Shown: piece after piece, positions 1 through 43,388 of the stretch
Layout of the letters: every line of letters begins with the position of its first letter
Numbering within the stretch: position 1 is the first letter of the stretch
Source of the DNA: a virus
Lineage: Duplodnaviria > Heunggongvirae > Uroviricota > Caudoviricetes
Direction: 5' to 3' (one strand)
Virus record (IMG/VR): IMGVR_UViG_2698536418_000010
DNA: 43,388 nt
Translations under genes and position numbers: made by a program
The notes under the pieces: model-generated
What the model was told of the DNA's origin: nothing
The model's database searches: none
Seen by the model: only the letters and a program-made list of their open reading frames with translations

Positions 1-100
1 AGGCAACTAAGCCTGCATTAATGCCAACTTTTAGCGCACGGCTCTCTCCCAAGAGCCATTTCCCTGGACCGAATACAGGAATCGTATTCGGTCTTTTTTT
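1..100 (+). ncRNA. sdsR: sRNA SdsR/RyeB-like gene (host); antisense RyeA expected on the minus strand
   Basis: Matches my recollection of the conserved SdsR sequence (GCCUGCAUUAAUGCCAACUUUUAGCGCACGGCUCUCUCCCAAGAGCC...GGACCGAAUACAGGAAUCGUAUUCGGUC + U-run); two stem-loops (41-58, 67-93); not verified by search. Confidence 0.45.
67..100 (+). terminator. Rho-independent terminator (10-bp stem gaccgaatac/gtattcggtc, loop aggaatc, T7)
   Basis: Perfect 10-bp inverted repeat followed by ttttttt at 94-100. Confidence 0.75.
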
Positions 101-160
101 AATTGTATTTAAAATCAATTAGTTGCAAACGTCTTCCCGAAATTCCCCGAAATTTACTCG

Positions 161-186
161 AATTTCTGTATTCCGGTCTTTTTTGG
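161..186 (+). repeat. Partial direct repeat of the sdsR terminator 3' half (att core-like), next to int
   Basis: gaatttctgtattccggtctttttt vs gaatcgtattcggtcttttttt at 80-100. Confidence 0.4.
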
Positions 187-231
187 TTATATCACAACCA
201 AAATACATTTAACAATCCATTTACGTTAAAA

Positions 232-1308
232 TCAGAGTAGTAAGTACGTTTTTTCTCTCTCATCAAGATACATTTTTGTTGTCTTCTCCGATGTGTGGCC
301 AAGTAGACGCTGAGCAAATTCTTCTCCACATGTTTCTTTGTACAATCGTCCAGCCAGACTTCTGATCTCGTGAAAAGTTGGTGGGTTTTCACTGAACTGG
401 ATACCTGTTAATTTTCTGGCTGCGACAAATTTTTTTGTCAGGCCATCCGGGTGAATGCTGCCGTCAGGGCTGTTTTTTCTAATCCCGGCACTGATTAGAT
501 AATCTCCCCGGCTTACCAGGCGGCACTGTTCAACTACTGTACCAAGCCGTAGACCAGCGACAGGAAGGCTGAGTGACAGGGGGATAGCAATCATCATTCC
601 TGTCTTAATTTGCCTGATGTGGAGACGATCATCATAAATATCACTAAAGCGCATATTCGTTATGTCTTCGCGACGTTGTCCTGTTACAAGGGCTAAATCC
701 ATAGCTAATGGGAACCATGCCGGAAGTTGATCTGCTGCCTCCCTGATGCAGTTGTATGTCTTTAGTTTCAGTCGTTCTCTTGTAACTACTATTTTCGGTG
801 CTCTTGTTGGCGTTACTGGATTTTGAGATATACGTCCATCAACAATGGCCTCACGAAACATATCAGACAACACAGAACGCATTGATCCTGCCATTGTGTT
901 TTTCCCTCCTTCAATCCACAAATCAAGAAACTCGGCAATATGGCGAGTGGTTATTTCTGTCAGTAAAATTTCCCCCAATTTTTCTTTTATTGTCTCCAGT
1001 TGATTTACCCGAATTTTATAAGTATTTCTGGACACTTTTCTCCTTATAAGAATCGTTTTGTAACGTTCAATCCAGTCTGCCATAGTAAATGAGTCGAACC
1101 CTTTAAGCTTTTCAATTAAGGCAGCAGGAGAGTAGTTTTTGTATATATAATGATTTGCTTCAATTGCCTGCGCTACTGCATCTCTTCTTGAAATTTTACC
1201 TAGTGTAAATTCTTCTTTCGTCAGAGGGTTGCGCCAGTAATATGCTTTGTCCCTCCTTCGATATGTTAAGTTTTTAGGCAAATTGGGATCGTATTTTTTC
1301 CGCTGCAT
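232..1308 (-). CDS. Tyrosine integrase, lambda Int family (358 aa)
   Basis: ORF with lambda-Int-like N-terminus and C-terminal catalytic region (…[11 protein letters not shown]…LLGH…Y); adjacent to att and xis. Confidence 0.9.
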
Positions 1309-1561
1309 GTTTTAACTTCTCCAGTAACGGACTGTCTCTCCCTTGTCGCCCATTAGGCTGATGGTGTGTTATATCGGTATCAACCTTATTTGGGTTGATA
1401 TAGAAAGCCTCCGGAACCACCCTGTAACTCCTCCCGTGTAGTTCAGGTGCAGGATAAATGTTTCCATTCCTTGCCCATCGTCTCAGCGTTGATATTGATG
1501 GTGGGTTATCCGGATATCTGAGTTTTCCCCACGTTTTGAGTGTCACAAGATTCATTGCCAT
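1274..1561 (-). CDS. Excisionase (Xis-like)
   Basis: Small ORF immediately upstream of int, overlapping its start; Xis-like wHTH motif (TLRRWARNG); exact start uncertain. Confidence 0.6.
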   Translation of the reverse strand: MAMNLVTLKTWGKLRYPDNPPSISTLRRWARNGNIYPAPELHGRSYRVVPEAFYINPNKVDTDITHHQPNGRQGRDSPLLEKLKHAAEKIRSQFA

Positions 1562-1661
1562 ACCTCTTACGATATGACCGCCAGTAAATATACAGAATAC
1601 TGGCGGATGTGGTTGATTTTTAATAATCAGCTATGAAGTTCTAATTTGTATATAATGCAAC

Positions 1662-1850
1662 TCACGAGGACAGAAGTTTCTCGCAATTAAAATTTATCAG
1701 CTTTACTTTCTGCTCTCTGGAAACGCCTGCTTCTTTTTTCCCTGAGAGCATTTTTTCGCATTCTGATTTCGTTAATTTAGATTTTGAATATCTTGTCCAG
1801 TTAGTAGGAGTGCCACCTTCCTTTTCAATAGTGGCAGTAATTTTATACAT
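1662..1850 (-). CDS. YdaC-like small protein
   Basis: ORF with GGAGGTG RBS before ATG at 1850; sits between xis and ralR as in Rac. Confidence 0.45.
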   Translation of the reverse strand: MYKITATIEKEGGTPTNWTRYSKSKLTKSECEKMLSGKKEAGVSREQKVKLINFNCEKLLSS

Positions 1851-2037
1851 GAACACCTCCATTATTATTTCCAGTAGTTCGTTTATTCCATCTTTCGAGT
1901 GCTTCTTTTTCACTTCCACCATAGCCAGTTCGGGATTCGCATCCGTTGCATTTTGCCCGGTAATATCCTGAAATTGCTTTCACCGTAACAGATGGACAAC
2001 CACAAAACGGACATGGTTTAACATCGTCATATCTCAT
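1843..2037 (-). CDS. ralR: RalR/Lar restriction-alleviation protein (type I TA toxin-like), 64 aa
   Basis: Sequence MRYDDVKPCPFCGCPSVTVKAISGYYRAKCNGCESRTGYGGSEKEALERWNKRTTGNNNGGVHV matches recalled Rac RalR. Confidence 0.75.
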   Translation of the reverse strand: MRYDDVKPCPFCGCPSVTVKAISGYYRAKCNGCESRTGYGGSEKEALERWNKRTTGNNNGGVHV

Positions 2038-2093
2038 AATTTTTGTCATAAAAACTGTCTCACGTTGGCGGTGCATTACACCGCCAGGCTGAA

Positions 2094-2903
2094 TTATTCT
2101 TCTGAATTATCGATTACACTGTATTCCCCGGTTAATACAGAGGAGTCTGCCGGATCGATTGTCAGTGGTTCCTTTTCATCCATTGATACTGCACGCTGGA
2201 TTTCAATTGAGACAGGCAGGTATTTAAACAGGCGACGAATAGCCGTTTTTTTTGCCATTTCTTCCCAGTGAGTTACCCATGGCCCGTTATTACCAGCCTT
2301 ACTCTGGCTGCGCACCAGTTCAATCTGTTTGCGCGTCATAACTTCAAACTGAGTCCCTCCGTCTTTCAGTCTTGCGACAGCATAGACGTGGGTCACTGGT
2401 GCATCTTCGTTTTCTCCCGGGCGGTGTATTAACTTTTCATCAAGGCCAAATTCAAAACTAAACTCGTCACCTTCACGGACAACACGGGCTGACAGGCTGG
2501 CGATTTGACCAGAACGGCGAGCCAGATCAATCATGCCGCGATAACCAATGATTAGCTGAACGTTCTTTTTACCGCTCTTTTCGTTTTTATTACCAAAAGG
2601 CAGTAAATATGCGTGGCCGAGGGCGCTACCTGGCTCAAGGCCGAGCTGTGAACACTGAACGATCGCACTGACAAAACTCATGGTGTCACAGTTTCCTAGC
2701 GCCGGAACCTTACGAATTTCTGTGGTGGCGATACGTATCATTCGTTCAGCCGTCATATGGCGTGGGAGAGCTGCTGCCAGTTGCTCTTTCATTGATGGCT
2801 GATTAATAAAGCTGATCACGTCGTTATTTTTTACTGCTGCTGGTGCACGGTTTCCCTGGGTTTTTTGCAGATCGGCTTTTGCGATAGGTGGTTGCTTAGT
2901 CAT
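2094..2903 (-). CDS. recT: RecT single-strand annealing protein
   Basis: Near-identical to recalled Rac RecT ([24 protein letters not shown]…); AAGGAG RBS 7 nt upstream of ATG at 2903. Confidence 0.9.
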
Positions 2904-5571
2904 TTGCATACTCCTTAGCCCAGCGGGGCAGTGATAACGTTTTAATAGCTGGCCATTCATCGGTATTCAGGCAGTCAGCCAGGGTCCTCAGATTGCGGTG
3001 ATATTCCTGCTGGCCTGCCAGTTTTGCTTCTTCGCCCATCATGAAAATCTCAACCGGGTAACGTCCGCATTCAACAGTTGTGCTGGCAACCAGAAAAACG
3101 AAAGTTGGCAGCACACCAAACTGTGCTTCATAACCGTCACTGTAGAATGCATCCTGAACGTGATAGCGGTAGTCGTAATAAGCCGTTTTGAATCGTTGAA
3201 TATCCGCTGTGGTTTTCACGTCCATGATCCAGTGAAATTCAGGGATAATTTTGTCCGGACGGCACCGACACAAAATTCCTGTTTCAGGATCTTCCCAGTA
3301 AATTGATGATTCAGCGTGTCCGGCGCTTTCAACAAGCCATTGACCCAGCGGCAAAGCCATAACGCTCTGATACATGAGTTCAATTTTCCGGCCTTCTTCG
3401 GCAGTGATAACCGTTTTTCCTGTGCTTGCGCATTCCATCAGAAACGCTTTCTCCTCTTCTTTTCCGGCGGTTGTACGGCGGTTAAATTCAGGTGCCACGA
3501 TAAAGCGGTTACTGAATTCTTCCGGTTCAAGTACACGGCAGTGGAAAGCGGTTCCTAAATCGAGCGTTTTTGTCTTTGTGGTGTCCGCTGGGGCATTTTT
3601 ACGCCACAAATACAGAGCCGGAGTATCAGCAATGTCGTCGAGCTGAGACTTACTGACACCGGGACCCGCGTGGTAATTCTCATTCGAAATTCCGTAATAA
3701 ATACCAGGCTCTATGTCTCCTGCGATTACGGGATCTGCGACTTCGCCAGTTTCATCACTGCAATCGCGATGCGGATCGCTGCCAGCATTCTCATTGTGCG
3801 GATGTTCAGGGCCTTCCATTTCCTCCGGATCTTTTTCCTGAGATTCATCCAGATTTTCTTCATTAAAGGTTTCCTGATATGTGGTGTCGCCCATCACCGC
3901 GCCACAATCAGGGCAGTTGCCGCCACCGCTCTGACCGCGGGCGGCACAGACTTTTTCCGGTTCCTGTTGCGCTACTGGTTCAGATTGTTTCGTTTCTGGC
4001 TCATTTTTCTGTGCATTTTGGCTGTTTTGTTCCGCTTTCTGGTTGTTTTGTTCCGATTTGGGCTGGTTCTGGTTCACAGAATCTCGGGTTTCAATTCCCT
4101 TAACCCATTTCGGATCATTCGGGTCGCTAATCCCTTCAACAAATTCTCCGCGAGAGGCAGCCAGTAATTTGTCTGCATCGACAGGATTTTTGGGCGGAAT
4201 GTTTTTCCGGGCTTCATAGAGTTCTGCCCGCAGTTTCTGATATTTCGCATCAACAGAATTTACCTGTGACTGAGCATCCAGCGGCTGCGTGTCCTGATGA
4301 TGTTCAGTTGCATCCGGTTCCACTGTTTCAGCCGTTGCCTGTTCATCTGCCATTGCGCAAGATGGTTGCAGTTTTTCTTCATCATCCTGTTTTTCTTCTT
4401 CTGTTACACGCTGCGGCATCGGGGCAGAGGAACGACCGCAGGCAATATCCACGATTTCTGGATCAGGGTTGGCATGATCAGTTTCAGTCAGTACTTTGTT
4501 AAGATATTCAGTGACGTGTGCGGGGATAACCTCGATCCCAATTGGTGCTTCTTTTACGGACGCAACCACGATGGCGCGGGAATAATCCAGCCCGCCAGGC
4601 ATGGTGATGAATTTGTCGCGGAAAACAGAAAAGGGCGGTTTATTTTCAGCGATAATTTCCTCGACACGTTTAGCGTGTGCCGGATGAAGGTTATAAATGT
4701 CCACGTCCATTGAACGAGCCAGTACGCCAGTGGCTACGTCGCGCGCCAGTGACGTCAGATCGTGAATGAAACCTTCGCCGCGATCGGTGAGGTTCCCGCC
4801 GCCAGCATTAGCGCCGGAAGCCGTGCGCGTGATGCGTGAAACACGGTTTCCTTTCATCCACTCTTTTGTCAGCAGACCGCGATCGGTGTAGTCTGCGTCC
4901 AGGTATGCTTCGAAAAAAGCAGTCATCAGCCCCAGGCTTGAATTGCCTGGATTAGGGAAAACTCTGTCAGTATCACGCACCAGTTTGTGGAGATCGCGAA
5001 TTTCCAGCGGGTCGAGCAGGCTGGTTTTGTGGGAAACAGCCAGGGCAGTAACAGCTGGTAGTTCTTCAGCTCGTGCAATGTGTAATGCCTGTAGTTCGTT
5101 GCGTGAAACGTGCGTTACCGGTTTTTCGCTGCCGTGTTGAGCAAGCCAGCGAATGGGCAGCTCCTGACCGGAAATCGGGAGTAGCATATTCTCCTCAATC
5201 TCCGTCATGTCTTCGCCATTAACATTGGTATTGTCAGTGCTGGCTGGCTTGTCCTGCGCAGAGGATGAGGGCGCGATAAATACCATTGTGATGCCATCTT
5301 CCCCGCCTTTTTCGTAACGGTTGCAGAATTCCGTATCAAATACGCCTTCTGGTGGAAGGTCATCAACAACGGGCAAATTGACGCGAACAGGTTTTTTAAA
5401 GTCATCTTCATCGTAGCCAGCATCGTCAATCGCAACAGCACCACGGGAGATGGCAATGGATAATTTTTTCGCTTCAGCCCAGTAGAAACCGCCTTTAATA
5501 CCGAGACGTTTTCTTACTTTGTCATTTTTTGCTTCGTAATACAGTGGGTAAACTTGTTTATCGGTGCTCAT
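2896..5571 (-). CDS. recE: RecE exonuclease VIII (891 aa; N-terminus diverges from K-12 RecE)
   Basis: Long ORF; C-terminal two-thirds matches recalled RecE (…[13 protein letters not shown]). Confidence 0.9.
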
Positions 5572-5641
5572 TGCTTTTTAACCTCAACTCAGATTAAAAT
5601 TAATGCGAGTGATGAATAAATGTCCCAGGTTCTTCACTCAG

Positions 5642-5670
5642 GCCTGCACAGTGTGCAGGCTTTCTTTTTT
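5642..5670 (+). terminator. Hairpin + T-run (gcctgcaca/tgtgcaggc, tttcttttttt); intrinsic terminator on plus strand only
   Basis: Inverted repeat followed by T-rich run on plus strand; on the minus strand no U-run follows. Confidence 0.4.
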
Positions 5671-5946
5671 TCAGATTTCACCTTTTAATTTCATTGCAAT
5701 CAGAGTTGCCAGAAATTCGGCTTTTTTTTCTGCGGGCAGATTCTTTCCTATGTGCACCAGACACATTTTTTTAACACCATCGTTAAGTGTTTTAACGTTG
5801 CCTGATGGACCGTCGATATCAACCACAGTGAATGGGGTTTCTTTATTTTCTGTCTTAATCACGTAGCCAATACGCTTTCCTTCCAGGGTAACTTCGTGAA
5901 CAATGTCATCAGTAGTAACAACAGTGGCTTCATAACTGGTAATCAT
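5671..5946 (-). CDS. racC: RacC
   Basis: MITSYEATVVTTDDIVHEVTLEGKRIGYVIK… matches recalled RacC; AAGGAG RBS. Confidence 0.8.
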   Translation of the reverse strand: MITSYEATVVTTDDIVHEVTLEGKRIGYVIKTENKETPFTVVDIDGPSGNVKTLNDGVKKMCLVHIGKNLPAEKKAEFLATLIAMKLKGEI

Positions 5947-6020
5947 GTTTTTCTCCTTAATTAAGGTTGAGCGAATCCCTGCCATTGCTGGCATAAATTC
6001 AGTTTCGGATAGTCAGTTAA

Positions 6021-6191
6021 TTAAAGTTCGTGTGCCATCTGGTCTTTTTCGGCACAGATTTCACTACAATATTTTTTCATTTCCGTCGTTGGTATAACTC
6101 CACGCATGAAATGAAGTGGTCTTGTAATGATTTTGCTTTCTTCAATTTCTTTATTGCAAAGGTGATAAGCACATTTTATTTTCTTAGTCAT
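6021..6191 (-). CDS. ydaE: YdaE-like zinc-binding small protein (56 aa)
   Basis: [20 protein letters not shown]…CSEICAEKDQMAHEL; start overlaps kilR stop. Confidence 0.65.
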   Translation of the reverse strand: MTKKIKCAYHLCNKEIEESKIITRPLHFMRGVIPTTEMKKYCSEICAEKDQMAHEL

Positions 6192-6412
6192 TACCATGAC
6201 TCCGCCTTTACAGGTAAACCATCACGACCGAGGAAGACTTTAATCATGCAGTCAGAAATGCATGTTTTTGTAGTCAGGCTACGAATATAAAGTTTTCGCT
6301 TTTTAATATTGTTTGCCGAGGCGATATATGTCCGACCTTCATGAAGAACATAATCGCCAGGGGTCACACACTGACGTGGTATTTCATCAGTTCCGAAGTG
6401 ATGAGCAATCAT
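6191..6412 (-). CDS. kilR: KilR cell-division inhibitor (73 aa)
   Basis: [73 protein letters not shown]; GGAGAT RBS before ATG at 6412. Confidence 0.8.
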
Positions 6413-6820
6413 AATTATCTCCATTTTTACAAATGAATTTTGTCGATGCGGTGCCTGGTGCCTCCAGGTGACGTTAACCAGTTAACAATTAACGCCGGAT
6501 AATCCACCCATAACACTGATGCTTTTAACTGTGCCGCGTGCGCTTAGCCGCATTCACCGCATCACAAAATTCACTTTAAAAAGGGGCGGCAGGGCAGCCA
6601 CGGAGTAGAACTGATGCCGCCAAAGACTACACATAGCAATGTCGTTATTTACAACCGGAGGCGCACTCCCACCATTTAAATTTAACAGACAAGACCGACT
6701 CTTTATGGATATCGGAAATGCGCCTTCGTGTTGTGCCCGGTTTTATTTCACCACCTCCGGGCTTTGGTGGTTTCTGCTATACCCCTACAGCGAGAATATT
6801 GAATTAATCCAAATAATGGA

Positions 6821-6973
6821 TTAGCAAGTATTTCTGGCAAGCCAGCGACGTGCGCCAGCTTCGGTTTTAAACGTTTTGCTTTTGGTATACGTCATGGCGG
6901 TGAATGTGCCGTCCTGATTGGGAAACACGCCACATACCAGAGATTCGTTGTTGCCAAGATCGATAGTATCCAT
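6821..6973 (-). CDS. YdaG-like small protein (50 aa)
   Basis: MDTIDLGNNESLVCGVFPNQDGTFTAMTYTKSKTFKTEAGARRWLARNTC; GAGG RBS. Confidence 0.45.
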   Translation of the reverse strand: MDTIDLGNNESLVCGVFPNQDGTFTAMTYTKSKTFKTEAGARRWLARNTC

Positions 6974-7180
6974 GTTGACCTCATTTCCCCTTAACGCCGG
7001 GTGGCGGAACGTTTTATCTACTGCGCTTTGTATCAATCAACAACTGCCGTCATGTTCGTATGCCTCAGGCTGGCTACTTAGCCCTGTTCAGTGGCTGGAT
7101 AACTCGAGGTATTGTCCTGCCGTTCTCTGGTGGGGCGTTGTTTGGATATGCTTATTAAACACAATACGTTTTCTTGTGTC

Positions 7181-7195
7181 AACACGGAATGTGTT
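7181..7195. promoter_or_regulatory. Operator-like 15-bp palindrome AACAC-N5-GTGTT, downstream of the repressor gene
   Basis: aacacggaatgtgtt; same half-sites as operator at 7756-7770. Confidence 0.35.
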
Positions 7196-7221
7196 TTGTG
7201 GTGGGTGTCATATGATGATGG

Positions 7222-7248
7222 TACAAAAAAGCCCGCTGATAGCGGGCT
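7222..7248 (-). terminator. Rho-independent terminator of repressor gene (minus strand)
   Basis: agcccgct-gat-agcgggct hairpin with T6 on the minus strand. Confidence 0.6.
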
Positions 7249-7278
7249 GATTGGCATATTACTGTGATAGCAAGATCA

Positions 7279-7698
7279 TTACTCCGGTGGGGGATTATCT
7301 TTAAGCCTGCCTCTCAAATATTTTTCTACATACTCATCGATTTCTTTTAGCCGGACTTCAAATAGCTCAATCATTCGTTGTTGTTCTGAGCCCGGTAGCT
7401 GGTTAAACAACTCAAGAAGTTTTCGTTGGGATTCATTTAACCACAATTCAGAAGATTCCTGTTCTCCAAAGAGGAGCTCAGGAGGAGATATGCCAAGTGC
7501 CTTTCCCAATATGACAGCGTCATGCACTCCAACATTTCTGCTGCCCGCCTCATAGTTACCTATACGCGATTGCGTCCATCCGCAGATTTCAGCAAGTTTT
7601 CCTTGAGATAAACCAAGCTTCTGCCTGCGCTCTTTAAGACGCATTGCAATTTTGTCATTGAGCCTACTAGCGGCAATTTTTTCGTTTTCTTTTTCCAT
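7279..7698 (-). CDS. Prophage repressor, DicA/RacR-like HTH (XRE family, no S24 peptidase domain)
   Basis: HTH motif LSQGKLAEICGWTQSRIGNYEAG; C-terminal LLELFNQLPGSEQQ resembles DicA; divergent from cro-like gene. Confidence 0.8.
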   Translation of the reverse strand: MEKENEKIAASRLNDKIAMRLKERRQKLGLSQGKLAEICGWTQSRIGNYEAGSRNVGVHDAVILGKALGISPPELLFGEQESSELWLNESQRKLLELFNQLPGSEQQRMIELFEVRLKEIDEYVEKYLRGRLKDNPPPE

Positions 7699-7794
7699 TG
7701 CATCCTTGTATCACGAATCGTGATTTACATAAAACACAAAATAGCTTGACCATATAACACAAGGTGTGTTTAAAATTGTCATCGGAGGTTTTCA
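7699..7794. promoter_or_regulatory. Divergent promoter/operator region: palindromes atcacgaatcgtgat (7710-7724) and aacacaaggtgtgtt (7756-7770); -35 TTGACC at 7746-7751
   Basis: Two 15-bp perfect inverted repeats between divergent HTH genes; sigma70-like -35/-10 for the rightward gene. Confidence 0.6.
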
Positions 7795-8037
7795 ATGAAC
7801 AAAATTTCAACATATCGAAAACAGCTTGGGCTGTCTCAAAGACAACTTGCTGTTCAGTTAGGGTGGATACAAAGCCGACTGGCAAATTACGAAGCAAATT
7901 TTCGTACCCCTGGACTAGAGGAGTGCAGAAAAATTGTTTCTACCCTTAATCGGCTTGGCGCTCATTGTGGACTTGACGATGTATTCCCCCCAGACGGTAA
8001 GCATAGCGAAAACAGCATAGGAGCGGTTGATTCATGA
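7795..8037 (+). CDS. Cro/YdaS-like HTH regulator (80 aa)
   Basis: HTH LSQRQLAVQLGWIQSRLANYE; GGAGG RBS; divergent from repressor. Confidence 0.75.
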   Translation: MNKISTYRKQLGLSQRQLAVQLGWIQSRLANYEANFRTPGLEECRKIVSTLNRLGAHCGLDDVFPPDGKHSENSIGAVDS

Positions 8038-8459
8038 AAATCAGGCATAAGCACATCGAATCAGTGTTGTTAGCCCTGGCAGCCGAAAAAGGGCAGGCGT
8101 GGGTCGCTAACGCAATTACTGAAGAATATCTGCGCCAGGGGGGGGGCGGCGAATTGCCCCTTGTACCAGGCAAGGACTGGAACAATCAGCAGAATATCTA
8201 TCACCGTTGGTTGAAAGGTGAAACGAAAGCGCAAAGGGAAAAAATTCAGAAACTGATCCCTGCGGTTCTGGCAATTCTTCCGCGCGAGCTGCGTCACCGA
8301 CTCTGCATCTTCGATACCCTGGAACGCCGTGCATTACTGGCGGCGCAGGAAGCGTTGAGTACGGCAATTGATGCGCATGATGATGCAGTCCAGGCCGTTT
8401 ACCGGAAAGCACATTTCAGCGGTGGTGGGTCGCCCGGCGATTCTGTCGTAGTGCATTGA
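8034..8459 (+). CDS. YdaT-like protein
   Basis: Position immediately after the Cro-like gene as in Rac ydaS-ydaT; overlapping stop/start. Confidence 0.6.
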   Translation: MKIRHKHIESVLLALAAEKGQAWVANAITEEYLRQGGGGELPLVPGKDWNNQQNIYHRWLKGETKAQREKIQKLIPAVLAILPRELRHRLCIFDTLERRALLAAQEALSTAIDAHDDAVQAVYRKAHFSGGGSPGDSVVVH

Positions 8460-8536
8460 TTGAAATTAATCGTGCCGGATTGTTTTGTTCGGTATCAGTT
8501 AAATGTAACGACGCGAGCGTTACAAGGTGAAAACAA

Positions 8537-9325
8537 ATGGCTTCAAACTGGATAAAGCTCGAGGTTATTACGCCGGATAAGCCGGAAATATTCAGGCTTG
8601 CTGAGATTCTGAATATTGATCCAGATGCCGCATTAGGGAAGGTTATTCGCTTCTGGGCATGGGCGGATCAACAAATGATAGACGGTAATGCAGATTGTAA
8701 CGCTCGCGGCGTTACAAAAAGTGCAATAGATCGCATCACTTTTATGGCTGGTTTTGCTGATGCGTTAATTCAGGTTGGATGGCTGGTCGAAAATGACGTT
8801 GGGCTTTCTCTACCTAACTTTGAACGTCATAACGGAAAAAGCTCAAAAAAACGGGCGGTTACAAACGAGCGAGTTACAAAAATACGCGAACTGAAACGAA
8901 AAGGTAACGCTGCCAGCGTTACACAAACGGATCAAAAAGCGTTACCAGAGGAAGAGGAAGAGGAAGATCTAAATACTGATCTCCCCCTAAATCCCCCTCG
9001 CCAAAAACGAGCGTCTAAAAAATTCGAGCCGGAGGCTATTGAGCTGCCCGATTGGTTGCCGGAAACACTCTGGCATGAGTGGGTCCGGTTCAGACAGGCA
9101 TTGCGAAAACCGATTCGAACGGAGCAGGGCGCTAACGGGGCGATACGGGAACTGGAAAAATTCCGTCAGCAGGGTTTTACACCTGAGCAGGTGATTCGAC
9201 ACAGCATCGCCAATGAATACCAGGGCCTGTTCGCGCCGAAAGGTGTTCGGCCTGAGACGTTGCTCCGACAGGTTAACACCGTCTCGTTGCCGGACAGTGC
9301 GATCCCGCCAGGCTTCAGGGGGTAA
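8537..9325 (+). CDS. Replication initiation protein (O-like / YdaU-like, acidic linker)
   Basis: ORF with AGGTGA RBS; poly-Glu linker; immediately upstream of DnaC-like gene. Confidence 0.7.
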   Translation: MASNWIKLEVITPDKPEIFRLAEILNIDPDAALGKVIRFWAWADQQMIDGNADCNARGVTKSAIDRITFMAGFADALIQVGWLVENDVGLSLPNFERHNGKSSKKRAVTNERVTKIRELKRKGNAASVTQTDQKALPEEEEEEDLNTDLPLNPPRQKRASKKFEPEAIELPDWLPETLWHEWVRFRQALRKPIRTEQGANGAIRELEKFRQQGFTPEQVIRHSIANEYQGLFAPKGVRPETLLRQVNTVSLPDSAIPPGFRG

Positions 9326-9331
9326 CAGACC

Positions 9332-10078
9332 ATGAAAAATATTGCGACAGGAGGCGTTCTGGAGCGTATCCGCAGACTGACCCCACCACATGTAACCGCC
9401 CCATTCAGAACGGTTGCGGAGTGGCGTGAGTGGCAACTTGCTGAAGGCCAGAAACGTTGCGAGGAGATCAACCGCCTGAATCGTCAGTTGCGGGTGGAAA
9501 AAATTCTGAATCGCTCTGGCATCCAGCCGTTGCACCGTAAATGCTCGTTTGCGAATTACCAGGTGCTGAACGACGGCCAGCGATACGCGTTAAGCCAGGC
9601 GAAATCCATCGCCGATGAACTGATGACCGGGTGTACAAATTTTGCGTTCAGCGGAAAACCTGGTACCGGGAAGAATCACTTAGCGGCAGCTATAGGGAAT
9701 CGCCTGCTGAAAGACGGTCAGACAGTGATTGTGGTTACCGTGGCTGATGTTATGAGCGCCCTGCACGCCAGCTATGACGACGGGCAGTCAGGCGAAAAAT
9801 TTTTGCGGGAGCTGTGCGAAGTGGATCTGCTGGTTCTTGATGAAATTGGCATTCAGCGCGAGACGAAAAACGAGCAGGTGGTGCTGCACCAGATTGTTGA
9901 TCGCCGGACAGCGTCGATGCGCAGCGTGGGGATGCTGACAAACCTGAACTATGAGGCCATGAAAACATTGCTCGGCGAGCGGATTATGGATCGCATGACC
10001 ATGAACGGAGGGCGATGGGTGAATTTTAACTGGGAGAGCTGGCGTCCGAATGTTGGTCAGCCAGGAATTGAGAAGTAA
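9332..10078 (+). CDS. ydaV: DnaC-like helicase loader (YdaV)
   Basis: Walker [16 protein letters not shown], Walker B LLVLDEIG; near-identical to recalled Rac YdaV. Confidence 0.9.
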
Positions 10079-10100
10079 TTTTTACCGGGAGGAAGTTTTA

Positions 10101-10862
10101 ATGGAGACTGTTTTTGACGCACTGAAAGCAATGGGAAAAGCCACATCCATAGAACTTGCTGCGCGACTTGATATCAGTCGTGAAGAAGTGCTGAACGAAC
10201 TATGGGAACTGAAAAAGGCTGGTTTTGTTGATAAAAGCGCGTACACCTGGCGTGTGGCTGATAACAACGTTCAGCAGGAACAGCCAGCGCAGGCAGAACT
10301 GCCGGAAGAAACCACCACAGCAACAGTAGCGAAAATCTCAGAGTGCGATTTAACCGCAACGATTGAACAACGCGGACCACAAACGGCTGATGAGCTGGCT
10401 ACATTGTTTGGTACCACATCACGCCAAGTGGCTTCAACGCTGGCAATGGCAATCAGCAAAGGTCGTCTGATTCGCGTAAATCAGGGCGGTAAATTTCGTT
10501 ACTGCATACCGGGCGATAATTTACCAGCAGAGCCGAAAGCAGCATCGGTAGCGGAAACTGATGGTAAACCCCTTCCTCAGCCAGCAGGTGTTGCGTTACC
10601 AGTACAGGAAGCTGCTACACAGGAAGATATTAAAACAGAAACTGTAGCGGACATTGTGAAGTCGTTGCCATCGTTCACTGAAACGCAAGCGGATAATCTG
10701 TTTTTACCATCGCTGCATATGGCAAATCGCGAACTGCGTCGGGCGAAAAATCATGTCCAGAAGTGGGAGCGTGTCTGCGCCGCGCTGCGGGAGCTGAACA
10801 AACACCGGGATATTGTCCGACAGATTGTCGATTCATCCGGTCGTATTGTGTCGGAAAAGTGA
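10101..10862 (+). CDS. Hypothetical prophage protein (YdaW/DUF1627-like)
   Basis: ATG at 10101 preceded by GGGAGGAAG; 253 aa. Confidence 0.65.
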
Positions 10863-10877
10863 TTGTCGGAGGCGCTT

Positions 10878-11300
10878 ATGGCAAAAGTATTTACACAAGA
10901 AGAGCGGGAAAAAATTAAGGGGCAGGTTGTTGAACTCGTGCGCCAGAGCGGACGCGAGACGTTACGGCAACTGGAAGCCAAGACAGGTGCGACAAGATAT
11001 CTGATGAGTGCTCTTGCCAGAGAGCTGGTTGCCAGTGGCGATGTATACAACTCTGGTTACGGGTTATTCCCGTCTGAACAGGCGCGTAAGGACTGGCAAA
11101 ACGCCCGCAAAAAACTCTCAAGGGCAAATCTGAAGAAACCATCTGTGGTTGATCCTGACCTTATCTGGCCATTACCAGACGGAGAAATACGCCGCTACGA
11201 CAGGCGTCAAAACATAATCTGTAGCGAGTGCCGGAAGAGCGAAGCTATGCAGCGTGTACTGGCTTTCTATCAGGGTAATTTTCAGAAGGTGCTGTTGTGA
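10878..11300 (+). CDS. Hypothetical protein with C-terminal Cys pair
   Basis: ATG at 10878 with GGAGG RBS; track ORF uses an upstream TTG. Confidence 0.65.
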   Translation: MAKVFTQEEREKIKGQVVELVRQSGRETLRQLEAKTGATRYLMSALARELVASGDVYNSGYGLFPSEQARKDWQNARKKLSRANLKKPSVVDPDLIWPLPDGEIRRYDRRQNIICSECRKSEAMQRVLAFYQGNFQKVLL

Positions 11301-11347
11301 GCCAAATTAACAATCGGAACTTCGTGAAGAGAAAGCATAATCCAAAT

Positions 11348-11398
11348 CTGAATAATTAAGTTCAGCACTGTAAATAAAATTTAATCCTTAACTGGAGG
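11348..11398 (+). repeat. Module-boundary repeat copy 1 (ctgaataattaa…tttaatccttaacNggagg)
   Basis: About 50-bp near-identical direct repeat of 12615-12663. Confidence 0.6.
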
Positions 11399-11405
11399 TA
11401 TATCT

Positions 11406-11618
11406 ATGTCAAATACACAGAAAATTATTAACACTGAAAAATATAACGAGTGGGTGAAAAAATTCTCTGAGCAGATTTTTAAAATTACTGGCGACGAGAA
11501 TGTGGCAAAAAATGAATTGGAACCGTGGACACCTGAAGGAAACGCACCAAATTATTGCTGGTGGGAGGTTGATCCGGTTGATGCTGCAAATGAAGCCATG
11601 AGTTACCACAACGATTAA
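11406..11618 (+). CDS. Small hypothetical protein (70 aa)
   Basis: GGAGG RBS inside the repeat, ATG at 11406. Confidence 0.55.
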   Translation: MSNTQKIINTEKYNEWVKKFSEQIFKITGDENVAKNELEPWTPEGNAPNYCWWEVDPVDAANEAMSYHND

Positions 11619-11628
11619 TGTCGGGAGG

Positions 11629-11644
11629 CCGCCCGAAAGGGCGG
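11629..11644. repeat. GC hairpin ccgccc-gaaa-gggcgg (copy 1)
   Basis: Perfect stem-loop, repeated at 12692-12709; no U-run. Confidence 0.6.
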
Positions 11645-11650
11645 TAAGAA

Positions 11651-11869
11651 ATGACTACATTATTCAGAAAAGAATATCCGCAAAAAAGTAGGGCGACAGA
11701 ATTTTTGTTTCTCATTCTGTTTATCGTATTGATGATACCGATATCCCCTCTAATTTTTGTCTGGGCAATCGGGAAAATAATTGAGCCAGTTACTGAATTG
11801 TATAACGACGTGGTATGGGCGTCATTCAACACACTGCACAATAAAATTAATCCGTATAAGGAAAACTGA
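11651..11869 (+). CDS. Small membrane protein (72 aa)
   Basis: Hydrophobic core FLFLILFIVLMIPISPLIFVWAIG. Confidence 0.5.
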   Translation: MTTLFRKEYPQKSRATEFLFLILFIVLMIPISPLIFVWAIGKIIEPVTELYNDVVWASFNTLHNKINPYKEN

Positions 11870-11870
11870 T

Positions 11871-12134
11871 ATGGCAACTTTGACAAAAAAAGAACGGGCA
11901 TGGTTGAACGAATTACAGGAAGTTCTTGATCGCTGTCCATCACCGAAAAAAATTGGCTTTTACACCATTGGCGATAAAAGCATTTACCTGTATGACCTAC
12001 GCCGCATGGATGAAATCATGGAGGCTCTTGATAATCGTTCGTCGATGGATTGGTGTGTTGCTGTTCATGATATGAATGCAGGGTTTGATGAAAAGATTTT
12101 GTTCCCCTCATCAGTTGAAAGCACTGCGGGTTAA
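11871..12134 (+). CDS. Hypothetical protein (87 aa)
   Basis: AAGGA RBS, ATG at 11871 right after previous stop. Confidence 0.6.
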   Translation: MATLTKKERAWLNELQEVLDRCPSPKKIGFYTIGDKSIYLYDLRRMDEIMEALDNRSSMDWCVAVHDMNAGFDEKILFPSSVESTAG

Positions 12135-12144
12135 GGAGTAACAC

Positions 12145-12288
12145 ATGACCACTATTACCAAAGAACGTATTGAATTGTTCATTAAATTTTCAGGAGGCGG
12201 TACTGTGAGTGAAATTAGCTATCAGGCTTCAATTACCGCTGGCATTCGCATCAAAGGAGAGGAGCATGGAAATAAAACCAGAGGATGA
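12145..12288 (+). CDS. Possible small protein (47 aa)
   Basis: Strong AAGGAG RBS 7 nt upstream of ATG 12145; overlaps next gene; hand-translated. Confidence 0.35.
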   Translation: MTTITKERIELFIKFSGGGTVSEISYQASITAGIRIKGEEHGNKTRG

Positions 12289-12622
12289 GTTAAGCAATAT
12301 CGTTTTATTTCCGGTAAAAGAGGATGACCCTCGTAATCAGGTTAATTTTCTTTATGAGCCATCGGAAAGACCATATTGTCATCACGCCTCTGTCCGGGTT
12401 GACGAAAAAGAGCGTCAGGTCCGCTGTAAAATCTGCGGTGCAGTTGTGGAACCATTTGACTGGATGCTCTCTGTGGCGAAAAGAGAAACCAGACTGGCAG
12501 ATGATGTAAGGCTCTTGCGTCAGGAGGAGCGGGAAAGGCGAAAAAATATAGAAAAGCTAATTCAGATTGAGCGTAACGCGAAAGCGCGGATACGCAGGGC
12601 GACAAAATCCAGAACTGAATAA
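12266..12622 (+). CDS. Hypothetical zinc-ribbon-like protein (118 aa)
   Basis: AAGGAGAG RBS; CHH…CKIC motif. Confidence 0.6.
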   Translation: MEIKPEDELSNIVLFPVKEDDPRNQVNFLYEPSERPYCHHASVRVDEKERQVRCKICGAVVEPFDWMLSVAKRETRLADDVRLLRQEERERRKNIEKLIQIERNAKARIRRATKSRTE

Positions 12623-12663
12623 TTAAATTTAGCTCTGTTAAAAATTTAATCCTTAACCGGAGG
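12615..12663 (+). repeat. Module-boundary repeat copy 2
   Basis: Near-identical to 11348-11398; here followed by no ORF. Confidence 0.6.
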
Positions 12664-12691
12664 GATTTCTGCACCCTTAGAACATCAGGAA

Positions 12692-12709
12692 GCCGCCCGA
12701 AAGGGCGGC
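12692..12709. repeat. GC hairpin gccgccc-gaaa-gggcggc (copy 2)
   Basis: Identical core to 11629-11644. Confidence 0.6.
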
Positions 12710-12720
12710 GGTTCCATTGT

Positions 12721-13018
12721 TTAACTATCTAATATTGTGCTAAATCTTTTTATAACCATCAAGAATGTTACTACGGTAAAAAAGAAGGATGAGTATGCTA
12801 AATAACTGATTATGTAAGCAGGGGTTGCGAAATACCATTTTTTTAATTCACTTGGGGGTTCTGGGAGAAAATATATTGCAACCGAAAAAATAACTAACGC
12901 TACAGATGTTAATATGGCATAAGAAACATTGTGACATAATTGCTCATATACGGTTTTATTATTATTTAAAATTATTAGATTTGAACGTGGTTTGTTGTTT
13001 TCCTCAATGTCTGAAATT
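12721..13018 (-). CDS. Open +1-frame continuation of the membrane protein gene (adds 2 predicted TM helices); reachable by a 1-nt change in the A7 tract
   Basis: No stop in the +1 frame from 13017 to 12724; encodes …YAILTSVALVIFSVAIYFL… and …YIISYLAYSSFFFTVVTFLMVI…; no in-frame ATG/GTG/TTG start. Confidence 0.4.
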
Positions 13019-13276
13019 TTAAATACAGTTTTTTTGTTTTTGATCGTAGATCATAATAACCGCGCTCATTAATAGTGCGGTAGTAATTGCTCCAAAGTTA
13101 ACAAAAACAGATGCGATAGAGGTTTTCATTATCCCATAGGTAAAACATATGATTAATGATAATGTAAGAGGAATGATGAAGTGTATTGCGATGTCTTCGA
13201 GTAAAATATTTCCGCGTTGATCCGACATTGTTGTGTAATGTTTTTTTATTACACTCATTACGTTAATCTTGTTCAT
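13019..13276 (-). CDS. Small 2-TM membrane protein (85 aa), translationally coupled to upstream gene; candidate effector
   Basis: ATGA overlap with 310-aa ORF; two hydrophobic helices; AT-rich. Confidence 0.7.
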   Translation of the reverse strand: MNKINVMSVIKKHYTTMSDQRGNILLEDIAIHFIIPLTLSLIICFTYGIMKTSIASVFVNFGAITTALLMSAVIMIYDQKQKNCI

Positions 13277-14205
13277 ATTTTTACTCCCCCATTACCACTA
13301 TGTAACTCACTTAGTATATCATTCGCAATGATTTTAACAGTGTCATGAAGTGCTTTAAGATCGGGGATTCCTGTAGATGCGTTTATGTTTAAGTCGTTAT
13401 CATCTAATTCGGCAGAAATTCCTTTTCTTAAGATGGTGTCGTAATTAAAAATGACTGTTCTATTGCCTAATTGTAAACTAACTTTTATTGCGTCACACTT
13501 ATCTTCAATTATTTCTATTATATTTCCTAGTTTTTTGTCTTTTAAGTCTTTAAAACTACCAAATACGCCTTGATTTGCTTTTATTACCAAATCAGTTTTG
13601 ATGTTTGTTTTGTTATTTCCGAATGAATCCGTGATGTCCTTTGGTGCTTTGTAACCTTGGGCTTTTATTTGTTTTAATTCTGAATCAAGGATGTGTTGGG
13701 GAATTTTTTTGTGGCAAAGGGGATTGATTCTCGCTTCAAGTTTATATTTTGTTTTCAAGTGGTCTAGTAATGCATCAGAGAGTGTGCTGCGAGCAGAAAT
13801 ATTGTCATTAGCGTGAAATGCTATAATCCCTTCTTCTAAATTGTCTGGCAAAAATATTAAAATGTAACGCTGTTTGAGAGTTACATCGTTGATAGTTGTT
13901 GTATAACGTATTTTAGTAAGTTTATCGTCTTTTATTTCACTGCTCTCACCATATTTCCCAACCTTTACATATCCATATATTACTTGGTTTTGAGCATCAA
14001 AGGTGAGTGATGTGTGTTGTTCAAGAGAAACCTTTGTTTTCGAGAGACCAAATTCAATAGGTGTGTTTTTATAGCTATTAAAATACTCAACAAATAATTC
14101 ATATGCTGTTTTTTTATCGCTTAAACCTAGGTTGTTTAGTCTTTTGCTGGTTCGGCTGCCCTTGTGGGTTAACACACGGAATGAATAGAAGTTAACGCTG
14201 TGCAT
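13273..14205 (-). CDS. Hypothetical 310-aa soluble protein, first gene of AT-rich accessory cassette (candidate Abi/exclusion sensor)
   Basis: AAAGGA RBS before ATG at 14205; low GC relative to flanks; no nucleotide-binding motif seen. Confidence 0.8.
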   Translation of the reverse strand: MHSVNFYSFRVLTHKGSRTSKRLNNLGLSDKKTAYELFVEYFNSYKNTPIEFGLSKTKVSLEQHTSLTFDAQNQVIYGYVKVGKYGESSEIKDDKLTKIRYTTTINDVTLKQRYILIFLPDNLEEGIIAFHANDNISARSTLSDALLDHLKTKYKLEARINPLCHKKIPQHILDSELKQIKAQGYKAPKDITDSFGNNKTNIKTDLVIKANQGVFGSFKDLKDKKLGNIIEIIEDKCDAIKVSLQLGNRTVIFNYDTILRKGISAELDDNDLNINASTGIPDLKALHDTVKIIANDILSELHSGNGGVKI

Positions 14206-14529
14206 GAAAAGTCCTTTTGAACATATAGGAATATATTAGAGCATGTATGTGTGCAATGCATAAAAGGAAAAGCTACCGCAAGGCGACTCCACCCACAGAT
14301 AGCTCTTAACTGATTGTTTGTAAAAAATAATACATTAATTATCTTCTGTGTAAAGAGGGAAACAGCCTTAGGGTAAGGGACACGAGTTGGAGGAGGATTG
14401 GTGAAATTTGCGTTGAGGATAAAACGATTTGCGGGAAAAGGATAGTTAAGTAGAATAGCTGCGGGTGCTTGAGGCTGTCTGCCTCGGGCATGAACACCAA
14501 CGGCAGATAGATAAAAGCCCCACCCGACT

Positions 14530-14600
14530 ATAAATCGAAGTGAGGCCCCTATATGCTCGTCACATATAGATTGCCTCTTACGGACCGAAAGGTCAAGGAG
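14530..14600 (-). ncRNA. Expected position of Sok-like antisense RNA (approximate)
   Basis: By analogy with hok/sok loci where antisense RNA overlaps the mok/hok leader; boundaries not defined. Confidence 0.25.
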
Positions 14601-14609
14601 AAGCAGGCT

Positions 14610-14765
14610 ATGAAGCAGCAAAAGGCGATGTTAGTCGCCCTGATCGTCATCTGTTTAACCGTCATAGTGACGGCACTGGTAACGAGGAAAGACCTCTGCG
14701 AGGTACGAATCCGAACCGGCCAGACGGAGGTCGCTGTCTTCACAGCTTACGAACCTGAGGAGTAA
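14610..14765 (+). CDS. hok: Hok/Gef-family type I toxin (51 aa)
   Basis: MKQQKAMLVALIVICLTVIVTALVTRKDLCEVRIRTGQTEVAVFTAYEPEE; in-frame upstream extension from 14553 (mok-like). Confidence 0.9.
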   Translation: MKQQKAMLVALIVICLTVIVTALVTRKDLCEVRIRTGQTEVAVFTAYEPEE

Positions 14766-14772
14766 GAGACCT

Positions 14773-14794
14773 GGCGGGGGAGAAATCTCCCGCC
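14773..14794 (+). other. 3' stem-loop of hok mRNA (ggcggg…cccgcc)
   Basis: 6-bp GC stem directly after hok stop, no U-run. Confidence 0.4.
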
Positions 14795-15072
14795 ACCTCT
14801 GATGTGTCAGGCATCCTCAACGCACCCGCACTTAACCCGCTTCAGCGCTGATTTATGGGGATCCCTCAGCGTTTCGGCGGGTTTTTTGTTGCGCGCTGAA
14901 TGCGCAGGGTGAAAAATAACCATATATTTGATTATATACACAACATAAAATAAAAGTCATTGCACCTGCACATTAAATAATCAAATATACGGCGTGAAAT
15001 AAATATTTTTCAGATTAATATTTTTGTCTCTATGTAGATATAACCGTTTGTACTTATAAACCTGGAGGCATC

Positions 15073-15285
15073 GTGGAAAAAATAAAGAAACTATTTAGTA
15101 GCAAATACGCAGTCATACGTCGTGATGACCTGTCAGTTATAGTCGAAATGGATTACTTCCCTGAAACCCCAAAATCAATGATGTATCGTAATGGTCGAAA
15201 GGCAATTTTTTTACCGATGAGGGTAAGTGACATTATGGGAAATGATAAACTGCTGGATGAATTGCGAGTCAGAGCATCCTGTTAG
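15073..15285 (+). CDS. Hypothetical small protein (GTG start)
   Basis: GGAGG RBS then GTG at 15073; weak. Confidence 0.35.
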   Translation: MEKIKKLFSSKYAVIRRDDLSVIVEMDYFPETPKSMMYRNGRKAIFLPMRVSDIMGNDKLLDELRVRASC

Positions 15286-15356
15286 TATTGGCATTAATTC
15301 TGGTATACTACATAACGGGCTGAACACCCATTCTACTGCGCCAGCGGAGAACTACG

Positions 15357-15956
15357 ATGGCGCATATACAACTGGTCAAACAAACCTCTTCTGGATTACT
15401 TCTCCCGGCGACGCCGGAGAGTTGCGATTTTTTGCATCAAATCAAAATAGGTGAGTGGATACACGCGGACTTTAAGCGAGTGCGTAACTACGCGTTCCAC
15501 AAGCGTTTTTTCAAACTCCTGCAACTGGGATTCGATTACTGGACTCCGAACGGTGGGGCGATCACGCCTCGCGAACGAGAACTGGTGTCCGGTTTCGTTG
15601 ATTTCCTGTGCGAATCAGTAGGTCGGGAACATACGCCAGCCCTGAGTGATGCCGCAGAGCAATACCTTAACACCGTTGCGACTTGCAGAACCCGGGATAC
15701 GGCCTTACTCAAGTCATTTGACGCTTTTCGCGAATGGGTAACCATTCAGGCCGGATTTTACACCGAGCATATTTATCCTGATGGTAGTCGTGGGCGCAGG
15801 GCAAAATCTATCGCATTTGCGAACATGGACGAAACCGAGTTTCAGCAGGTTTATAAATCTGTACTGAATGTGCTGTGGAACTGGATCCTGTTCCGTAAAT
15901 TTTCCTCTCCGGAGGAAGTCGAAAATGTGGCCGCGCAGTTACTGGAGTTTGCGTAA
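15357..15956 (+). CDS. DUF1367-like prophage protein
   Basis: GGAGAA RBS; conserved position upstream of YbcO-like/Q. Confidence 0.75.
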   Translation: MAHIQLVKQTSSGLLLPATPESCDFLHQIKIGEWIHADFKRVRNYAFHKRFFKLLQLGFDYWTPNGGAITPRERELVSGFVDFLCESVGREHTPALSDAAEQYLNTVATCRTRDTALLKSFDAFREWVTIQAGFYTEHIYPDGSRGRRAKSIAFANMDETEFQQVYKSVLNVLWNWILFRKFSSPEEVENVAAQLLEFA

Positions 15957-16246
15957 TGGTGGATTTACGTAAAGCGGCGCGGGGGCAGATGTGCACCGTC
16001 AGAATTCCTGGCTACTGCAATCACAATCCCGAAACTTCTGTGCTGGCGCATTACAGGCTGGCGGGGACGTGCGGAACAGCGACAAAACCACACGATATGC
16101 AGGCAGCGATTGCCTGTAGCTCATGCCACGATTTAATCGACGGGCGGGTAAAAAACAGCGATTACACCAAAGAAGAATTACGCCTGATGCATGCAGAAGG
16201 TGTTTTTCGCACACAAGAAATCTGGAGAAAGGAAGGTTATTTATGA
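15956..16246 (+). CDS. YbcO-like (DUF1364) putative nuclease, Cys-rich
   Basis: CTVRIPGYCNH…CSSCHDLIDG; overlapping stop/start with neighbours. Confidence 0.8.
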   Translation: MVDLRKAARGQMCTVRIPGYCNHNPETSVLAHYRLAGTCGTATKPHDMQAAIACSSCHDLIDGRVKNSDYTKEELRLMHAEGVFRTQEIWRKEGYL

Positions 16247-16797
16247 TTTACCCAACAAATACAGGCAAAAGCGGGGAACACCTTCGTCTCACCACGCTGG
16301 AAAGTGTCTGGATTCAGGGAAAACTGCGCATGTGGGGGCGCTGGTCGTATATTGGCGGCGGTAAGACGGGAAATATGTTTAACCAGTTGCTGGCATCCAA
16401 AAAATTGACGAAAACAGCCGTCAATGAAGCCCTGCGCAGGATGAAAAAAGCGGGAATAGAGAAACCTGAGCTGGAAGCGTTTTTGCGAGAGATGATCAAT
16501 GGCAAGCAAAAGACCTGGCTGGCGCATTGTACTGATGCAGAGGCGTTATGTATTGATAGAGTCATAAGTGAGGTGCTAGCAGAGCATCCTGGATTGATTA
16601 GTGTCCTCCGGCAACGGTATGAAGGACGGGGGATGACTAAGCGCAAAATGGCTGAATTGCTAAATGATGCACACCCTGAGTGGTGTTTTCGGACGTGCTG
16701 CAGTCGGGTAGATGTATGGCTAAATCTTGCTGAATATATGCTCTATCTGCCGATGCGTGATGCATTCTCTTCCGGGTATTTAAAAACTGTCTGTTGA
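16243..16797 (+). CDS. Late-gene antiterminator Q-like
   Basis: Position after YbcO-like gene, ATG 16243 overlapping stop; Qin QuuQ-like sequence. Confidence 0.8.
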   Translation: MIYPTNTGKSGEHLRLTTLESVWIQGKLRMWGRWSYIGGGKTGNMFNQLLASKKLTKTAVNEALRRMKKAGIEKPELEAFLREMINGKQKTWLAHCTDAEALCIDRVISEVLAEHPGLISVLRQRYEGRGMTKRKMAELLNDAHPEWCFRTCCSRVDVWLNLAEYMLYLPMRDAFSSGYLKTVC

Positions 16798-16885
16798 CTC
16801 AATCTGTTATCCGGGGCTATATTCCTCACGCGCCAGCAAAATCTGGCGTCGGGATTAGGAACCCCGGATAGAGACCGCGACAGAC

Positions 16886-16908
16886 ACACGCCGCGAGCGT
16901 GTTTTTTA
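16886..16908 (+). terminator. Rho-independent terminator (acacgc-cgcga-gcgtgt + T6), candidate tR'
   Basis: Stem-loop followed by tttttt, about 90 bp after Q. Confidence 0.65.
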
Positions 16909-17070
16909 TTGTCGTATGCACGCGCACATCTGAATTATGGTGGGGCGTATGGGGGAGCTGAAAAGCTCGCCGGTTGGTTTCCCGGTAGTTCCTAACCCTG
17001 TACGTCTCACCACCCGATGATTAGGAACCTGACGGTGGTGATGGTTTAGAAACCACCAGAGGGCGTCATT

Positions 17071-17652
17071 ATGACAACTCAAATTTCTGTTGAAACTCTC
17101 TCCCCGATCACCCATAACCAGATTCCTGTTATTACCACCGAACTTTTGGCGCAGTTGTACGGTGCTGAAGTTAAGAACATTCAAAATAACTACGCCAGAA
17201 ATGCTGAGCGCTTTATTGAAGGAAAGCATTTTTTCAAAGTGGCTGGTGATGCCCTGAAAAATTTGCGGGTAGCTTTAAACTACTCACAAAATTTGCAACC
17301 ATCTTTAAGAGGGTTACAAATTTCCCCGAAAGCCCGCTCCCTCATCCTCTGGACAGAACGCGGAGCAGCCCGTCATGCCAAAATGCTCGAAACCGATCAG
17401 GCGTGGGATGTGTTCGAAAAGCTGGAAGACTGCTATTTCAGACAAAAGGATCCGTCAGCGCCAGTTTCATGCCAGAAAAGTTACGACACGCGAGTTCTCT
17501 GTTATCAGCGAGGCGGTGTCACTGTTTCCACAATTCAGTTGCGGGATGATGATATTGTTATTTCCCTTGAGTCATGGCTGGAACTGGCGAGAGCCAATGG
17601 TTGGTTTGTTGTTCGCAGAGATAAACTGGTGGAAAGGTTGATGCAGCTTTAA
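17071..17652 (+). CDS. ORF6N-domain protein (antirepressor-like)
   Basis: N-terminal ORF6N-like motif …NQIPVITTELLAQLYGAEVKNIQNNYARNAERFIEGKHFF…. Confidence 0.75.
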   Translation: MTTQISVETLSPITHNQIPVITTELLAQLYGAEVKNIQNNYARNAERFIEGKHFFKVAGDALKNLRVALNYSQNLQPSLRGLQISPKARSLILWTERGAARHAKMLETDQAWDVFEKLEDCYFRQKDPSAPVSCQKSYDTRVLCYQRGGVTVSTIQLRDDDIVISLESWLELARANGWFVVRRDKLVERLMQL

Positions 17653-17747
17653 AAAAGTTCTTGCATTTTTGCACATAAACTGCTTCAATTCCGGTACGCT
17701 TCGCAAAGCTGTATCGCGAGGCGAATCAAGCGCATGAACTTTACCAG

Positions 17748-17776
17748 AACCCGCCATTGAGCGGGTTTTGTTGTTT
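17748..17776 (+). terminator. Rho-independent terminator (acccgc-cattga-gcgggt + U-rich)
   Basis: Hairpin + tttgttgttt. Confidence 0.6.
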
Positions 17777-18000
17777 CTGACGGATAGAAAAATGAAATAG
17801 CTAAATAAAAAGAATGCATTGGATGCCATATATTGGCAACGTGACGACAGCGTTAATCTGGTCGGGCTCCCATGGCGACGTAGTGAGGGAGAGGAAGCGT
17901 AAAGCATCACTGAGTTACGGTTGGCACCCGGTTTAACGCGTAAGTAGCCTGATAAAGAGATAGTGCACCGCAGCACTAACAGCGGCAACGATTAACTGAC

Positions 18001-18025
18001 CTCGGCATTTGCCGGGGTTTTTTTA
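18001..18025 (+). terminator. Hairpin + T7 (cggc-attt-gccg)
   Basis: Short stem, ttttttt at 18018-18024. Confidence 0.45.
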
Positions 18026-18148
18026 TTTAAGGCCGCAGACAGGCCCATTTAGTGCAACGCTTTTCCCCGTTTCCGCTCCTGGAATATTCGGGGATTTTTT
18101 ATTCCCTCAATTTGCACCCGCGATATGTGCGAGGTGAGAGATGATGAA

Positions 18149-18484
18149 ATGCCTCATAACCCAAATACCTGGCCGGACTGGCTGGAGTTGTTTCAGAGCT
18201 GGTGGCGTGGAGACACACCGCTGGGTGCAGTGATTATGTCGATCGTTATGGCTGGTTTGCGCATCGCCTATTTTGGCGGTGGTGGGGGCTGGAAACGAAA
18301 AACGCTTGAGATTTTGCTCTGTGGTGCCCTGACGCTGACCTTTGCATCCGCGCTTGAGTATGTCGGATGGCCTAAATCACTTTCTGTTGCCATTGGTGGT
18401 GGGGTGGGGCTGATTGGTGTCGATGCTATTCGTGGTGCGGCAATGAGGGTCATCGGTAACAAGTTCGGTGTCCATAAGGAGTAA
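18149..18484 (+). CDS. Holin, class I-like (3 TM); alternative upstream start at 18125
   Basis: GAGGTGA RBS 8 nt before ATG 18149; three hydrophobic helices, charged C-tail; directly upstream of endolysin. Confidence 0.8.
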   Translation: MPHNPNTWPDWLELFQSWWRGDTPLGAVIMSIVMAGLRIAYFGGGGGWKRKTLEILLCGALTLTFASALEYVGWPKSLSVAIGGGVGLIGVDAIRGAAMRVIGNKFGVHKE

Positions 18485-18487
18485 TTA

Positions 18488-18964
18488 ATGCAGACACTTA
18501 ATTCCCAGCGTAAAGCTTTCCTTGATATGGTGGCATGGTCAGAAGGAACAGATAACGGACGGCAGAAAACCAGAAATCACGGTTATGATGTTATTGTCGG
18601 TGGCGAACTGTTCACTGATTACTCCGATCACCCCCGCAAACTTGTCACGCTAAATCCGAAACTCAAATCAACAGCCGCCGGACGTTACCAGCTTCTTTCT
18701 CGCTGGTGGGATGCCTACCGCAAGCAACTTGGCCTGAAAGATTATTCCCCAGAAAGTCAGGATGCTGTAGCGCTGCAGCAGATTAAAGAGCGTGGCGCTT
18801 TACCGATGATTGACCGTGGCGATATTCGTCAGGCAATCGACCGTTGCAGCAATATCTGGGCGTCGTTACCTGGTGCAGGTTACGGTCAGTATGAACATAG
18901 AATCGGTGACCTGATTTCCCGATTTAAAGAAGCTGGTGGGGTGGTAAATGAAGCTGAGATATAA
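18488..18964 (+). CDS. Endolysin, lambda R-type lytic transglycosylase
   Basis: …NQRKAFLDMVAWSEGTDNGRQKTRNHGYDVIVGGELFTDYSDHPRKLV… near-identical to recalled lambda R. Confidence 0.9.
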   Translation: MQTLNSQRKAFLDMVAWSEGTDNGRQKTRNHGYDVIVGGELFTDYSDHPRKLVTLNPKLKSTAAGRYQLLSRWWDAYRKQLGLKDYSPESQDAVALQQIKERGALPMIDRGDIRQAIDRCSNIWASLPGAGYGQYEHRIGDLISRFKEAGGVVNEAEI

Positions 18965-19340
18965 GCTGGTTATTGTTGCCTTCTTTGTTACCGTCATCGG
19001 TTCTTTTATCTGGTATGCCGGGCATTACTACAGCAAATATCAGTACGAAAAGGAGCGTGCTGATGAGGCTGTACGAAATGCTGAATCTGCAACAGCCATT
19101 ACCAGTAACGTCCTGCAATCACTGCAAATCATCAATACAGTTATAGAGGCTAACCAGCATGCAAAACAGCAGATCGCACTGGAGTCACAGAGAACCCAGG
19201 AAGATATCAAAGTGGCTGTTGCGGATGATGATTGCGCTGTTCGTATCGTTCCTTCTGGCGCAGTTAAGCGGTTGCACGAATACGCGAACGGTATACGTGT
19301 CGGTGCCGGTCGTTCCGTTACCAGCCAGTCTGACGGATGA
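18948..19340 (+). CDS. i-spanin Rz-like
   Basis: N-terminal TM, coiled-coil-like region; follows endolysin. Confidence 0.7.
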   Translation: MKLRYKLVIVAFFVTVIGSFIWYAGHYYSKYQYEKERADEAVRNAESATAITSNVLQSLQIINTVIEANQHAKQQIALESQRTQEDIKVAVADDDCAVRIVPSGAVKRLHEYANGIRVGAGRSVTSQSDG

Positions 19341-19503
19341 AACACCCCAGCCAGATTTACCCGACCCGTTTACGTGGGGAGCCAGCCTTAACCTGAATGT
19401 TGCGTTGCTGTCAGCGTTAGCACAGTGCAACAGGGATAAGGCCGATATCAGGACTTTTGAGAAAAACAGGGCAGCACAAACCAATGGCACGATTAAACGT
19501 TGA
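19225..19503 (+). CDS. o-spanin Rz1-like lipoprotein, overlapped arrangement
   Basis: Starts inside Rz in the +1 frame; lipobox LSGC; proline-rich. Confidence 0.6.
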   Translation: MMIALFVSFLLAQLSGCTNTRTVYVSVPVVPLPASLTDETPQPDLPDPFTWGASLNLNVALLSALAQCNRDKADIRTFEKNRAAQTNGTIKR

Positions 19504-19669
19504 AGTTATCCCACCAGACAGCGAAACGATGAACGGAATTTTTGCAGAGATTGAACGTAAATATGCGCATCAGCCGATGACGCAAAAAGTTATCGATGAA
19601 ATGCAACGCGAAGCGGCGCGCCTTGTAAGGCGAGCGACAAACACGAAGGTTACGTTTGTTCGGGACTGA
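19484..19669 (+). CDS. Hypothetical small protein
   Basis: ATG 19484 in track ORF; weak. Confidence 0.3.
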   Translation: MARLNVEVIPPDSETMNGIFAEIERKYAHQPMTQKVIDEMQREAARLVRRATNTKVTFVRD

Positions 19670-19726
19670 CATTACAGAAGCTCCTTTGATAAGGGGCTTC
19701 GATAATGTCACTAAGAGGAAAAATTC

Positions 19727-20476
19727 ATGGCAAAACCGGACTGGGAGGCCATCGAATCGGCATACCGGGCCGGAGTCCTTAGCCTCCGTGATATAGGCGA
19801 GAAATACGGCGTTACAGAAGGGGCTATCAGGAAGAGGGCCAAAAAGCTTGGTTGGGTACGCAGTGGCGGTACGCAGGTTTGCAAAAATGGTACGCAAAAA
19901 AGAAAAGTGCGTACCAGCAGAAAGCCTGCCATTACTGGCCTTACACAAAAAGGTACGCAACTAAAAACAGAACCTACACTGGATACGAAACCGATACGCG
20001 GAATGCGTACCGATCCCCCGACTAACCCATTCCAACCCGGTAACCAGCAGGCATTAAAACACGGTGGTTATGCCCGTCGCCTTCTGCTCAAAGATGAGGT
20101 GATAGAGGACGCTAAAGCGTTGACGCTCGAGGACGAATTATTTCGCCTTCGTGCTAACAACCTTGTCGCTGCAGAGAATATTGGTCGGTGGCTGGTGTCG
20201 CTGGAAGATGCTAGTGGGGACCAGGAAAGGAAGATGCTGATGGAAAATATCAGCGCCGCCGAGAAAGCAATGATGCGCAATACAGTTCGTATTGAGTCCA
20301 TCGTTGGCACGCTTGCGACGGTAGGAAAGATATTTGCTGATACAGCCTACCGCAAGGCCGCCACTGATAAGGTGTCTCTGGAGGCTGATCGTCTTCGCCG
20401 TGATGCAGGTATTGATGATGGCAATGGAGAGCGTGACCTCAATGACTTCTACTCTGACATCCAAACCGACGCTTAA
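19727..20476 (+). CDS. Terminase small subunit (N-terminal HTH)
   Basis: AAGAGG RBS; N-terminal HTH-like region; upstream of large terminase. Confidence 0.8.
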   Translation: MAKPDWEAIESAYRAGVLSLRDIGEKYGVTEGAIRKRAKKLGWVRSGGTQVCKNGTQKRKVRTSRKPAITGLTQKGTQLKTEPTLDTKPIRGMRTDPPTNPFQPGNQQALKHGGYARRLLLKDEVIEDAKALTLEDELFRLRANNLVAAENIGRWLVSLEDASGDQERKMLMENISAAEKAMMRNTVRIESIVGTLATVGKIFADTAYRKAATDKVSLEADRLRRDAGIDDGNGERDLNDFYSDIQTDA

Positions 20477-21845
20477 TCCGGCTTTACGTAGTTTCTGGAC
20501 TACGCGGGCACGTAACAAAGTGCTTTATGGTGGCCGGTCATCGTCAAAATCATGGGATGCCGCTGGCATTGCCATATTTCTGTCGAATAAATACACCCTG
20601 CGTTTTTGTTGTGCCCGCCAGATCCAGAATAAAATCGAAGAGTCGGTGTATACCCTGCTCAAAATTCAGATAGACAGGTTTGGCCTGCGGCACCGTTTCC
20701 GTATTCTGAACAACAAAATCATTAACCGGGTTACAGGCTCGGAATTTGTTTTTTATGGATTATGGCGCAACATCGAAGAAATTAAGTCACTGGAGGGGAT
20801 CGATGTGTTGTGGCTGGAAGAAGCCCACGCACTGACGGAATACCAGTGGAAAATTCTGGAGCCAACGATCCGTAAAGAGGGGTCGGAATGCTGGTTCATA
20901 TTCAACCCCGGACTTGTTACTGATTTCGTCTGGCGCAACTTCGTTGTTGATCCGCCCGAAGGCACTCTCATCCGCAAAATTAACTATGACGAAAATCCGT
21001 TTCTGTCTGACACCATGCTTAAGGTTATCGACGCGGCGCGACGCCGTGATCCGGATGGTTTTAAACATGTGTATGAGGGCGTTCCGGAGTCTGATGATGA
21101 TGCGGCAATCATCAAACTGTCCTGGATAGAAGCCGCAGTGGATGCGCACAAAACGTTAAATTTCGAACCCAGTGGAAGAAAGCGTATTGGCTTTGACGTG
21201 GCTGACAGTGGTACAGATAAGTGCGCTAACGTTTACCGTCACGGATCCGTTGTTTTCTGGGCCGACGAATGGAAGGCCAAAGAAGATGAATTACTGAAGA
21301 GCTGCCAGCGTACTTATCAGGCGGCGCTGGAGCGTGAAGCAGATATTGTTTACGACTCTATCGGTGTTGGTGCGTCTGCCGGTGCTAAATTCTCTGAAAT
21401 TAACGCTGACCGGAAGAGCGAGAATGCATACGCGAGACGTGTGAATTACCAGAGGTTTAACGCCAGTGCTGGTGTGCATGAGCCAGATGACGAATACAAC
21501 GGCATCCCCAACAAAGACTTTTTCGCAAATCTTAAGGCTCAGGCATGGTGGCTGGTGGCTGACCGTTTCAGAAATACGTTTAACGCCATTAACAACGGAG
21601 AACAGTATCCTGTGGATGAGCTGATCAGCATAGATTCTCGTTGTCCGTTGCTTGAAAAGCTGAAACTGGAACTGACAACACCTCATCGCGATTTTGACCG
21701 TAACGGACGTGTGATGGTCGAAAGTAAAAAAGACCTCGCAAAACGCGAGATACCGTCACCAAACGTTGCTGACGCATTCATTATGGCCTTCGCGCCAATT
21801 GATACATCGCTGGATATCTGGGAACAGCTGGGGAGACAGGCCTGA
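20442..21845 (+). CDS. Terminase large subunit (start uncertain: 20415, 20424 or 20442)
   Basis: 467-476 aa ORF with ATPase and nuclease-like regions; overlaps TerS end. Confidence 0.85.
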   Translation: MTSTLTSKPTLNPALRSFWTTRARNKVLYGGRSSSKSWDAAGIAIFLSNKYTLRFCCARQIQNKIEESVYTLLKIQIDRFGLRHRFRILNNKIINRVTGSEFVFYGLWRNIEEIKSLEGIDVLWLEEAHALTEYQWKILEPTIRKEGSECWFIFNPGLVTDFVWRNFVVDPPEGTLIRKINYDENPFLSDTMLKVIDAARRRDPDGFKHVYEGVPESDDDAAIIKLSWIEAAVDAHKTLNFEPSGRKRIGFDVADSGTDKCANVYRHGSVVFWADEWKAKEDELLKSCQRTYQAALEREADIVYDSIGVGASAGAKFSEINADRKSENAYARRVNYQRFNASAGVHEPDDEYNGIPNKDFFANLKAQAWWLVADRFRNTFNAINNGEQYPVDELISIDSRCPLLEKLKLELTTPHRDFDRNGRVMVESKKDLAKREIPSPNVADAFIMAFAPIDTSLDIWEQLGRQA

Positions 21846-23311
21846 TGGCACGAAACAAACAAGCCCTGCGGCGAACTGCGCAGGCCACAGCTGATGGTTA
21901 TGAGAATTTTATTGCCCGCGTAGGGATGCAGACATCTAACCAGCACTCAGCATCCACCTACCGGGCTAATTTCACCAGTCGTAACCGCATGCTGGTGGAA
22001 TGGTCCTATCGTTCGTCCTGGATCATCGGCGAAGCGGTCGATGCTATCCCGGATGATATGACCCGCAAAGGCATTCGCATCACGTCGGAAATTGATGCAA
22101 AAGATCGTGGCATTCTCGAATCACAACTGGATGAGTTGCAAATCTGGGATGCGCTGAATGACGTGCTGAAATGGTCGCGCCTCTACGGCGGCGCGGTGGG
22201 TTTCATCATGATTGAGGGGCAGGCACCAATGACCCCGCTGCGACCCGAAACCATCGGTAAGGGCAAGTTTAAGGGGATTCTCCCGCTTGACCGCTGGATG
22301 ATCGACCCGGTACTGACCCGCCGCATTAAAGATATGGGGCCGGACCTGGGTAAACCTGAGTTTTACGATGTGGTGACCACAGCAACGGGAATTCCTGCCT
22401 GGCGCATTCATCACAGTCGCCTGATTCGCTTTGATGGCGTCACGCTGCCATTTCAGCAGAAGATGACCGAGAACGAATGGGGAATGTCGGTTGTAGAGCG
22501 TATCTGGGATCGTCTTACCGCGTTCGACAGCGCTACTGTCGGCGCGGCGCAGCTGGTCTACAAAGCGCATTTGCGTACCTACAGCGTGGAGAAACTACGC
22601 GAGCTTATCGCACTTGGTGGTCCTGCGTATGAAGCGTTGCTGAAGAATATTGACCTGATTCGACAGTTCCAGAGCAATGAAGGCATGACTCTCATGGACT
22701 CGCGGGATAAGTTTGAAACCCATCAGTACAGCTTCAGTGGTCTGGATGACATCCTTTCACAGTTTGCAGAACAGATTAGTGGCGCTGTTGGTATCCCACT
22801 GGTGCGGTTGTTCGGACAGTCACCGAAGGGATTTTCTACCGGCGATGCAGACCTTGCCAACTATTACGACCGGGTAAGCTCGTTGCAGGAGAGGCGTTTA
22901 CGTCTTCCGGTGCGGCGGATACTGGACATCATGCATCGTTCGGAACTTGGCAAGCCGCTCCCGGATGATTTCACGTTTGAGTTTAACCCGCTCTGGCAAA
23001 TGTCTGATGTCGATCGTTCAACGGTGGCGTTAAATACCACCAACGCAATCAGTACAGCGCTGGGTGATGGTCTGATGACACTGAAAGCCGCTATGACTGA
23101 TTTGCGCGAAAATTCTGACGTAACCGGCATCGGGGCATCCATTACCGACGAGGACATAGAGAATGCCGAAGACGAAGCGCCGCCCGGCATCGGCGAACCT
23201 GATGACGAACCGCAGGAACCGTCAGGCGGAAATCCGGTATCGAACCAGTCTACGCAGGATAGCGCGGGCGGTCGGGGACATCGTAAATGGTCGCTACGAT
23301 GGTTCAAATGA
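21845..23311 (+). CDS. Portal protein
   Basis: 488 aa, directly after TerL (ATGA overlap). Confidence 0.8.
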   Translation: MARNKQALRRTAQATADGYENFIARVGMQTSNQHSASTYRANFTSRNRMLVEWSYRSSWIIGEAVDAIPDDMTRKGIRITSEIDAKDRGILESQLDELQIWDALNDVLKWSRLYGGAVGFIMIEGQAPMTPLRPETIGKGKFKGILPLDRWMIDPVLTRRIKDMGPDLGKPEFYDVVTTATGIPAWRIHHSRLIRFDGVTLPFQQKMTENEWGMSVVERIWDRLTAFDSATVGAAQLVYKAHLRTYSVEKLRELIALGGPAYEALLKNIDLIRQFQSNEGMTLMDSRDKFETHQYSFSGLDDILSQFAEQISGAVGIPLVRLFGQSPKGFSTGDADLANYYDRVSSLQERRLRLPVRRILDIMHRSELGKPLPDDFTFEFNPLWQMSDVDRSTVALNTTNAISTALGDGLMTLKAAMTDLRENSDVTGIGASITDEDIENAEDEAPPGIGEPDDEPQEPSGGNPVSNQSTQDSAGGRGHRKWSLRWFK

Positions 23312-23936
23312 CAGTATCACGGAAATTATTGAGGCGCTGGAACGCTACAGTGAAATCATCACCCCCTGGGCGACAAAGGTCGCGGAAAACTTTACCGCCG
23401 ACATTGTGCGCAAGAATGATGAGCAGTGGCGTAAACACAGCAAAACCATCAGCCGTGAGCTACGCAATCTGGTAAACAGTGCCCCTCCAGGGCAGGTGAT
23501 GAAATCCATCGTTGCTGAACAGGTTAAGTACATCAAATCGCTACCCCTCGAGGCGGCTGACAGGGTGTACGACATCCAGAATCGGGCGATAGAAGCTGTT
23601 GTTACCGGTGGGAGAGCGGAACATTTTGCTAAAGAAATAGCCGCATCGGGTGATATAGCAAAGTCCAGAGCTGACCTGATTGCCCGTACTGAACTTGGAC
23701 GTGCAACCGGAGCGCTGGATCAGGCGCGTGCGCTGTCAATTGGTTCGAATGGTTATATCTGGCGTACAGCCGAAGATGGTGACGTCAGGCATTCTCATCA
23801 GGAAATGGAAGGTAAATTTGTCGAATGGGGTAAACCTCCAACGCTTGACGGCATGACAGGTCATGCTGGCGAGCTCCCGAATTGTCGCTGTTATAAAGAA
23901 ATCGTTTTTCCCACCTCCCAATCTTATCCCGCCTGA
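23163..23936 (+). CDS. Head morphogenesis protein (Mu F / SPP1 gp7 family); start uncertain (23163 or 23202)
   Basis: Conserved position after portal; overlaps portal 3' end by over 100 nt. Confidence 0.7.
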   Translation: MPKTKRRPASANLMTNRRNRQAEIRYRTSLRRIARAVGDIVNGRYDGSNDSITEIIEALERYSEIITPWATKVAENFTADIVRKNDEQWRKHSKTISRELRNLVNSAPPGQVMKSIVAEQVKYIKSLPLEAADRVYDIQNRAIEAVVTGGRAEHFAKEIAASGDIAKSRADLIARTELGRATGALDQARALSIGSNGYIWRTAEDGDVRHSHQEMEGKFVEWGKPPTLDGMTGHAGELPNCRCYKEIVFPTSQSYPA

Positions 23937-23950
23937 ATCGCAGGTAACCC

Positions 23951-25171
23951 ATGAAATATTTTTTCAATACCCGGCTGGGAGAAACCCGCTACCAGCTGGC
24001 TGACGGCTCGTTGCTGTGCAAAGACGTGCCGATAGGACGAACAGGTAAGCAGCTCTATGGTGCTGATGACCTGCCAAAACTGAAACCCGATAAGTTCGGT
24101 GAAATAGTCGTCACACGTTCTCCTGAGCAGGTATTCCATCCGGCCACGCTTGCCTCATTCGAAGGGATGAGCATCACGATCCTGCATCCTGAAGATGAAA
24201 ACGGGAATGTGCGGCTGGTAAATCCCGAGAACTGGAAAGAGCTTGCTGTCGGGCACCTCCAGAATGTCCGGCGCGGGACGGGTGAGCAGTCTGATTTGAT
24301 GCTGGCTGACCTTATCGTCAAAGACGAAAACGCCATTCAGCTTATCGAAGATGGCCTGCGTGAAGTGTCGTGCGGCTATGACGCGGAGTACGAGCAGACC
24401 GAGCCAGGTAAAGCCGAGCAGGTCGATATTACCGGAAACCATGTGGCTCTTGTCCCCAAAGGCAGAGCCGGAAATCGTTGTGCAATTGGAGACAGAGACA
24501 CAATGGCAAATCAAAAGAAAAACTGGTGGAACCGCATGCGCGCAGCCATCAAGACAGGAGATGCCGACACCATGAACGAACTGGTGGAGTCGGCTCCCGC
24601 ATCGGTTACAGGAGATGAGGGGGATTTGCCGCAGGGCGTTAATCTCAACATCAACCTGTCCCCGCAGCAACCACTACCGGACAAAGCACCAGAGATGGGT
24701 GGAGGTCCAACCGGCGACAGTGATGATGACCTCAAAACATTACTGAAAGCCCTGCTGGCTAAGCTGGAAGGAAATGCCACGGGCGATAACGATAATAAGC
24801 CTGACGATAATCCGACCGGTGACGGCGAGGACGATGAAGAGGAAACCACGATTACTGGTGACTCAGCCTGGCGTGCCGAAGTTATCGTTCCGGGTATCGA
24901 TCTGAGCCGTAAGATGAAACCGACCGAGTTCAAACGCGAGGTTCTGGCTTCCGCAGATAAAACGCTGGTTCGCCAGATCGTCGGTGATGCGGATATCCGC
25001 AAATTGCCGAAACAATCGGTCGACATGGCGTTTAATGCCGTGTCTGAGATTGCCAAAGGGCGAAACACCCGCGCCACCACCGGCGATGCACAGCGCCTAA
25101 ACATGGGCATGACCAGTATCGCTTCCCTGAACAAACAAAACGCTGAATTCTGGGCAAACCGTAAAGGGTAA
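23951..25171 (+). CDS. Putative scaffold/prohead protein with acidic low-complexity region
   Basis: 406 aa, D/E-rich middle region, position before capsid genes. Confidence 0.65.
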   Translation: MKYFFNTRLGETRYQLADGSLLCKDVPIGRTGKQLYGADDLPKLKPDKFGEIVVTRSPEQVFHPATLASFEGMSITILHPEDENGNVRLVNPENWKELAVGHLQNVRRGTGEQSDLMLADLIVKDENAIQLIEDGLREVSCGYDAEYEQTEPGKAEQVDITGNHVALVPKGRAGNRCAIGDRDTMANQKKNWWNRMRAAIKTGDADTMNELVESAPASVTGDEGDLPQGVNLNINLSPQQPLPDKAPEMGGGPTGDSDDDLKTLLKALLAKLEGNATGDNDNKPDDNPTGDGEDDEEETTITGDSAWRAEVIVPGIDLSRKMKPTEFKREVLASADKTLVRQIVGDADIRKLPKQSVDMAFNAVSEIAKGRNTRATTGDAQRLNMGMTSIASLNKQNAEFWANRKG

Positions 25172-25174
25172 AAA

Positions 25175-25681
25175 ATGAATAATGTATTTCTGTACCGGAT
25201 GCCTGTTGGCATTGCCGGGGCTGTCTCTCGCCCGCAGGACTTAACCGTCGAACCGGTGGTCCTTAAATCCGATAACGCCTTCGCTGCCTATGGCCTGGCT
25301 GGTAAATACGATGATGACGGTTTTTTCGTGCCGCTGGCAGATGGTGATACCGCAGACAAGGTGAAGGGGATCTACGTGCGCCCTTATCCGACCACGTCGC
25401 AGCCGGACATGGTTCGCCAGGTGGGAACAGGCAAGAACTTCCCGGGCGACGCCATGAAGCGTGGCTACGTGACCGTTAATCTCGGTTCTGATTTTGATGC
25501 CAGCACCATCAAAAAAGGCGACCCGGTATACGTTGTCGTCTCCACTGATGCATCCATCAAAGTGCCGCTGGGTGGATTCATGGCCACGTCAGTCAGTGGC
25601 AAAAACGTGGTGCTGACCAACGCTGAATTCACAGGTGCCGGTGATGCTAACGGCAATGCAGAAATTTCCTGGAAGATTTAA
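25175..25681 (+). CDS. Head structural/decoration protein
   Basis: 168 aa ORF between scaffold-like and capsid genes. Confidence 0.6.
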   Translation: MNNVFLYRMPVGIAGAVSRPQDLTVEPVVLKSDNAFAAYGLAGKYDDDGFFVPLADGDTADKVKGIYVRPYPTTSQPDMVRQVGTGKNFPGDAMKRGYVTVNLGSDFDASTIKKGDPVYVVVSTDASIKVPLGGFMATSVSGKNVVLTNAEFTGAGDANGNAEISWKI

Positions 25682-25692
25682 GGAACAGACGA

Positions 25693-26634
25693 ATGATTAC
25701 TTTTGATCAGGCAACCGTTGACAGCTCTGGTGCCTTTCTCATCGGGGAGCTGGAACGACTCGACCAGACGCTGAACCTGCCACTGGTGGGGTACACCTGG
25801 ACCCGCGATATCCAACTGCGTGAAGATGTCTCCATCGCAGATGACATTTCCAGCTGGACGAATACCAGCTTCGCCGCTGCGGGTACTGGCGCAAATCCGA
25901 ATGGCAAAAACTGGGTAGGCAAAGACTCAACCGCTATTGCTGGCGTGAACGTGGATATCGGCAAATCCGGTAACCCGCTGAACCTGTGGGGGATGGAACT
26001 TGGCTGGACGGTCATAGAATTGCAGGCTGCTCAGCAGGTCGGACGCCCGATTGATACGCAGAAGTATGACGGGATGCAACTGAAATGGCAGATGGATAAC
26101 GATGAACAGGTATATGTTGGCGATTCAGCATTAAACCTGAAAGGCCTTGTTACCCTGGACGGCGTGCCTGTCAACAACGCTGCCAAAACGTGGGCAACCT
26201 CAACACCGGACGAAATCCGCGCAAGCATTAACCAGGTGCTGTCTGATGCGTGGGCCGCTTCCGGTTACTCTGTGGTTCCGAGTGATTTGCTGATCCCACC
26301 TGAGCAGTTTGCTCTGTTGTCCAGCATCATCGTTTCATCTGCGGGTAACCAGTCCCTGTTGACGTACCTTCAGACCAACACCATCAGCTATCACCAGAAC
26401 GGTGTTCCGCTGAATATCCGCGCGGTTAAATGGCTGAAAGGCCGTGGTGTGGGGAAAAAGGATCGCATGGTTGCGTATACCAACGATAAAAAATACGTCC
26501 GCTACCCGCTGGTTCCGCTTCAGAGCGTGCCGGTGCAGTATCGCAGTCTGTATCAGATCGTCACTTACTACGGCAAGCTGGGTGCGGTTGAGCCAGTGTA
26601 CAAAGAAACCATTTCGTACGTTGATGGCATTTAA
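25693..26634 (+). CDS. Major capsid protein
   Basis: 313 aa, AAGGA RBS, position in head module. Confidence 0.8.
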   Translation: MITFDQATVDSSGAFLIGELERLDQTLNLPLVGYTWTRDIQLREDVSIADDISSWTNTSFAAAGTGANPNGKNWVGKDSTAIAGVNVDIGKSGNPLNLWGMELGWTVIELQAAQQVGRPIDTQKYDGMQLKWQMDNDEQVYVGDSALNLKGLVTLDGVPVNNAAKTWATSTPDEIRASINQVLSDAWAASGYSVVPSDLLIPPEQFALLSSIIVSSAGNQSLLTYLQTNTISYHQNGVPLNIRAVKWLKGRGVGKKDRMVAYTNDKKYVRYPLVPLQSVPVQYRSLYQIVTYYGKLGAVEPVYKETISYVDGI

Positions 26635-26676
26635 CAGCCACATGGCCCCCTGGCGGGGGCCATTAAGGATGACCCG

Positions 26677-26898
26677 ATGGCAAAAAATAATGCAGTAATA
26701 CACGTACATACCCCGTTTGTGCTCACGCTTCCCGACGGTTCACGGCGCGAGTTTGTTAAAGGCCGTCATGCTGTGGAGGAAGAAGTTGCCACGCACTGGT
26801 TCACTCGTGCGCACGCGGAGGTATCCGTTGGCAAAGCCACAGACGCGCGTAACGAGGTAAAAAATGCCAAAGAATCAAAGTCTGCCAGCGGTAAGTGA
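26677..26898 (+). CDS. Small hypothetical head-module protein
   Basis: ORF in operon context. Confidence 0.5.
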
Positions 26899-27271
26899 TT
26901 TTCGCCGCGACTTCCCGCAGTTTGCTGACCCTGCCAAATATCCCGAAGCGCAAATCCAGTTTCGTCTGAATCTGGCCGATGAACTGCTGAGCGAAAACGT
27001 CACCGGAAAAAAGTTGTTTCCGTACTTTGCCGGGTTGTTCGTTGCGCACTACATGACGCTCTGGGCGGCAGACAGCCGGGCGATGCTGGCTGGTGGTCCG
27101 GGCGGTTCAACCAATGGTGTTCAGTCCTCAAAGTCCGTGGATAAGGTAAGCGTCAGTTATGACACCAGCGCGACGCTGAATCCTGATGCAGGTTTCTGGA
27201 ATAACACCCGATATGGCGCTGAATTTTATCAGTTGATCACGATGTTCGGTGCAGGCGGTCGCCAGCTATGA
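26864..27271 (+). CDS. Head-tail connector/completion protein
   Basis: Operon position. Confidence 0.6.
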
Positions 27272-27822
27272 GTTTCAAAAGCGGTGTAACAACGAGGGTG
27301 GATAACGCTCAGGCCATTCTGGATGCGCTCAGGTCGTTAACCAAAAAAGATGTGCTGGTCGGCATCCCTTCGGAAGACAGCGAGCGGGATGATGTTCCGT
27401 TTGGTAATGCGGGCATCGGTTACCTCAACGAATACGGCTCACCGGCGCAAAACATCCCGCCACGACCTCACCTGGTCCCCGGCGTTAAATCGGTAGAAGA
27501 ACAGACAGTGCCGCAGCTCAAAGCAGCGGCGCAGGCTGCGCTTGATGGTAATGCGGCGGGTGCGGAAAGAGCGCTCAACCGTGCCGGAACGCTGGCCGCT
27601 AATGGCGTCAGGCGTTACATGACCATTACCGGCTTTACGCCGCTTGCTGACAGTACTGTTGAAGCCCGGGCTCGTCGGGGGCGCAAGGGGGCAACACTGG
27701 AACTTACCCGGCGTGCTGCTGGCGAATCCCCGGGAACCGAACTGGCGAAACCATTAATTGACACCGGGCAATATCGCAGAGCGATTACCCATGTAGTGAG
27801 GGATAAAGATGCCGACTCTTGA
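27268..27822 (+). CDS. Head-tail adaptor-like protein
   Basis: Operon position, overlapping stop/start. Confidence 0.6.
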
Positions 27823-28198
27823 TGTAACAGATGTGCTTTTTGACCCCGATTTTTGCGACTTCAATTTGTGGGTAACACGCCGAGTGCAAACGGTTGATGA
27901 GGACGGGATCGGCAGCGACAGTGAAGTTAAAAAGCAGTTTGCCGGAGTCGTAACTGTTGATCGCTCTCTGGAAAACCGCCGTATGCAGGCAGGGCAGGTA
28001 ATCAGCGGTGCAATTCTGATTGTGACGACTGAGCGACTGACACAGGGACAGACTGGCCGTGATGCCGATATCGTGACGTATCAGGGTCGTGATTATCGTG
28101 TGACCTTCGTCGACCCGTATACAGCTTATGGGGCCGGATTCGTTCAGGCGCATTGTGAGTTGATGCCGTTTGATGGGGGAACTCCGGTTGAGCAATAA
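27809..28198 (+). CDS. Neck/tail completion protein
   Basis: Operon position. Confidence 0.6.
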   Translation: MPTLDVTDVLFDPDFCDFNLWVTRRVQTVDEDGIGSDSEVKKQFAGVVTVDRSLENRRMQAGQVISGAILIVTTERLTQGQTGRDADIVTYQGRDYRVTFVDPYTAYGAGFVQAHCELMPFDGGTPVEQ

Positions 28199-28736
28199 CA
28201 CCAGTACAGAGCGCGGATGGTTAATACCAACCAGTGGCGATCCGGATTATGACGAAGCGCTCGACAGGCTGTTAAGCCAGTGGATGCGTAACGTTTCCGG
28301 CCTGTCTGCCGGGATGGTTCGCCCGCGCTGGCAGAAAGAGCAGCCGCCACTGCTACCGGTTGAAACGAACTGGTGTGCGTTTGGGGTTATCGGATGGTCA
28401 GGTGATGACAGTCCGGCATTCACCAGACAGACCGATAATGGCTCTCAGCTCTGGCGGCATGAAACGATTGAGTGTATGGCTTCGTTTTATGGACCGGCGG
28501 GGATGGTGTATGCGTCCCGGTTTCGTGACGGTATATCTGTGCCGCAGAACAATGCAGCACTGAATGCGCTGGGGCTGTCTCTTGGCGATTACACAGGTTT
28601 GACTCCCTTCCCTGAACTTATTAATCAGCAATGGGTCCGCCGCTACGATATGACGGTGCGCCTGCGCCGGAAGGTTGTGCGCGAGTACGGTATTAAATCG
28701 CTGGTGGAAGCACCAGTCATCTTTTTCGGAGATTAA
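28173..28736 (+). CDS. Tail structural protein
   Basis: ATG at 28173 (track uses TTG at 28170). Confidence 0.6.
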   Translation: MGELRLSNNTSTERGWLIPTSGDPDYDEALDRLLSQWMRNVSGLSAGMVRPRWQKEQPPLLPVETNWCAFGVIGWSGDDSPAFTRQTDNGSQLWRHETIECMASFYGPAGMVYASRFRDGISVPQNNAALNALGLSLGDYTGLTPFPELINQQWVRRYDMTVRLRRKVVREYGIKSLVEAPVIFFGD

Positions 28737-28739
28737 GCT

Positions 28740-29885
28740 ATGGCACAGGGCTTGCCTGTATCAAACGTTGTTAATGTTGATGTGATCATGTCGCCGCGTG
28801 CAGCATCAGGGCGAAATTTTGGTGCATTACTCATTCTCGGCCCATCCACAATCATTCCGGTAAGTGAGCGCATTCGCCGTTATTCTGCCGCGGAAGATAT
28901 TGGAAAAGATTTTGGCGTGGAATCACCAGAATATAAGGCTGCGCAGGTGTTTTTCTCACAATCACCGAAACCTCAGGAGGTTTTTGTTGGTCGTTGGGTG
29001 AAAACGAAGGGAGACAGCGAACAGGCCACGCCTGAGACGCTGGAGCAGGCTGTGAATGCCATGCTTGATTATACTTCATGGTATGGGCTGGGGATTGCAG
29101 ACGATGCAGATATTCCGGATGCAGACTGGCTGCAAGTGGCTGCGGCGATCGAATCCTCTTCTGTAAGCCGTATTCTGGCGATTACGACAAGCGATGAGAA
29201 ATGCCTGCAGACTGCATCCAGAGATGATTTGGCATCAAAACTGAAAACCGCCGGATATTCACGCAGTTTTATTCAGTATTCATCGGGTAATAAATACGCT
29301 GCGTTATCTGCATTTGGCCGGGCATTCACGGTTAATTTCAATGGCAGTAATACCGCGATTACGCTCAAGTTTAAGCAGGAGCCGGGTGTCGGGTATGAAA
29401 CACTGACAGTCAGCCAGGCATCGGCACTTGATGCAAAAAACTGCAATGTGTTCGTGTACTACCAGAATGATACGGCTATCCTCCAGCAGGGAGTGATGGC
29501 TAACGGCGATTTCTTTGATGAACGCCACGGCCTGGACTGGTTACAGAATTATGTGCAGACCAGCCTCTATAACCTGCTTTATACCAGCACCACGAAAGTT
29601 CCCCAGACTGAAGCCGGTATTACCCGACTGTTATCAAATGTTGAAAAATCACTGGATCAGGCCGTTCAGAATGGACTGATTGCTCCGGGCGTATGGAACG
29701 GGGGCGACCTTGGCCAGTTGTCATCAGGTGACACGCTGCCCAAAGGTTATTACGTATACGCCCAGCCGCTGGATGAACAGGCACAATCAGAACGTGAAGC
29801 CCGTAAGGCTCCGGTGATTCAGGCTGCAATAAAACTTGCAGGCGCGGTTCATTACGCTGACGTACAGATTAACGTTGTTCGCTAA
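28740..29885 (+). CDS. Tail sheath protein (contractile tail)
   Basis: 381 aa immediately upstream of tube and chaperone genes. Confidence 0.8.
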
Positions 29886-29895
29886 GGGGAAGTGA

Positions 29896-30336
29896 ATGTC
29901 TACCTATTCTTTTATGGATGTCACTGCGACGCTGACCGGGCCGACCGGTTCGATTGACCTCGGGTACGGTTCGGCAAGTTCTGAAGAGGGGATTGTGGTT
30001 GCGATGGGTGGTCCTAAAAACACCATGACCATCGGTGCTGATGGTGAAGTGATGCACAGCCTCCATGCAGATAAAAGCGGGACGATTACCGTTAACCTTC
30101 TGAAGACATCACCGACAAATAAAAAATTGTCGCTGGCGTATAACGCACAGAGCCAGTCTTCTGCCACATGGGGGAATAACGTTATCGTGATCCGCAACAA
30201 GGTCAGCGGCGACATCATCACGGCACGCAGTGTTGCGTTCCAGAAACAACCGGATAACGCCAACGCTAAAACCGGTAATACGATGCCGTGGGTGTTTGAC
30301 TGCGGCAAGATTGACCAGGTTCTCGGGGAGTTTTAA
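29896..30336 (+). CDS. Tail tube protein
   Basis: 146 aa after sheath. Confidence 0.75.
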   Translation: MSTYSFMDVTATLTGPTGSIDLGYGSASSEEGIVVAMGGPKNTMTIGADGEVMHSLHADKSGTITVNLLKTSPTNKKLSLAYNAQSQSSATWGNNVIVIRNKVSGDIITARSVAFQKQPDNANAKTGNTMPWVFDCGKIDQVLGEF

Positions 30337-30339
30337 TAC

Positions 30340-30792
30340 ATGGAATTCGAAATTAAAGGCGTGAAATATCGCACGGCAAAACTCAGCGTTTTTGACCAGC
30401 TGAAAGTGACCCGCAAACTTCTGCCGGTGCTGGCAGGAATGATGTCAGATTTCGGGAGTATTCGCTCCCGTTTGCCTGCTGACGGCAAAATCGACACCGT
30501 GAAATTCGAACAGTTAAAACCGGTGTTTGAAACCATGCTCCCGCGTATCGCTGAGGAACTGTCTTCCCTGACCGAAGATGACACCGATGCGATTATTCAT
30601 CCCTGTCTTGCGGTGGTATCGCGGCGTCATATGGACGGATGGGTGCCGGTATTTACCCAGGGTGAACTGATGTTTGATGATATTGACCTGCTGGTCATGC
30701 TGCAACTGGTGGCGCGGGTGGTCGCCGATTCGCTGGGAAATTTTTTGCCTACACCCCTTACCAGCACGACGCAGAGCCTGCAACAGGGCTGA
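30340..30792 (+). CDS. Tail assembly chaperone
   Basis: Position between tube and tape measure; slippery heptamer near 3' end. Confidence 0.7.
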   Translation: MEFEIKGVKYRTAKLSVFDQLKVTRKLLPVLAGMMSDFGSIRSRLPADGKIDTVKFEQLKPVFETMLPRIAEELSSLTEDDTDAIIHPCLAVVSRRHMDGWVPVFTQGELMFDDIDLLVMLQLVARVVADSLGNFLPTPLTSTTQSLQQG

Positions 30793-30980
30793 CGTTTAAC
30801 AGCCTGCCGGACGGGCTGTCCTACCTTCTCAATCCGGTTGACGCCGGGTTAATTCCTTATACAGCACTTAAAGATGGCTCTGTCGATTTGTATGACATTG
30901 CTCTCTTGAATGACCATCTGGCGGTAAAAGCGGATAACCAGCGACGCATTGAGAAATGGAGAGAGGATAATGAACGCTGA
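30340..30980 (+). CDS. Predicted -1 frameshift product of tail chaperone (G/GT-like), shift at TTTTTTG 30741-30747
   Basis: Heptamer in-frame as T_TTT_TTG; -1 frame open from the site to TGA at 30978-30980. Confidence 0.45.
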
Positions 30981-32958
30981 AACTATTAAAGATTTCCTCG
31001 TCTCGCTTGGCTTCAGTGTGGATGATGCAGGAGCGAAAAAGTTCGGTTCTGTCCTCGCCGGTACAACTGCAAATGTCATCAAAATGGGGCTGGCTGTTGA
31101 AGGAGCTGCGCTGTCCGTGGTGGCCTTCACGGCTAAGATCGCCTCCGGCCTGGATAATCTTTACTGGGCGTCACAGCGCACCGGCGCGACAGTCCAGGGA
31201 ATTCAGTCTATTGGCTATGCGGTTTCGCAGGTTGGCGGCAGCGTGGACGCTGCGCGATCTTCTCTGGAAAGCCTCTCCCGGTTTATTCGTAACAATCCCG
31301 GTGCAGAAGGCTTTCTGAATCGCCTGGGCGTACAGACCCGTGATGCCAGCGGTAACATGCGTGACATGGCCGCTATTTTTACGGGCGTTGGACAGAAACT
31401 CAGCAGCATGCCGTATTACCGGGCTAACCAGTATGCGCAGATGCTGGGCATTGACGAAAATACCCTTATGGCGATGCGCCGGGGTGTGGGTGGCTTCTCC
31501 GGGCAGTACAGCGCAATGGCGAAAGCTATCGGCTTCAATGCTGACGAGGCGGCCAGAAGCTCCAACAAATTTATGACCTCCCTGCGTGAGTTTGGCGCGA
31601 TGGCAGGCATGGCCCGTGACAAAATCGGCTCTAATCTTGCGGGGGGGCTTGCGGGTTCGCTGGACACCCTGCGCCGCCATATCCTGGACAACTTCCCTCG
31701 TATCGAGCAGACCCTGACGAAAGCCATAAAAGGCATTCTGGCGCTCGGGGATATTATTGGGCGGCTGTTCTTCAGACTGATTGAGGGGACATCAGGCCTT
31801 ATCACCTGGTGGCAATCGCTGGATAAGCAAACGCGGGAGTTGATCTCGCTGTTTGGCGCACTGACGATTGCGCTGCGCATTCTGAACAGTACGTTCTGGA
31901 TGTCGCCGATTGGCCTCATTACCGCGCTGGCGGCGGGTATTGCCCTCCTGTGGGAGGACTATCAGACCTGGAAGGAAGGCGGCGACAGCCTGATTGACTG
32001 GGGCAAGTGGAAACCGGAGGTCGATGCCGCGCTGAAGATGGTTCGTGACCTTAAAACGACCGTTAACGACCTGGTGAAAGCGCTGGCGAAACTGCTCAAT
32101 ATTGACCCCAAATCATGGTCCCTGAAGTGGGATTTCAGCAACTTCATCGACCAGATGGGCGAATTCAGCAAAATGCTGAACATGATCGCTGACCTGCTCA
32201 ACGCTATCAAAGATGGCCGCTGGGCTGATGCCGTCAGCATCGGCAAACAGATACTTAATCAGGGCAGCGAAAATCCGTCAGCGATGCCGATGGTTACAGA
32301 CAGCGCTAACAGTACTGCCGACTGGATTAAAGAGCACTGGGGATTCGATCCCCGCAGTGTGGGCCGGACGGTACGCGGCTGGTTTGGTGATGATGAGCCG
32401 GAACAACATGCACAGGCTACGAAACGAGGAGAACGGAATAACAATCCGGGAAACCTTAATTTTGCTGGTCAGGCAGGGGCTTCTCTTGAACGCCCGGGCG
32501 GGCGATTTGCCAGATTTGAAACTGCCTTTGATGGATTACGGGCTCTTGCTCGTCAGTTAATGCTGTACGCTGGACGGGGAATAAACAGTGTGGAGAAAAT
32601 TATCTCTACCTGGGCTCCTGCGTCTGATAATAACAACACAACTGCGTATATCAGGGCTGTATCGCAACGACTGGGAGTGGATTCCCGGGCTGCCCTGAAT
32701 ATGAGCGATCCGCAAACCATGTCAGCATTGATGAGCAGCATTATCCAGCATGAGAATGGAAGAAATATCTATTCTCGGGAGCTGATTAATAAGGCTGCCG
32801 TGGCGGGAATTAGTGGCAAAGTGACAGAGGTTAACCAGCAAAATACCTACCACATTTACGGTGGCGGAGATCCGCACGCTGTCGGTAATGAGGTTGCACG
32901 TCGGCAACAGTCTGCAAATGCTCAGGTCATGCGAAGTAATCAGGTGAGGGTGGGTTAG
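30970..32958 (+). CDS. Tail tape measure protein
   Basis: 662 aa, helical/Ala-rich, conserved position; GGAGAGAGG RBS. Confidence 0.85.
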   Translation: MNAETIKDFLVSLGFSVDDAGAKKFGSVLAGTTANVIKMGLAVEGAALSVVAFTAKIASGLDNLYWASQRTGATVQGIQSIGYAVSQVGGSVDAARSSLESLSRFIRNNPGAEGFLNRLGVQTRDASGNMRDMAAIFTGVGQKLSSMPYYRANQYAQMLGIDENTLMAMRRGVGGFSGQYSAMAKAIGFNADEAARSSNKFMTSLREFGAMAGMARDKIGSNLAGGLAGSLDTLRRHILDNFPRIEQTLTKAIKGILALGDIIGRLFFRLIEGTSGLITWWQSLDKQTRELISLFGALTIALRILNSTFWMSPIGLITALAAGIALLWEDYQTWKEGGDSLIDWGKWKPEVDAALKMVRDLKTTVNDLVKALAKLLNIDPKSWSLKWDFSNFIDQMGEFSKMLNMIADLLNAIKDGRWADAVSIGKQILNQGSENPSAMPMVTDSANSTADWIKEHWGFDPRSVGRTVRGWFGDDEPEQHAQATKRGERNNNPGNLNFAGQAGASLERPGGRFARFETAFDGLRALARQLMLYAGRGINSVEKIISTWAPASDNNNTTAYIRAVSQRLGVDSRAALNMSDPQTMSALMSSIIQHENGRNIYSRELINKAAVAGISGKVTEVNQQNTYHIYGGGDPHAVGNEVARRQQSANAQVMRSNQVRVG

Positions 32959-33545
32959 TGGATATTCTCTCTACACTTTTTCATCAGCAGAGCAGAAAAA
33001 TAGGAATGATTGTTCCCAGTGTTGTTATTTCAGAGAAGCATACAGATATGCTTGAAATAACCGAGCATCCGGTAGAGGTCGGGGCCGCTGTCGCTGATCA
33101 TGCCTATAAAAAACCGTCAGAAGTGGTGATGGAGGTTGGTTTCGCCGGTGGCGGCGCATTGCTGGATTTTGCCAGTAACCTGACGGCTACCAGCCTGCTC
33201 GGCCTGAGTCCTCAGCAGACGTATCAGGAGCTACTGGATCTGCAGGAAAGCCGTATCCCCTTCGATGTGGTAACCGGTAAACGGCTGTACAGCAACATGT
33301 TGATCCGGGCGCTGGAAGTGACGACGGACAAGACAAGCGAAAACGTCCTGTCCGCCGTCCTCACCCTGAGGGAGGTCATTATCTCCCGGACACAGCAGAT
33401 TACCGTCGCGGATAAAACCAACATGAAGGAAGGGGCCAGCACGTCGGCGGTACAGAACAGCGGCAACAAAACCACAAAACCTCCAGATACTTCACTGCTG
33501 AAAAGCATCACGGGTAACGTGGCGTCATTACTGGGGGGCGGCTAA
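32958..33545 (+). CDS. Tail protein (GTG start)
   Basis: Operon position after TMP. Confidence 0.6.
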   Translation: MDILSTLFHQQSRKIGMIVPSVVISEKHTDMLEITEHPVEVGAAVADHAYKKPSEVVMEVGFAGGGALLDFASNLTATSLLGLSPQQTYQELLDLQESRIPFDVVTGKRLYSNMLIRALEVTTDKTSENVLSAVLTLREVIISRTQQITVADKTNMKEGASTSAVQNSGNKTTKPPDTSLLKSITGNVASLLGGG

Positions 33546-33847
33546 TGACAATTCAGGAAATTCCGCTGACAGCGGACAACCAGCAGTTCAGCATCGTCCT
33601 GGGTGGTGTCACCTGGCGGATTAGCATCATATGGCGCGATCTGTACTGGATTATGGACCTGCAGAACGACAGAGGGGAGCCGGTAATCTCCGGTATTCCT
33701 CTCGTCACTGGTGCTGACCTGCTGGCGCAGTACGCCTGTATGGGGCTTGGTTTTAAGCTGGTGGTGGTCTGTGATGACAACACACAGGATTACCCCACAA
33801 AAACTGACCTGGGCTGTCGCAGCCATTTACTGGTATCAACGGAGTAA
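33545..33847 (+). CDS. Small tail protein
   Basis: Overlapping stop/start. Confidence 0.55.
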   Translation: MTIQEIPLTADNQQFSIVLGGVTWRISIIWRDLYWIMDLQNDRGEPVISGIPLVTGADLLAQYACMGLGFKLVVVCDDNTQDYPTKTDLGCRSHLLVSTE

Positions 33848-33849
33848 GC

Positions 33850-34914
33850 ATGTCACAGAACTGGATGAGACATTTCGAGCTGCAGCTTGTGGACGGGAAC
33901 GGTCAGGGAATTGAGCTAAGTGATTTTAAAGTCACCTTTACGATCGACTGGTTCAACATCAGCAGCGCGTCCCGGGTAGGGACTATCAAAATTTATAACC
34001 TCTCGGCAGATACTGTGAACCGAATCACCGGGCAGGAGTTTTCGAAAGTGCGTCTGATTGCCGGTTACGACGGTATCGCGCCGGAGGTGTCGGCAAGCGA
34101 CGTCGGGACCGTGCGGGAAGTTGACGCGGCGGACGTGGGTCAGAGTGATGGCCGCAACTACGGACTGATTTTCAGCGGTGAAATTCGCTACTCGGTCACA
34201 GGAAAAGACAGTCCGGTTGATTCCTACGTCCTGATTCAGGCAGCAGATACTGATCTGGCTTTTGCCACCAGTATAACCTCACAGACGCTGGCTGCCGGTT
34301 ACACGGTCGCTGATGTAAACCGTGCGCTGATGAAAGACTTCGAAGCCAAAGGTGCGACCGAAGGCCTGACGCCTGAAATGCCTGCTACTGTATTCCCCCG
34401 GGGGCGGGTACTCTTTGGCATGACGCGGCATCTAATGGATAACGTAGCCGGGCAATGTGGCGCAACATGGCAATTCGTGGACGGTCAGCGCCAGATGGTG
34501 GCGAATAACGAATATGTTCATGAAGCGATTGTGCTCAACAGCGCTACCGGGCTTATTGGCATGCCGCAGCAGACTATCGGTAACGGCGTAAACGTCCGCG
34601 CGCTTATTAATCCGAACATCCGGGTTAACGGACTCATTCAGCTGGATCAGGCTTCCGTGTATCGTACCGCCTTGTCGAACAACGATATTGCGATGGCTGG
34701 TGGTCAGATCACCGACCAGAACACGGATGGAAATATCACGCTAAGCGGCACCACATCGCAGCCTGCCAGCATCGCAACGGATGGCGTTTATATTGTGCGC
34801 GGTATTATGTACACTGGCGACACAAGGGGCCAGGCGTGGTACATGGATATGATGTGCTTTGCTCGAGGTGCTAGTGATATTCCTAGCCAGTCAGCGATGA
34901 ATCGAGGTGCATAA
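33850..34914 (+). CDS. Baseplate hub-like protein (Mu gp44/P-like)
   Basis: 354 aa, position before gpV-like spike. Confidence 0.65.
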   Translation: MSQNWMRHFELQLVDGNGQGIELSDFKVTFTIDWFNISSASRVGTIKIYNLSADTVNRITGQEFSKVRLIAGYDGIAPEVSASDVGTVREVDAADVGQSDGRNYGLIFSGEIRYSVTGKDSPVDSYVLIQAADTDLAFATSITSQTLAAGYTVADVNRALMKDFEAKGATEGLTPEMPATVFPRGRVLFGMTRHLMDNVAGQCGATWQFVDGQRQMVANNEYVHEAIVLNSATGLIGMPQQTIGNGVNVRALINPNIRVNGLIQLDQASVYRTALSNNDIAMAGGQITDQNTDGNITLSGTTSQPASIATDGVYIVRGIMYTGDTRGQAWYMDMMCFARGASDIPSQSAMNRGA

Positions 34915-34916
34915 TA

Positions 34917-35642
34917 GTGAGCAGGCTTGCGATAACCACAATCGTATTTTCTCTTTTTTTAACTTCATGTAGTTGGGATCCTAATGGTGCTAAAGCGCAG
35001 GAAAAATGGCTATCCCAAAAAAATGAAGAAAAACAAGCGTACGATAAGCAAGTTGAGGAGAGCCAGAAAAGCAGGCTTCAAATACAGCGCGAAGAAAAGT
35101 CTCAATTTGAAGTTTCACATCCAGAGGTTATCGTTGCTGGTGTTGGGAACGAGCTTAAAAGTAAGGGTGCAGAATCTTTGCGAGATGCGTACAACAGCAT
35201 TCCATTCGTAACTCGTTATCCGGGAACCACGGACCCTAACAAAGTTTATACCTATGTCGGTGACTACAAATTAAATTTGCAACTGGTTAACACATCTGTG
35301 CTTTCTCAGATCTCAGATTGCAAACGCATTTCAGCGTATGCCGATGTTGATATTAATCGTACTTGCTTCAATCAAATTGGAAATGATTTGAGTTTGTTTG
35401 CATCTGTAATTAAAGACAAAAATATTACTGGAATTGCCAAAAAAGCAGCTCTACGAGATTCAACTTACGGAACCAAAATTGATTTTGGTCATGCTGCGCG
35501 TTTAGCAAAAATGCATGCCACTTTATGCCAAAAGCAGGGCGGTAAAGGATTTGTCAAAATGTCGACTGTAGCTGTGCCTTGCGGCTCTTCAGGCGATGTA
35601 ATTAACTATCGAAGCGCCGGTAAGATGGGGCTTATAAACTGA
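34917..35642 (+). CDS. Lipoprotein moron (241 aa, GTG start, lipobox LTSC), low GC
   Basis: Signal peptide + Cys18; roughly 42% GC vs about 55% in flanks; own terminator. Confidence 0.75.
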   Translation: MSRLAITTIVFSLFLTSCSWDPNGAKAQEKWLSQKNEEKQAYDKQVEESQKSRLQIQREEKSQFEVSHPEVIVAGVGNELKSKGAESLRDAYNSIPFVTRYPGTTDPNKVYTYVGDYKLNLQLVNTSVLSQISDCKRISAYADVDINRTCFNQIGNDLSLFASVIKDKNITGIAKKAALRDSTYGTKIDFGHAARLAKMHATLCQKQGGKGFVKMSTVAVPCGSSGDVINYRSAGKMGLIN

Positions 35643-35666
35643 AAAGATCAAATTAGTCACATAAAA

Positions 35667-35688
35667 CCCGCCGGATGGCGGGTTTTTT
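35667..35688 (+). terminator. Rho-independent terminator (cccgcc-ggat-ggcggg + T6)
   Basis: Perfect hairpin followed by tttttt. Confidence 0.75.
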
Positions 35689-35707
35689 GCTTTCTGGAGC
35701 CTACTAA

Positions 35708-36460
35708 ATGGCAGTATCTGACCAGACCCGCTGCGGCGACCTTGCCGAAACATTCAAATCTGAACGGGAAACAACAAAGAACCAGATCCGTGTCGCCTTG
35801 CCTGGCATTATTCAGTCATTCGATCCTGATGCGGTTACGGCAGTTGTGCAGCCTGCTATACGTTCGGTTGAAAAGGATAATGACGGCAACCGCATTACCC
35901 AAAATTACCCATTGCTGGTGGATGTGCCAGTGGTATTCCCGCGCGGAGGAGGCTGTACGTTGACTTTTCCGGTAAAAGCCAGGGATGAGTGTCTTGTCGT
36001 TTTTGCCGATCGTTGTATTGATTTCTGGTGGCAGAACGGCGGGATACAGGAGCCTGTTGATGACAGAATGCATGATTTATCGGATGCGTTTTGTATTGTC
36101 GGTCCCCAGTCGCAGGCGAGGAAGATTAGCGGTATTAATACCAGTGCCACACAGTTGCGTAGTGACGACGGCAGCACCTATTTTGAGCTTAATCCTGACA
36201 CCAGGAAAATTAAAATTGTCGCTCCGGGTGGTCTTGATGTGGTTGCCCCTCTGGCTGATTTTTCTGAGAAAGTAACCATTCATGGCCTGTTAACCTGGAT
36301 GGGTGGCATGGTGGGGTCTGTTGTTTCTGGTGTGGCTTCAAAAATCACTGGTGCTGTTGAGTTCTTGGGGAGCGTTAAGGCTAACGGCAAGTCAATCGAT
36401 GATACGCACACTCATGGCGGTGTTCAGCGCGGTGGAAGCAATACCGATGGGGTAAACTGA
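35708..36460 (+). CDS. Baseplate spike protein (gpV / Mu gp45-like)
   Basis: 250 aa; conserved order V-W-J. Confidence 0.75.
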   Translation: MAVSDQTRCGDLAETFKSERETTKNQIRVALPGIIQSFDPDAVTAVVQPAIRSVEKDNDGNRITQNYPLLVDVPVVFPRGGGCTLTFPVKARDECLVVFADRCIDFWWQNGGIQEPVDDRMHDLSDAFCIVGPQSQARKISGINTSATQLRSDDGSTYFELNPDTRKIKIVAPGGLDVVAPLADFSEKVTIHGLLTWMGGMVGSVVSGVASKITGAVEFLGSVKANGKSIDDTHTHGGVQRGGSNTDGVN

Positions 36461-36813
36461 TGCGATACAGACGTGAAGACGCCGATGGCGATTACACCTT
36501 TGGCAGCGGTGATGACACCTGGCTGATTAACTCACCGGAGGCCGTGGCGCAGGCGGTAAAAACGCGATTCGAATTGTGGTATGGGCAATGGTTTCTCGAC
36601 ACCACCGAAGGGACTCCGTGGATCCAGTCCGTGCTCGGAAAGCAGAAGCCGGAAACCTACAACCTGGCGATCCGTAAGCGCATCCTCGAAACGCGGGGCG
36701 TTAAATCAATCCTCTCTTTCAATACGACAGTGGATACCACGACCCGACGTGTCATGTTTTCCGCTGAAATCGACACTCTTTATGGAATAACGACTGTTAC
36801 ATCGGAGGCGTAA
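36460..36813 (+). CDS. Baseplate protein gpW / gp25-like
   Basis: 117 aa, overlapping stop/start. Confidence 0.75.
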   Translation: MRYRREDADGDYTFGSGDDTWLINSPEAVAQAVKTRFELWYGQWFLDTTEGTPWIQSVLGKQKPETYNLAIRKRILETRGVKSILSFNTTVDTTTRRVMFSAEIDTLYGITTVTSEA

Positions 36814-38012
36814 TGGCTCTGAACCTTGATTCTCTCGGTTTATCTGCAAAGGTAACCGCGGAGGGGATCAGTGCGCCTGATTATCAGACGATACTCAGCA
36901 CCCTGATTAGCTATTTTCAGCAGATTTATGGCAGTGATGCCTACCTCGAACCGGACAGCAAAGACGGCCAGATGGTGGCTCTGATGGCGCTGGCGATTCA
37001 TGATGCCAATAATATGGCGATAACTGTCTACAACTGTTTTTCACCGGCAACCGGCTATGGGGCTGCACTGACCAGTAACGTGAAAATAAATGGTATTTCA
37101 CGTAAAGGCGCGACGAACTCTACGGTTGATTTGCTTCTTGCAGGAACTGCCGGAACAACCATCATTAATGGCAGCGTGAAAGACAGTAATAATGTGATAT
37201 GGCGTTTGCCTGCTTCAGTAGTGGTCGGCGTGGATGGTACAGTGATGGCGACCGCAACATGTTCCGTCAGTGGTGCAGTGGCGGCGCTGGCTGGAACTAT
37301 CACTGAAATTAATACGCCAACCCGTGGCTGGGTTTCGGTAACTAATCCTGCTGCGGCTACTGTGGGCACTCCGGCAGAAACTGACGCGGAGTTACGTATC
37401 CGTCAGTCGCAAAGTGTTGCGTTGCCATCAATAACCCCATTTGAAGCACTGGATGGTGCTGTTTCTAATGTTACCGGTGTAACCCGCCACAAACTCTATG
37501 AAAACGATACTGGTTCGGAGGACGGTAACGGGTTACCGCCACACTCTGTTGCTGTAATTGTGGATGGCGGTGATGTGACGGATATTGCTCAGGCTATCAG
37601 AGGGAATAAAGGCCAGGGGACAGCCACTCACGGTACAACATCCGTTACGGTTCCGGATAAATACGGCAATCCCCATGTAATCAAATTCTCGCGTTCCAGT
37701 GATGTGCCTGTTTATGCCCGGATTAAATTAAAAGTTTTTACGGGTTATACCTCACAGATAGGGCAGCAGATCCAGCAGGCTATTTCCGACTATATCAATA
37801 GTCTGATGATTGGTGATTCGGTCCTTTTAAGTCGCATTTACTCACCGGCGAATCTTGGCGTGGTGAGTGGCGGGAATGCACGCTATTACGATATTCAGGA
37901 ACTGACGATTGGGAAATCCCCGGGGGCTTTGTCGTCATCAAACATTGATATCAGATACAACGAATCTGCGTCCTGTACCCCGGAAAATATCGTTATAACG
38001 GTGGAGTCATGA
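36813..38012 (+). CDS. Baseplate protein gpJ / Mu gp47-like
   Basis: 399 aa. Confidence 0.8.
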   Translation: MALNLDSLGLSAKVTAEGISAPDYQTILSTLISYFQQIYGSDAYLEPDSKDGQMVALMALAIHDANNMAITVYNCFSPATGYGAALTSNVKINGISRKGATNSTVDLLLAGTAGTTIINGSVKDSNNVIWRLPASVVVGVDGTVMATATCSVSGAVAALAGTITEINTPTRGWVSVTNPAAATVGTPAETDAELRIRQSQSVALPSITPFEALDGAVSNVTGVTRHKLYENDTGSEDGNGLPPHSVAVIVDGGDVTDIAQAIRGNKGQGTATHGTTSVTVPDKYGNPHVIKFSRSSDVPVYARIKLKVFTGYTSQIGQQIQQAISDYINSLMIGDSVLLSRIYSPANLGVVSGGNARYYDIQELTIGKSPGALSSSNIDIRYNESASCTPENIVITVES

Positions 38013-38689
38013 GCAAATACACCGAACTAATCACGAACTACCACGCCACTAAACCTAAATTTCTTGCGCATGTTGATCTGATGACCCGGCCGCTTATTGA
38101 TGTTGCGGCTGCCACCAGAGGGCTGATTACTGCATTTGATATTGACTCTGCGGTTGGTGTGCAACTTGACATTCTGGGATTGTGGATCGGACGTAGCCGT
38201 GTTGTCAGCCAGCCTATCTCAGGTGTCTATTTCAGCTGGGATACCGACGGGCTTGGATATGATCAGGGGGTATGGCAGGGACCATACGATCCTGATTCCG
38301 GATACATGTACCTCAGCGATGAAACTTATCGTGTCATTCTTAAAGCGAAGATTGCGATTAATAACTGGGATGGACGGAATGATTCTCTTCCGGCAATTCT
38401 TGACGCTGCAACAGCAGGATCCGGGCTGCGAATGCAGATAGTCGATAACCAGGACATGACGATATCGGTCTGGGTCTTTCCTGATACTGATATTTCAGAT
38501 GTATCGCGTGAGTTAATTGCGGCAATTAAACAGGGGTATCTCACAGTAAAAGCCGCCGGGGTATGGGCGGGTGGCATTGAAACACCTTCGGTGGAAACCC
38601 CATCGGAAGGCTCAAAATTTTTTGGTTTTGATATGGATAACGAATTCATCAGTGGTTTTGATGTAGGAGCATGGGGAGTATTACTCTGA
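38009..38689 (+). CDS. Baseplate/tail protein (Mu gp48-like)
   Basis: 226 aa, precedes tail fibre. Confidence 0.7.
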
Positions 38690-39375
38690 TGGCGAAAAAT
38701 GACTTTAAAGCGTTTGCAACGGATCGAAATGCCAATGTTATGTCGCAGGAGGAATGGGAAGCGTTGCCTGCGCTTTTATCCGGATTTACAGCAGGGAAAG
38801 CATCCAGTGCGCAGGTGAACAAAGCCATTCGACAGGCCAGCTTTATTGCTGCAGCTCTGGCCCAGTTTGTAAGTGACAAAACGCAACGGGATGTGCTTGA
38901 TAATGGTGATCTGCCCGGTTTTGTTGAATTGCTTGGATCGGGGTTTGCTGTTGAATACCTGAGCCGCAAAAATCCGTTTGGCGATATCAAATCGGACGGC
39001 ACAGTGAAAACGGCTCTCGAAAACCTTGGTTTGGGAGAAGGCTCTGCATTACCGGTTGGGGTGCCTGTTCCGTGGCCTTCAGCCACTCCGCCAACAGGCT
39101 GGCTGAAATGCAACGGTGCCGCTTTTTCTGCTGAAGAATACCCGGAACTGGCAAAGGCTTATCCGGCAAATAAATTGCCTGATTTACGTGGTGAGTTTAT
39201 TCGTGGCTGGGATGACGGGCGTGGTATTGATGCTGTACGTGCCTTGCTAAGTCTTCAGAATGGAGGAGTGGAATCACACACCCACCAAGGGCAGCTCTTC
39301 AGAGTTAGTGATTATCGTACATATGTATGCAACTCGATGCCTGGGATGCTGAAACCAGTATCCCTGCCCTGCTAA
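38689..39375 (+). CDS. Tail fibre protein: constant N-terminal part + partial variable part, disrupted after codon …DYRT (about 39321) and fused out of frame to host-like sequence
   Basis: Residues from GEGSALPV… to …DYRT are identical to the minus-strand Sv copy at 42813-43310; divergent 17-aa tail; no tfa gene downstream. Confidence 0.7.
39022..39042 (+). promoter_or_regulatory. pix/gix-like recombination site inside tail-fibre gene (aaacc-tt-ggttt core)
   Basis: Palindromic core resembling recalled Gin/Pin crossover sites; same core at 41482-41493 and (inverted) 43309-43320. Confidence 0.45.
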
Positions 39376-39449
39376 ATGGCGAACACTCTGTCCTTTACCG
39401 TACCCGTTACGATCAACAATCTGATGCCTGGATTATGCGTCTTGCCTGA
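39322..39449 (+). pseudogene. 3' fragment of a host gene (yebV-like), truncated at the rearrangement junction
   Basis: Open frame …[37 protein letters not shown] starting exactly where tail-fibre homology ends. Confidence 0.3.
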
Positions 39450-39553
39450 TCCAAAAAGAACCCGTCGGCATGGCGGGTTATTTGTCCTGGTTATTCCCCC
39501 GTTGTAAAATCTCTCCTAAACTTAACGGTACGGCACCACACTTCGGGGATGAA

Positions 39554-39745
39554 ATGTTCGCGCTGGTACTTTTTGTTTGCTACCTGGATGGCGGTTGTGA
39601 AGATATTGTTGTGGATGTCTACAACACGGAACAGCAGTGTCTTTATTCTATGAGCGATCAACGGATCCGCCATGGCGGTTGTTTTCCGATTGAGGATTTT
39701 ATAGATGGTTTCTGGCGACCAGCACAGGAGTATGGTGATTTTTAA
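39554..39745 (+). CDS. YebW-like small protein (63 aa)
   Basis: MFALVLFVCYLDGGCEDIVVDVYNTEQQC…; matches my recollection of E. coli YebW next to pphA. Confidence 0.5.
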   Translation: MFALVLFVCYLDGGCEDIVVDVYNTEQQCLYSMSDQRIRHGGCFPIEDFIDGFWRPAQEYGDF

Positions 39746-40402
39746 TTATTGCAATTGCACAAGAGTCAGTTCGCCCCCAAAGACAGCACCGGTATCAATA
39801 TAATGCAGGTTGCCAATATCCACGCGATGTCGCAACGGTGTATGACCAAACCAGAAATGATCAGCACCTGTAATTCCCTGCCCTTTTTGGCGTTCACCTA
39901 ATCGCGAGCGGCTCCACAAGACCTGATGCAAATCAACGTCCTTTTGCCATTCATAAACATCATCTGGATAATCGGCATGAGCAATAACATGTTTGCCGGT
40001 ACGACTGTGTACTTCAAGAATAAAGGGCAAATGCTGACATTTTTCCAGCGCCGTTTTCGCTTGTTTCTGTTGATTATCTGCCAGCGCAATAAACCAGTCG
40101 CCGCCATTCATCAACCACAAAGACATCTGCTGGGATGCCAGCGCATCCATCGCCATCTGTTCATGATTGCCTCTTACCGCACGAACCCAATGTTGTTCCA
40201 GTAACTGCAGGCAACGTAAACTTTGCGGCCCACGATCGATAACGTCTCCCACTGAGATAAGTAAATCTCGCCACGGATCAAAACCACAATGCCATAATTT
40301 GCGGCGCAACTGCTCAAGACAACCGTGTATATCGCCAGAAAGCCAGATATGTCGCCATTGATGACCCGCAATTCTCTGATAAACGGGCGCAGGCTGTTTC
40401 AT
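39746..40402 (-). CDS. pphA: Ser/Thr protein phosphatase 1 (lambda-PPase family)
   Basis: Metallophosphatase motifs GDIHGC, GDVIDRG, GNHE; GGGAGG RBS; ATG at 40402 (track uses upstream TTG). Confidence 0.85.
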   Translation of the reverse strand: MKQPAPVYQRIAGHQWRHIWLSGDIHGCLEQLRRKLWHCGFDPWRDLLISVGDVIDRGPQSLRCLQLLEQHWVRAVRGNHEQMAMDALASQQMSLWLMNGGDWFIALADNQQKQAKTALEKCQHLPFILEVHSRTGKHVIAHADYPDDVYEWQKDVDLHQVLWSRSRLGERQKGQGITGADHFWFGHTPLRHRVDIGNLHYIDTGAVFGGELTLVQLQ

Positions 40403-40535
40403 CAATATTTTCCTCCCGCGCTAAAGATCACATAATCTTAACAAGAATGTTAAAAAACGCTGGACTCAGACAGTAGAGTGTGTGTTATGGTTGACTATAA
40501 AGTCAGCGAAGGAAATGCTTCTGGCTTTTAACAGA

Positions 40536-40561
40536 TAAAAAGAGACCGAACACGATTCCTG
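40536..40561 (-). repeat. Inverted copy of the sdsR terminator 3' half (att core-like; candidate attR)
   Basis: Minus strand reads aggaatcgtgttcggtctcttttt vs aggaatcgtattcggtcttttttt at 77-100. Confidence 0.5.
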
Positions 40562-40866
40562 TTTTCGTCAACAAACGACAAAATCCTTTAGAATTAATGT
40601 GTTAAATAAATTTATGCTCATCTTTTAATCCCTAACACATACCATTACATATTAATACATTCAATTAGTTACCATTTTTTTCGAGTTTTTTAGAGAAATT
40701 TTCGGGAATATTTCAGGTCAATCCATGCATACACAAGCAATTCCTGTATTGAATAATTCCGTAGCAATTATGTAAAATCACCTTCGGCTGATTTTCATTC
40801 AAACTCGCGCTATCGAACGTCCATCAGCCAGCCGTGGCACGTTCTTGCATACGACGTGCTGCGGTT

Positions 40867-41420
40867 TCATTTATCTCCGACCGGAAACTTCTTATACAAA
40901 GTCGATACGCCAACATCATAGATGATCTCCACATTCTGGCGATGAACTCCTGATGCAATTAGTCGCCCGGCCTGCGCCCATTGTTCTGATGAAAGTTCGG
41001 GACGGCGACCGCCAATTCGTCCCTGTGCGCGAGCAGCTTCCAGTCCAGCTTTTGTTCGTTCAACAATCAGTTCACGCTCCATTTCAGCCAGGGCACCCAT
41101 GACATGAAAAAAGAAACGGCCATTGGGGTGCTGGTATCAATACTGTCAGTCAGGCTTCGGAAATTCACGCCACGCTGACGCAACTCTTCTATCAGCGTAA
41201 CAAGATGCCGCATACTGCGCCCCAACCTGTCCAGCTTCCAGACAACCAGAGTGTCTCCTGCCGATAGTGTCCTGAGCAGTTTTTTAAGCCCCGGTCTGTC
41301 GGACTTAGTGCCACTGATTTTATCCTCAAAAACCCGCTCACATCCCGCGCAGTTCAGTGCATTACGTTGCAGATCGGTGTTCTGGTCATTTGTTGATACG
41401 CGTACATAGCCAATAAGCAT
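40867..41420 (-). pseudogene. Pin/Gin-family serine DNA invertase, frameshifted (1-nt loss in G-run near 41120)
   Basis: N-terminal 109 aa (MLIGYVRVSTNDQNTDLQ…SIDTSTPM) and C-terminal HTH part (MGALAEMERELIVERTKAGL…) are in different frames; window reads atggccgtttc where a functional pin would need atgggccgtttc. Confidence 0.8.
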
Positions 41421-41493
41421 GTTAAATCCCCTTGGTAAAAGCAGGAATGATGCCATTTGCTTGTTATTTCTGCATTTTCATAAACGTTGGTTT
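41414..41493. repeat. Left inverted repeat of invertible segment (pin start + pix site)
   Basis: 80 bp identical to reverse complement of 43309-43388. Confidence 0.85.
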
Positions 41494-41797
41494 AAGAGCA
41501 AGCGGGCAGTACACCGATAATTTGTTATTTACAGGTCCTGATGGTCTTAAGATTCAGGTGTTTCGCCGGACGCTCGCAAATTTGACTACTGTCGGTGTAG
41601 TAAATTCTGTGCCAGTGACTTTCCCTGTCCCGTTCCCTGTTAATTGCTGGGGCGTTTTTTCTACCAAATTAACATGGGTTCAGATAACTAACTCATGCGA
41701 GTGGGTAAGCAATACAGGATTTACCGCTCAGGTCATGATGAATATTGCTGTAAATACAAACACCTCAGACGCTATGTTTTTAGCTATAGGATATTAA
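41432..41797 (+). CDS. Tail-fibre variable C-terminal cassette Sv' (promoterless); first about 21 codons are read-through of the inverted repeat
   Basis: Open frame entering from the pix site; followed by tfa; N-terminus MVKAGMMPFACYFCIFINVGL is shared with the other cassette. Confidence 0.6.
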   Translation: MVKAGMMPFACYFCIFINVGLRASGQYTDNLLFTGPDGLKIQVFRRTLANLTTVGVVNSVPVTFPVPFPVNCWGVFSTKLTWVQITNSCEWVSNTGFTAQVMMNIAVNTNTSDAMFLAIGY

Positions 41798-41798
41798 T

Positions 41799-42239
41799 AT
41801 GAATCGTTTTGTGTTCAGTCCATCTGAGTCCCGTTTTTATGCCATCGAGTGGCAGGCTGATTATGTTGATAATAATTGTTGGCCACATGATGCCATTAAC
41901 GTTAGTGACAGCATTTATTATGAGTTTTCCGGCACTCCCCCTACAGGTAAGCAACTTATAACTTTAAATAACATGCCAGCATGGGGTGATATTCCTCCAC
42001 TTACACGAGAAGAATTAATTGTCGCTGCTGATGTGGAGAAGCAAAAAAGAATAGATTTAGCCAATGATTACATGAACGGTAAGCAATGGCCTGGTAAAGC
42101 AGCTATTGGTCGTCTGAAAGGTGAGGAACTGGCACAATATAATTTGTGGCTGGATTATCTGGGCGCACTGGAGCTGGTCGATACCGCCAGTGCGCCAGAT
42201 ATTGAATGGCCTACGCCTCCGGCAGTTCAGGCCAGATGA
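41799..42239 (+). CDS. Tail fibre assembly protein Tfa'
   Basis: 146 aa; C-terminal …APDIEWPTPPAV motif; starts 1 nt after Sv' stop. Confidence 0.8.
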   Translation: MNRFVFSPSESRFYAIEWQADYVDNNCWPHDAINVSDSIYYEFSGTPPTGKQLITLNNMPAWGDIPPLTREELIVAADVEKQKRIDLANDYMNGKQWPGKAAIGRLKGEELAQYNLWLDYLGALELVDTASAPDIEWPTPPAVQAR

Positions 42240-42813
42240 CATCCGGCGCGGTGCTGGTATCTGTTGCCGTCACCGCGTCAATGTAATCCAGCACAGTGTT
42301 AAGGCTGGTTGTTTCTGCCTGCGTCAGTTTACGTCCGGCCTGCAATTTCAGCTGAATCAGACTGATTGAAGCCATTGCAGTATCAATCAGTGACTGGCGC
42401 TGTGCTTCTGCTGCATCTACTGCGGCGCTATGCTGTGCTTCGGTATCCGTCACCCATTTCTCACCATCCCATTTATCGTATGGCGTTAACGGGGCGATAG
42501 TGGTTGTATTATCAGGGTAATCACCCGGAGCTGTGATTTCTTTTGATTCTCCTGTTTCGGTGCTAAAGACGATTTCACCGCGATGGTCTGGCACATATTC
42601 CCATGAGTTAAAATCTACAGATCGGCAGATTGCATAACCAGCTTTGTATGTGCCAGGGGCATCTAAACAGGAATATGCAGGGATACCGATACCAACGGCA
42701 AGATATTCAGTTGATGTGGAAATATATTCCCGTGTTTCGCCATCATAGTTATAGACGGTAATATTCCCCGCCTTTGTAGCAATAAACTCGCTATTTAATA
42801 CAGCGTTATCCAT
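42211..42813 (-). CDS. Tail fibre assembly protein Tfa
   Basis: 200 aa; C-terminal …APDVIWPELPEA; convergent with Tfa'. Confidence 0.8.
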   Translation of the reverse strand: MDNAVLNSEFIATKAGNITVYNYDGETREYISTSTEYLAVGIGIPAYSCLDAPGTYKAGYAICRSVDFNSWEYVPDHRGEIVFSTETGESKEITAPGDYPDNTTTIAPLTPYDKWDGEKWVTDTEAQHSAAVDAAEAQRQSLIDTAMASISLIQLKLQAGRKLTQAETTSLNTVLDYIDAVTATDTSTAPDVIWPELPEA

Positions 42814-43370
42814 TATGCAGCCCTCACGATATAGTTAAATGCAATATTCCGTGGACGGGTTTCATTTATCCCATATGCTGTTGTTCTCTGATTCCCGACA
42901 AAATATCCATTTGGATTAGAAGATACAGGATAATCATCAAAATCAAGTGGGCTATCAGCACCCGGCGTCAGGCTTGCAATATATCCTCTTCCCATAACTT
43001 CTGATGCTGGTATTTCTTTTGTACGATAATCACTAACTCTGAAGAGCTGCCCTTGGTGGGTGTGTGATTCCACTCCTCCATTCTGAAGACTTAGCAAGGC
43101 ACGTACAGCATCAATACCACGCCCGTCATCCCAGCCACGAATAAACTCACCACGTAAATCAGGCAATTTATTTGCCGGATAAGCCTTTGCCAGTTCCGGG
43201 TATTCTTCAGCAGAAAAAGCGGCACCGTTGCATTTCAGCCAGCCTGTTGGCGGAGTGGCTGAAGGCCACGGAACAGGCACCCCAACCGGTAATGCAGAGC
43301 CTTCTCCCAAACCAACGTTTATGAAAATGCAGAAATAACAAGCAAATGGCATCATTCCTGCTTTTACCAA
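42813..43370 (-). CDS. Tail-fibre variable C-terminal cassette Sv (full length; 5' part duplicated in the fibre gene at 39027-39321)
   Basis: Open frame entering from right pix site; contains the identical GEGSALPV…DYRT region then a 68-aa C-terminus. Confidence 0.65.
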   Translation of the reverse strand: MVKAGMMPFACYFCIFINVGLGEGSALPVGVPVPWPSATPPTGWLKCNGAAFSAEEYPELAKAYPANKLPDLRGEFIRGWDDGRGIDAVRALLSLQNGGVESHTHQGQLFRVSDYRTKEIPASEVMGRGYIASLTPGADSPLDFDDYPVSSNPNGYFVGNQRTTAYGINETRPRNIAFNYIVRAA

Positions 43371-43388
43371 GGGGATTTAACATGCTTA
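43309..43388. repeat. Right inverted repeat of invertible segment; contains start of a second pin gene on plus strand (ATG 43382)
   Basis: Reverse complement equals 41414-41493; atgctta at window edge equals the pin start ATG CTT A(TT). Confidence 0.8.

Follow-up and report, generated by a model that had tools for sequence, protein, structure and literature searches.

A temperate phage with a lambda-type Int/Xis module that probably resides in the intrinsic terminator of sdsR, with an inverted attR likely to be an assembly artefact

The sdsR gene and its antisense partner

The window analyzed here is the entire 43,388-bp draft contig CYCB01000038.1 (assembly GCA_001283405.1), which starts with the small RNA gene sdsR (ryeB) and then runs into a prophage whose early region is Rac-like (int, xis, ralR/RalA, recT, recE, and kilR) and whose late region resembles that of a myovirus and includes baseplate genes as well as a Pin-invertible tail-fibre segment. 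The assignment of sdsR to positions 1..100 (plus strand) draws on Rfam, on alignment with K-12, and on the phage attP. A sequence-only reading of this DNA had taken positions 1-100 for SdsR/RyeB together with its terminator, and this is confirmed by a full-length match to the Rfam model SdsR_RyeB (RF00111; model positions 1-100 of 100, 118.1 bits, E 1.5e-22, gathering score 38). The copy in the window differs from K-12 sdsR at two positions only, with A instead of G at 86 and T instead of C at 95. The K-12 annotation begins 4 nt further upstream, outside the contig, and the contig therefore starts either at the SdsR transcript start or 4 nt inside it, which places the expected RpoS-dependent promoter beyond the window. 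The position of sdsR between yebY and pphA is also found here, considering that the reconstructed empty site aligns without gaps to the K-12 sdsR-pphA-yebW-yebV region and that yebY, which itself falls outside the contig, lies directly upstream of sdsR in lysogens with the same attL.

The opposite strand carries the 3' part of the antisense RNA SraC/RyeA (1..104, minus strand; RF00101, 136 bits), truncated by the contig end; in K-12, RyeA starts 38 nt past the sdsR 3' end. A minus-strand promoter-like sequence (TTTGCA-16-TACAAT, 129->102) could drive a chimeric RyeA; one such site was found against 3.5 expected, and it is poorly kept in relatives of 74% identity.

The intrinsic terminator hairpin of SdsR was located at 66..94 (plus strand) by a terminator scan (fold -15.8 kcal/mol, z -3.9), and consists of an 11-bp stem (66-76 with 84-94) and a 7-nt loop, AGGAATC (77-83). 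Comparison with attB and attP divides the gene into a bacterial part (nt 1-74), a common core (75-85), and a part derived from the phage (86-100), comprising the 3' half of the stem and the U-tract. Within this last part, a native U-G pair is replaced by U-A and the U7 tract is uninterrupted, and the predicted hairpin energy is -15.8 kcal/mol in the native and lysogen forms alike. Since the crossover is placed inside 75-85 (see below), nucleotides 86-100 of SdsR are, by these alignments, phage DNA, with which a terminator of equal predicted stability has been rebuilt. The proposal that the phage supplies a replacement terminator thus stands in this form.

Integrase and excisionase

The first prophage gene, int (232..1308, minus strand), encodes a lambda-family tyrosine integrase of 358 aa, as recognized from homology to lambda Int and from Pfam domains PF00589, PF22022, and PF09003. 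Its stop codon lies 131 bp from the SdsR 3' end, in agreement with the roughly 130 bp noted earlier. The protein shares 38% identity with lambda Int and 41% with HK022 Int over 97% of its length, and comparison with the lambda Int structures in PDB (5J0N/1Z1B) gave an E value of 5e-72 with R212, K235, H308, R311, H333, and Y342 all aligned. The catalytic tyrosine-recombinase domain is represented by the PF00589 match, and an arm-DNA-binding domain by PF09003 at residues 3-61 (28.1 bits, cut-off 22) and by similarity of the N-terminus to the arm-binding domain in 1KJK (E 3.9e-4). The start of int is overlapped by an open reading frame for an excisionase, xis (1274..1561, minus strand), which matches PF07825 (Excisionase-like, E 6.5e-14) and is called excisionase in RefSeq genomes.

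Attachment sites and reconstruction of the empty locus

The empty site (attB) of K-12 reads CCGAAT-ACAGGAATCGT-G-TTCGGTCT-C-TTTTTATCTG. The attP of a free phage, PP818812.1, which shares 96.5% identity with the window in its integrase region, reads GACGAAA-ACAGGAATCGT-A-TTCGGTCT-T-TTTTTAATTG, and a second intact attP was found in an IMG/VR contig (L038). The attL in the window combines the left part of attB with the right part of attP, and its attR combines the left part of attP with the right part of attB. The crossover block ACAGGAATCGT lies at 75..85 (plus strand) in attL, as defined by the K-12 attB, the PP818812.1 attP, and the reconstructions described below, and its reverse complement lies at 40552..40562 (minus strand) in attR.

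When attB was rebuilt by joining 1-85 to the reverse complement of 39322-40551, the product aligned without gaps to the K-12 sdsR-pphA-yebW-yebV region over 1315/1315 bp (99.3%), which is the comparison with a prophage-free locus that the sequence-only reading had proposed. Joining of both phage arms gave an attP that aligned without gaps to the free phage over 1534 bp (94.1%). An empty attB and an intact attP found elsewhere therefore recombine on paper to the observed junctions, and integration at the sdsR 3' end, as originally suggested, is supported by the K-12 attB, the free attP, and 228 complete lysogen genomes. The right junction was likewise recognized correctly as adjoining pphA: pphA starts at 40403, which is 133 bp away from 40536, and the flank is native pphA-sdsR intergenic DNA. 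An inverted copy of the attL region, previously placed at 40536-40561, was recovered in a self-comparison in which 70-101 matches 40567-40536 in inverted orientation (90.6% over 32 bp). What had to be given up is the identification of the att core with the ggtct sequence and its T-run: the T-run region differs between attP and attB, and the core is instead ACAGGAATCGT at 75-85.

Right end of the contig and the inverted attR

The right end of the contig has an unusual organization. A Pin crossover site (pixL, 39014..39039) marks the transition from Sc, the constant 5' part of the tail-fibre gene, to Sv', which, like Sv1, is one of the alternative variable parts carried on the invertible segment. 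It is followed by the first 300 bp of the Sv' segment (39021..39321, plus strand), an inverted duplicate of 43020-43320 (99.7% by self-BLAST) in which 39021-39321 and 43320-43020 are 100% identical from the pix centre inwards (296 bp). A blunt novel junction at 39321..39322 connects Sv' to the interior of yebV, where an inverted chromosomal flank begins (39322..40551, minus strand) that contains a yebV 3' fragment (39322-39449), yebW (39554-39745), pphA (39747-40403, minus strand), the RyeA promoter and 5' end (about 40463-40536), and the native sdsR 3' end (40537-40551). Beyond attR lies a frameshifted DNA invertase gene, pinE (40867..41420, minus strand), which was recognized by the Pfam Resolvase and HTH_7 domains on its fragments and is called pinE in RefSeq genomes; relative to the pinE of CFS3292 it lacks 1 bp near 41115-41125, which puts it out of frame beyond about residue 100 and could be a sequencing error. 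A second pix site (41475..41500) forms the pinE/Sv1 junction, the invertible segment (41489..43313) carries Sv1, two tail-fibre assembly genes, and Sv', and a third pix site (43302..43327) forms a pinE/Sv' junction of the opposite flip state. The last feature, at 43309..43388 (plus strand), is an 80-bp perfect inverted copy of 41414-41493 (the pinE leader and the first 7 nt of pinE) that runs to the exact contig end. The three pairs of 26-bp pix half-sites (Sc/Sv', pinE/Sv1, and pinE/Sv') represent both flip states in one contig, and because one canonical molecule cannot hold all three junctions, the contig mixes flip states.

The order in complete genomes is yebY, sdsR(+), attL, int(-), prophage, pinE(+), attR, pphA(+), yebW(-), yebV(-), and the block 39322-41493 (yebV interior, yebW, pphA, attR, and pinE) is inverted with respect to every complete genome examined. 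The cores of attL and attR are accordingly inverted in the deposited contig but direct in the complete genomes examined. Integration yields no inverted att sites, and so the inverted attR, which the sequence-only reading had recorded without giving a cause, calls for another explanation. The 39321/39322 junction had no match in 5,426 complete E. coli genomes or in GTDB representative genomes, and no microhomology was found at it. A 10-bp palindrome, TACATATGTA, is formed across the junction, off-centre by 1 nt and without a template-switch signature. A Pin-mediated origin of the 39321 junction was considered and rejected, as this end lies 300 bp from the nearest pix site.

Several results point to a misjoin. 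Window positions 1-39321 and the reverse complement of 39322-43019 overlap on 301 bp, the contig re-oriented in this way is collinear with strain CFS3292 except in how the invertible segment is flipped, and the re-orientation of 39322-43019 restores a complete tail-fibre open reading frame of 279 aa. After re-orientation, attL and attR are direct repeats about 41.7 kb apart, and flipping of the last 4 kb gives the order of the 228 complete genomes. As judged from the assembled contig, the inverted attR is probably a misjoin at the Pin-invertible tail-fibre segment and not a biological feature. Most simply, the culture would have held both orientations of the invertible segment, the assembler would have walked from pinE through the segment to pinE until it met its own reverse complement, and a scaffolding or gap-closing step would then have joined the last 4 kb (39322-43388) back to front. 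Two observations complicate this explanation. The 39321/39322 junction is blunt and lies in sequence that is unique on both sides, and heterogeneity alone is insufficient: a mixed population leaves the junction unexplained, and an additional scaffolding or gap-closing error is needed. Furthermore, as pinE is frameshifted, mixed orientations would imply that the genome encodes a further invertase or that the frameshift is a sequencing error.

A real rearrangement, in which the stretch from 300 bp of Sv' through pix, pinE, attR, pphA, and yebW to part of yebV was duplicated and Pin inversions among three pix sites turned the attR-pphA region, seems unlikely to us, although it has points in its favor. 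The three pix sites occur with the expected half-site combinations in one contig, the exact contig can be derived on paper from a tandem duplication and two subsequent Pin inversions, and long-range rearrangement at this locus has a real precedent in NZ_CP027766.1, where the sdsR-int and pphA matches are 1.1 Mb apart. Such a history, however, requires an illegitimate duplication junction with zero homology plus two inversions, whereas a single block flip explains the rest and restores an intact tail-fibre gene. The absence of the junction from both genome sets, the complete identity of the duplicated 296 bp, the exact coincidence of the contig end with that of a perfect 80-bp self-inverted repeat, and the frameshift in the local pinE also speak against it. 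If the inversion were real, Int/Xis could only invert the prophage and not excise it, and the prophage would be locked in. The probable misjoin carries a lesson for data quality, in that inverted att sites from drafts crossing invertible segments need reads before they are given a biological reading.

Candidate integrase and IHF sites in the two arms

The P' arm of the phage att site (86..231, plus strand) is contiguous with the core in the free phage and is kept in a first set of relatives, 73 IMG/VR loci with the integrase type of the window. Between the core and the arm repeats, in a position like that of H', lies a candidate IHF site that matches the consensus (AATCAATTAGTTG, 113..125, plus strand); this is the single exact match to the IHF consensus WATCAANNNNTTR on either strand of the whole window, and exact or one-mismatch IHF sites occur at the same offset in relatives. 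Three tandem arm-type repeats, candidate Int sites, follow at 136..166 (plus strand), namely CCCGAAATT at 136-144, CCCGAAATT at 146-154, and CTCGAATTT at 158-166. The two copies of CCCGAAATT at 136-144 and 146-154 are the exact ones, against about 0.3 expected in 43 kb on both strands (estimated as 2 x 43388 / 4^9). With up to one mismatch allowed, CCCGAAATT is not enriched window-wide (13 found, 14.4 expected), and the support for arm sites therefore comes from position and cross-lineage conservation.

Conservation was examined in a second set of relatives, consisting of 120 loci detected with the core as pattern in a scan of one genome per species. In 18/120 loci the geometry is that of the window, with an Int homologue (46-81% identity) on the opposite strand 73-137 bp rightward from the core. 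These loci come from Citrobacter, Enterobacter, Pseudescherichia, Phytobacter, Atlantibacter, Lelliottia, Trabulsiella, and Brenneria, among others. Fourteen of these 18 P' arms align gaplessly. CGAA is invariant in the three repeats, at +61, +71, and +82 from the core start, in 14/14 aligned arms, and the information content across these arms is 1.2-1.4 bits/column in the repeats compared with 0.67 in a spacer of equal length. The repeats also have lineage-specific flavours (CCCGAAAT, CTCGAAAT, TCCGAAAT, and CACGAAAA), each present in all three repeats together.

The P arm lies at 40563..40834 (minus strand), where 40834 marks the end of the module shared with L001. Its tandem repeats (CNCGAA/CTGAAA) occupy 40675-40717, and an IHF-like site with one mismatch lies at 40659-40671. 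Three unrelated P-arm types occur at the same attB, each with between two and four copies of CNCGAA at a distance of about 120-160 bp from the core. On the basis of their fixed position, their tandem arrangement, their concerted change with the integrase, and their presence on both arms, the cccgaaatt/CGAA repeats are very probably arm-type Int sites. Their earlier nomination as candidate arm sites has thereby gained the support of fixed offsets in 14 elements from many genera, a pattern read from alignment. The arm motif C-N-CGAAAT resembles the core half-site of the element itself, CCGAAT.

The repeat at 161-186

The P' arm also contains a second, degenerate copy of the terminator 3' half (161..186, plus strand), which includes a C'-like sequence, TATTCCGGTCTTTTTT. 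This stretch (ctgtattccggtctttttt) is a partial direct repeat of 84-100, as the sequence-only reading had noticed, but it is not the copy of the att core, or junction, for which it had been taken, since it lies inside the P' arm of the free phage. The repeat occurs in PP818812.1 and has been retained in related elements, its core sequence TAT(T/C)C(G/T)G is found at a fixed offset in 14 elements with 0.96 bits/column compared with 0.46 just beyond, and together with the third arm repeat it makes up a degenerate copy of the whole core. Two candidate terminators were rejected because they folded no better than shuffled sequence, namely the 161-186 repeat (-2.6 kcal/mol, z 0.3) and the free attP core (z 0.6).

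By comparison with the free phage and its relatives, 161-186 belongs to the interior of the phage P' arm, where it is conserved, and is neither an att junction nor a scar. That it was instead left as a scar by a previous integration, or serves as a spare terminator, and stands outside the recombination apparatus is quite unlikely. The repeat does resemble the terminator 3' half with its T-run, and in a related prophage (L030) the 86 bp between both terminator-half copies have been lost, with the break inside the common GGTCTTTTTT, which fits slippage between direct repeats. Against this, 161-186 lacks a terminator fold, belongs to the free phage, and keeps TAT(T/C)C(G/T)G at one offset throughout the 14 elements, where identity to the integrase of the window is just 46-81% and the neighbouring columns have diverged. 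Maintenance of this core amid diverged neighbours points to selection rather than to a decaying scar.

As for what such a conserved arm element might do, 158-180 (the third repeat, CTCGAAT, plus the C'-like TATTC(C)GGTCT) might be a pseudo-core that works as a second dock for the core-binding domain of Int, for example in directionality or Int sequestration. We regard this role as unlikely. The stretch mimics the SdsR terminator and core, and it keeps a fixed offset across the integrase clade in many enterobacterial genera. In the lambda paradigm, arm and core sequences are unrelated, and docking at a pseudo-core, if true, would depart from that paradigm.

Proposed localization of strand exchange within the terminator loop

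Of the stretches shared by attB and attP, only the 11-bp ACAGGAATCGT has attB/attP differences on both sides (T/A on the left, G/A on the right), and it corresponds to the 7-nt terminator loop AGGAATC with two closing base pairs on each side. Since attL and attR are attB/attP hybrids that switch inside this block, strand exchange is, by comparison of the four sites, placed within ACAGGAATCGT (75-85). The loop is identical in attP and attB and lies between the stem halves; the left half-site of attP is imperfect (CGAAAAC). These features suggest a mechanism in which the core-binding domains of Int would bind the stem halves CCGAATAC and GTATTCGG as inverted core-type sites, and strands would be exchanged across the 7-bp loop as the overlap region. 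The arm-binding domain of Int would bind the three CGAA repeats of the P' arm (+61, +71, and +82 from the core start) and the similar P-arm repeats (about -118 to -160), and IHF would bend the DNA at 113-125.

A crossover further right, in TTCGGTCT (87-94), with an attB in this strain that already had A at 86, could be imagined because TTCGGTCT is also common to attP and attB and A at this position is the commoner base in other Enterobacterales (84/110 sdsR-linked copies), but it is highly improbable: A at 86 is present in two independent free attP sequences (PP818812.1 and L038), the attR of the window has G followed by a K-12-type flank, as do E. coli representatives in GTDB, so that a bacterial G at attR and a phage-derived A at attL place the exchange left of position 86, and TTCGGTCT, as one arm of the stem, is better suited to a core-type binding site than to an overlap region. 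Overall, we consider it likely that a temperate phage with a lambda-type Int/Xis module sits in the intrinsic terminator of sdsR and that the inverted attR-pphA arrangement is an assembly artefact.

Occurrence and predicted consequences for SdsR, RyeA, and pphA

The site is empty in 5,189/5,426 complete E. coli genomes and interrupted in 237 (~4%); in 228 of the 5,426, the int type of the window adjoins sdsR and the same pinE-att-pphA junction is present. Integration splits RyeA, whose 3' part remains at attL while its promoter and initial ~53 nt remain beside pphA at attR (window about 40463-40551), so that these and pphA lie about 41.7 kb away from sdsR. It has been reported that most pphA transcription starts at the sdsR promoter and passes through the sdsR terminator, a process disturbed by transcription of ryeA (Choi et al. 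2019, PMC6610125). The prophage should sever both connections in the strain studied here. As SdsR is kept, the RyeA promoter and ~53 nt are removed, and pphA is split from the sdsR promoter, an altered SdsR/RyeA/pphA circuit is predicted for the ~4% of complete E. coli genomes that are interrupted (237/5,426, of which 228 have the integrase of the window), as reported for PhiW104.

Comparison with known systems

Integration into the sdsR terminator is already known, and the window is an instance of a published phenomenon. As related in PMC7380047, the att site of the Salmonella phage PhiW104 lies within the last 23 bp of ryeB, internal to ryeA, PhiW104 lysogeny replaces the 5' portion of RyeA with RyeA going down and RyeB up, and the ryeA/ryeB locus was called a hot spot for acquired DNA (Balbontin et al. 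2008, J Bacteriol 190:4075). The sequence-only reading had described the sdsR 3' end as a reported insertion hot spot, and by that account of PhiW104 it is one. In addition, ryeB is among the known phage targets (Bobay et al. 2013) and serves as an integration-site name in the Citrobacter prophage Cfr111.52.RyeB. The incremental contributions here are the 11-bp crossover block of E. coli, the cross-genus lambda-like arm layout, and the conserved pseudo-core. Our element shares with PhiW104 the target gene and the place within ryeB, and differs in that its host is E. coli, where attB deviates from attP at 86 and 95; these two differences limit the common block to 11 bp and make the crossover localizable.

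In its tail-fibre region, the element is similar to Din-family systems (Pin/Gin/Cin/Hin), with a resolvase-type gene, pinE, beside a 1.8-kb segment that carries opposed tail-fibre C-termini and assembly genes and is bounded by 26-bp sites with a central TT. Unlike a canonical element of this family, the contig has three sites, both flip states, and a frameshifted pinE.

In its integration module, the element resembles lambda and HK022 in having a full-length Int homologue (38-41% identity) with an arm-binding domain and catalytic residues, and an Xis-family gene overlapping int. The P'1-P'3 sites of lambda lie on the int-proximal arm at about +60 to +85. Here too, a core and a candidate IHF site are accompanied by three tandem repeats on the int-proximal arm at ~+60 to +85, and more repeats are found on the other arm. 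The differences from lambda are that the target is the terminator hairpin of a small RNA rather than the gal-bio attB, that the arm motif C-N-CGAAAT is unrelated to that of lambda, and that an extra C'-like half-site follows the third repeat.

Integrases that use tRNA stem-loops have been proposed to follow a symmetric hairpin logic (Williams 2002, cited in PMC3603311). Like the prophages and islands at tRNA and tmRNA 3' ends described there (PMC3603311), the present element uses a conserved RNA-gene hairpin with dyad symmetry and a proposed crossover in the loop, and its copy of the 3' end of the gene keeps the RNA intact. Unlike them, its target is an Hfq-dependent regulatory small RNA with an overlapping antisense partner, so that the sense RNA is kept, the antisense RNA is decapitated, and pphA is uncoupled.

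Distribution and rearrangement of the sdsR attachment site

The scan of GTDB genomes (one per species) with the att core as the pattern shows an A at SdsR position 86 in most genera; E. coli, Klebsiella, Raoultella, and Pantoea have G there, and the phage copy carries A, the commoner base. Of the 121 core copies, 11 have no sdsR before them; these 11 represent attR or attP sites. Several of the integrase matches beside sdsR are short fragments, a pattern in the scanned sequences that is consistent with decayed islands. In the complete genome of E. coli 2013C-3342 (NZ_CP027766.1; hits H16 and H73), the sdsR-int junction lies at ~1.815 Mb and yebW-pphA at ~0.702 Mb, and this separation of 1.1 Mb indicates a real large rearrangement, one end of which falls within the prophage inserted here or close to it.

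An attP matching the enterobacterial sdsR terminator is present in PP818812.1 (L005), which was deposited as 'Actinobacillus phage vB_Apl-pPE4' with Actinobacillus pleuropneumoniae as host, and its int region is 96.5% identical to that of this E. coli prophage. The host label looks doubtful; the phage may have been induced from E. coli or may reflect E. coli contamination.

Structure and other features of the prophage contig

At 39321-39322 of the window, tail-fibre DNA is joined bluntly to the middle of yebV. The window also contains a 301-bp inverted self-duplicate (39021-39321 / 43020-43320) and a perfect 80-bp one (41414-41493 / 43309-43388), whose last base is the contig end. The fold-back is probably a misassembly across the Pin-invertible segment. 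The pinE gene (40867-41420, minus strand) has a 1-bp deletion relative to strain CFS3292 (CCAAT-GGCCG) that shifts its reading frame beyond about residue 100. Because the junctions of both flip states are nevertheless present in the contig, either another invertase acts in trans or the frameshift is a sequencing error.

Several known regulatory RNAs, namely RalA, DicF, sok, and isrK / C4 / c4-a1b1, are encoded in the prophage (regions 1666-1844, 6584-6635, 14463-14612, and 16817-17017), all scoring above the Rfam gathering thresholds. RalA is the antitoxin of RalR, sok is accompanied by hokD, and the isrK / C4 / c4-a1b1 cluster is of the kind typically seen in P1/Gifsy-type antirepressor control. 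A 70-bp direct repeat with 83% identity (11336-11405 and 12603-12670) is located in the early or replication region.

Organization of the P' arm

A promoter-like sequence (TTTGCA-16-TACAAT; window 102-129, minus strand) in the phage P' arm is directed into sdsR antisense and overlaps the IHF site; judging from its position, it could produce a chimeric RyeA-like RNA, and such a motif is not statistically distinguished (1 found vs 3.5 expected).

The attL of the related prophage L030 (IMGVR_UViG_2728369554_000022) lacks the 86 bp that separate the core copy from the second copy of GGTCTTTTTT. Since this deletion takes out the IHF site along with the three arm repeats, L030 can probably no longer excise.

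When window 136-180 is compared with 68-94, the arm-type repeat CCGAAAT is similar to the core half-site CCGAATA, and the third arm repeat and the TATTCCGG that follows it form a degenerate second core. In lambda, arm sequences are unrelated to core sequences.

Follow-up and report, generated by a model that had tools for sequence, protein, structure and literature searches.

Organization of the locus

The window analyzed here is a 43,388-nt stretch of DNA from a tailed virus (Caudoviricetes; IMG/VR record IMGVR_UViG_2698536418_000010). Its accessory region contains, downstream of a DUF977 gene, a duplicated A/T-rich linker and two copies of a G+C-rich hairpin that bracket a cassette of four small genes and are followed by a convergent AT-rich cassette and a sok/hok toxin-antitoxin locus (Table 1).

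A previous sequence-only reading of this region had described a linker of about 50 bp ending in GGAGG and an identical hairpin behind each linker copy. The duplication and the terminal GGAGG (SD1 in Table 1) were recovered in a repeat search of the window; the repeat itself is longer. Direct repeats D1 (11336-11377 versus 12603-12644, 81% identity) and D3 (11376-11405 versus 12641-12670, 90% identity) can be written as a single alignment of 11336-11405 with 12603-12670, with 58 identities over 70/68 nt and one 2-nt gap. Similarity thus extends about 12 nt further to the left than the limits originally given (11348-11398 versus 12615-12663; 44 identities over 51/49 nt) and continues for 7 nt to the right of GGAGG. 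The 22-nt linker core occurs exactly twice in the window (0.00 expected), and two exact 17-mers are repeated, against a shuffle mean of 0.04. The hairpin core GCCGCCCGAAAGGGCGG (17 nt), identical at 11628-11644 and 12692-12708, has only these two matches in the window, even with up to three mismatches allowed (0.15 expected). Identity of the hairpins is confined to this core: at the seventh stem position, copy 1 has T (11645) and forms a G-U pair, and only copy 2, with C (12709), forms a G-C pair, so that the 3' arm reported as gggcggc holds for copy 2 only. The other details of the description were confirmed, namely, a 70-amino acid open reading frame (ORF70) starting 7 nt past the GGAGG of copy 1, a gap of 28 nt (12664-12691) between GGAGG and hairpin in copy 2, and no U-run after the hairpin of copy 1; directly 3' of the copy 2 hairpin, the sequence is GGUUCCAUUGUUUAAC. 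A third repeat that had escaped notice, D2, is 39 nt long (11277-11315 versus 12185-12223, 77% identity).

Table 1. Features of the junction region, numbered by position in the window
Feature	Coordinates	Strand	Details
D2 copy 1	11277..11315	+	DUF977 gene 3' end and GTG start (11297) of remnant ORF
20-codon remnant ORF	11297-11359	+	GTG start; runs into element copy 1
Element copy 1, left arm (linker)	11336..11405	+	Repeat search, nhmmer; CTGAATAATTAA 11348-11359, A/T-rich spacer, SD1 GGAGG 11394-11398 serving ORF70
ORF70	11406..11618	+	phrog_4659; optional passenger gene within element
Element copy 1, right arm	11617..11650	+	SD2 GGAGG 11624-11628; spacer AAGAA before ATG 11651
Copy 1 hairpin	11628-11634 / 11639-11645	+	7-bp stem; loop GAAA 11635-11638
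Cassette bracketed by copies 1 and 2	11651..12622	+	Four genes
DUF4014	11651-11869	+	First gene of bracketed cassette
87-aa ORF	11871-12134	+	phrog_1714
47-aa ORF	12145-12288	+	Contains D2 copy 2
D2 copy 2	12185..12223	+	Inside 47-aa ORF
118-aa ORF	12266-12622	+	phrog_1621; last codons GAA TAA within element copy 2
Element copy 2, intact empty form	12603..12709	+	nhmmer, homology end point; CTGAATAATTAA 12615-12626, SD1 GGAGG 12659-12663, degenerate SD2 GGAAG 12688-12692
Copy 2 hairpin	12692-12698 / 12703-12709	+	Stem; loop 12699-12702
Lengthened stem, copy 2 (predicted)	12688..12715	+	GGAA (12688-12691) pairs with UUCC (12712-15) from cassette side
Convergent AT-rich cassette	12710..14420	-	GC 31-36%; fills variable slot from hairpin to hok/sok
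Truncated membrane-protein gene	13019-13276	-	85 aa in window; 184 aa in L096
310-aa protein	13273-14205	-	Predicted RexA/RdgC-like fold
sok/hok toxin-antitoxin locus	14463..14765	+	Conserved right border of variable slot

Linker and hairpin as one junction element

Profile comparison indicates that the linker and the hairpin are two halves of a single intercistronic junction element of about 95 nt that is present in Rac/lambda-like prophages of Escherichia coli. A profile of 79 distinct "empty" copies (among the matches listed) spans copy 2 from end to end (12615-12708, profile positions 1-94, 101.8 bits in nhmmer). On copy 1, the same profile aligns in two pieces, positions 1-56 with 11348-11405 and positions 67-96 with 11617-11646, with ORF70 in between. 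Given this match, the initial view of linker and hairpin as two separate boundaries was abandoned. A search of Rfam 15 at E <= 10 found no family for the element, the sok locus being the only match in the window (14463-14612, 102.9 bits).

The element occupies the intergenic space, after the stop codon of the upstream gene and before the start codon of the downstream gene. From 5' to 3', it consists of CTGAATAATTAA, an A/T-rich spacer, a first Shine-Dalgarno motif (SD1), an interval of about 25 nt, a second motif (SD2, GGAG), a hairpin with a 7-bp G+C stem that abuts SD2, and an A-rich spacer of 5-8 nt before the start codon. Several unrelated upstream genes end at CTGAATAATTAA, which holds stops in all three frames; because mostly one frame (...GAA TAA) is used, a role as a stop block for any frame is not demonstrated.

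ORF70, a member of phrog_4659 with relatives found only in Escherichia and Shigella, takes the place of some 11 nt of the intact form, and the replacement runs precisely from its start to its stop codon. Among approximately 170 sampled units in the matches listed, the interval between linker and hairpin is empty (49-50 nt) in 134 and contains ORF70 (243-250 nt) in 37, and none of these units has another occupant. The proposal of a module boundary with a slot for swapping small genes is accordingly retained with respect to the reused boundary, and not with respect to the slot: the interval is only empty or filled by ORF70, and shuffling occurs outside the element. Nor is copy 2 a vacated slot, the empty form being the common intact form and not peculiar to this window. 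Two other readings of the interval were considered and discarded. A mini-ORF in the empty form would lack an ATG, GTG or TTG at a usable distance from SD1, and the length of the G-run after SD1 varies; an ancestral ORF continuing through the hairpin (...QEAARKGG) is at odds with the ORF70 relatives, which are all about 70 amino acids long and never extended. The clean start-to-stop replacement and the variable G-run would also suit an element without a function of its own, that is, a deletion scar of an ancestral SD1-ORF70-hairpin-gene arrangement that became abundant by hitch-hiking with successful accessory genes, recombination and gene conversion. We regard this origin as possible, if rather doubtful, and return to it with the hairpin.

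Distribution of the element and reassortment of flanking genes

The element was found in 1752 of 5426 complete E. coli genomes, with up to five copies each, which places it, by sequence matching, in lambda-like prophages of about a third of the genomes of this species. It is always co-oriented with the flanking genes. Carriers include Rac-like prophages and the mEp460 and Stx2a/ArgO145 phages, and in mEp460 and ArgO145 it lies among, and in the orientation of, ead/ea22-type accessory genes. Among 133 non-identical units in the matches listed, at least 13 unrelated upstream and at least 18 unrelated downstream context clusters are freely combined. The earlier suggestion of a reused module boundary is thus well borne out in related prophages, where the element does occur at gene junctions and is not restricted to this window. 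The sample of units was seeded with exact 21-mers, so the invariance of the core is in part a product of its construction, and the figures refer to the matches listed.

Variation along the element points to where the exchanges take place. Single-nucleotide polymorphisms (SNPs) follow the upstream context if they lie in the left arm (MI/H 0.7-1.0) and not if they lie in the right part (0.1-0.5), a gradient that places crossovers inside the element; SNP linkage falls off gradually across it. The best E. coli matches to the window (98-99% identity) end exactly at 12708, as does homology to most relatives; E. coli ATCC 25922 carries the region at 98.3% identity. One relative, L064, lacks the four-gene cassette, with ORF70 and the first hairpin joined straight to the AT-rich cassette that follows the second hairpin in the window, a natural variant with the crossover within the hairpin. 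In another, L040, the end of the DUF977 gene is joined through D2 to the region of the 47-aa and 118-aa ORFs that follows 12185, with the crossover inside D2. The two copies do bracket a cassette of small ORFs, as originally noted: relatives lack the four-gene unit, and the crossovers fall inside the repeats. These comparisons show, at the level of sequence, that the element is a shared patch of homology at which flanking genes reassort, and that the four-gene cassette was lost or never gained in relatives via crossovers inside the element copies and D2.

Such exchange probably proceeds by short-homology recombination, and the prophage itself encodes RecT (2094-2960) and RecE (2896-5571). According to published values, Red-beta requires at least 23-27 bp for pairing and RecA at least 31-34 bp (PMC3945230). 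The longest exact stretches common to copies 1 and 2 measure 17 nt, below these lengths, and exchange between the window's own two copies would be rare.

Different cassettes abut the hairpin at exactly one base, and in phage ArgO145 the second gene downstream of one copy encodes an HNH endonuclease. These features might recall a small mobile repeat or a system for site-specific insertion of cassettes at the hairpin, such as an attC-like hairpin recognized by a recombinase, a MITE or a homing-endonuclease target. We consider this extremely improbable. The window encodes no integron-type integrase, its only integrase being of the lambda type (232-1308), and the element has neither terminal inverted repeats nor target duplications. 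Moreover, the hairpin has a stem of only 7 bp within 18 nt, compared with the 57-141-nt imperfect palindrome of attC, no further copy lies at the right-hand end of the AT-rich cassette, and the gradual decay of SNP linkage is that expected of homologous exchange.

The Rac prophage of strain K-12 lacks this region because it is deleted after ydaW. A search of genome contigs with DUF4014 yielded three loci.

The hairpin and its proposed role in translation initiation

The position of the hairpin relative to the next gene is highly regular. Of 79 distinct variants (among the matches listed), 78 have GGAG immediately before the 5' arm of the stem, the sole exception being copy 2 of the window. For at least eight unrelated downstream genes, the ATG follows 5-8 nt past the stem, and the spacer contains no SD motif. 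SD2 is 22-25 nt upstream of the ATG in linear distance, farther than the roughly 15 nt beyond which an SD would be too distant, and an SD motif of their own at normal distance is missing in eight of nine downstream gene families; the exception carries TGGAGATAATAATG. The 7-bp stem with a GAAA loop is predicted to fold at -14 kcal/mol (approximately -14 to -19 kcal/mol for the copy 1 hairpin), leaving an effective SD spacing of 5-8 nt, and a hairpin of -7 kcal/mol or better is predicted in 22 of 26 sequence variants.

By analogy with bacteriophage T4 genes 38 and 25, we infer a hairpin-bridged SD. On the mRNA, the hairpin would loop out the 16-18 nt between SD2 and AUG, reducing the linear 22-25 nt to an effective 5-8 nt, and any gene joined 3' of the hairpin would gain a working ribosome-binding site, as in the two T4 genes. 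In these, the SD-AUG spacing is reduced from 22 to 5 nt (gene 38) and from 27 to 11 nt (gene 25) (PMC3014915). The regular order of GGAG, hairpin, 5-8 nt and ATG indicates that the hairpin functionally belongs to the downstream gene and more probably serves translation initiation than the stability of the linker-driven ORF's 3' end. Taken as a whole, we think it reasonably probable that the locus is explained by a junction element that combines short-homology exchange with a hairpin-bridged SD.

Genes that occur both with and without the hairpin are consistent with this assignment. DUF4014 genes were found behind the hairpin in 99 instances and without it in 27, all of which have an SD-type motif at the canonical position, 21 of them as AAAGGAGAGTGAT-ATG and 6 as the weaker AATGGGAGTGAT-ATG. 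Likewise, a gene whose product begins with MTELTKEQL is preceded by the hairpin in 35 instances, and the five instances without it carry AAGGAAAACTGAA-ATG or a close variant; the alternation between canonical SD and hairpin represents only two or three independent junction alleles. In silico removal of the 16-nt hairpin yields GGAGG, 6 nt and ATG, the spacing of the canonical version.

The sequence-only reading had suggested that the hairpin might be an mRNA stability or processing element. In that case, RNase E would cut in the A/U-rich linker and the hairpin would shield the downstream 5' end or the upstream 3' end, uncoupling the decay of neighboring cistrons. A stable GNRA-type hairpin without a U-run beside a single-stranded A/U-rich stretch agrees with this explanation, as does the retention of the hairpin even where no co-oriented gene follows. 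What it leaves unexplained is that GGAG always abuts the stem, that the next ATG is always 5-8 nt away and has no SD of its own, and that the same genes have a canonical SD where the hairpin is missing. We therefore judge a stability element to be unlikely.

Substitutions in the stem bear on both explanations, as well as on the deletion scar. Changes from C to U on the 5' arm, after which a U-G wobble remains, are much more frequent than changes from G to A on the 3' arm (about 21 versus 3 cells). This asymmetry fits a structure in plus-strand RNA, a tolerance that a stability element would share and that would not be expected of neutral DNA. Covariation in the stem is statistically null, the sequences differing too little: paired cells amount to 93.8%, as they do in shuffles, with one double change, and six variants have an uncompensated A-C at one stem position. 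What looked like a compensatory change in L148 proved to be a register shift. The lack of significant covariation is compatible with a scar, as are the contexts in which the hairpin has no obvious job. It is kept ahead of the gene that has an SD of its own (TGGAGATAATAATG) and ahead of cassettes that are convergent or carry a promoter (in the window, L040, L064, L096 and L112), where a split SD is not needed, and therefore could simply hitch-hike with the element. Against a scar speak the conservation of GGAG at the stem and of the stem itself in the variants counted above, and the downstream genes that are left without any SD, although they otherwise have a canonical one. Two alternative pairings, SD1 (GAGGG) with CCCTC and, in RNAalifold, UCCUU with AGGGA, are possible, neither with covariation support.

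Copy 2 and the convergent cassette

Copy 2 adjoins the AT-rich cassette, as reported, and the convergent cassette directly abuts its hairpin; no co-oriented gene follows. The predicted stem is lengthened here to 11 bp with a GG bulge (-23.1 kcal/mol, z = -4.5), and L040 and L064 have the same extension. With SD2 decayed to GGAAG and apparently paired into the lengthened stem, this hairpin would more likely mark the end of the rightward transcript.

This raises the question of whether the hairpin in general is a terminator or pause site of the early-right operon, similar to tR2, that partitions the accessory genes unless an antiterminator is present. The G+C-rich stem is compatible with such a role, and in copy 2, L040 and L064 the 11-bp stem has a tail of moderate U content behind it, where the transcription units converge; the tail AUUGUUU of copy 2, with the longer stem, is borderline for an intrinsic terminator. 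The usual tail, by contrast, is UAAGAAAUG, UAGUUAAAUG or UAAUGAAAAAUG, without a U-tract, and the hairpin stands 5-8 nt before the start codon of a co-transcribed gene, up to five times per genome. Furthermore, promoter and terminator scans called nothing at copy 1 or copy 2, the hairpin included. A general role in termination thus appears very unlikely to us.

From the loop and the location, an N-utilization site was also rejected. The loop varies (GAAA, GGCA, AAAA, UAAA), unlike the conserved GNRA-like loop of boxB, which lies just downstream of an early promoter; here, over 3 kb separate the copies from the cro-like gene upstream, and they recur from one accessory gene to the next, in other operons too.

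Comparison with L001, in which homology resumes at 14421, and with other relatives shows, from sequence, that the 3' edge of the hairpin is the left border of a variable slot, occupied here by the convergent AT-rich cassette. Alternative contents are a pair with the predicted RexA-like fold, a queH-like gene or a DUF7167 set; the L001 copy of the element lies upstream of DUF7167. A Rex-like phage exclusion pair would consist of a RexA-type protein encoded beside a multi-pass membrane partner. The 310-aa protein of the cassette had no match in PADLOC, Pfam, NCBIfam or PDB sequences, and the cassette proteins have no sequence similarity to lambda RexA/RexB. The 184-aa partner in L096 appears, by eye, to be a multi-pass membrane protein. 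No second copy of the element was found at the right border of the cassette.

Relation to known systems

The idea of modular phage evolution goes back to Susskind and Botstein (1978), and boundary sequences were described in HK620 by Clark et al. (2001), both as cited in PMC3029335. Like the boundary sequences of lambdoid phages, the element is a short conserved intergenic sequence with unrelated flanks in different phages and crossovers inside it. Unlike these, a single sequence of about 95 nt is repeated at several junctions of one genome, occurs also among ead/ea22-type genes in other phages, is carried by about a third of E. coli genomes, and has translation signals and an optional passenger ORF. 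The element may be among the 2001 set. We regard the element as a clear example of the known boundary-sequence idea, and not as a new kind of system, because it probably combines a ribosome-binding site across a hairpin with a shared patch for shuffling. Few concrete, abundant examples of such linker sequences are available, and here the joints, the reassorted flanks and the natural recombinants are visible in public genomes.

The split SD of T4 genes 38 and 25 (Nivinskas et al. 1999; Malys and Nivinskas 2009; summarized in PMC3014915) resembles the element in an SD 22-25 nt from the AUG, a stem-loop in the gap, an effective distance of 5-8 nt and no SD at the normal position. The T4 device serves one gene, whereas the element is a portable junction that would serve at least eight unrelated genes; in T4, the function has been shown by mutagenesis, whereas that of the element is deduced from sequence. 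If confirmed, a device documented for single T4 genes would be a portable part of many prophage genes, which matters for start-site annotation and for expression design. A stronger interpretation, which we put forward tentatively and think unlikely, is that the element is a selected, self-contained "standard connector" consisting of a stop block, a hairpin-bridged ribosome-binding site and short homology for RecT/Red. If so, any incoming frame would be ended and any downstream gene would be translatable without its own SD, and the connector would be kept for a freely recombinable pool of accessory genes, including defense cassettes, across operons and phages.

The intrinsic terminators in the nin region of lambda, tR2 among them, are likewise G+C-rich hairpins that lie past the replication genes in the early-right operon. 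Unlike them, the element lacks a U-tract and lies directly before a co-transcribed start codon, and the resemblance is limited to the lengthened stem at the convergent cassette.

A literature search with the hairpin sequence gave no match. The prophage small RNAs AgvB, AsxR and Pas were set aside, since published accounts place them at or close to the PR' moron site or the lysis genes and not at this junction, and the Pas paper contains none of the element motifs. The one hairpin match in a different setting, on the otherwise unrelated contig L138, falls within a 218-aa ORF that closely follows a 401-aa ORF and was taken as chance; by their layout, we took the 401-aa and 218-aa ORFs to be a P2-like capsid protein and small terminase subunit.

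Finally, the slot to the right of the hairpin resembles the sites at which morons are inserted in lambdoid prophages (Juhala et al. 2000, as cited in PMC4104026), where a fixed position takes alternative, often AT-rich, independently expressed cassettes. The documented moron site is downstream of PR', whereas the slot described here follows the accessory genes and extends from the hairpin on its left to hok/sok. With its candidate exclusion or defense cassettes, this slot would be a practical place to seek new ones.

A single element at gene junctions

The linker and the hairpin are the left and right arms of one intercistronic element of about 95 nt. Scanning IMG/VR by exact words (the linker core, and GGAGG plus hairpin), we recovered at least about 175 loci; these were seeded with exact 21-mers, up to 120 per scan, so that the counts are samples and the invariance of the core is partly built in. 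Among the matches listed, the distance from linker core to hairpin is 49-50 nt in 134 units and 243-250 nt in 37, and the remaining 11 are hairpin sequence variants or contig ends. A profile of 79 distinct short units matches copy 2 end to end (12615-12708, 101.8 bits) and splits on copy 1, with positions 1-56 on 11348-11405 and 67-96 on 11617-11646; the 70-aa ORF between them, ORF70, thus takes the place, start codon to stop codon, of some 11 nt of element sequence. The sequence-only reading had regarded copy 2 as an empty slot, a view that is not supported: this "empty" arrangement is the common, intact form, that of the 134 units. ORF70 belongs to phrog_4659. It has 121 relatives, all close to 70 aa long, with 84% identity or more among those of full length; in 5.8 billion proteins, the only sources named for them are Escherichia and Shigella. 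ORF70 is a young orphan gene, placed exactly inside the junction element.

In 5' to 3' order, the element comprises CTGAATAATTAA, at which at least four unrelated upstream genes terminate in the frame …GAA TAA; an A/T-rich spacer; ATCCTTAACCGGAGG, the first Shine-Dalgarno sequence (SD1); GATTTCTGCACCCTCAGAACATC; AGGAG(G/A), the second (SD2); the stem [G/A]CCGCCC-GAAA-GGGCGG[T/C]; an A-rich spacer of 5-8 nt; and the ATG of the next gene.

The duplication first noticed in the window is confirmed. A repeat finder returned the direct repeats 11336-11377 and 12603-12644 (81%), 11376-11405 and 12641-12670 (90%), and 11621-11644 and 12685-12708 (92%). A whole-length alignment of the two linkers has 58 identical positions in 70/68 nt and one 2-nt gap; within the 51/49 nt originally described, 44 are identical. 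The hairpins had been called identical, which holds for 17 nt and not for 18, because copy 1 has G-U, and copy 2 G-C, as its seventh stem pair. ORF70 begins 7 nt past the copy-1 GGAGG, and 28 nt separate GGAGG and hairpin in copy 2, the latter as had been read. The 43 kb contain two matches to the 17-nt hairpin core (0.15 expected) and two to the 22-nt linker core (0.00 expected), and no more.

Genomic setting and distribution

The window is a Rac/lambda-like E. coli prophage, in which the element copies lie just 3' of the replication-side genes and DUF977, and 5' of hok/sok and NinB-type genes.

Features of the prophage and coordinates of the element copies
Feature	Coordinates	Remarks
Integrase	232-1308	left part of window
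RecT	2094-2960	left part of window
RecE	2896-5571	left part of window
Repressor	7279-7698	minus strand; immunity region
Cro-like and YdaT-like genes		immunity region
O-like gene		after immunity region
DnaC-like gene	9332-10078	
DUF1627	10050-10862	
DUF977	10863-11300	
Third repeat	11277-11315, 12185-12223	
20-codon ORF	11297-11359	
Element copy 1	11336-11405, 11617-11650	split by ORF70
ORF70	11406-11618	
Shared ribosome-binding block	12248-12265	5' of 118-aa ORF
Element copy 2	12603-12709	"empty" form
AT-rich cassette	12710-14420	minus strand
Membrane-protein gene	13019-13276	minus strand; in cassette
hok/sok type I toxin-antitoxin locus	14463-14765	Rfam sok 102.9 bits; Hok ORF 14553-14765

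Of 5426 complete E. coli genomes, 1752 contain the element by megablast with copy 2 as the query, with as many as five sites in a genome and 14 on plasmids; these counts are not independent events, given the high redundancy of E. coli prophages. It is also present in 21 deposited phage records, including Rac-like phages, mEp460 and Stx2a phages such as ArgO145. Linker and hairpin thus recur at gene junctions of related prophages, which bears out the reusable module boundary proposed from the sequence. In ArgO145 and mEp460 (loci L176 and L177), the element lies among ead/ea22-type accessory genes, in the same orientation as these, and not after replication genes, so that the neighbourhood of the module appears to differ. 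ORF118-, ORF70-, DUF7167- and DUF4014-sized genes surround two element copies in ArgO145 (L176 1372-3314), matched by size, with sequence-level homology checked only around the ORF70, DUF7167 and DUF4014 starts; an HNH endonuclease gene follows DUF4014 there. The region is lost from K-12 Rac and present in ATCC 25922 at 98.3% identity.

The element as a recombination joint

Clustering the 133 non-identical units by context gives 13 groups on the upstream side and 18 on the downstream side, the common ones pairing in many combinations, with or without ORF70. Polymorphisms of the left arm are linked to the upstream context (normalised mutual information 0.7-1.0) rather than the downstream one (0.2-0.5), and those of the right part to neither (0.1-0.5), a pattern that crossovers within the element would produce. 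In E. coli, the best matches to the window, at 98-99% identity, stop at 12708, the final base of the shared hairpin core. Two natural variants have the predicted products of crossovers in the repeats. In L064, ORF70 and hairpin are fused directly to the AT-rich cassette, without an equivalent of 11645-12684; in L040, which lacks about 11292-12184, the DUF977 end is joined through the third repeat to the ORF47/118 region. These patterns argue that the element is a recombination joint.

Rad52-like recombinases can join sequences that are short and diverged, and need a pairing segment of at least 23-27 bp, as against 31-34 bp for RecA (PMC3945230), and exchange here may proceed through the prophage-encoded RecE/RecT. 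The two window copies share exact runs of only 17 nt; element copies of different phages have much longer identical stretches in common.

"Boundary" or "linker" sequences have been proposed for lambdoid phages (Susskind & Botstein 1978; Clark et al. 2001, as cited in PMC3029335). The element shares their conservation, intergenic place with unrelated flanks and internal crossovers, and we file it as a further member of this kind. Three other assignments were rejected: an intrinsic terminator (no U-tract after the stem), nut boxB (variable loop, wrong place) and an integron attC site (the only integrase is of lambda type, and the hairpin has 18 nt). The element fits no Rfam family, and neither a promoter-like nor a terminator-like site was called in it.

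The hairpin and a predicted split Shine-Dalgarno

The hairpin dominates the predicted fold in all contexts examined, with z of about -2.8 to -3.5 for short constructs around copy 1 and -1.85 for the whole 125-nt element of locus L001, and is kept at -7 kcal/mol or better in 22 of 26 sequence variants. Covariation was not demonstrable because the sequences are too similar (93.8% of cells paired, equal to shuffles; one double change). Changes are lopsided, C-to-U in the 5' arm, which leaves a U-G wobble, in about 21 cells versus G-to-A in the 3' arm in about 3, and fit a plus-strand RNA structure.

GGAG directly adjoins the stem in 78 of 79 variants, and eight or more unrelated genes have their ATG 5-8 nt past it, with no SD in that spacer; most other genes of these operons have the SD core 9-13 nt 5' of the start. 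When the hairpin is absent, two genes carry an SD-type motif at the canonical position: DUF4014 (99 instances after the hairpin, 27 without) has AAAGGAGAGTGAT-ATG in 21 and the weaker AATGGGAGTGAT-ATG in 6, and the MTELTKEQL gene (35 and 5) has AAGGAAAACTGAA-ATG or a close variant. The GGAG position, ATG spacing and SD alternation point to a role of the hairpin in translation. Deleting its 16 nt on paper leaves GGAGG, TAAGAA and ATG, the spacing of the canonical form. A stem-loop in T4 gene 38 cuts the distance from 22 to 5 nt, and one in gene 25 from 27 to 11 nt (PMC3014915), an arrangement matched by the SD2-hairpin-ATG order. From these features, we infer that SD2 and the start codon are most likely brought together across the hairpin, a candidate split SD whose sequence-level features the element has; we give this reading about an even chance, because its basis is two or three independent junction alleles.

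Copy 2 and the variable slot

Copy 2 has no co-oriented gene after its hairpin, and its SD2 is GGAAG, the sole such case among the 79 variants. This SD2 is predicted to pair with a cassette-side UUCC, which lengthens the stem to 11 bp (-23 kcal/mol, z = -4.5). L040 and L064 share the extension; the cassettes of these two are only 76-80% identical to that of the window. The copy-2 hairpin is more likely to mark the end of the rightward transcript than an initiation region.

The AT-rich cassette (GC 31-36%), a convergent two-gene unit, occurs in 36 of 5426 genomes. In relatives, the stretch from hairpin to hok/sok holds a DUF7167 gene set (L001) or a gene encoding 228 aa with a CCAPC motif (L112 1454-2140, on the minus strand of that locus), which begins some 75 nt past the hairpin and which from its sequence we take to be of queH type. 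This makes the hairpin the left border of a variable slot, of which hok/sok is the conserved right border. The membrane-protein gene of the cassette encodes 85 aa versus 184 aa in L096, its frame breaking near an A-run at about 13019-13040; it is either a real pseudogene or the product of a homopolymer sequencing error.

Neighbouring small ORFs and other junction sequences

One exact GGAGG plus hairpin 21-mer, in L138, was treated as a chance match rather than a true copy: it lies in the coding sequence of a 218-aa ORF (11415-12071; …QAQEAARKGGNE…) on an otherwise unrelated contig. This ORF is directly 3' of a 401-aa ORF; judging from the layout, the two are presumably genes for a P2-like capsid and small terminase subunit.

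A 20-codon ORF (MSQINNRNFVKRKHNPNLNN), its GTG overlapping the DUF977 stop, extends into copy 1; its start resembles an "SEI(N/S)YQ" stretch (12185-12223) within the 47-aa ORF, and other phages have 15-16-codon variants (MSEINYQALREEEKA) 5' of the element. Either a gene remnant or a conserved leader peptide would account for it. The 118-aa ORF has a second shared ribosome-binding block, ATCAAAGGAGAG, 5' of it, whose AAAGGAGAG core stands 5' of DUF4014 in other phages (L235, L242, L247), after several unrelated upstream sequences; this block, too, may be a reusable junction.

Follow-up and report, generated by a model that had tools for sequence, protein, structure and literature searches.

A 1.7-kb two-gene cassette in the window (the whole 43,388-nucleotide stretch of DNA that was analysed) is probably a RexAB-type abortive-infection or exclusion system. 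It forms part of the exchangeable cargo of a Rac-like E. coli prophage and probably belongs to the Sucellos family. The cassette comprises gene A, encoding a soluble protein, and gene B, which in its intact form encodes a protein with four transmembrane (TM) segments. The copy in the window is frameshifted and is not to be counted as active defence. Few Rex-like systems have been studied, and sensing by RexA and opening of RexB are still unsolved 70 years after Benzer. A RexAB-type identity will not surprise specialists in phage defence; its usefulness lies in annotation, and in the entry that it offers to a large Rex-like superfamily. Paired 'hypothetical protein' genes of this kind in E. coli and Salmonella prophages may be labelled as candidates for RexAB-type (probably Sucellos) defence.

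Two systems with the same profile of evidence as A/B have been validated experimentally as anti-phage systems. Sucellos (SclA/SclB) is cassette 68 of the V. cholerae superintegron (Darracq et al., bioRxiv 2024, doi 10.1101/2024.07.02.601686), and RexABpp (PP_5643/PP_5644) is carried by prophage P1 of P. putida (Rosendahl et al., Sci Rep 2026, PMC12894663). Both sclA and sclB are required for Sucellos activity (10.1101/2024.07.02.601686), and both genes of the prophage-borne RexABpp are needed for defence (PMC12894663).

The cassette and its frameshifted membrane gene

The features of the cassette and of its surroundings are listed in Table 1. The initial annotation had described an AT-rich, minus-strand two-gene cassette with a hok locus as its neighbour. 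All of the cassette's elements were recovered in the ORF list and the G+C profile, and the hok locus was recognised by a match to the Rfam sok family together with a hok ORF. The G+C content of the cassette is 0.332, and that of the 3-kb flanks is 0.46 and 0.48; along the sequence, values of 0.30-0.34 were found over 12750-14250 and of about 0.46-0.50 on either side.

Table 1. Coordinates of the cassette, its parts and neighbouring features in the window
Feature	Position	Strand	Basis or remarks
Two-gene cassette (promoter region, gene A and gene B)	12721..14400	-	AT-rich, variable prophage slot
Gene A, 310 aa, soluble, pI 9.0	13273..14205	-	ORF list
Gene B, frameshifted; intact form 184 aa, four TM segments	12721..13276	-	Three-frame translation, alignment to intact copies
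85-aa ORF, the TM1-TM2 part of B	13019..13276	-	ATGA start/stop overlap with A
+1-frame remainder of B (cytoplasmic loop, TM3-TM4; predicted topology)	12721-13028	-	Three-frame translation
Frameshift site: A7 run, Lys-rich YDQKQK motif directly after TM2	13029..13035	-	
Candidate promoter, TTTACA-16 nt-TATTAT	14327..14354	-	Consensus scan, 10/12 matches
GC-rich hairpin, cassette/backbone boundary	12688..12715	none	Read directly from sequence
Rfam sok	14463-14612		hok/sok locus adjoining the cassette
hok ORF	14553-14765		hok/sok locus adjoining the cassette
Repressor-like gene of the prophage	7279-7698	-	

The limits of the cassette are seen in comparison with other prophages. A variant of 76% identity, found in other E. 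coli prophages, aligns with the window from about 14380 to 12650/12685, and the 59 bp at 12650-12708 are 93-97% shared with many lambdoid phages that do not carry the cassette. The hairpin at this boundary sits between gene B and the convergent plus-strand operon; it was not called for the minus strand in an intrinsic-terminator scan, because it has no T-run. At the other end, the candidate promoter is situated approximately 120 nt upstream of the ATG of gene A, in a region that is also conserved in the 76% variant. The promoter call is a weak one, because the number of promoter-like sites found in the region by the consensus scan was not above the shuffled expectation.

Gene B had initially been described as a small membrane-protein gene that overlaps gene A at an ATGA and continues as an open frame to 12721. 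The overlap and the open frame stand, but the gene is not an 85-aa gene; it is a 184-aa, four-TM gene broken by an extra A. In comparison with E. coli copies of 98.7% identity, the window contains seven A residues at 13029-13035 where the others have six. The 85-aa ORF stops just past this run, and three-frame translation reveals the next frame to be open to 12721. Other E. coli genomes are annotated with an intact 555-bp coding sequence (184 aa), which overlaps a 310-aa A by the same 4 bp. The 85-aa ORF and the open +1 frame are one frameshifted gene. Sequence records from three further E. coli assemblies contain precisely this 85-aa product, in each case alongside the exact A allele of the window, which shows that the frameshift is inherited rather than a sequencing error made once.

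Prediction of TM topology, which the initial annotation had proposed, gave four hydrophobic segments for intact B, at residues 29-47, 58-76, 119-137 and 155-182. Lys and Arg residues number 12 in the N-terminus, loop 2 and the C-terminus, versus three on the other side, a pattern that favours an N-in/C-in orientation with a cytoplasmic TM2-TM3 loop of 36 residues. The frameshifted form is without this loop and without TM3 and TM4.

The A-run was also considered as a designed phase-variation (contingency) switch. That idea was rejected, since the length of the run is not conserved (it varies from 3 to 8 across the family) and several other in-frame A7 runs are present in the cassette. The run is thus an incidental slippage site.

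The state of this particular copy is a question separate from the type of system to which it belongs, and here the balance tilts towards a decaying remnant that has no current function. This reading is consistent with the inheritance of the +1 frameshift, which is present in at least 3-4 assemblies. With the loop, TM3 and TM4 missing from B, and both genes required in the validated analogues, the copy is predicted to be non-functional: the effector would be truncated after TM2 and the copy probably dead as a defence, while A may still be made. Against it, besides the inserted A, the window differs from the intact copies by only four substitutions in B and four in A (dN/dS of A, 0.086), so that the inactivation is very recent and could be reversed by slippage of one base. 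Moreover, lambda RexA has an activity independent of RexB, and A alone could therefore still matter here.

An obligate gene pair in mobile contexts

Full-length matches were obtained in PHROG for A (phrog_15676) and for intact B (phrog_15250), both families being of unknown function. No meaningful match to A, the 85-aa ORF or intact B came from Pfam, NCBIfam, PADLOC (2023 copy) or the PDB sequence set, and no Pfam match was obtained for any of 131 members of the A superfamily. The pair thus represents a superfamily for which the copies of Pfam, NCBIfam and PADLOC searched hold no model, and the inability of the initial annotation to place the 310-aa protein in a family is borne out by the Pfam and PADLOC HMM searches.

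Word-seeded searches retrieved only 37 clusters of A and 44 of B, all of them enterobacterial, annotated as 'hypothetical' and located on the same contigs; the largest clusters (361 member sequences for A and 398 for B) were from Salmonella. An exhaustive search with a profile of 32 A sequences yielded 591 representatives at E ≤ 1e-3, 134 of them at ≤ 1e-10. Almost every one is 300-320 aa long and aligns from end to end; they come from, among others, Halomonas, a cyanobacterium (Snowella) and an archaeal metagenome-assembled genome (MAG). The host range of A/B covers Gammaproteobacteria, one betaproteobacterium, one cyanobacterium and one archaeal MAG.

It is apparent that the two genes travel together. 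Thirty-nine loci were inspected, comprising nine that span the superfamily and 30 from species-representative genomes picked out by scanning for the B motifs. In all 39, a B homologue follows A, overlapping or abutting it, and the pairing holds at 100% down to about 20% identity. In the nine superfamily-spanning loci, A is followed by a gene of 168-184 aa, the two genes overlapping or being separated by ≤80 bp. Each of these nine partners is a B homologue (E values from 1e-16 to 1e-78) that has four hydrophobic segments, and the motifs VNFGAIxTALL...YDQ and M..KR are conserved in the B partners. The 30 scan genomes (from Pseudomonas, Vibrio, Alteromonas, Halomonas, Aeromonas and Yersinia, and an Alcaligenaceae MAG) all contain an A homologue directly upstream of B, at -17 to +12 bp as judged from the called starts. 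A and B are an obligate, co-evolving pair and not a chance juxtaposition. An adjacent and obligate four-TM partner is characteristic of the RexAB-type class (lambda, Sbash, CarolAnn, Butters and RexABpp), and A has one.

The pair was found in a variety of contexts: in lambdoid prophages, including the same slot beside hokD in different Rac-like prophages; on a Yersinia plasmid, next to ParA/ParG; on a Proteus conjugative element; and beside GmrSD-like genes. On a 2.4-kb Vibrio contig (L069), attC-like palindromes lie on both sides of the pair. Many of the Vibrio members are on short contigs, and the family is common in V. parahaemolyticus, V. vulnificus and V. metoecus. Among 5,426 complete E. 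coli genomes, just 36 (0.7%) contain a full-length copy of the cassette. Placement in a prophage moron slot, as first suggested, is supported by strain P4, in which the same prophage backbone holds different genes at this position. In all 18 hosts compared, the cassette is richer in AT than its flanks. Between two E. coli variants, dN/dS is 0.044 for A; for B, dN is 0.17 with synonymous sites saturated. These values point to strong purifying selection on both genes. Taken together, the pairing, contexts, rarity, variable slot, AT bias and dN/dS values indicate mobile, selected cargo. A single combination of a predicted RexA fold with a four-TM protein thus makes up a large and strictly co-evolving superfamily spread over prophages, plasmids, conjugative elements and integron-type cassettes. 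Conserved motifs open to mutation are GxYG and INPL in A, and VNFGAI..YDQ and M..KR in B.

Cargo of this kind might instead serve chiefly to stabilise mobile elements, as a toxin-antitoxin-like module for addiction or stabilisation or as a reversed system of the Butters type: B would be a membrane toxin restrained by A, or A would be the toxic effector, sequestered by B. The neighbouring hok/sok locus and the plasmid (ParA/ParG) and conjugative contexts would suit such a module. Inactivating alleles, moreover, recur in both genes (a truncated, 131-aa A allele is found on 31 contigs), which suggests a fitness cost, and gp30/gp31 of Butters provide a precedent for reversed roles in Rex-like pairs (PMC12894663). 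Against this, truncated-A alleles (scored on gene A alone) and truncated-B alleles both persist in several assemblies, which would not be expected if one of the proteins were a lethal toxin and the other its necessary antidote. In addition, the validated relatives need both genes for their anti-phage activity, and neither A nor B matches any toxin-antitoxin family model. A module of this type is thus unlikely, and the RexAB-type reading is preferred.

Comparison with RexAB of lambda and with RdgC

As references for RexA and RexB of lambda, the structure 8TWQ in the PDB, the Pfam models (PF15969 for RexA, and that for RexB) and the PADLOC RexA and RexB models were used. In a positive control, lambda RexA matched its PADLOC model at 9e-110 and lambda RexB its own at 8.6e-61. 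No match to a RexA model was obtained for A (Pfam and PADLOC) or for the 131 superfamily members (Pfam), and none to a RexB model for intact B (Pfam and PADLOC); distant relatives of A and B likewise miss the RexA and RexB models of Pfam or PADLOC. By these models, A/B are not canonical lambda RexAB, because the PADLOC models catch the lambda proteins but not A/B.

In organisation, the two systems are alike in several respects. Each has a gene for a basic, soluble protein (pI 9.0 for A, 8.6 for RexA and 9.2 for RexApp of P. putida) tightly linked to a following four-TM gene, and each is found in a temperate lambdoid carrier, in an orientation suited to expression in the lysogen. The differences are equally clear. 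The lambda proteins are of 279 and 144 aa, A being 31 residues and B 40 residues longer, and B has the predicted 36-residue cytoplasmic loop that distinguishes it from RexB. The lambda genes are situated in the immunity region and are co-transcribed with cI, whereas this cassette is in neither state: it lies about 5 kb from the repressor-like gene, beyond the replication genes. The host range of A/B is also much wider than that of RexAB.

Deep alignments yield a high-confidence model of A. In its domain outline, a split globular domain is interrupted by an insertion of four strands and four helices, as in RexA with its dimerisation domain; the model thus displays the arrangement that defines the RexA fold (a split globular domain with an inserted dimerisation domain). 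A Foldseek search of A against viral models (BFVD), a check that the initial annotation had proposed, listed uncharacterised phage proteins with E values down to 3e-13 and an RdgC-like protein at a probability of 0.94; RexA was not listed in this search.

A specific test against RexA and RexB had also been proposed, and its outcome differed between the two proteins. With a narrow A profile, hhalign gave no signal against RexA. With a profile of 131 A sequences against 30 RexA sequences, the score was 32.3 (P 8.8e-4, 151 co-linear columns), the null being 18.6 ± 4.1 with a maximum of 30.2 for block-shuffled profiles and 15.7 for the reversed one. When the RexA profile was diversified with four divergent RexA homologues from viral contigs, the signal went up: the A superfamily scored 38.9, with a probability of only 56% (P 1.1e-4, 146 co-linear columns), against a block-shuffle null of 17.3 ± 4.4 with a maximum of 32, the score being reached in none of 60 shuffles. 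The alignment places INPL of A on the IEPL(M) hinge of RexA and continues through the dimerisation domain. These results suggest that A is probably a remote homologue of RexA, with a signal that is weak but above the null. For B, a profile of 17 RexB sequences (138-155 aa, all with four TM segments) gave a score of 17.3 versus a null of 15.3 ± 2.0, and 10 of 60 shuffles reached that value; B is at the null level, and its resemblance to RexB is one of topology only (four TM segments). The RexA/RexB-like layout first proposed is therefore supported, although not as canonical RexAB. The domain plan, the weak RexA signal, the four-TM partner, the variable slot and the two validated systems with the same profile of evidence speak for it, while the RexA/RexB HMMs fail to match and homology between B and RexB is undetectable.

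In another reading, A would modulate recombination or replication in the manner of RdgC, be tethered or regulated by its membrane partner, and serve the DNA transactions of the mobile element itself rather than defence. RdgC is known to inhibit functions of RecA. RdgC of E. coli (PDB 2OWL), however, is a housekeeping protein that stands alone and has no membrane partner, whereas A has its four-TM partner at every one of the 39 loci. The Pfam RdgC model matched neither A nor any of the 131 superfamily members, so that A shows neither the sequence-model match nor the stand-alone gene of the RdgC family, and A scores higher against RexA than against RdgC. The position of the cassette, antisense to the lytic and replication operon in a variable slot, its rarity among complete E. 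coli genomes, and its occurrence on plasmids, in integron-like cassettes and beside GmrSD-like genes also argue against this explanation. It is regarded as improbable, slightly more so than the toxin-antitoxin-like module, and the RexAB-type assignment remains the preferred one.

Sucellos, RexABpp and a proposed mechanism

Sucellos is described as RexAB-like by predicted structure and without a Pfam match, with its own promoter in the cassette, and SclB as a predicted pore-forming membrane protein (10.1101/2024.07.02.601686). Outside Vibrio integrons, it occurs mainly in prophages, 'often in Salmonella', and the phage anti-defence is a pentapeptide-repeat protein (10.1101/2024.07.02.601686). 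The A/B pair fits this description well: it is a two-gene cassette of compatible size with a RexAB-like predicted structure and no Pfam match, it is rich in Salmonella members and common in vibrios, and it has attC-like flanks in L069. No V. cholerae members of the A/B family were found in the scans made. The likeness is one of description and not of SclA/SclB sequence, and on that footing A/B quite likely represent the Sucellos family; if so, the cassette in the window is a copy from an E. coli prophage in which sclB is broken. The initial suggestion that the 310-aa protein may be uncharacterised therefore holds as far as family models are concerned, but the system is probably the Sucellos of 2024. 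RefSeq accessions of the cassette were absent from the papers searched and from the DefensePredictor supplements.

By analogy with lambda Rex, RexABpp and Sucellos, A would be a cytoplasmic dimer with a RexA/RdgC fold that binds DNA non-specifically, in keeping with its pI of 9.0, and senses a cue of infection, either a phage protein or intermediates of phage replication or recombination. Activated A would then trigger B, a predicted four-TM inner-membrane protein, to oligomerise into a pore. The N- and C-termini of B and its 36-residue TM2-TM3 loop would lie on the cytoplasmic side. Loss of membrane potential or integrity would follow, leading to growth arrest or cell death before the phage cycle ends. 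The pair is predicted to be transcribed from its own promoter and thus to be expressed in the lysogen. Such expression is plausible because the cassette is on the strand of the repressor-like gene of the prophage, antisense to the lytic operon, and a promoter-like site is present at 14354-14327.

The least likely alternative is superinfection exclusion without suicide, in which B would block DNA entry in the manner of Sie/Imm and A would regulate it; a membrane protein likely to be expressed by the lysogen would suit this scheme, as would the sieB gene carried by a related prophage in strain KV7, but A/B have no similarity to SieB/Imm models and a DNA-binding partner with the RexA fold is not known to play any part in Sie systems. 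The survival of most cells after RexBpp activation (Rosendahl et al., PMC12894663) also favours exclusion, whereas Sucellos-bearing cells die or lyse early upon infection, with no phage amplification at high MOI (10.1101/2024.07.02.601686).

The RexAB-type reading, with probable abortive infection, also draws on RexABpp. RexBpp is a four-TM protein of about 188 aa without a detectable homologue (PMC12894663), and the sizes of the RexABpp proteins agree with those of A/B (310 and 184 aa) and not with those of lambda (279 and 144 aa). RexBpp is without the VNFGAI..YDQ motifs of B, and RexABpp is located near a CI-like repressor, which this cassette is not. No signal was obtained for A against RexApp or for B against RexBpp, with single sequences or with a two-sequence profile; the RexApp comparison was without power, because the two-sequence profile also missed RexA, a known positive. 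RexApp and A both begin with M-H. The native start codon of PP_5643 is GTG.

Prophage type and the hokD-proximal slot

Comparison with E. coli strain P4 (locus L092) identifies the first 8500 nt of the window as a typical Rac-like early region (table below), and because of this match the window is identified as an essentially complete Rac-family prophage. Besides the A/B cassette, the RexAB-type defence candidate formed by soluble protein A and membrane protein B, this prophage has several toxin-type genes. One is at a hok/sok locus that directly adjoins the cassette; the Rfam match to its sok element scores 102.9 bits, and positions 14553-14765 contain an ORF of the hok family (MKQQKAMLVALIVICLTVIVTALVTRKDLCEVRIRTGQTEVAVFTAYEPEE).

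Features of the window and of the corresponding segment of E. coli P4
Feature	Sequence	Coordinates	Strand	Description
Rac-like early region genes	window	1-8500		integrase, excisionase, RalR type I toxin, RecT/RecE, Kil, repressor/Cro-like pair, YdaT
137-aa ORF	window	12209-12622	+	convergent with gene B
hok/sok type I toxin-antitoxin locus, complete	window	14463-14765		Rfam sok and hok-family ORF
P4 slot cargo	NZ_CP072688.1	11324-13292		three hypothetical genes and one dATP/dGTP pyrophosphohydrolase-domain gene

The P4 segment in the table is the counterpart of window positions ~11300-14450; strain P4 has the same Rac-like backbone as the window, with other cargo in the slot. The pyrophosphohydrolase-domain gene may be a further gene for defence or nucleotide depletion. 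Upstream of hokD, the slot acts as a hotspot where accessory genes are exchanged. As hokD neighbours the A/B cassette in all three of the E. coli prophage contexts examined, the cassette-hokD junction looks like a preferred point for cargo insertion.

The 137-aa ORF contains a motif that includes CxxC (RCKICGAVVEP) and has a basic, coiled C-terminus. Its position matches that of DUF977-type genes in related prophages.

Disrupted copies of the A/B pair

Alleles of protein A cut to 131 aa, and not marked as partial, were found in 31 E. coli contigs (protein clusters P0283 and P0285). Among the other loci compared, A is split in L073 and B is not callable in L087. Such recurrent inactivation suggests that the A/B system is costly.

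Relatives in other hosts

In a metagenome contig (L058), the A superfamily member (P0123, 4001-5254) is 417 aa long, with an N-terminal extension of ~110 residues. The pair in this contig is in a defence-island context, since two GmrSD_N-domain genes (6566-9254) come next. An A/B pair of 318 and 168 aa was also observed in a Candidatus Methanofastidiosa archaeon MAG (L054, 3813-5355), where the neighbouring gene encodes a protein of 707 aa that weakly matches an N6/N4 methyltransferase; either the A/B family extends to archaea or this contig is mis-binned. In the Vibrio sp. WZ-1 contig (L069), a type II hammerhead ribozyme match (Rfam RF02276; 44 bits, gathering score 37) was observed at 189-249, ~270 nt upstream of an attC-like palindrome, which itself precedes the A/B pair.

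Follow-up and report, generated by a model that had tools for sequence, protein, structure and literature searches.

A one-base insertion in a short A-tract disrupts the membrane-protein gene of a conserved two-gene prophage module

Does a run of seven A residues near the end of a small membrane-protein gene switch that gene between two products, or is the gene simply broken there? The question is raised by a 43,388-nt viral sequence (IMG/VR record IMGVR_UViG_2698536418_000010), the whole of which is referred to below as the window. It is a mosaic prophage that combines Rac-like lambdoid early genes (ydaT, ydaV, DUF1627, DUF977, and hok) with myovirus-type late genes. On its minus strand, an ORF running from ATG to TAA encodes 85 amino acids and has the 3' end ...GAT CAA AAA CAA AAA AAC TGT ATT TAA. 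A first-pass annotation, made from the letters alone, had proposed that the A7 run in this 3' end switches the product between a form with two transmembrane (TM) helices and a form with four, and had left three readings side by side: an inactivating indel of recent origin, a slipped-strand phase switch, and a sequencing error at a homopolymer. The ORF is here called gene B, the gene upstream of it gene A, and the two together the module; the coordinates of all features are collected in Table 1.

The description of the reading frames in the first-pass annotation is borne out in all its parts. The ORF and homopolymer coordinates place the stop of the 85-aa ORF right after the A7 run, and translation, hydropathy, and an AlphaFold model agree that the +1 frame is open for a further 99 codons, to position 12721, and encodes two more TM helices. 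In relatives, the tract is A6 and encodes ...Q K T... as CAA AAA ACT. When one A is removed from the window sequence, translation yields a single ORF of 184 codons whose stop ends at 12721, which corresponds to the four-helix protein of roughly 184 residues that had been anticipated for a 1-nt contraction. In this repaired frame, ATG, GTG, and TTG triplets are found at codons 1, 7, 17, 50, 70, 75, 172, and 173 only. Codons 76-171 are without any start codon, so the 3' part cannot be an independent gene, as had also been claimed.

With A7, the frame is lost after residue 82 and translation stops three codons later. The truncated gene encodes an N-terminal amphipathic helix, TM1, TM2, and then three out-of-frame residues (NCI), and it retains the most conserved motif of the family, VNFGAITTALLMSAV. 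The 3' remainder encodes a cytoplasmic helical hairpin, TM3, TM4, and a conserved C-terminal FLMxxKRFS motif. The protein thus loses the hairpin, both of the later TM helices, and the C-terminal KRFS motif.

Runs of length 7 occur 18 times in the window, five of them within the 1.5-kb module, and the A7 run is unremarkable on its own. What goes beyond chance is the open, start-less frame of 99 codons behind the tract; from end to end, this frame is homologous to the C-terminal half of a conserved family of proteins. Elsewhere, inside a ydaT-like ORF (8034..8459; YdaT, the cII-equivalent), lies the longest homopolymer of the window, a G9 run at 8138-8146 (plus strand). Strain L73 has G6 at this site, giving three glycines compared to four in the window, which is an in-frame polymorphism.

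Table 1. Positions of the module, its flanking signals, and variant alleles of gene B (window coordinates)
Feature	Position	Strand	Details and basis
Truncated gene B	13019..13276	-	85 codons + TAA; P0045; alignment, hydropathy
A7 homopolymer (T7 on the plus strand), site of the +1 A insertion	13029..13035	-	Alignments to relatives
Out-of-frame 3' remainder of gene B	12721..13028	-	Codons 83-184 + stop of the intact gene
Gene A, intact, first gene of the operon	13273..14205	-	310-aa soluble protein; model with a possible RexA/RdgC/IML3-like fold
GC-rich hairpin, likely transcription terminator	12688..12715	-	RNA fold -20.6 kcal/mol, z = -2.1
Promoter-like site	14327..14354	-	TTTACA, 16-nt spacer, TATTAT; 10/12 consensus matches
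A5 allele of the tract, P0029	13029-13035	-	Gene B; 104 aa; same 90%-identity cluster
A7 -> A6, P0048	12838-12844	-	Gene B; 154 aa; rare allele, same cluster
C4 -> C3, P0054	near 12854-12858	-	Gene B; 143 aa; rare allele, same cluster
+C, strain 64EVA (L002)	near 12884	-	Gene B; 142 aa; rare allele, same cluster

The state of the tract in the complete genomes is uniform. Among 5426 complete E. coli genomes screened, the module was found in 36-37, with an identity of about 98.9% in 15 and about 75% in 21-22. The matched span across the tract is one base shorter than in the window in each of the 37 complete genomes that carry the gene, and explicit alignment placed A7 of the window against A6 in four genomes (L001-L004); the comparison of A6 and A7 among orthologous loci, which the first-pass annotation had put forward as a check, thus comes out in favor of A6 in the relatives. 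The annotations examined show two overlapping genes of 933 nt (310 aa) and 555 nt (184 aa), both labeled as hypothetical. Strain L73, for example, carries the operon in its intact A6 form (WP_025492045 / WP_025492044).

Beyond these genomes, at least 1000 contigs encode the intact 184-aa protein (P0001), and Salmonella, Klebsiella, Cronobacter, Pantoea, Enterobacter, Providencia, and Proteus have homologues of about 175-195 aa, with identities down to 39%. A length of about 180 aa is kept across the Enterobacterales and metagenomes. In the family alignment, the C-terminal half is conserved, with the motifs Y.QLC.N and TFLM..KRFS, and the PHROG 15250 profile, which has 184 positions, matches from end to end. 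The first-pass annotation had considered that homologues might share the premature stop; all of them read through it. These comparisons establish, as judged from the aligned sequences, that the ancestral and universally conserved state is a single 184-aa ORF.

The age of the A7 allele can be read from its closest relatives. The window's own haplotype exists in an intact form with A6 (P0132 / WP_367745928.1), on a 5.3-Mb contig. Contigs that carry the exact 310-aa protein of the window have the 184-aa gene in six distinct places and the 85-aa gene in two, and the 85-aa gene among them is restricted to the window's own lineage. In addition, a metagenome scaffold (L023) differs from the window by a single A over 1651 nt. 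The intact form of the same haplotype and this single-base difference indicate that the insertion from A6 to A7 was a single and very recent event.

The exact 85-aa product was found on 4-6 contigs and has the NCBI accessions CTV33930.1, CTV37061.1, and CTV76325.1. The contigs with A7 include NCBI GCA_001265995.1 and Logan ERR137798, the contig of the latter being common to two further samples, and they match the window at 100% identity along 6258 nt and 1884 nt. These observations establish, at the level of the assembled sequences, that a genuine and very recent insertion has become fixed in one prophage lineage.

On the whole, a 184-aa gene, of which the 85-aa ORF is the 5' part, was very probably disrupted by one extra A, which arose through ordinary replication slippage in an AT-rich gene and not through the action of a dedicated switch. 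Among the three readings of the first-pass annotation, the recent inactivating indel is favored by the A6 state of all 37 complete genomes and by the L023 scaffold, the sequencing error is disfavored by the recurrence of A7, and the phase switch is not supported either. The event resembles the homopolymer frameshift pseudogenes found in prophage moron genes: a single base is inserted into a short A run of an AT-rich acquired gene, the stop follows within three codons, and the downstream frame is still open as the event is recent; likewise, only one lineage is affected, and sibling alleles carry other small indels. Nothing essential sets the present case apart from these pseudogenes, except that the A6 tract has mutated at least twice here, to A7 and to A5.

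A first alternative is slipped-strand phase variation. The tract would then be a contingency locus that turns the four-TM protein on at A6 and off at A7 or A5, which would let lysogen populations hedge protection against the cost of a toxic membrane effector. A6 and A7 both occur on an otherwise identical haplotype of 1651 nt, independent changes have lengthened the tract (A7 in the window lineage) and shortened it (A5 in P0029), and the affected gene is a putative toxic effector; the shared haplotype and the one A5 contraction leave slow, reversible toggling a small probability. The tract length decides the product, with A6 giving 184 aa, A7 85 aa, and A5 104 aa. Known contingency loci of Haemophilus, Neisseria, Campylobacter, and Helicobacter likewise have a coding homopolymer whose length toggles the frame of a surface or membrane-associated gene.

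However, the tract here is short, is conserved only as far as the peptide requires, and is almost invariant among isolates, unlike in those loci. Homopolymers that act as switches mostly comprise 8 or more units, and the wild-type A6 is shorter than is typical of the known contingency loci; in E. coli, no precedent for phase variation with such a short A-tract is known. An off-length tract was found in none of the 37 complete genomes, and the off allele is present on 4-6 contigs compared to at least 1000 for the on allele. The tract corresponds to the peptide KQKT written in A-rich codons and is absent from Brenneria and Erwinia; Brenneria has CAGAAGAGCAAG at this site, and the more distant homologues have no run there.

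Furthermore, comparable rare frameshifts are found at other short runs of gene B (Table 1) and in gene A. The 90%-identity cluster that holds these gene B alleles also holds a 75-aa form of the product. For gene A, broken alleles are represented by 131-aa C-terminal fragments on 31 contigs (P0135 and P0137) and by a frameshift form of 173 aa on 6 contigs (P0085). The short tract, its near-invariance, its lack of conservation, and the damage elsewhere in the module therefore fit the ordinary decay of a prophage accessory gene, and the two independent changes at the tract make it a mild mutational hot spot, nothing more. Phase variation is thus quite improbable, and the first-pass claim that A7 switches between a two-TM and a four-TM product is not sustained, as the wild-type is only A6, the tract is not conserved beyond close relatives, A7 is rare, and other sites in the gene are hit by rare frameshifts as well.

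Homopolymers are classic sites of sequencing error, and an assembly that miscounted the run would hide an organism that truly has A6 and an intact 184-aa gene. The complete genome of strain 64EVA (L002) has a different single-base insertion in gene B, possibly an error of this kind. Against this reading, GCA_001265995.1 and Logan assemblies from other sequencing runs share the A7 allele, with flanks that match at 100%, and the 85-aa product stands under three separate NCBI protein records. The recurrence of A7 across assemblies of different sources makes a random error unlikely, and as an account of the window, a sequencing or assembly error is highly improbable.

Recoding, by which the A7 allele would make the 85-aa and 184-aa products together through transcriptional slippage or ribosomal frameshifting, is improbable in the extreme. 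The insertion does create a canonical -1 slippery heptamer (A_AAA_AAC) in the zero-frame register (13027-13035, minus strand), and RNA polymerase can slip on A runs. Slippage by the E. coli RNA polymerase, however, is substantial at runs of about 9 or more, and A7 falls short of this length, so that full-length protein would be made in trace amounts at most. The conserved C-terminus requires a shift of +1 or -2, and no homologue is split, all being single ORFs. Frameshifting by -1 on the heptamer is rejected, since it enters the wrong frame, in which a stop follows after 17 codons and the resulting 17-residue tail, LYLKFQTLRKTTNHVQI, is the same as that of the natural A5 allele P0029 and not the conserved C-terminus.

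The gene disrupted by the insertion belongs to a compact operon. The stop codon of gene A and the start codon of gene B share the sequence ATGA. The hairpin lies 6 nt 3' of the full-length stop and about 300 nt beyond the premature stop; it was not listed by a consensus terminator scan, because it has no clean T-run. The promoter-like site lies about 120 nt upstream of gene A, and such sites are no more frequent in the region than in shuffled sequences; as a consensus match only, it is a candidate for a promoter of the module's own. The module (12721-14205) has a GC content of 32.5% compared to 48.3% for the window, and it sits between hok and the DUF977/replication (nin-type) genes, read opposite to the flanking early-right genes. 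The low GC content and the opposite orientation are a signature of an acquired moron, as far as composition and gene order can tell.

A gene for a Hok/Gef-family toxin (14610-14765, plus strand; 51 aa, MKQQKAMLVALIVICLTVIVTALVTRKDLCEVRIRTGQTEVAVFTAYEPEE) adjoins the module, and this hok neighborhood recurs in all related prophages examined. The late region (20000-43388) shares 98% identity with Escherichia phage vB_EcoM-611R5 and about 81% with Salmonella phage SEN34. The highest coverage of positions 5000-20000 by any complete E. coli genome in the collection was 84%. The phage collection held no close copy of the module, the single match being one of 59 nt in the flank, and a search for related loci with close alignment returned three loci.

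Searches of Pfam, NCBIfam, and PADLOC gave no match for either protein of the module, and Pfam and PADLOC gave none for 52 distant relatives. Weak matches to DUF6419 and ABC2_membrane were below threshold, look like hydrophobic noise, and were rejected. In the literature, the RefSeq protein accessions led to no paper, and no paper naming the module was found. When 1.84 billion representatives were searched with a profile of the 310-aa protein, 595 clusters (50% identity) were recovered, almost all of them 300-320 aa long.

Six distant relatives of gene A, with alignment identities of about 19-25% to the window protein, were examined for their neighbors. Each of the six is followed, on its own strand, by a gene for a homologue of the 184-aa protein (178-213 aa; hmmsearch E-values of 4e-16 to 2e-39), and every one of these partners has four hydrophobic helices. 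This conserved partnership indicates that the operon is old and co-inherited. These results show, by gene order and homology, that the pair of 310 aa and about 180 aa forms a tightly coupled operon, which is conserved all the way from prophages of E. coli to distant relatives in metagenomes.

The intact product of gene B is predicted to be a four-helix inner-membrane protein. Hydropathy analysis of the 184-aa protein gave four hydrophobic helices at about residues 24-50, 54-77, 113-140, and 154-182. A confident AlphaFold model built from 27 homologues (pLDDT 88, pTM 0.82) is all-helical, with helices at residues 26-47, 52-92, 97-135, and 147-183. The frameshift falls at residue 83, within the cytoplasmic extension of the predicted helix 2. 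A Foldseek search of the PDB with the four-TM model gave no significant match, the best E-value being 0.29.

A soluble protein paired with a small membrane protein in a prophage brings to mind the RexAB exclusion system of phage lambda (PDB 8TWQ; Pfam PF15969 for RexA and PF15968 for RexB). Its family is characterized by a phenotype of exclusion or abortive infection, which requires both proteins and entails a loss of membrane potential. Systems of the RexAB type are also found in P. putida prophage P1 and in mycobacteriophages Sbash and CarolAnn. In systems with the lambda-type polarity, the membrane protein is the effector, whereas in those of the Butters type, the membrane protein restrains a toxic soluble protein. 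Like lambda rexAB, the present module is a prophage operon in which a soluble protein of about 280-310 aa is followed by a small protein with four TM helices (here predicted), and its foreign base composition is what a moron would show. For the 310-aa protein, the AlphaFold model (pLDDT 77.5) matches phage RdgC proteins in a Foldseek search of a viral structure library. RexA has RdgC, IML3, and CHL4 as relatives of its fold, and RexB is a 16-kDa protein with four TM helices (PMC11077077).

Conversely, the module differs from lambda rexAB in several respects. There is no detectable sequence similarity to RexA or RexB. Alignment of the 310-aa protein to RexA by hhalign gave a probability of 0.3-0.5% with shallow profiles and of 15.6% (E 0.0017, 77 columns) with a deeper profile, which is still sub-threshold; PDB sequence-profile searches with this protein did not find RexA (8TWQ), and it had no match to Pfam PF15969. 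For the 184-aa protein, the hhalign probability against RexB was 0.6%, and there was no match to Pfam PF15968. The membrane protein is 184 aa long compared to 144 aa, and its TM2 and TM3 are separated by a long helical hairpin in the cytoplasm. In addition, rexAB adjoins the repressor gene on its downstream side and is co-transcribed with it in the lysogen, whereas the module is located between hok and replication/nin-type genes on the opposite strand.

Kiwa (KwaA/KwaB) was considered as a second candidate, as it likewise couples a four-TM protein (about 190 aa) to one that binds DNA (about 315 aa), sizes almost equal to those of the module. KwaA, however, has an intracellular beta-barrel (bioRxiv 10.1101/2023.02.26.530102), unlike the all-helical membrane model of the module, and the gene order is reversed relative to kwaA-kwaB. 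Kiwa was rejected on the reversed order, the different architecture of KwaA, and the lack of any DUF4868 or PADLOC Kiwa match.

Fold, architecture, and context thus suggest that the operon may work in the manner of lambda RexAB, by an analogy that we regard with somewhat less than even confidence; that the intact pair is a real Rex-like defense system is held a little more tentatively again. In such a mechanism, the 310-aa protein would be a soluble and probably DNA-binding sensor, detecting infection via DNA or a DNA-protein complex, and the activated four-TM protein would compromise the membrane, arresting the infected cell. The window prophage would then carry a natural knock-out of the effector with the sensor gene intact. 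As gene A is intact next to a gene B cut to two helices, gene A is evidently tolerated without full-length gene B, a tolerance that fits the lambda-type polarity, with a membrane effector, better than the Butters type.

The two lines of argument could be joined, with the 310-aa/184-aa pair representing an undescribed and widespread abortive-infection family of the RexAB type whose effector is toggled at low frequency by short A-tracts. This joint reading is very improbable, and most of the doubt comes from its reversible-toggle part. If the toggle did exist, A7 would be a reversible off state by which lysogens escape the cost of the system. The frameshift itself is of minor importance: it is a routine pseudogenizing mutation, and the locus should be annotated as a disrupted gene, not as a gene for an 85-aa protein.

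The broken gene nevertheless belongs to an unnamed operon family whose members are carried by prophages of E. coli, Salmonella, Klebsiella, and other Enterobacterales and by distant relatives in metagenomes. The predicted fold and the architecture of this family point to a Rex-type sensor with a membrane effector, which would make it a candidate phage-defense system. The modest interest of the locus therefore resides in an unnamed, widespread, and possibly Rex-like two-gene family rather than in the frameshift.

Follow-up and report, generated by a model that had tools for sequence, protein, structure and literature searches.

Gene content and organization of the locus

The DNA analysed here is a 43,388-nucleotide viral sequence (referred to below as the window), and its plus strand carries at 14610–14765 a gene for a 51-residue Hok toxin. 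The predicted protein matches the Pfam family HOK_GEF (PF01848) over model positions 1–42 of 42 with 83.6 bits against a cut-off of 22 (E 7.2e-24), and PHROG 251, 'MokW-like host killing', at 7e-33; in NCBIfam its scores stay below the curated cut-offs of both Hok models (49 vs 73 and 40 vs 89), and PADLOC has no model that matches it. Aligned to the known hok loci, the toxin is 98% identical to K-12 HokD, 90% to HokW, 84% to HokC and 45% to the Hok protein of plasmid R1. Its Shine-Dalgarno sequence, AAGGAG, is read directly from the sequence at 14595–14600 and is invariant in the relatives.

A second reading frame of 70 codons, mok, begins at an ATG at 14553, overlaps hok in the same frame and ends with it at 14765. 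It has a Shine-Dalgarno sequence of its own (GAGG, 14542–14545) 7 nt upstream of the ATG, and among 48 distinct related loci 43 keep the frame open, though codons 2–6 are hypervariable. Relative to the 933W type, mok of the window type has two compensating 1-nt indels, which alter Mok residues 8–14 and also hold the spacer of the putative Sok promoter described below at 17 nt. The overlapping frame through which hok is translated in this family is present, and translational coupling of the two genes is predicted from it.

We place a putative hok promoter at 14429–14456 by direct reading of the sequence, with a −35 hexamer TTGCGG (14429–14434) that is weak (3/6 matches to consensus), a 16-nt spacer, and a −10 hexamer TAGAAT (14451–14456). 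The region is kept in 933W, PPompW and PEC148, and K-12 hokC has TATAAT at the same place. The −10 hexamer ends 7 nt ahead of position 1 of the Rfam model RF01794, the full length of which matches 14463–14612 (102.9 bits, gathering score 59, E 2e-22). This model is named 'sok' and matches the sense strand of the hok leader, so that its match marks the target of the antisense RNA and not the gene for that RNA. With model position 1 as the 5′ end and the U-tract of the terminator as the 3′ end, the full-length mok-hok mRNA would be 425 nt long (14463–14887, plus strand). It can be aligned from end to end with 47 distinct related loci, and its minimum free energy (MFE) fold of −182.5 kcal/mol is far more stable than those of shuffled sequences (z −7.8). 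A GC-rich stem-loop follows the hok stop codon at 14772–14795 (10 bp, −22.1 kcal/mol, z −4.7).

An earlier note on this DNA had proposed a hok/sok-type type I toxin locus, with a 51-residue Hok/Gef toxin, an in-frame mok-like extension from 14553, a leader beginning near 14460 and a GC stem-loop right after the stop. These proposals are all borne out, the leader start to within a few bases. The locus was also correctly assigned to the interval between the replication genes (DnaC-like, DUF1627, DUF977) and the Q region (DUF1367/YbcO/DUF1133). The module as a whole is 98% identical to the PPompW prophage 'gef', 97% to E. coli PEC148 and 86% to hokW/mokW/sokW of 933W, and since it is this similar to annotated hok/gef loci a chance resemblance is excluded. 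The module type and near-identical alleles are already known.

A predicted RNA switch and its putative antisense regulator

The two ends of the mRNA are complementary. The translational activator element (tac, GGGUGCUUGAGG) occupies 14463–14474 and the fold-back inhibitory element (fbi, CCUCAACGCACCC) 14815–14827, and in the MFE fold of the full-length mRNA they form a 12-bp helix interrupted by a single bulged C. All 48 related mRNAs are predicted to pair in this way, with tac invariant across the alignment and fbi 100% paired in the 48 sequences; the long-range closure that characterizes hok mRNAs is therefore predicted for this one also. Compared with plasmid R1 (GGCGC.../...GCGCC), both strands of the helix are changed (GGGUGC.../...GCACCC) and the pairing is kept.

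Beside tac, a 5′ hairpin at 14475–14510 (helix 14475–14483 with 14502–14510) forms in both the full-length and the truncated folds. Its helix is 99% paired in the alignment, where four sequences show a double-sided change of one pair from A-U to G-C, and by analogy with the R1 model (PMC9841398) it is a candidate co-transcriptional metastable structure. The ucb box that follows (AAGCCCC, 14515–14521) acts as an anti-Shine-Dalgarno element in the full-length fold, where its GCCCC pairs with the mok Shine-Dalgarno sequence and sequesters it. When the RNA is cut before fbi, tac takes up ucb in the MFE fold, and in the centroid of the truncated fold the mok Shine-Dalgarno sequence pairs with the dcb box (GCCUC, 14573–14577), which is also found in local folds; the latter pairing recurs in 15/15 allele variants. 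The hok Shine-Dalgarno sequence pairs with 14573–14580 in the full-length and truncated folds alike. The dcb box overlaps the Sok −10 hexamer on the opposite strand, an overlap reported for R1 too (PMC9841398).

In R1, refolding to tac/ucb and Shine-Dalgarno/dcb pairs after 3′ truncation is the described switch, and activation needs 3′ processing (PMC9841398). The same refolding, with exposure of the antisense target, is predicted for the window sequence. Among the truncated relatives just 18 of 48 have tac/ucb in the MFE fold, the long-hairpin alleles retaining a closed hairpin, and we treat this count as a limit of MFE prediction and not as counter-evidence to the switch. Across the 48 related mRNAs the structure is 96% paired, with five pairs showing double-sided changes and tac/fbi unvarying, although this set, chosen at ≥98% Hok identity, is too closely related to prove the long-range pairing alone; inside the subfamily the structure is supported chiefly by conservation and less by covariation. 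One variable pair lies in the stem-loop after the stop, as G-C (4 sequences), G-U (26) or A-U (18). This stem-loop is the expected protective 3′ hairpin of the processed mRNA by analogy with R1, in which weakening the last stem-loop of the truncated mRNA by mutation abolishes toxicity (PMC9841398).

A putative promoter for the antisense RNA lies on the minus strand at 14568–14596, with a −35 hexamer TTGACC (14596–14591), a 17-nt spacer, and a −10 hexamer CAATCT (14573–14568) that matches the consensus at 2/6 positions, namely the two most conserved. Its counterparts are TTGACC-17-CACTCT in K-12 sokC, TTGCGC-17-TATCCT in R1, in which the −10 likewise overlaps dcb, and TTGCCT-17-TAACCT in 933W/Sp5. 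The position of the −10 is homologous to that of sokW, which was mutated for a 'pro-less' construct in Sp5 with primers YO-421/422 (Takada et al. 2021, PMC8621323). A consensus promoter and terminator scan of 14250–15100 missed the hok promoter, the Sok promoter and the terminator, because none of them passes its thresholds (≥4/6 per hexamer; terminator loop 3–8), and homology was used to place the promoters instead.

Transferring the 5′ end from the annotated sokW (933W) and sokC (K-12, annotated as an sRNA), each of which starts 8 nt past the mok ATG, we predict a Sok-type antisense RNA of about 50 nt at 14511–14561 on the minus strand. Its 5′ end, −10 and −35 line up with those of sokW and sokC as annotated, and with the Sp5 promoter that was mutated. 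The predicted fold (−21.1 kcal/mol, z −4.9) has nine unpaired nucleotides with the single-stranded 5′ sequence GACGAGCAU, then a stem-loop and a UUUU tail. The terminator hairpin of Sok is 21 nt shorter than in 933W, and hence the RNA would be about 50 nt rather than 71 nt long; Sok of R1 is 64 nt.

The predicted target is a hairpin at 14549–14569 on the plus strand, with a stem CUAUAUG/CAUAUAG and a loop CUCGUCA (14556–14562) that includes a YUNR-type CUCG. This loop would be met by the Sok 5′ tail GACGAGCAU, which is unpaired in the predicted fold. The YUNR U-turn is reportedly the defining motif of the target loop in the literature of the Gerdes laboratory.

The earlier note had proposed a prediction of the sok promoter on the minus strand, and held that absence of an antisense promoter or transcript together with a disrupted leader fold would indicate an unregulated remnant. 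A candidate promoter is present at the site homologous to the experimentally mutated sokW −10, and the predicted leader fold is intact. A remnant of this kind exists in K-12, where hokD (relF) of the Qin prophage encodes a toxin 98% identical to that of the window, has a near-identical 3′ UTR (stem-loop, fbi and terminator) and also lies upstream of the Q region, but has lost the whole leader: relBE is directly upstream, and there is no homology to tac, mok or sok. That the window locus has decayed likewise, with the toxin gene surviving and antisense control defunct or unneeded, would fit with the RefSeq labelling of its closest relatives merely as 'hokD', without sok or mok, and with the lack of promoters at the expected sites in the consensus scan. 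We regard this as very improbable, as tac, ucb, mok, the target hairpin, dcb, the Sok promoter and terminator, and fbi are all kept in the window, unlike in K-12 hokD, and non-coding sequence is conserved to the same degree as in the functional 933W/Sp5 locus. The window has mok and sok parts that RefSeq leaves unannotated in the relatives, and a more suitable annotation than 'hokD' alone is hok/mok/sok, a type I toxin-antitoxin locus of the HokD/HokW branch.

The closest tested relative is hokW-mokW-sokW of 933W/Sp5 (AF125520; PMC8621323). It is also carried by a lambdoid prophage, with 86% nucleotide identity over ~400 nt and the 90% identical toxin; tac, ucb, the mok ATG, dcb, the hok Shine-Dalgarno sequence and fbi are the same as in the window, and the Sok 5′ end and −10 are at homologous positions. 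The 933W locus is near the right end of the genome, whereas that of the window is between the replication and Q regions, and it has no canonical terminator after fbi, unlike the window. The tac/fbi, ucb and dcb elements, the overlapping mok, an antisense RNA against the mok start and the same predicted switch are shared with hok/sok (parB) of R1 as well, although R1 is a plasmid and the window a chromosomal prophage, and their toxins are just 45% identical. K-12 hokC/gef-sokC has an 84% identical toxin, the same leader and the same type of Sok promoter.

We conclude that 14463–14887 (plus strand) is most likely, with a probability of nearly nine in ten, a complete prophage hok/mok/sok type I module of the HokD/HokW branch that works as in R1. 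It is an ordinary and apparently intact copy of a known RNA-controlled toxin-antitoxin module, carried by a lambdoid E. coli prophage. At the level of sequence and fold prediction the locus shows every sequence element, the complementarities between them, the predicted switch and homology to a validated system, while transcription of both RNAs, processing, toxicity and a biological role are inferred.

If the module works in this way, the weak hok promoter would give rise to a stable 425-nt mRNA in a closed form, with 5′ tac paired to 3′ fbi and the ucb box holding the mok ribosome-binding site; mok and hok would therefore be untranslated and Sok unable to bind. Slow 3′ trimming would strip the terminator and fbi and stop at the GC stem-loop after the stop codon, upon which tac would capture ucb, the mok Shine-Dalgarno sequence would shift onto dcb, and the target hairpin at the mok start would be exposed. 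As long as Sok synthesis continues, the free 5′ end (GACGAG) of the short-lived Sok would bind the target loop (CUCGUC), blocking translation of mok and the mok-dependent translation of hok, and the duplex would be degraded. Once Sok synthesis stops, the processed mRNA would be translated and the 51-residue Hok peptide would damage the inner membrane.

The insertion sequence scar and the variable recognition loop

The sole oddity of the module is a 32-base insertion sequence scar within its transcription terminator. In relatives the plain terminator reads CCCGC-TTCG-GCGGG-T5-6 (CCCGCTTCGGCGGG in the clean, unscarred form). In the window the Rho-independent terminator is lengthened to 14834–14887, with a U-tract at 14882–14887, an outer stem AACCCGCU/GGCGGGUU (pairs in 14834–14841 with 14876–14883) and an inner stem AGCGCUGA/UCAGCGUU, and folds at −27.0 kcal/mol versus −11.8 kcal/mol for the unscarred PEC148 allele. 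The 32 extra nucleotides (14848–14879) consist of a 22-nt IS4-family right end, CTGATTTATGGGGATCCCTCAG (14848–14869), and the second copy, CGTTTCGGCG (14870–14879), of a 10-nt target of which the first copy, CGCTTCAGCG, is at 14838–14847. They are absent from 46 of the 48 aligned relatives.

At the scar 27/27 nt match the right end of a ~1317-bp element found at 41 loci in Enterobacterales, whose transposase matches NCBIfam NF033591 (E 4e-103). Salmonella arizonae has a complete copy of this element inserted in its eno terminator, with the CCCGC-TTCG-GCGGG site likewise duplicated on either side. The terminal repeat identity and the target duplication mark the scar as an IS4-family remnant. 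The scar points to a source element that inserts into the loops of GC-rich hairpins, in many cases terminators. The same scar is in four other IMG/VR prophage contigs; a search of complete E. coli genomes found none. At least five prophage contexts, representing two leader types, carry the scarred allele.

Two other origins were considered. The scar contains BamHI and AfeI sites, but a unique event or an engineered linker is rejected since the sequence is a natural IS end that occurs in many Enterobacterales and the scar recurs in the four other prophage contigs. An IS186 or IS421 origin is also rejected, as the ends and the insertion site differ from those of these two elements, which are inserted in the stem-loop after the stop, in K-12 hokC and E. 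coli L73 respectively. The hok 3′ UTR has been struck by an IS4-family element in both K-12 hokC and the window: in hokC a full IS186 sits in the stem-loop ~20 nt past the stop and fbi is removed (PMC3562002), whereas in the window a different element entered the terminator loop, the 32-nt scar alone is left and fbi is intact.

The enlarged hairpin may alter termination or 3′ processing. Carried to its extreme, this would give an attenuated or locked module, in which all elements are present but the scar-stabilized hairpin slows or stops 3′-to-5′ exonucleases, so that the mRNA stays closed and untranslatable and the toxin is rarely or never released. The terminal hairpin is more than doubled in stability by the scar, and the stretch from fbi through the 3′ terminus spans ~73 nt as against ~40 nt in relatives; R1 activation depends on 3′ processing (PMC9841398), and insertion in the hok 3′ UTR is a recurrent route to loss of fbi control, as in K-12 hokC::IS186 (PMC3562002) and E. 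coli L73 hok::IS421. However, the scar has spared fbi, the base of the terminator stem and the U-tract, an effect of hairpin stability on processing is conjectural, and the persistence of the scarred allele in its several prophage contexts fits either function or neutrality. We consider a locked module unlikely and favor a working switch. The alleles with and without the 32-nt hairpin extension form a natural pair for studying 3′ processing in the arming of hok mRNA.

The other variable feature is the target loop. The hairpin is preserved in 15/15 sequence variants while its loop has at least 10 different sequences; the loop region is the highest-entropy segment of the mRNA, and hypervariability within the family is confined to the Sok recognition loop. 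The window has CUCGUCA/GACGAG as loop and Sok 5′ tail, 933W/Sp5 has CUGAACA/GUUCAG, and up to 10 places matching hok/sok were found per E. coli genome. The 24-nt segment 14547–14570, which takes in the target loop together with the 5′ tail of Sok, may determine specificity: its ten or more loop alleles share the hairpin, the mok frame and the promoter spacing, and may allow co-resident hok/sok copies to avoid cross-neutralizing each other, the window holding what may be one such allele, CUCGUCA. We put forward only tentatively, as somewhat less than an even chance, the joint reading in which this segment is a specificity cassette under diversifying selection and the IS scar retunes the speed at which the toxin mRNA is armed. 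The series of recognition-loop alleles can be used for tests of cross-talk among co-resident copies.

Distribution, neighboring cassette and possible role

The antisense region of the window allele occurs at ≥99% identity in ~590 complete E. coli records, and most of the region in 617 genomes, which suggests that the allele is maintained. The adjacent AT-rich cassette (13019–14205) was found in 37 genomes only, and close relatives of this hok adjoin other cargo. From these differences we conclude that hok and the cassette are independent modules; the compact accessory island that the earlier note had drawn around them holds as regards adjacency and location, but not as a single unit.

Searches of the cassette against PADLOC, Pfam and NCBIfam gave no match. 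Its 310-residue protein had no match in PADLOC, Pfam, NCBIfam and PDB sequence searches, and a profile comparison with lambda RexA was negative; the sole lead is a fold search, in which it has a RexA-like predicted fold. In E. coli L73 the membrane partner is a 184-residue hydrophobic protein with no similarity to RexB, whereas in the window the partner gene has a run of A7 instead of A6 and is frameshifted after approximately residue 82. An intact, co-transcribed RexB-like membrane partner is thus lacking in the window.

As to the role of the hok module, it could primarily protect the lysogen from other phages by abortive infection, operating by the same mechanism: shut-off of host transcription would lead to Sok decay and killing by Hok, with no part in the prophage's own lysis or in addiction. 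With R1 hok/sok on a high-copy plasmid, plating of T4 falls by 42% and its plaques are ~85% smaller (cited in PMC8621323), and the locus is in a cargo hotspot beside the protein with the RexA-like predicted fold. We view defence as the less probable role, at perhaps one chance in four, given that PADLOC does not match the window Hok, that the neighboring cassette is independent and frameshifted, and that the sole experiments on a prophage ortholog indicate an aid to lysis and release on induction (PMC8621323). In Sp5, HokW is toxic and is neutralized by sokW, which disappears on induction; with hokW-sokW lysis is faster and phage release upon prophage induction is doubled, and in the deletion mutant release is approximately halved (PMC8621323). 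By analogy with this closest tested relative, the window module would serve as an aid to lysis and release, with phage exclusion as the alternative, and would be a further copy of the module that has this function in Sp5.

Toxin frame, leader RNA and relatives

The ORF at 14610-14765 (+) encodes a 51-aa peptide that matches Pfam HOK_GEF over the entire model (E 7.2e-24; 83.6 bits against a cut-off of 22) and also PHROG 251, 'MokW-like host killing', bearing out the Hok/Gef toxin of the earlier note. Its identity to known Hok proteins falls from 98% (K-12 HokD) through 90% (HokW of phage 933W) and 84% (HokC/Gef) to 45% (Hok of plasmid R1). The ATG at 14553 is in frame with hok and lengthens the ORF to 70 aa, as expected of the proposed mok-like extension. 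A leader starting near 14460 and a GC stem-loop behind the stop had also been described; position 1 of the Rfam model RF01794 falls at 14463, and a 10-bp stem-loop is predicted at 14772-14795. The hok/sok-type interpretation was thus correct and the observation real. As to what the locus is, we put the probability of an R1-type hok/mok/sok mechanism at a little under nine in ten.

The RF01794 ('sok') match spans 14463-14612 (+) and model positions 1-157 (102.9 bits, gathering score 59, E 2e-22). Since it ends on the hok AUG, it describes the hok leader, which is the target of Sok, and not the antisense gene; a match named 'sok antitoxin' therefore lies on the sense strand, with the Sok gene opposite. 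A putative -10 hexamer, TAGAAT (14451-14456, +), has its last base 7 nt upstream of G14463, with which both the Rfam model and the conserved GGGUGCUUGAGG begin.

The RNA from 14463 to 14887 folds at -182.5 kcal/mol (z -7.8). In this full-length fold the 5' 12 nt of the mRNA (tac) pair with fbi (CCUCAACGCACCC, 14815-14827, +), and the mok Shine-Dalgarno sequence GAGG (14542-14545, +) is held by ucb, GCCCC (14517-14521, +). When the RNA is cut just before fbi, tac shifts onto AAGCCCC (14515-14521) in the MFE structure, and the centroid structure has the SD paired with dcb, GCCUC (14573-14577, +), enclosing a hairpin whose stem carries the mok AUG and whose loop carries CUCGUCA. In R1 the closed form has tac/fbi paired with ucb as anti-SD, 3' processing gives tac/ucb and SD/dcb pairing, and the processed RNA is protected by the last stem-loop (PMC9841398). 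The folds predicted here are those of this closed-to-open switch. The tac/fbi pair is GGGUGC/GCACCC here and GGCGC/GCGCC in R1; both strands have changed, but the pairing is kept.

We fetched 80 IMG/VR loci at a Hok identity of at least 98% and aligned the 48 distinct full-length mRNAs. The tac/fbi pairing is predicted in all 48, and the window structure is 96% paired across the set, compared to ∼40% when partners are slid by a few columns. Because these mRNAs are closely related, two-sided changes occur in only five pairs. The mok frame is open as far as the hok stop in 43 of the 48. One allele class (loci L058, L068, L077, L109 and L113) has a 2-nt deletion after the mok ATG, and its mok is a 19-aa out-of-frame product ending near the hok start rather than running through hok. 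The window type differs from the 933W type by a 1-nt deletion (ATT-GCC) and a 1-nt insertion (GGTCAAGG), which in combination preserve both the mok frame and the 17-nt spacer of the Sok promoter.

The 551-nt region finds matches at some level in 4712 of 5426 complete E. coli genomes, the best being 95-97% identical and labelled 'hokD' or 'Hok/Gef family protein'. Among phage records, 'gef' of the PPompW prophages is 98% identical and phage 933W, the record of which annotates mokW, hokW and sokW, is 86% identical; two IMG/VR prophage contigs match the window at 100% identity across 10 kb and 4.7 kb. The module is thus common and already in databases, and this locus represents a very well-known family in an ordinary form; public records contain copies of identical sequence.

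The putative antisense gene and its recognition segment

The annotated sokW (933W) and sokC (K-12) RNAs both have their 5' end 8 nt past the mok ATG, which corresponds to G14561 (-) in the window. On the minus strand, where the earlier note suggested looking for a sok promoter, a putative -35, TTGACC (14596-14591, -), is followed after 17 nt by a putative -10, CAATCT (14573-14568, -), at the homologous position, but a generic promoter scan did not report these weak hexamers, and we infer the promoter through homology. The K-12 sokC promoter reads TTGACC-17-CACTCT, that of 933W TTGCCT-17-TAACCT and that of R1 TTGCGC-17-TATCCT. In prophage Sp5, replacing precisely this hexamer region (primers YO-421/422) silenced sokW, and its protection was lost (PMC8621323). 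The predicted Sok of ∼50 nt begins with nine unpaired nucleotides (GACGAGCAU), followed by a stem-loop and UUUU (-21.1 kcal/mol, z -4.9). About 590 complete E. coli records, O157:H7 and O145 among them, contain the 96-nt antisense region of the window allele at no less than 99% identity, with no feature annotated under it.

Otherwise near-invariant, these hok loci have a single hypervariable stretch, 14547-14570 (alignment columns 107-131), which spans mok codons 1-6, the target loop and the Sok 5' tail. Column entropy reaches 0.70 there; hok has 0.02, and tac, dcb, fbi and the 3' UTR lie at 0.08-0.16. The 15 variants include at least 10 distinct loops, all within the same SD/dcb-closed hairpin, and complete E. 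coli genomes carry up to 10 matching places each. Judged by sequence, the loop variety would fit diversified Sok/target specificity among co-resident copies.

An insertion sequence scar in the terminator

The terminator of the relatives reads CCCGC-TTCG-GCGGG-T5-6, and in the window its loop holds 32 extra nt (scar, within 14838-14879): 22 nt of an IS4-family right end and a second copy of the 10-nt target. The inserted bases agree exactly with the right end of a ∼1317-bp element whose transposase matches NF033591 (E 4e-103) and whose ends (GCGCTGAGGGATCCCC.../...GGGGATCCCTCAGCGC) are IS10-like (CTGAGGGATCCCC). We found this element at 41 loci (L008-L048; for example L019:5508-6824, and L041, which is the whole element), mostly at contig ends, in Escherichia sp., Salmonella arizonae, Citrobacter, Pantoea, Kosakonia and other genera; Escherichia sp. 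MOD1-EC7003 has multiple copies. N3-6-GCGG follows in 27 of 37 distinct right flanks, with a T-run next in 12 of these 27, which indicates that the element targets GC-rich hairpin loops, in many cases those of rho-independent terminators. A complete copy lies inside the S. arizonae eno terminator, which has the same CCCGC-TTCG-GCGGG sequence.

The scar reads CGCTTCaGCG + CTGA + TTTATGGGGATCCCTCAG + CGtTTCGGCG, and would be explained as the product expected of a deletion between the left-tip (G/A)GCGCTGA repeat and its internal copy in the right end, resembling the 'nearly precise excision' of Tn10. This scar is shared by four IMG/VR prophage contigs, which between them have two distinct leader types, and is absent from all 5426 complete E. 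coli genomes. It raises the predicted stability of the terminal hairpin from -11.8 to -27.0 kcal/mol, and the main rival explanation builds on this: a hairpin so stabilised may slow 3' processing. However, the scarred allele retains an intact fbi, terminator stem base and U-tract.

IS insertions in hok 3' UTRs recur; IS186 lies after K-12 hokC (PMC3562002), and IS421 within the post-stop stem-loop of hok in E. coli L73. Both IS421 (L133:4325-4400) and IS186 (L004:300-335) sit in the GC stem-loop ∼20 nt past the hok stop, with fbi removed. Together with the scar, these sites give the hok 3' UTR two IS4-family hot spots, the stem-loop and the terminator loop. In 933W (L001:2920-2980) the sequence diverges after fbi and lacks the CCCGC...GCGGG-T terminator, and terminators are degraded or different in a dozen IMG/VR loci too.

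Possible role and prophage setting

The role of the locus is less certain than its identity. [quoted passage not shown] Partial exclusion of T4 by R1 hok/sok is cited in the same paper. By analogy, the locus could aid lysis and release, act in T4-type exclusion, or both. We regard the IS scar, the recognition-loop allele series and the RexA-like neighbour as modest by-products.

The window is a lambdoid prophage, in which HTH repressor and Cro-like genes and a YdaT-like gene are followed by a DnaC-like replication gene, DUF1627, DUF977, an AT-rich gene pair (31-33% GC; 13019-14205, -), hok/sok, a PHROG 1813 gene, DUF1367, YbcO, a DUF1133 Q-type gene, and the isrK and C4 RNAs. The accessory island placed by the earlier note between the replication genes and the Q region is correctly sited, but hok and the AT-rich cassette are modules independent of each other: 37 genomes have the cassette, and hok relatives adjoin other genes.

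A RexAB-like exclusion pair is no more than a lead for the cassette, and it is probably off in the window. The second gene of the cassette (12720-13276, -) has an E. coli L73 counterpart encoding a hydrophobic protein of 184 aa; in the window, A7 in place of A6 (about 13029-13035) shifts the frame after about residue 82, with the remainder in the +1 frame. This could reflect a pseudogene, slippage-type phase variation or a sequencing error. Locus L131 covers the A-run and is identical to the window; the identical IMG/VR contigs begin at 11514 and 13134.

Other Rfam matches lie at 1-104, 1666-1844, 6584-6635 and 16817-17017. SdsR/RyeB with SraC/RyeA at the left edge is probably the chromosomal flank of the prophage; the further matches are RalA antitoxin RNA (224 bits), DicF, isrK and C4 antisense RNA, with the C4 a1/b1 target just downstream of the Q-type gene.

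Follow-up and report, generated by a model that had tools for sequence, protein, structure and literature searches.

An invertible tail-fibre segment beside a frameshifted pin pseudogene in an Escherichia coli prophage, and an apparent second pin gene that is probably an assembly artefact

At the right end of a prophage we found an invertible tail-fibre segment of the Pin/Gin/Cin type, about 1.83 kb in length, which encodes two alternative C-termini of the fibre and a dedicated assembly chaperone for each. This type of system is already known, and the segment had been recognized as Pin-type in the first-pass annotation of this DNA, an assignment borne out here by the crossover sites, the Pfam content and the occurrence of both orientations among carriers. 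The segment had also been described as flanked by two invertase genes, and this view was not upheld. The "pin start" at the right edge appears to be the same pin locus seen in the other orientation, within an overhang of 73 nt. We therefore consider the apparent second pin to be a short-read assembly artefact, with a probability of roughly 0.85; as contig structure and relatives suggest, the locus would hold a single pin gene, which is a genuine frameshifted pseudogene.

The window, i.e. the whole stretch of 43,388 nt that was analysed, is the entire draft scaffold CYCB01000038.1 (43,388 bp; assembly GCA_001283405.1), from which it differed solely by an A in place of N at position 39321 (compared over 12,322 nt). 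We refer to the part of the scaffold left of this N as contig X and to positions 39322-43388 as contig Y. The prophage is a SEN34-like myovirus of about 41.7 kb, inserted in E. coli at the sdsR 3' end between yebY and pphA (Table 1). Across the structural module it showed 98% DNA identity to Escherichia phage vB_EcoM-611R5 and 81% to Salmonella phage SEN34. Its integrase adjoins yebY in the complete genome CEA601S, and the constant tail-fibre part Sc follows downstream of baseplate J and wedge genes, the same as in the related loci L005-L009.

Table 1. Features of the invertible locus, the prophage ends and the host flanks, with positions in the window.
Feature	Position	Strand	Evidence or remark
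SdsR sRNA locus, left host flank	1-100	+	Rfam RF00111, 118 bits
RyeA sRNA locus, left host flank	1-104	-	Rfam RF00101, 136 bits
att repeat (sdsR 3' end), left	70-101	+	32-nt repeat with 40536-40567
Tyrosine integrase, left end of prophage	235-1308	-	Pfam Phage_integrase, Phage_int_M, Arm-DNA-bind_1
Sc, constant N-terminal tail-fibre part up to crossover core	38671-39025	+	ORF 38671-39375
pix1, Sc/Sv junction, 26 bp	39014-39039	-	TTCTCCCAAACC-AA-GGTTTTCGAGAG; core 39026-39027
Sv, first 295 nt, Collar-type	39026-39320	+	exact reverse complement of 43021-43315
Scaffold join	39321	.	N in CYCB01000038.1, A in window
yebV 3' half	39322-39449	+	aligned to CS6L yebV
yebW	39470-39745	+	homologous-locus annotation; Metallophos/DUF1482 calls for yebW-pphA stretch
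pphA	39746-40405	-	homologous-locus annotation; Metallophos/DUF1482 calls for yebW-pphA stretch
Second att repeat (copy of sdsR 3' end), right prophage boundary	40536-40567	-	32 nt, 90.6%
pin pseudogene, Gin/Pin-family serine DNA invertase	40867-41420	-	1-nt deletion at 41120-41121
pin leader/upstream spacer, pix2 to pin ATG	41421-41474	-	sequence
pix2, pin/Sv' junction	41475-41500	-	TGCTCTTAAACC-AA-CGTTTATGAAAA; core 41487-41488
Sv', alternative tail-fibre C-terminus, Gp53-like_C	41489-41797	+	PF21882, E=7.7e-8
Tail-fibre assembly chaperone for Sv', 146 aa	41799-42239	+	Caudo_TAP, E=3e-25
Tail-fibre assembly chaperone for Sv, 200 aa, tfaE-like	42211-42813	-	Caudo_TAP, E=2e-32
Sv, alternative tail-fibre C-terminus, Collar domain	42813-43313	-	PF07484, E=5e-15
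pix3, hybrid Sv/pin crossover site	43302-43327	+	TTCTCCCAAACC-AA-CGTTTATGAAAA; core 43314-43315
Contig-end overhang, 73 nt: pin-side half-site, 54-nt pin leader, ATGCTTA	43316-43388	+	left over after overlap of X with reverse-complemented Y

The segment carries Collar and Gp53-like_C variable parts together with two Caudo_TAP genes, arranged convergently on opposite strands, and in the orientation of the window Sv' is unfused to Sc. Its bounds are two crossover sites of 26 bp, inverted relative to each other, that have the central dinucleotide in common. Sites pix1 and pix3 agree in the AA core and in the half-site of Sv, with pix2 as the pin-side partner. Identity between the pix1 region and the Sv end of contig Y ends precisely at the core, and in a comparison of genomes with opposite orientation (L005 versus L006) the breakpoints fell at pix2, within 12 nt around the core. 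The first-pass annotation had placed the pin start codon, its upstream region and the pix core inside 80-bp inverted repeats, which agrees with the sequence: the exact repeat (41414-41493 and 43309-43388; 80 nt, or 90 nt at 96% in an extended form) covers the start codon of pin (ATG; minus strand, 41420-41418; plus strand, 43382-43384) and the spacer of 54 nt ahead of it, and at the crossover site (26 bp) it takes in the half towards pin, the AA core and a further 5 nt. The length of 80 nt for the right arm is fixed by the contig end and not by biology. Both inward ORFs, 41432-41797 (+) and 42813-43370 (-), begin with the same 21 residues encoded by the inverted repeat, MVKAGMMPFACYFCIFINVGL, which had rightly been taken as read-through: this peptide is antisense to the pin leader and no true N-terminus.

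The left pin had been called a frameshifted pseudogene with the lesion in a G-run near 41120, and this was confirmed. One G is gone from a GGG run, with the coding sequence CCAATGG-CCG (plus-strand cc at 41120-41121) compared to CCAATGGGCCG in strain B27, whose intact allele is 94.6% identical to that of the window. The deletion splits the gene into a 117-aa Resolvase fragment (41067-41420; PF00239, E=3.5e-37) and a 77-aa fragment with helix E and HTH_7 (40867-41100; E=1.4e-10), leaving no functional invertase adjoining the segment. With an N-terminal Resolvase and a C-terminal HTH_7 domain the product is a small serine recombinase akin to Gin and Pin, and residues 1-181 of the repaired Pin aligned with the Mu Gin structure 3UJ3 (E=1.5e-91). 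Searches against NCBIfam gave no specific Pin model and only sub-threshold matches to other serine recombinases. Because its reading frame is broken, pin is classed as a pseudogene member of the Hin/Gin/Cin/Pin invertases. The frameshift is real, since no fewer than 20 contigs and 15 complete genomes share the identical deletion; RefSeq labels the same allele "frameshifted". Prophages with this allele were integrated either at sdsR-yebY or at yfhH-tadA, and the mosaic pin of CS6L carries it as well. Within the Hin family, the invertase gene carries a Fis-dependent enhancer in its 5' part. As the 5' part of pin is kept and is similar to that of intact alleles, the enhancer is probably present here.

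The deposited record has N for position 39321, so that everything left of 39322 is tied to 39322-43388 by scaffolding only. This position marks the boundary between the tail fibre and mid-yebV, without microhomology. Searched as an exact 38-mer, the Sv/yebV junction had no match in IMG/VR or the GTDB representative genomes, and by megablast it was spanned by none of 5,426 complete E. coli genomes. The 234-aa tail-fibre/yebV chimeric protein was not on record in an exact look-up, probably because of the N at this place in the record. As origin of the junction, rearrangement by Pin at a secondary site, be it inversion or deletion, was rejected (the base is an N, with neither a pix-like sequence nor microhomology), as was a transducing-phage-like aberrant excision, for which the strand orientation is unfit.

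The att sites of prophages are direct repeats. In the window the two att repeats lie on opposite strands, i.e. they are inverted, which indicates that the right contig is mis-oriented. The genes yebV, yebW and pphA (39322-40535) likewise face the wrong way with respect to the prophage, as the left flank is the sdsR/yebY side and host synteny thus demands pphA-yebW-yebV the other way round. An Rfam scan of 39300-43388 returned nothing; the complete SdsR is located at the other end of the window, with only its 3'-end repeat near pphA. False joins have been documented for scaffolding pipelines with SSPACE and GapFiller (PMC5320598). CYCB01000038.1 was probably made by a Velvet/SSPACE/GapFiller pipeline with k=81; no tie of the accession to the Sanger assembly pipeline was found in the supplement of the pipeline paper or by full-text search.

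When contig Y was reverse-complemented and overlapped with contig X, the last 295 nt of X were found exactly in it, with 73 nt to spare; positions 39026-39320 are a terminal overlap of the two contigs and no biological duplication. The merged sequence was collinear with the chromosome-scale 5.03-Mb contig UGEV01000002.1 in one HSP of 7,359 nt and reads sdsR / int ... Sc - pix - [Sv, tfa', tfa, Sv'] - pix - pin - pphA - yebW - yebV, where pin occurs once. Each of the 19 further contigs encoding the identical 117-aa product, like the complete genomes examined, had one pin with Sc across the segment from it, and no second invertase gene was seen on the far side of the segment. A near-identical sister strain has an intact yebV and again one pin. 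Coding sequence of pin at the right edge amounts to 7 nt (ATGCTTA) at the very end of the draft contig. This end is located exactly 80 nt beyond the point where Sv and Sv' diverge (43308/43309), as would be expected if a junction node of a de Bruijn graph closed with its final 81-mer. The sister assembly CYBY01000012.1 (L007), 100% identical over 4,243 + 2,172 nt, has a single N right at a pix core; behind it the J-I-Sc block appears again, along with the segment in opposite orientation, and the two segment copies have identical interiors. To judge by this assembly, the sequence past 43388 would encode the same pseudogene, so that extension past the edge could not expose the two-pin error.

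Under the reading that we prefer, the right contig would have been placed in the wrong orientation next to the left contig, and its 73-nt end would stem from reads of cells with a flipped segment, in which pin is joined to Sv rather than to Sv'. The scaffold holds three of the four junctions (Sc/Sv, pin/Sv' and pin/Sv), which would require an orientation-mixed culture; the artefactual second pin would thus be a consequence of the sequenced culture having held the segment in both orientations. A mixed culture would be unneeded if the 73-nt Sv/pin overhang and the 295-nt overlap came from a collapsed repeat, with a second, related prophage carrying an identical Sv beside its pin; that second pin would not flank the present segment. 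E. coli genomes with up to 5 pin-like loci and the presence of the same allele at both prophage sites are in line with this idea, but it demands 100% identity over Sv, pix and leader between two prophages, whereas the Sv of prophages at the other site has diverged (to about 91% identity over 209 nt). Flipping is also the simpler explanation for the sister assembly, where the whole 1.83-kb segment is present both ways with identical interiors, and we regard a contribution from a second prophage as improbable.

Among carriers of the same pin allele the segment was found in one orientation in L001, L005, L015 and L019 and in the other in L006, L009, L011, L012, L016-L018 and L022. At the second integration site, the orientation in 12009 and FWSEC0003 was opposite to that in UTAK-2, UTAK-6, 129 and 2011C-4251. 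Both junction types are moreover present within this scaffold and within L007. As a 100% identical frameshifted allele occurs with either orientation, inversion went on after the frameshift, and with the cis invertase broken it was most likely catalysed in trans. At the DNA level the system is a member of the Hin/Gin/Cin/Pin group, but the enzyme must come from elsewhere. Inversion in trans had also been proposed in the first-pass annotation; the need for an invertase supplied in trans most likely stands, while a second pin copy as its source is unsupported. Another Hin-family invertase of the same genome would act on the intact pix sites, and the Fis-dependent enhancer, by what is known of the family, would persist inside the pin pseudogene. 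Such cross-action has precedents: PinQ, from another prophage, flips the P segment of e14, Fin works on the H segment of Salmonella, which lies beside hin, and both Mu G and the Salmonella phase determinant are substrates of PinE (PMC12529663). Clonal cultures of E. coli were observed to hold both orientations side by side (PMC4272514). Genomes of the O103:H2 type have just one pin locus at megablast level, so any trans enzyme there must be divergent; this would be possible, given that PinQ was reported to be only 38% identical to PinE.

The frameshifted pin might instead be leaky, with a -1 ribosomal slip on U_UUU_UUC, or transcriptional slippage in the T6 run (insertion of a T by RNA polymerase), giving a low level of full-length invertase and reduced inversion in cis. 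The heptamer stands in phase at a distance of 9 nt past the deletion, and a -1 slip there restores the frame to 184 aa, with GRF to AVS at the start of helix E as the sole difference from intact alleles. These three substitutions sit in a conserved motif, however, and no stimulatory structure was found. Intact alleles also have the T-run, where it codes for a conserved FFF, and it is hence not a feature evolved for frameshifting. The spread of the allele over two integration sites and the mosaic CS6L pin while the segment still flips, together with the lack of another close pin homologue in O103:H2-type genomes, would suit a leaky gene, but complementation in trans is well established for Hin-family invertases and is enough by itself, and we think residual activity of pin very unlikely. 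If true, it would amount to low, translationally throttled tail-fibre switching in cis and would explain the persistence of the allele at two sites with flipping segments.

A true inverted duplication, in which two inverted pin copies (the left one frameshifted) and host DNA up to mid-yebV flank the segment, is hardly credible, for although contig Y is N-free and reads pin(-)-pix-segment-pix-pin start(+), the "second copy" consists of the 7 coding nt at a contig end, the Sc/Sv junction of contig X would be left without a segment unless this had been doubled as well, the att repeats would have to be inverted, the layout occurs in 0 of 5,426 complete genomes and 0 of the 19 other contigs with the allele, the near-identical sister strain has its yebV intact and one pin, and X merges perfectly with reverse-complemented Y to the canonical layout.

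The locus resembles the e14 P segment with PinE of strain K-12 (stfP-tfaP-tfaE-stfE-pinE) in having a segment of about 1.8 kb, Collar-type and gp53-like C-termini, a pair of Caudo_TAP chaperones, crossover sites of 26 bp around an AA core, and an invertase gene that begins just outside one site; RefSeq names the present genes pinE and tfaE, and both orientations of the P segment have been found in cultures (PMC4272514). In contrast, e14 is a defective lambdoid prophage at icd, whereas here a complete-looking SEN34-like myovirus prophage is inserted at sdsR-pphA, and the invertase is frameshifted. The Mu G segment with Gin has the same order (Sc - site - [Sv U U' S'v] - site - invertase), and the match to 3UJ3 is to Gin; the variable parts and the phage backbone differ, as does the inactivation of the cis invertase by a frameshift. 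With PinQ on e14 and Fin on the Salmonella H segment (PMC12529663) the locus would share an invertase encoded elsewhere in the genome, but K-12 has an intact PinE in cis, and the trans enzyme of the present system is putative. In vB_EcoM-611R5 the order of tail fibre, segment and invertase is the same, but that record is placed at yfhH/tadA, and the CDS annotated for its invertase is shorter.

A widespread pin pseudogene next to segments in both orientations fits the published view that prophage invertases cross-act in trans on segments. Caution is advised with short-read assemblies, where orientation-mixed segments can lead to hairpin-like contigs, false joins at a single N and duplicated blocks that mimic exotic gene arrangements. 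The assembly artefact doubles as indirect evidence of a switch that was still flipping in culture. The artefacts of this scaffold also gave rise to a fusion of the tail fibre with a host gene and to a perfect inverted repeat of 301 nt.

Judged from its sequence, the region holds a Pin-type invertible tail-fibre segment, a system that belongs to an already known kind of biology. Alternative tail-fibre C-termini (Sv and Sv') and putative tail-fibre assembly chaperones lie between two crossover sites (pix), and at the DNA level the Gin/Pin-type switch is intact. The first 21 residues common to both inward open reading frames are encoded antisense to the leader of the serine invertase gene pin, which agrees with the proposal of the first-pass annotation that this shared peptide is read-through.

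Predicted parts of the invertible segment and its crossover sites
Feature	Position	Strand	Description
pix1, crossover site, 26 bp	39014-39039	minus	Meeting point of Sc (constant N-terminal part of the tail fibre) and Sv; AA core
pix2, crossover site, 26 bp	41475-41500	minus	Meeting point of pin and Sv'; AA core
pix3, crossover site, 26 bp	43302-43327	plus	Meeting point of Sv and pin leader; AA core
Sv'	within pix2-pix3 interval		Gp53-like_C domain
Caudo_TAP chaperone, 146 aa	within pix2-pix3 interval		
Caudo_TAP chaperone, 200 aa	within pix2-pix3 interval	opposite to 146-aa chaperone	
Sv	within pix2-pix3 interval		Collar domain

The segment had initially been placed between two invertase genes, but there is no real second pin. 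The window corresponds to the complete draft record CYCB01000038.1 (43,388 bp) of assembly GCA_001283405.1, and the sole difference between the two in 12,322 nt is position 39321, where the record has N and the window A. This position is an abrupt boundary, free of microhomology, at which the initial ~300 nt of Sv give way to host sequence halfway through yebV. No complete E. coli genome spanned this junction, and its exact 38-mer had no match in IMG/VR or GTDB representative genomes. The N and the abrupt junction not found elsewhere therefore indicate that the window is a scaffold of two contigs, X (1-39320) and Y (39322-43388). The last 295 nt of X match exactly within the reverse complement of Y, and X merged with reverse-complemented Y is collinear with UGEV01000002.1 in a single 7,359-nt HSP. 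In the merged sequence the elements run sdsR - int ... J - I - Sc - pix - [Sv tfa' tfa Sv'] - pix - pin - pphA - yebW - yebV, the one-pin layout of every related genome examined. After the merge, only 73 nt of Y remain (43316-43388), consisting of the pin-side half-site, the 54-nt leader and ATGCTTA. Pipelines combining SSPACE scaffolding and GapFiller have been called greedy and prone to false joins by their authors (PMC5320598), and GCA_001283405.1 may have come from such a pipeline.

A perfect inverted repeat of ~300 nt (39021-39321 / 43020-43320), at which tail-fibre gene 38671-39375 appears fused to host yebV, is the overlap of the two scaffolded contigs and no duplication. The repeat search listed it as "301-nt, 100%" because the A shown at 39321 fits by chance. 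The 234-aa chimeric tail-fibre/yebV open reading frame is likewise no real gene.

With a single pin, the pin leader is joined to Sv' or to Sv, depending on how the segment lies. Both of these junctions are present in the scaffold, pin|Sv' together with Sc|Sv from one orientation and pin|Sv from the opposite one. The simplest reading is that the sequenced culture was mixed for segment orientation, a mixture that clonal cultures are known to show for the e14 segment (PMC4272514). It is unlikely that the 73 nt derive from a collapsed repeat of a second related prophage, for which the culture need not be mixed; such a prophage would still not put a second pin next to this segment. The inverted repeats first described as 80 bp long (41414-41493 / 43309-43388) do match exactly over 80 nt, and at 96% over 90 nt. 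The contig ends exactly 80 nt past the base at which Sv and Sv' diverge (43308|43309), which fits the end of the last 81-mer at a de Bruijn graph junction node, and the start of the left arm at 41414 would follow by symmetry; the repeat thus appears to be bounded by assembler mechanics.

The sister assembly CYBY01000012.1, from the same accession series, showed 100% identity over 6.4 kb. It carries a lone N (5777) exactly at a pix core, after which a J-I-Sc block (baseplate genes and constant tail-fibre part) is repeated and the segment appears a second time, inverted; apart from the hybrid half-site base, the two copies of the segment are identical. The repeated block comprises 2,335 nt, with a single mismatch between its copies (A at 2797, G at 6955) that may reflect either an error of the consensus or true heterogeneity.

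The remaining pin (40867-41420, minus strand) is frameshifted by a single-base loss, as the first-pass annotation had noticed. Its GGG run is short of one G, reading CCAATGG-CCG versus CCAATGGGCCG in the intact allele of strain B27 (plus-strand "cc" at 41120-41121), and the gene is broken into a 117-aa Resolvase fragment and a 77-aa helix-E/HTH_7 fragment. With the G put back, residues 1-181 align to the Mu Gin structure 3UJ3 (E=1.5e-91). The same truncated product occurs on 20 contigs of independent assemblies, including the 5.03-Mb contig UGEV01000002.1, and the allele is found at ≥99% identity in 15 complete genomes; it is labelled "frameshifted" in strain CS6L and in 8/8 carriers whose annotation was read, including ETEC H10407 and O103:H2 12009. 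Given this recurrence, the frameshift is no sequencing error of the window contig. The frameshift is also present in a mosaic pin of CS6L (7546-8099 of that locus) with a diverged 5' third, and in prophages at yfhH-tadA with different variable segments; the pseudogene allele has therefore spread by recombination or phage transfer.

The segment was seen in both orientations in carriers of this same, identical frameshifted allele, and this holds at both integration sites, sdsR-yebY and yfhH-tadA. Inversion most likely happens in trans, as already suggested in the first-pass annotation, through another Hin-family invertase; PinQ inverts e14 in this way, and Fin the H segment of Salmonella (PMC12529663). 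The pin 5' region is assumed still to contain the cis enhancer. A leaky allele giving full-length protein by a -1 slip is very improbable. An in-phase U_UUU_UUC heptamer (DNA T_TTT_TTC; within 41095-41125, pin coding strand) does lie 9 nt past the deletion, where a -1 slip or T insertion would restore the frame and change GRF to AVS, but nothing marks it as programmed because the T-run exists in intact alleles too.

The orientation of contig Y can also be read from the prophage ends. A complete SdsR/RyeA locus opens the window (1-104), the contig starting exactly at SdsR model position 1, and is followed by an integrase gene that adjoins yebY in complete genomes. The 3' end of sdsR recurs as a repeat at 70-101 and, on the opposite strand, near pphA at 40536-40567. 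The two copies are the prophage att sites and show that the prophage integrated at the 3' end of sdsR/ryeA. Prophage att sites are normally direct repeats, and those of the window are inverted; Y is therefore mis-oriented in the scaffold, in agreement with the host synteny yebY - sdsR - pphA - yebW - yebV. A real inverted duplication from pin to yebV is scarcely credible, as it would require the segment to be duplicated as well and the att sites to be inverted, in a layout found nowhere else. Genes for RecT and for a RecE-like exonuclease VIII/PDDEXK protein lie in the prophage early region (2097-5571), and the annotation of the homologous region in the complete genome of CEA601S places an excisionase and the toxin gene ralR beside integrase, recT and recE.
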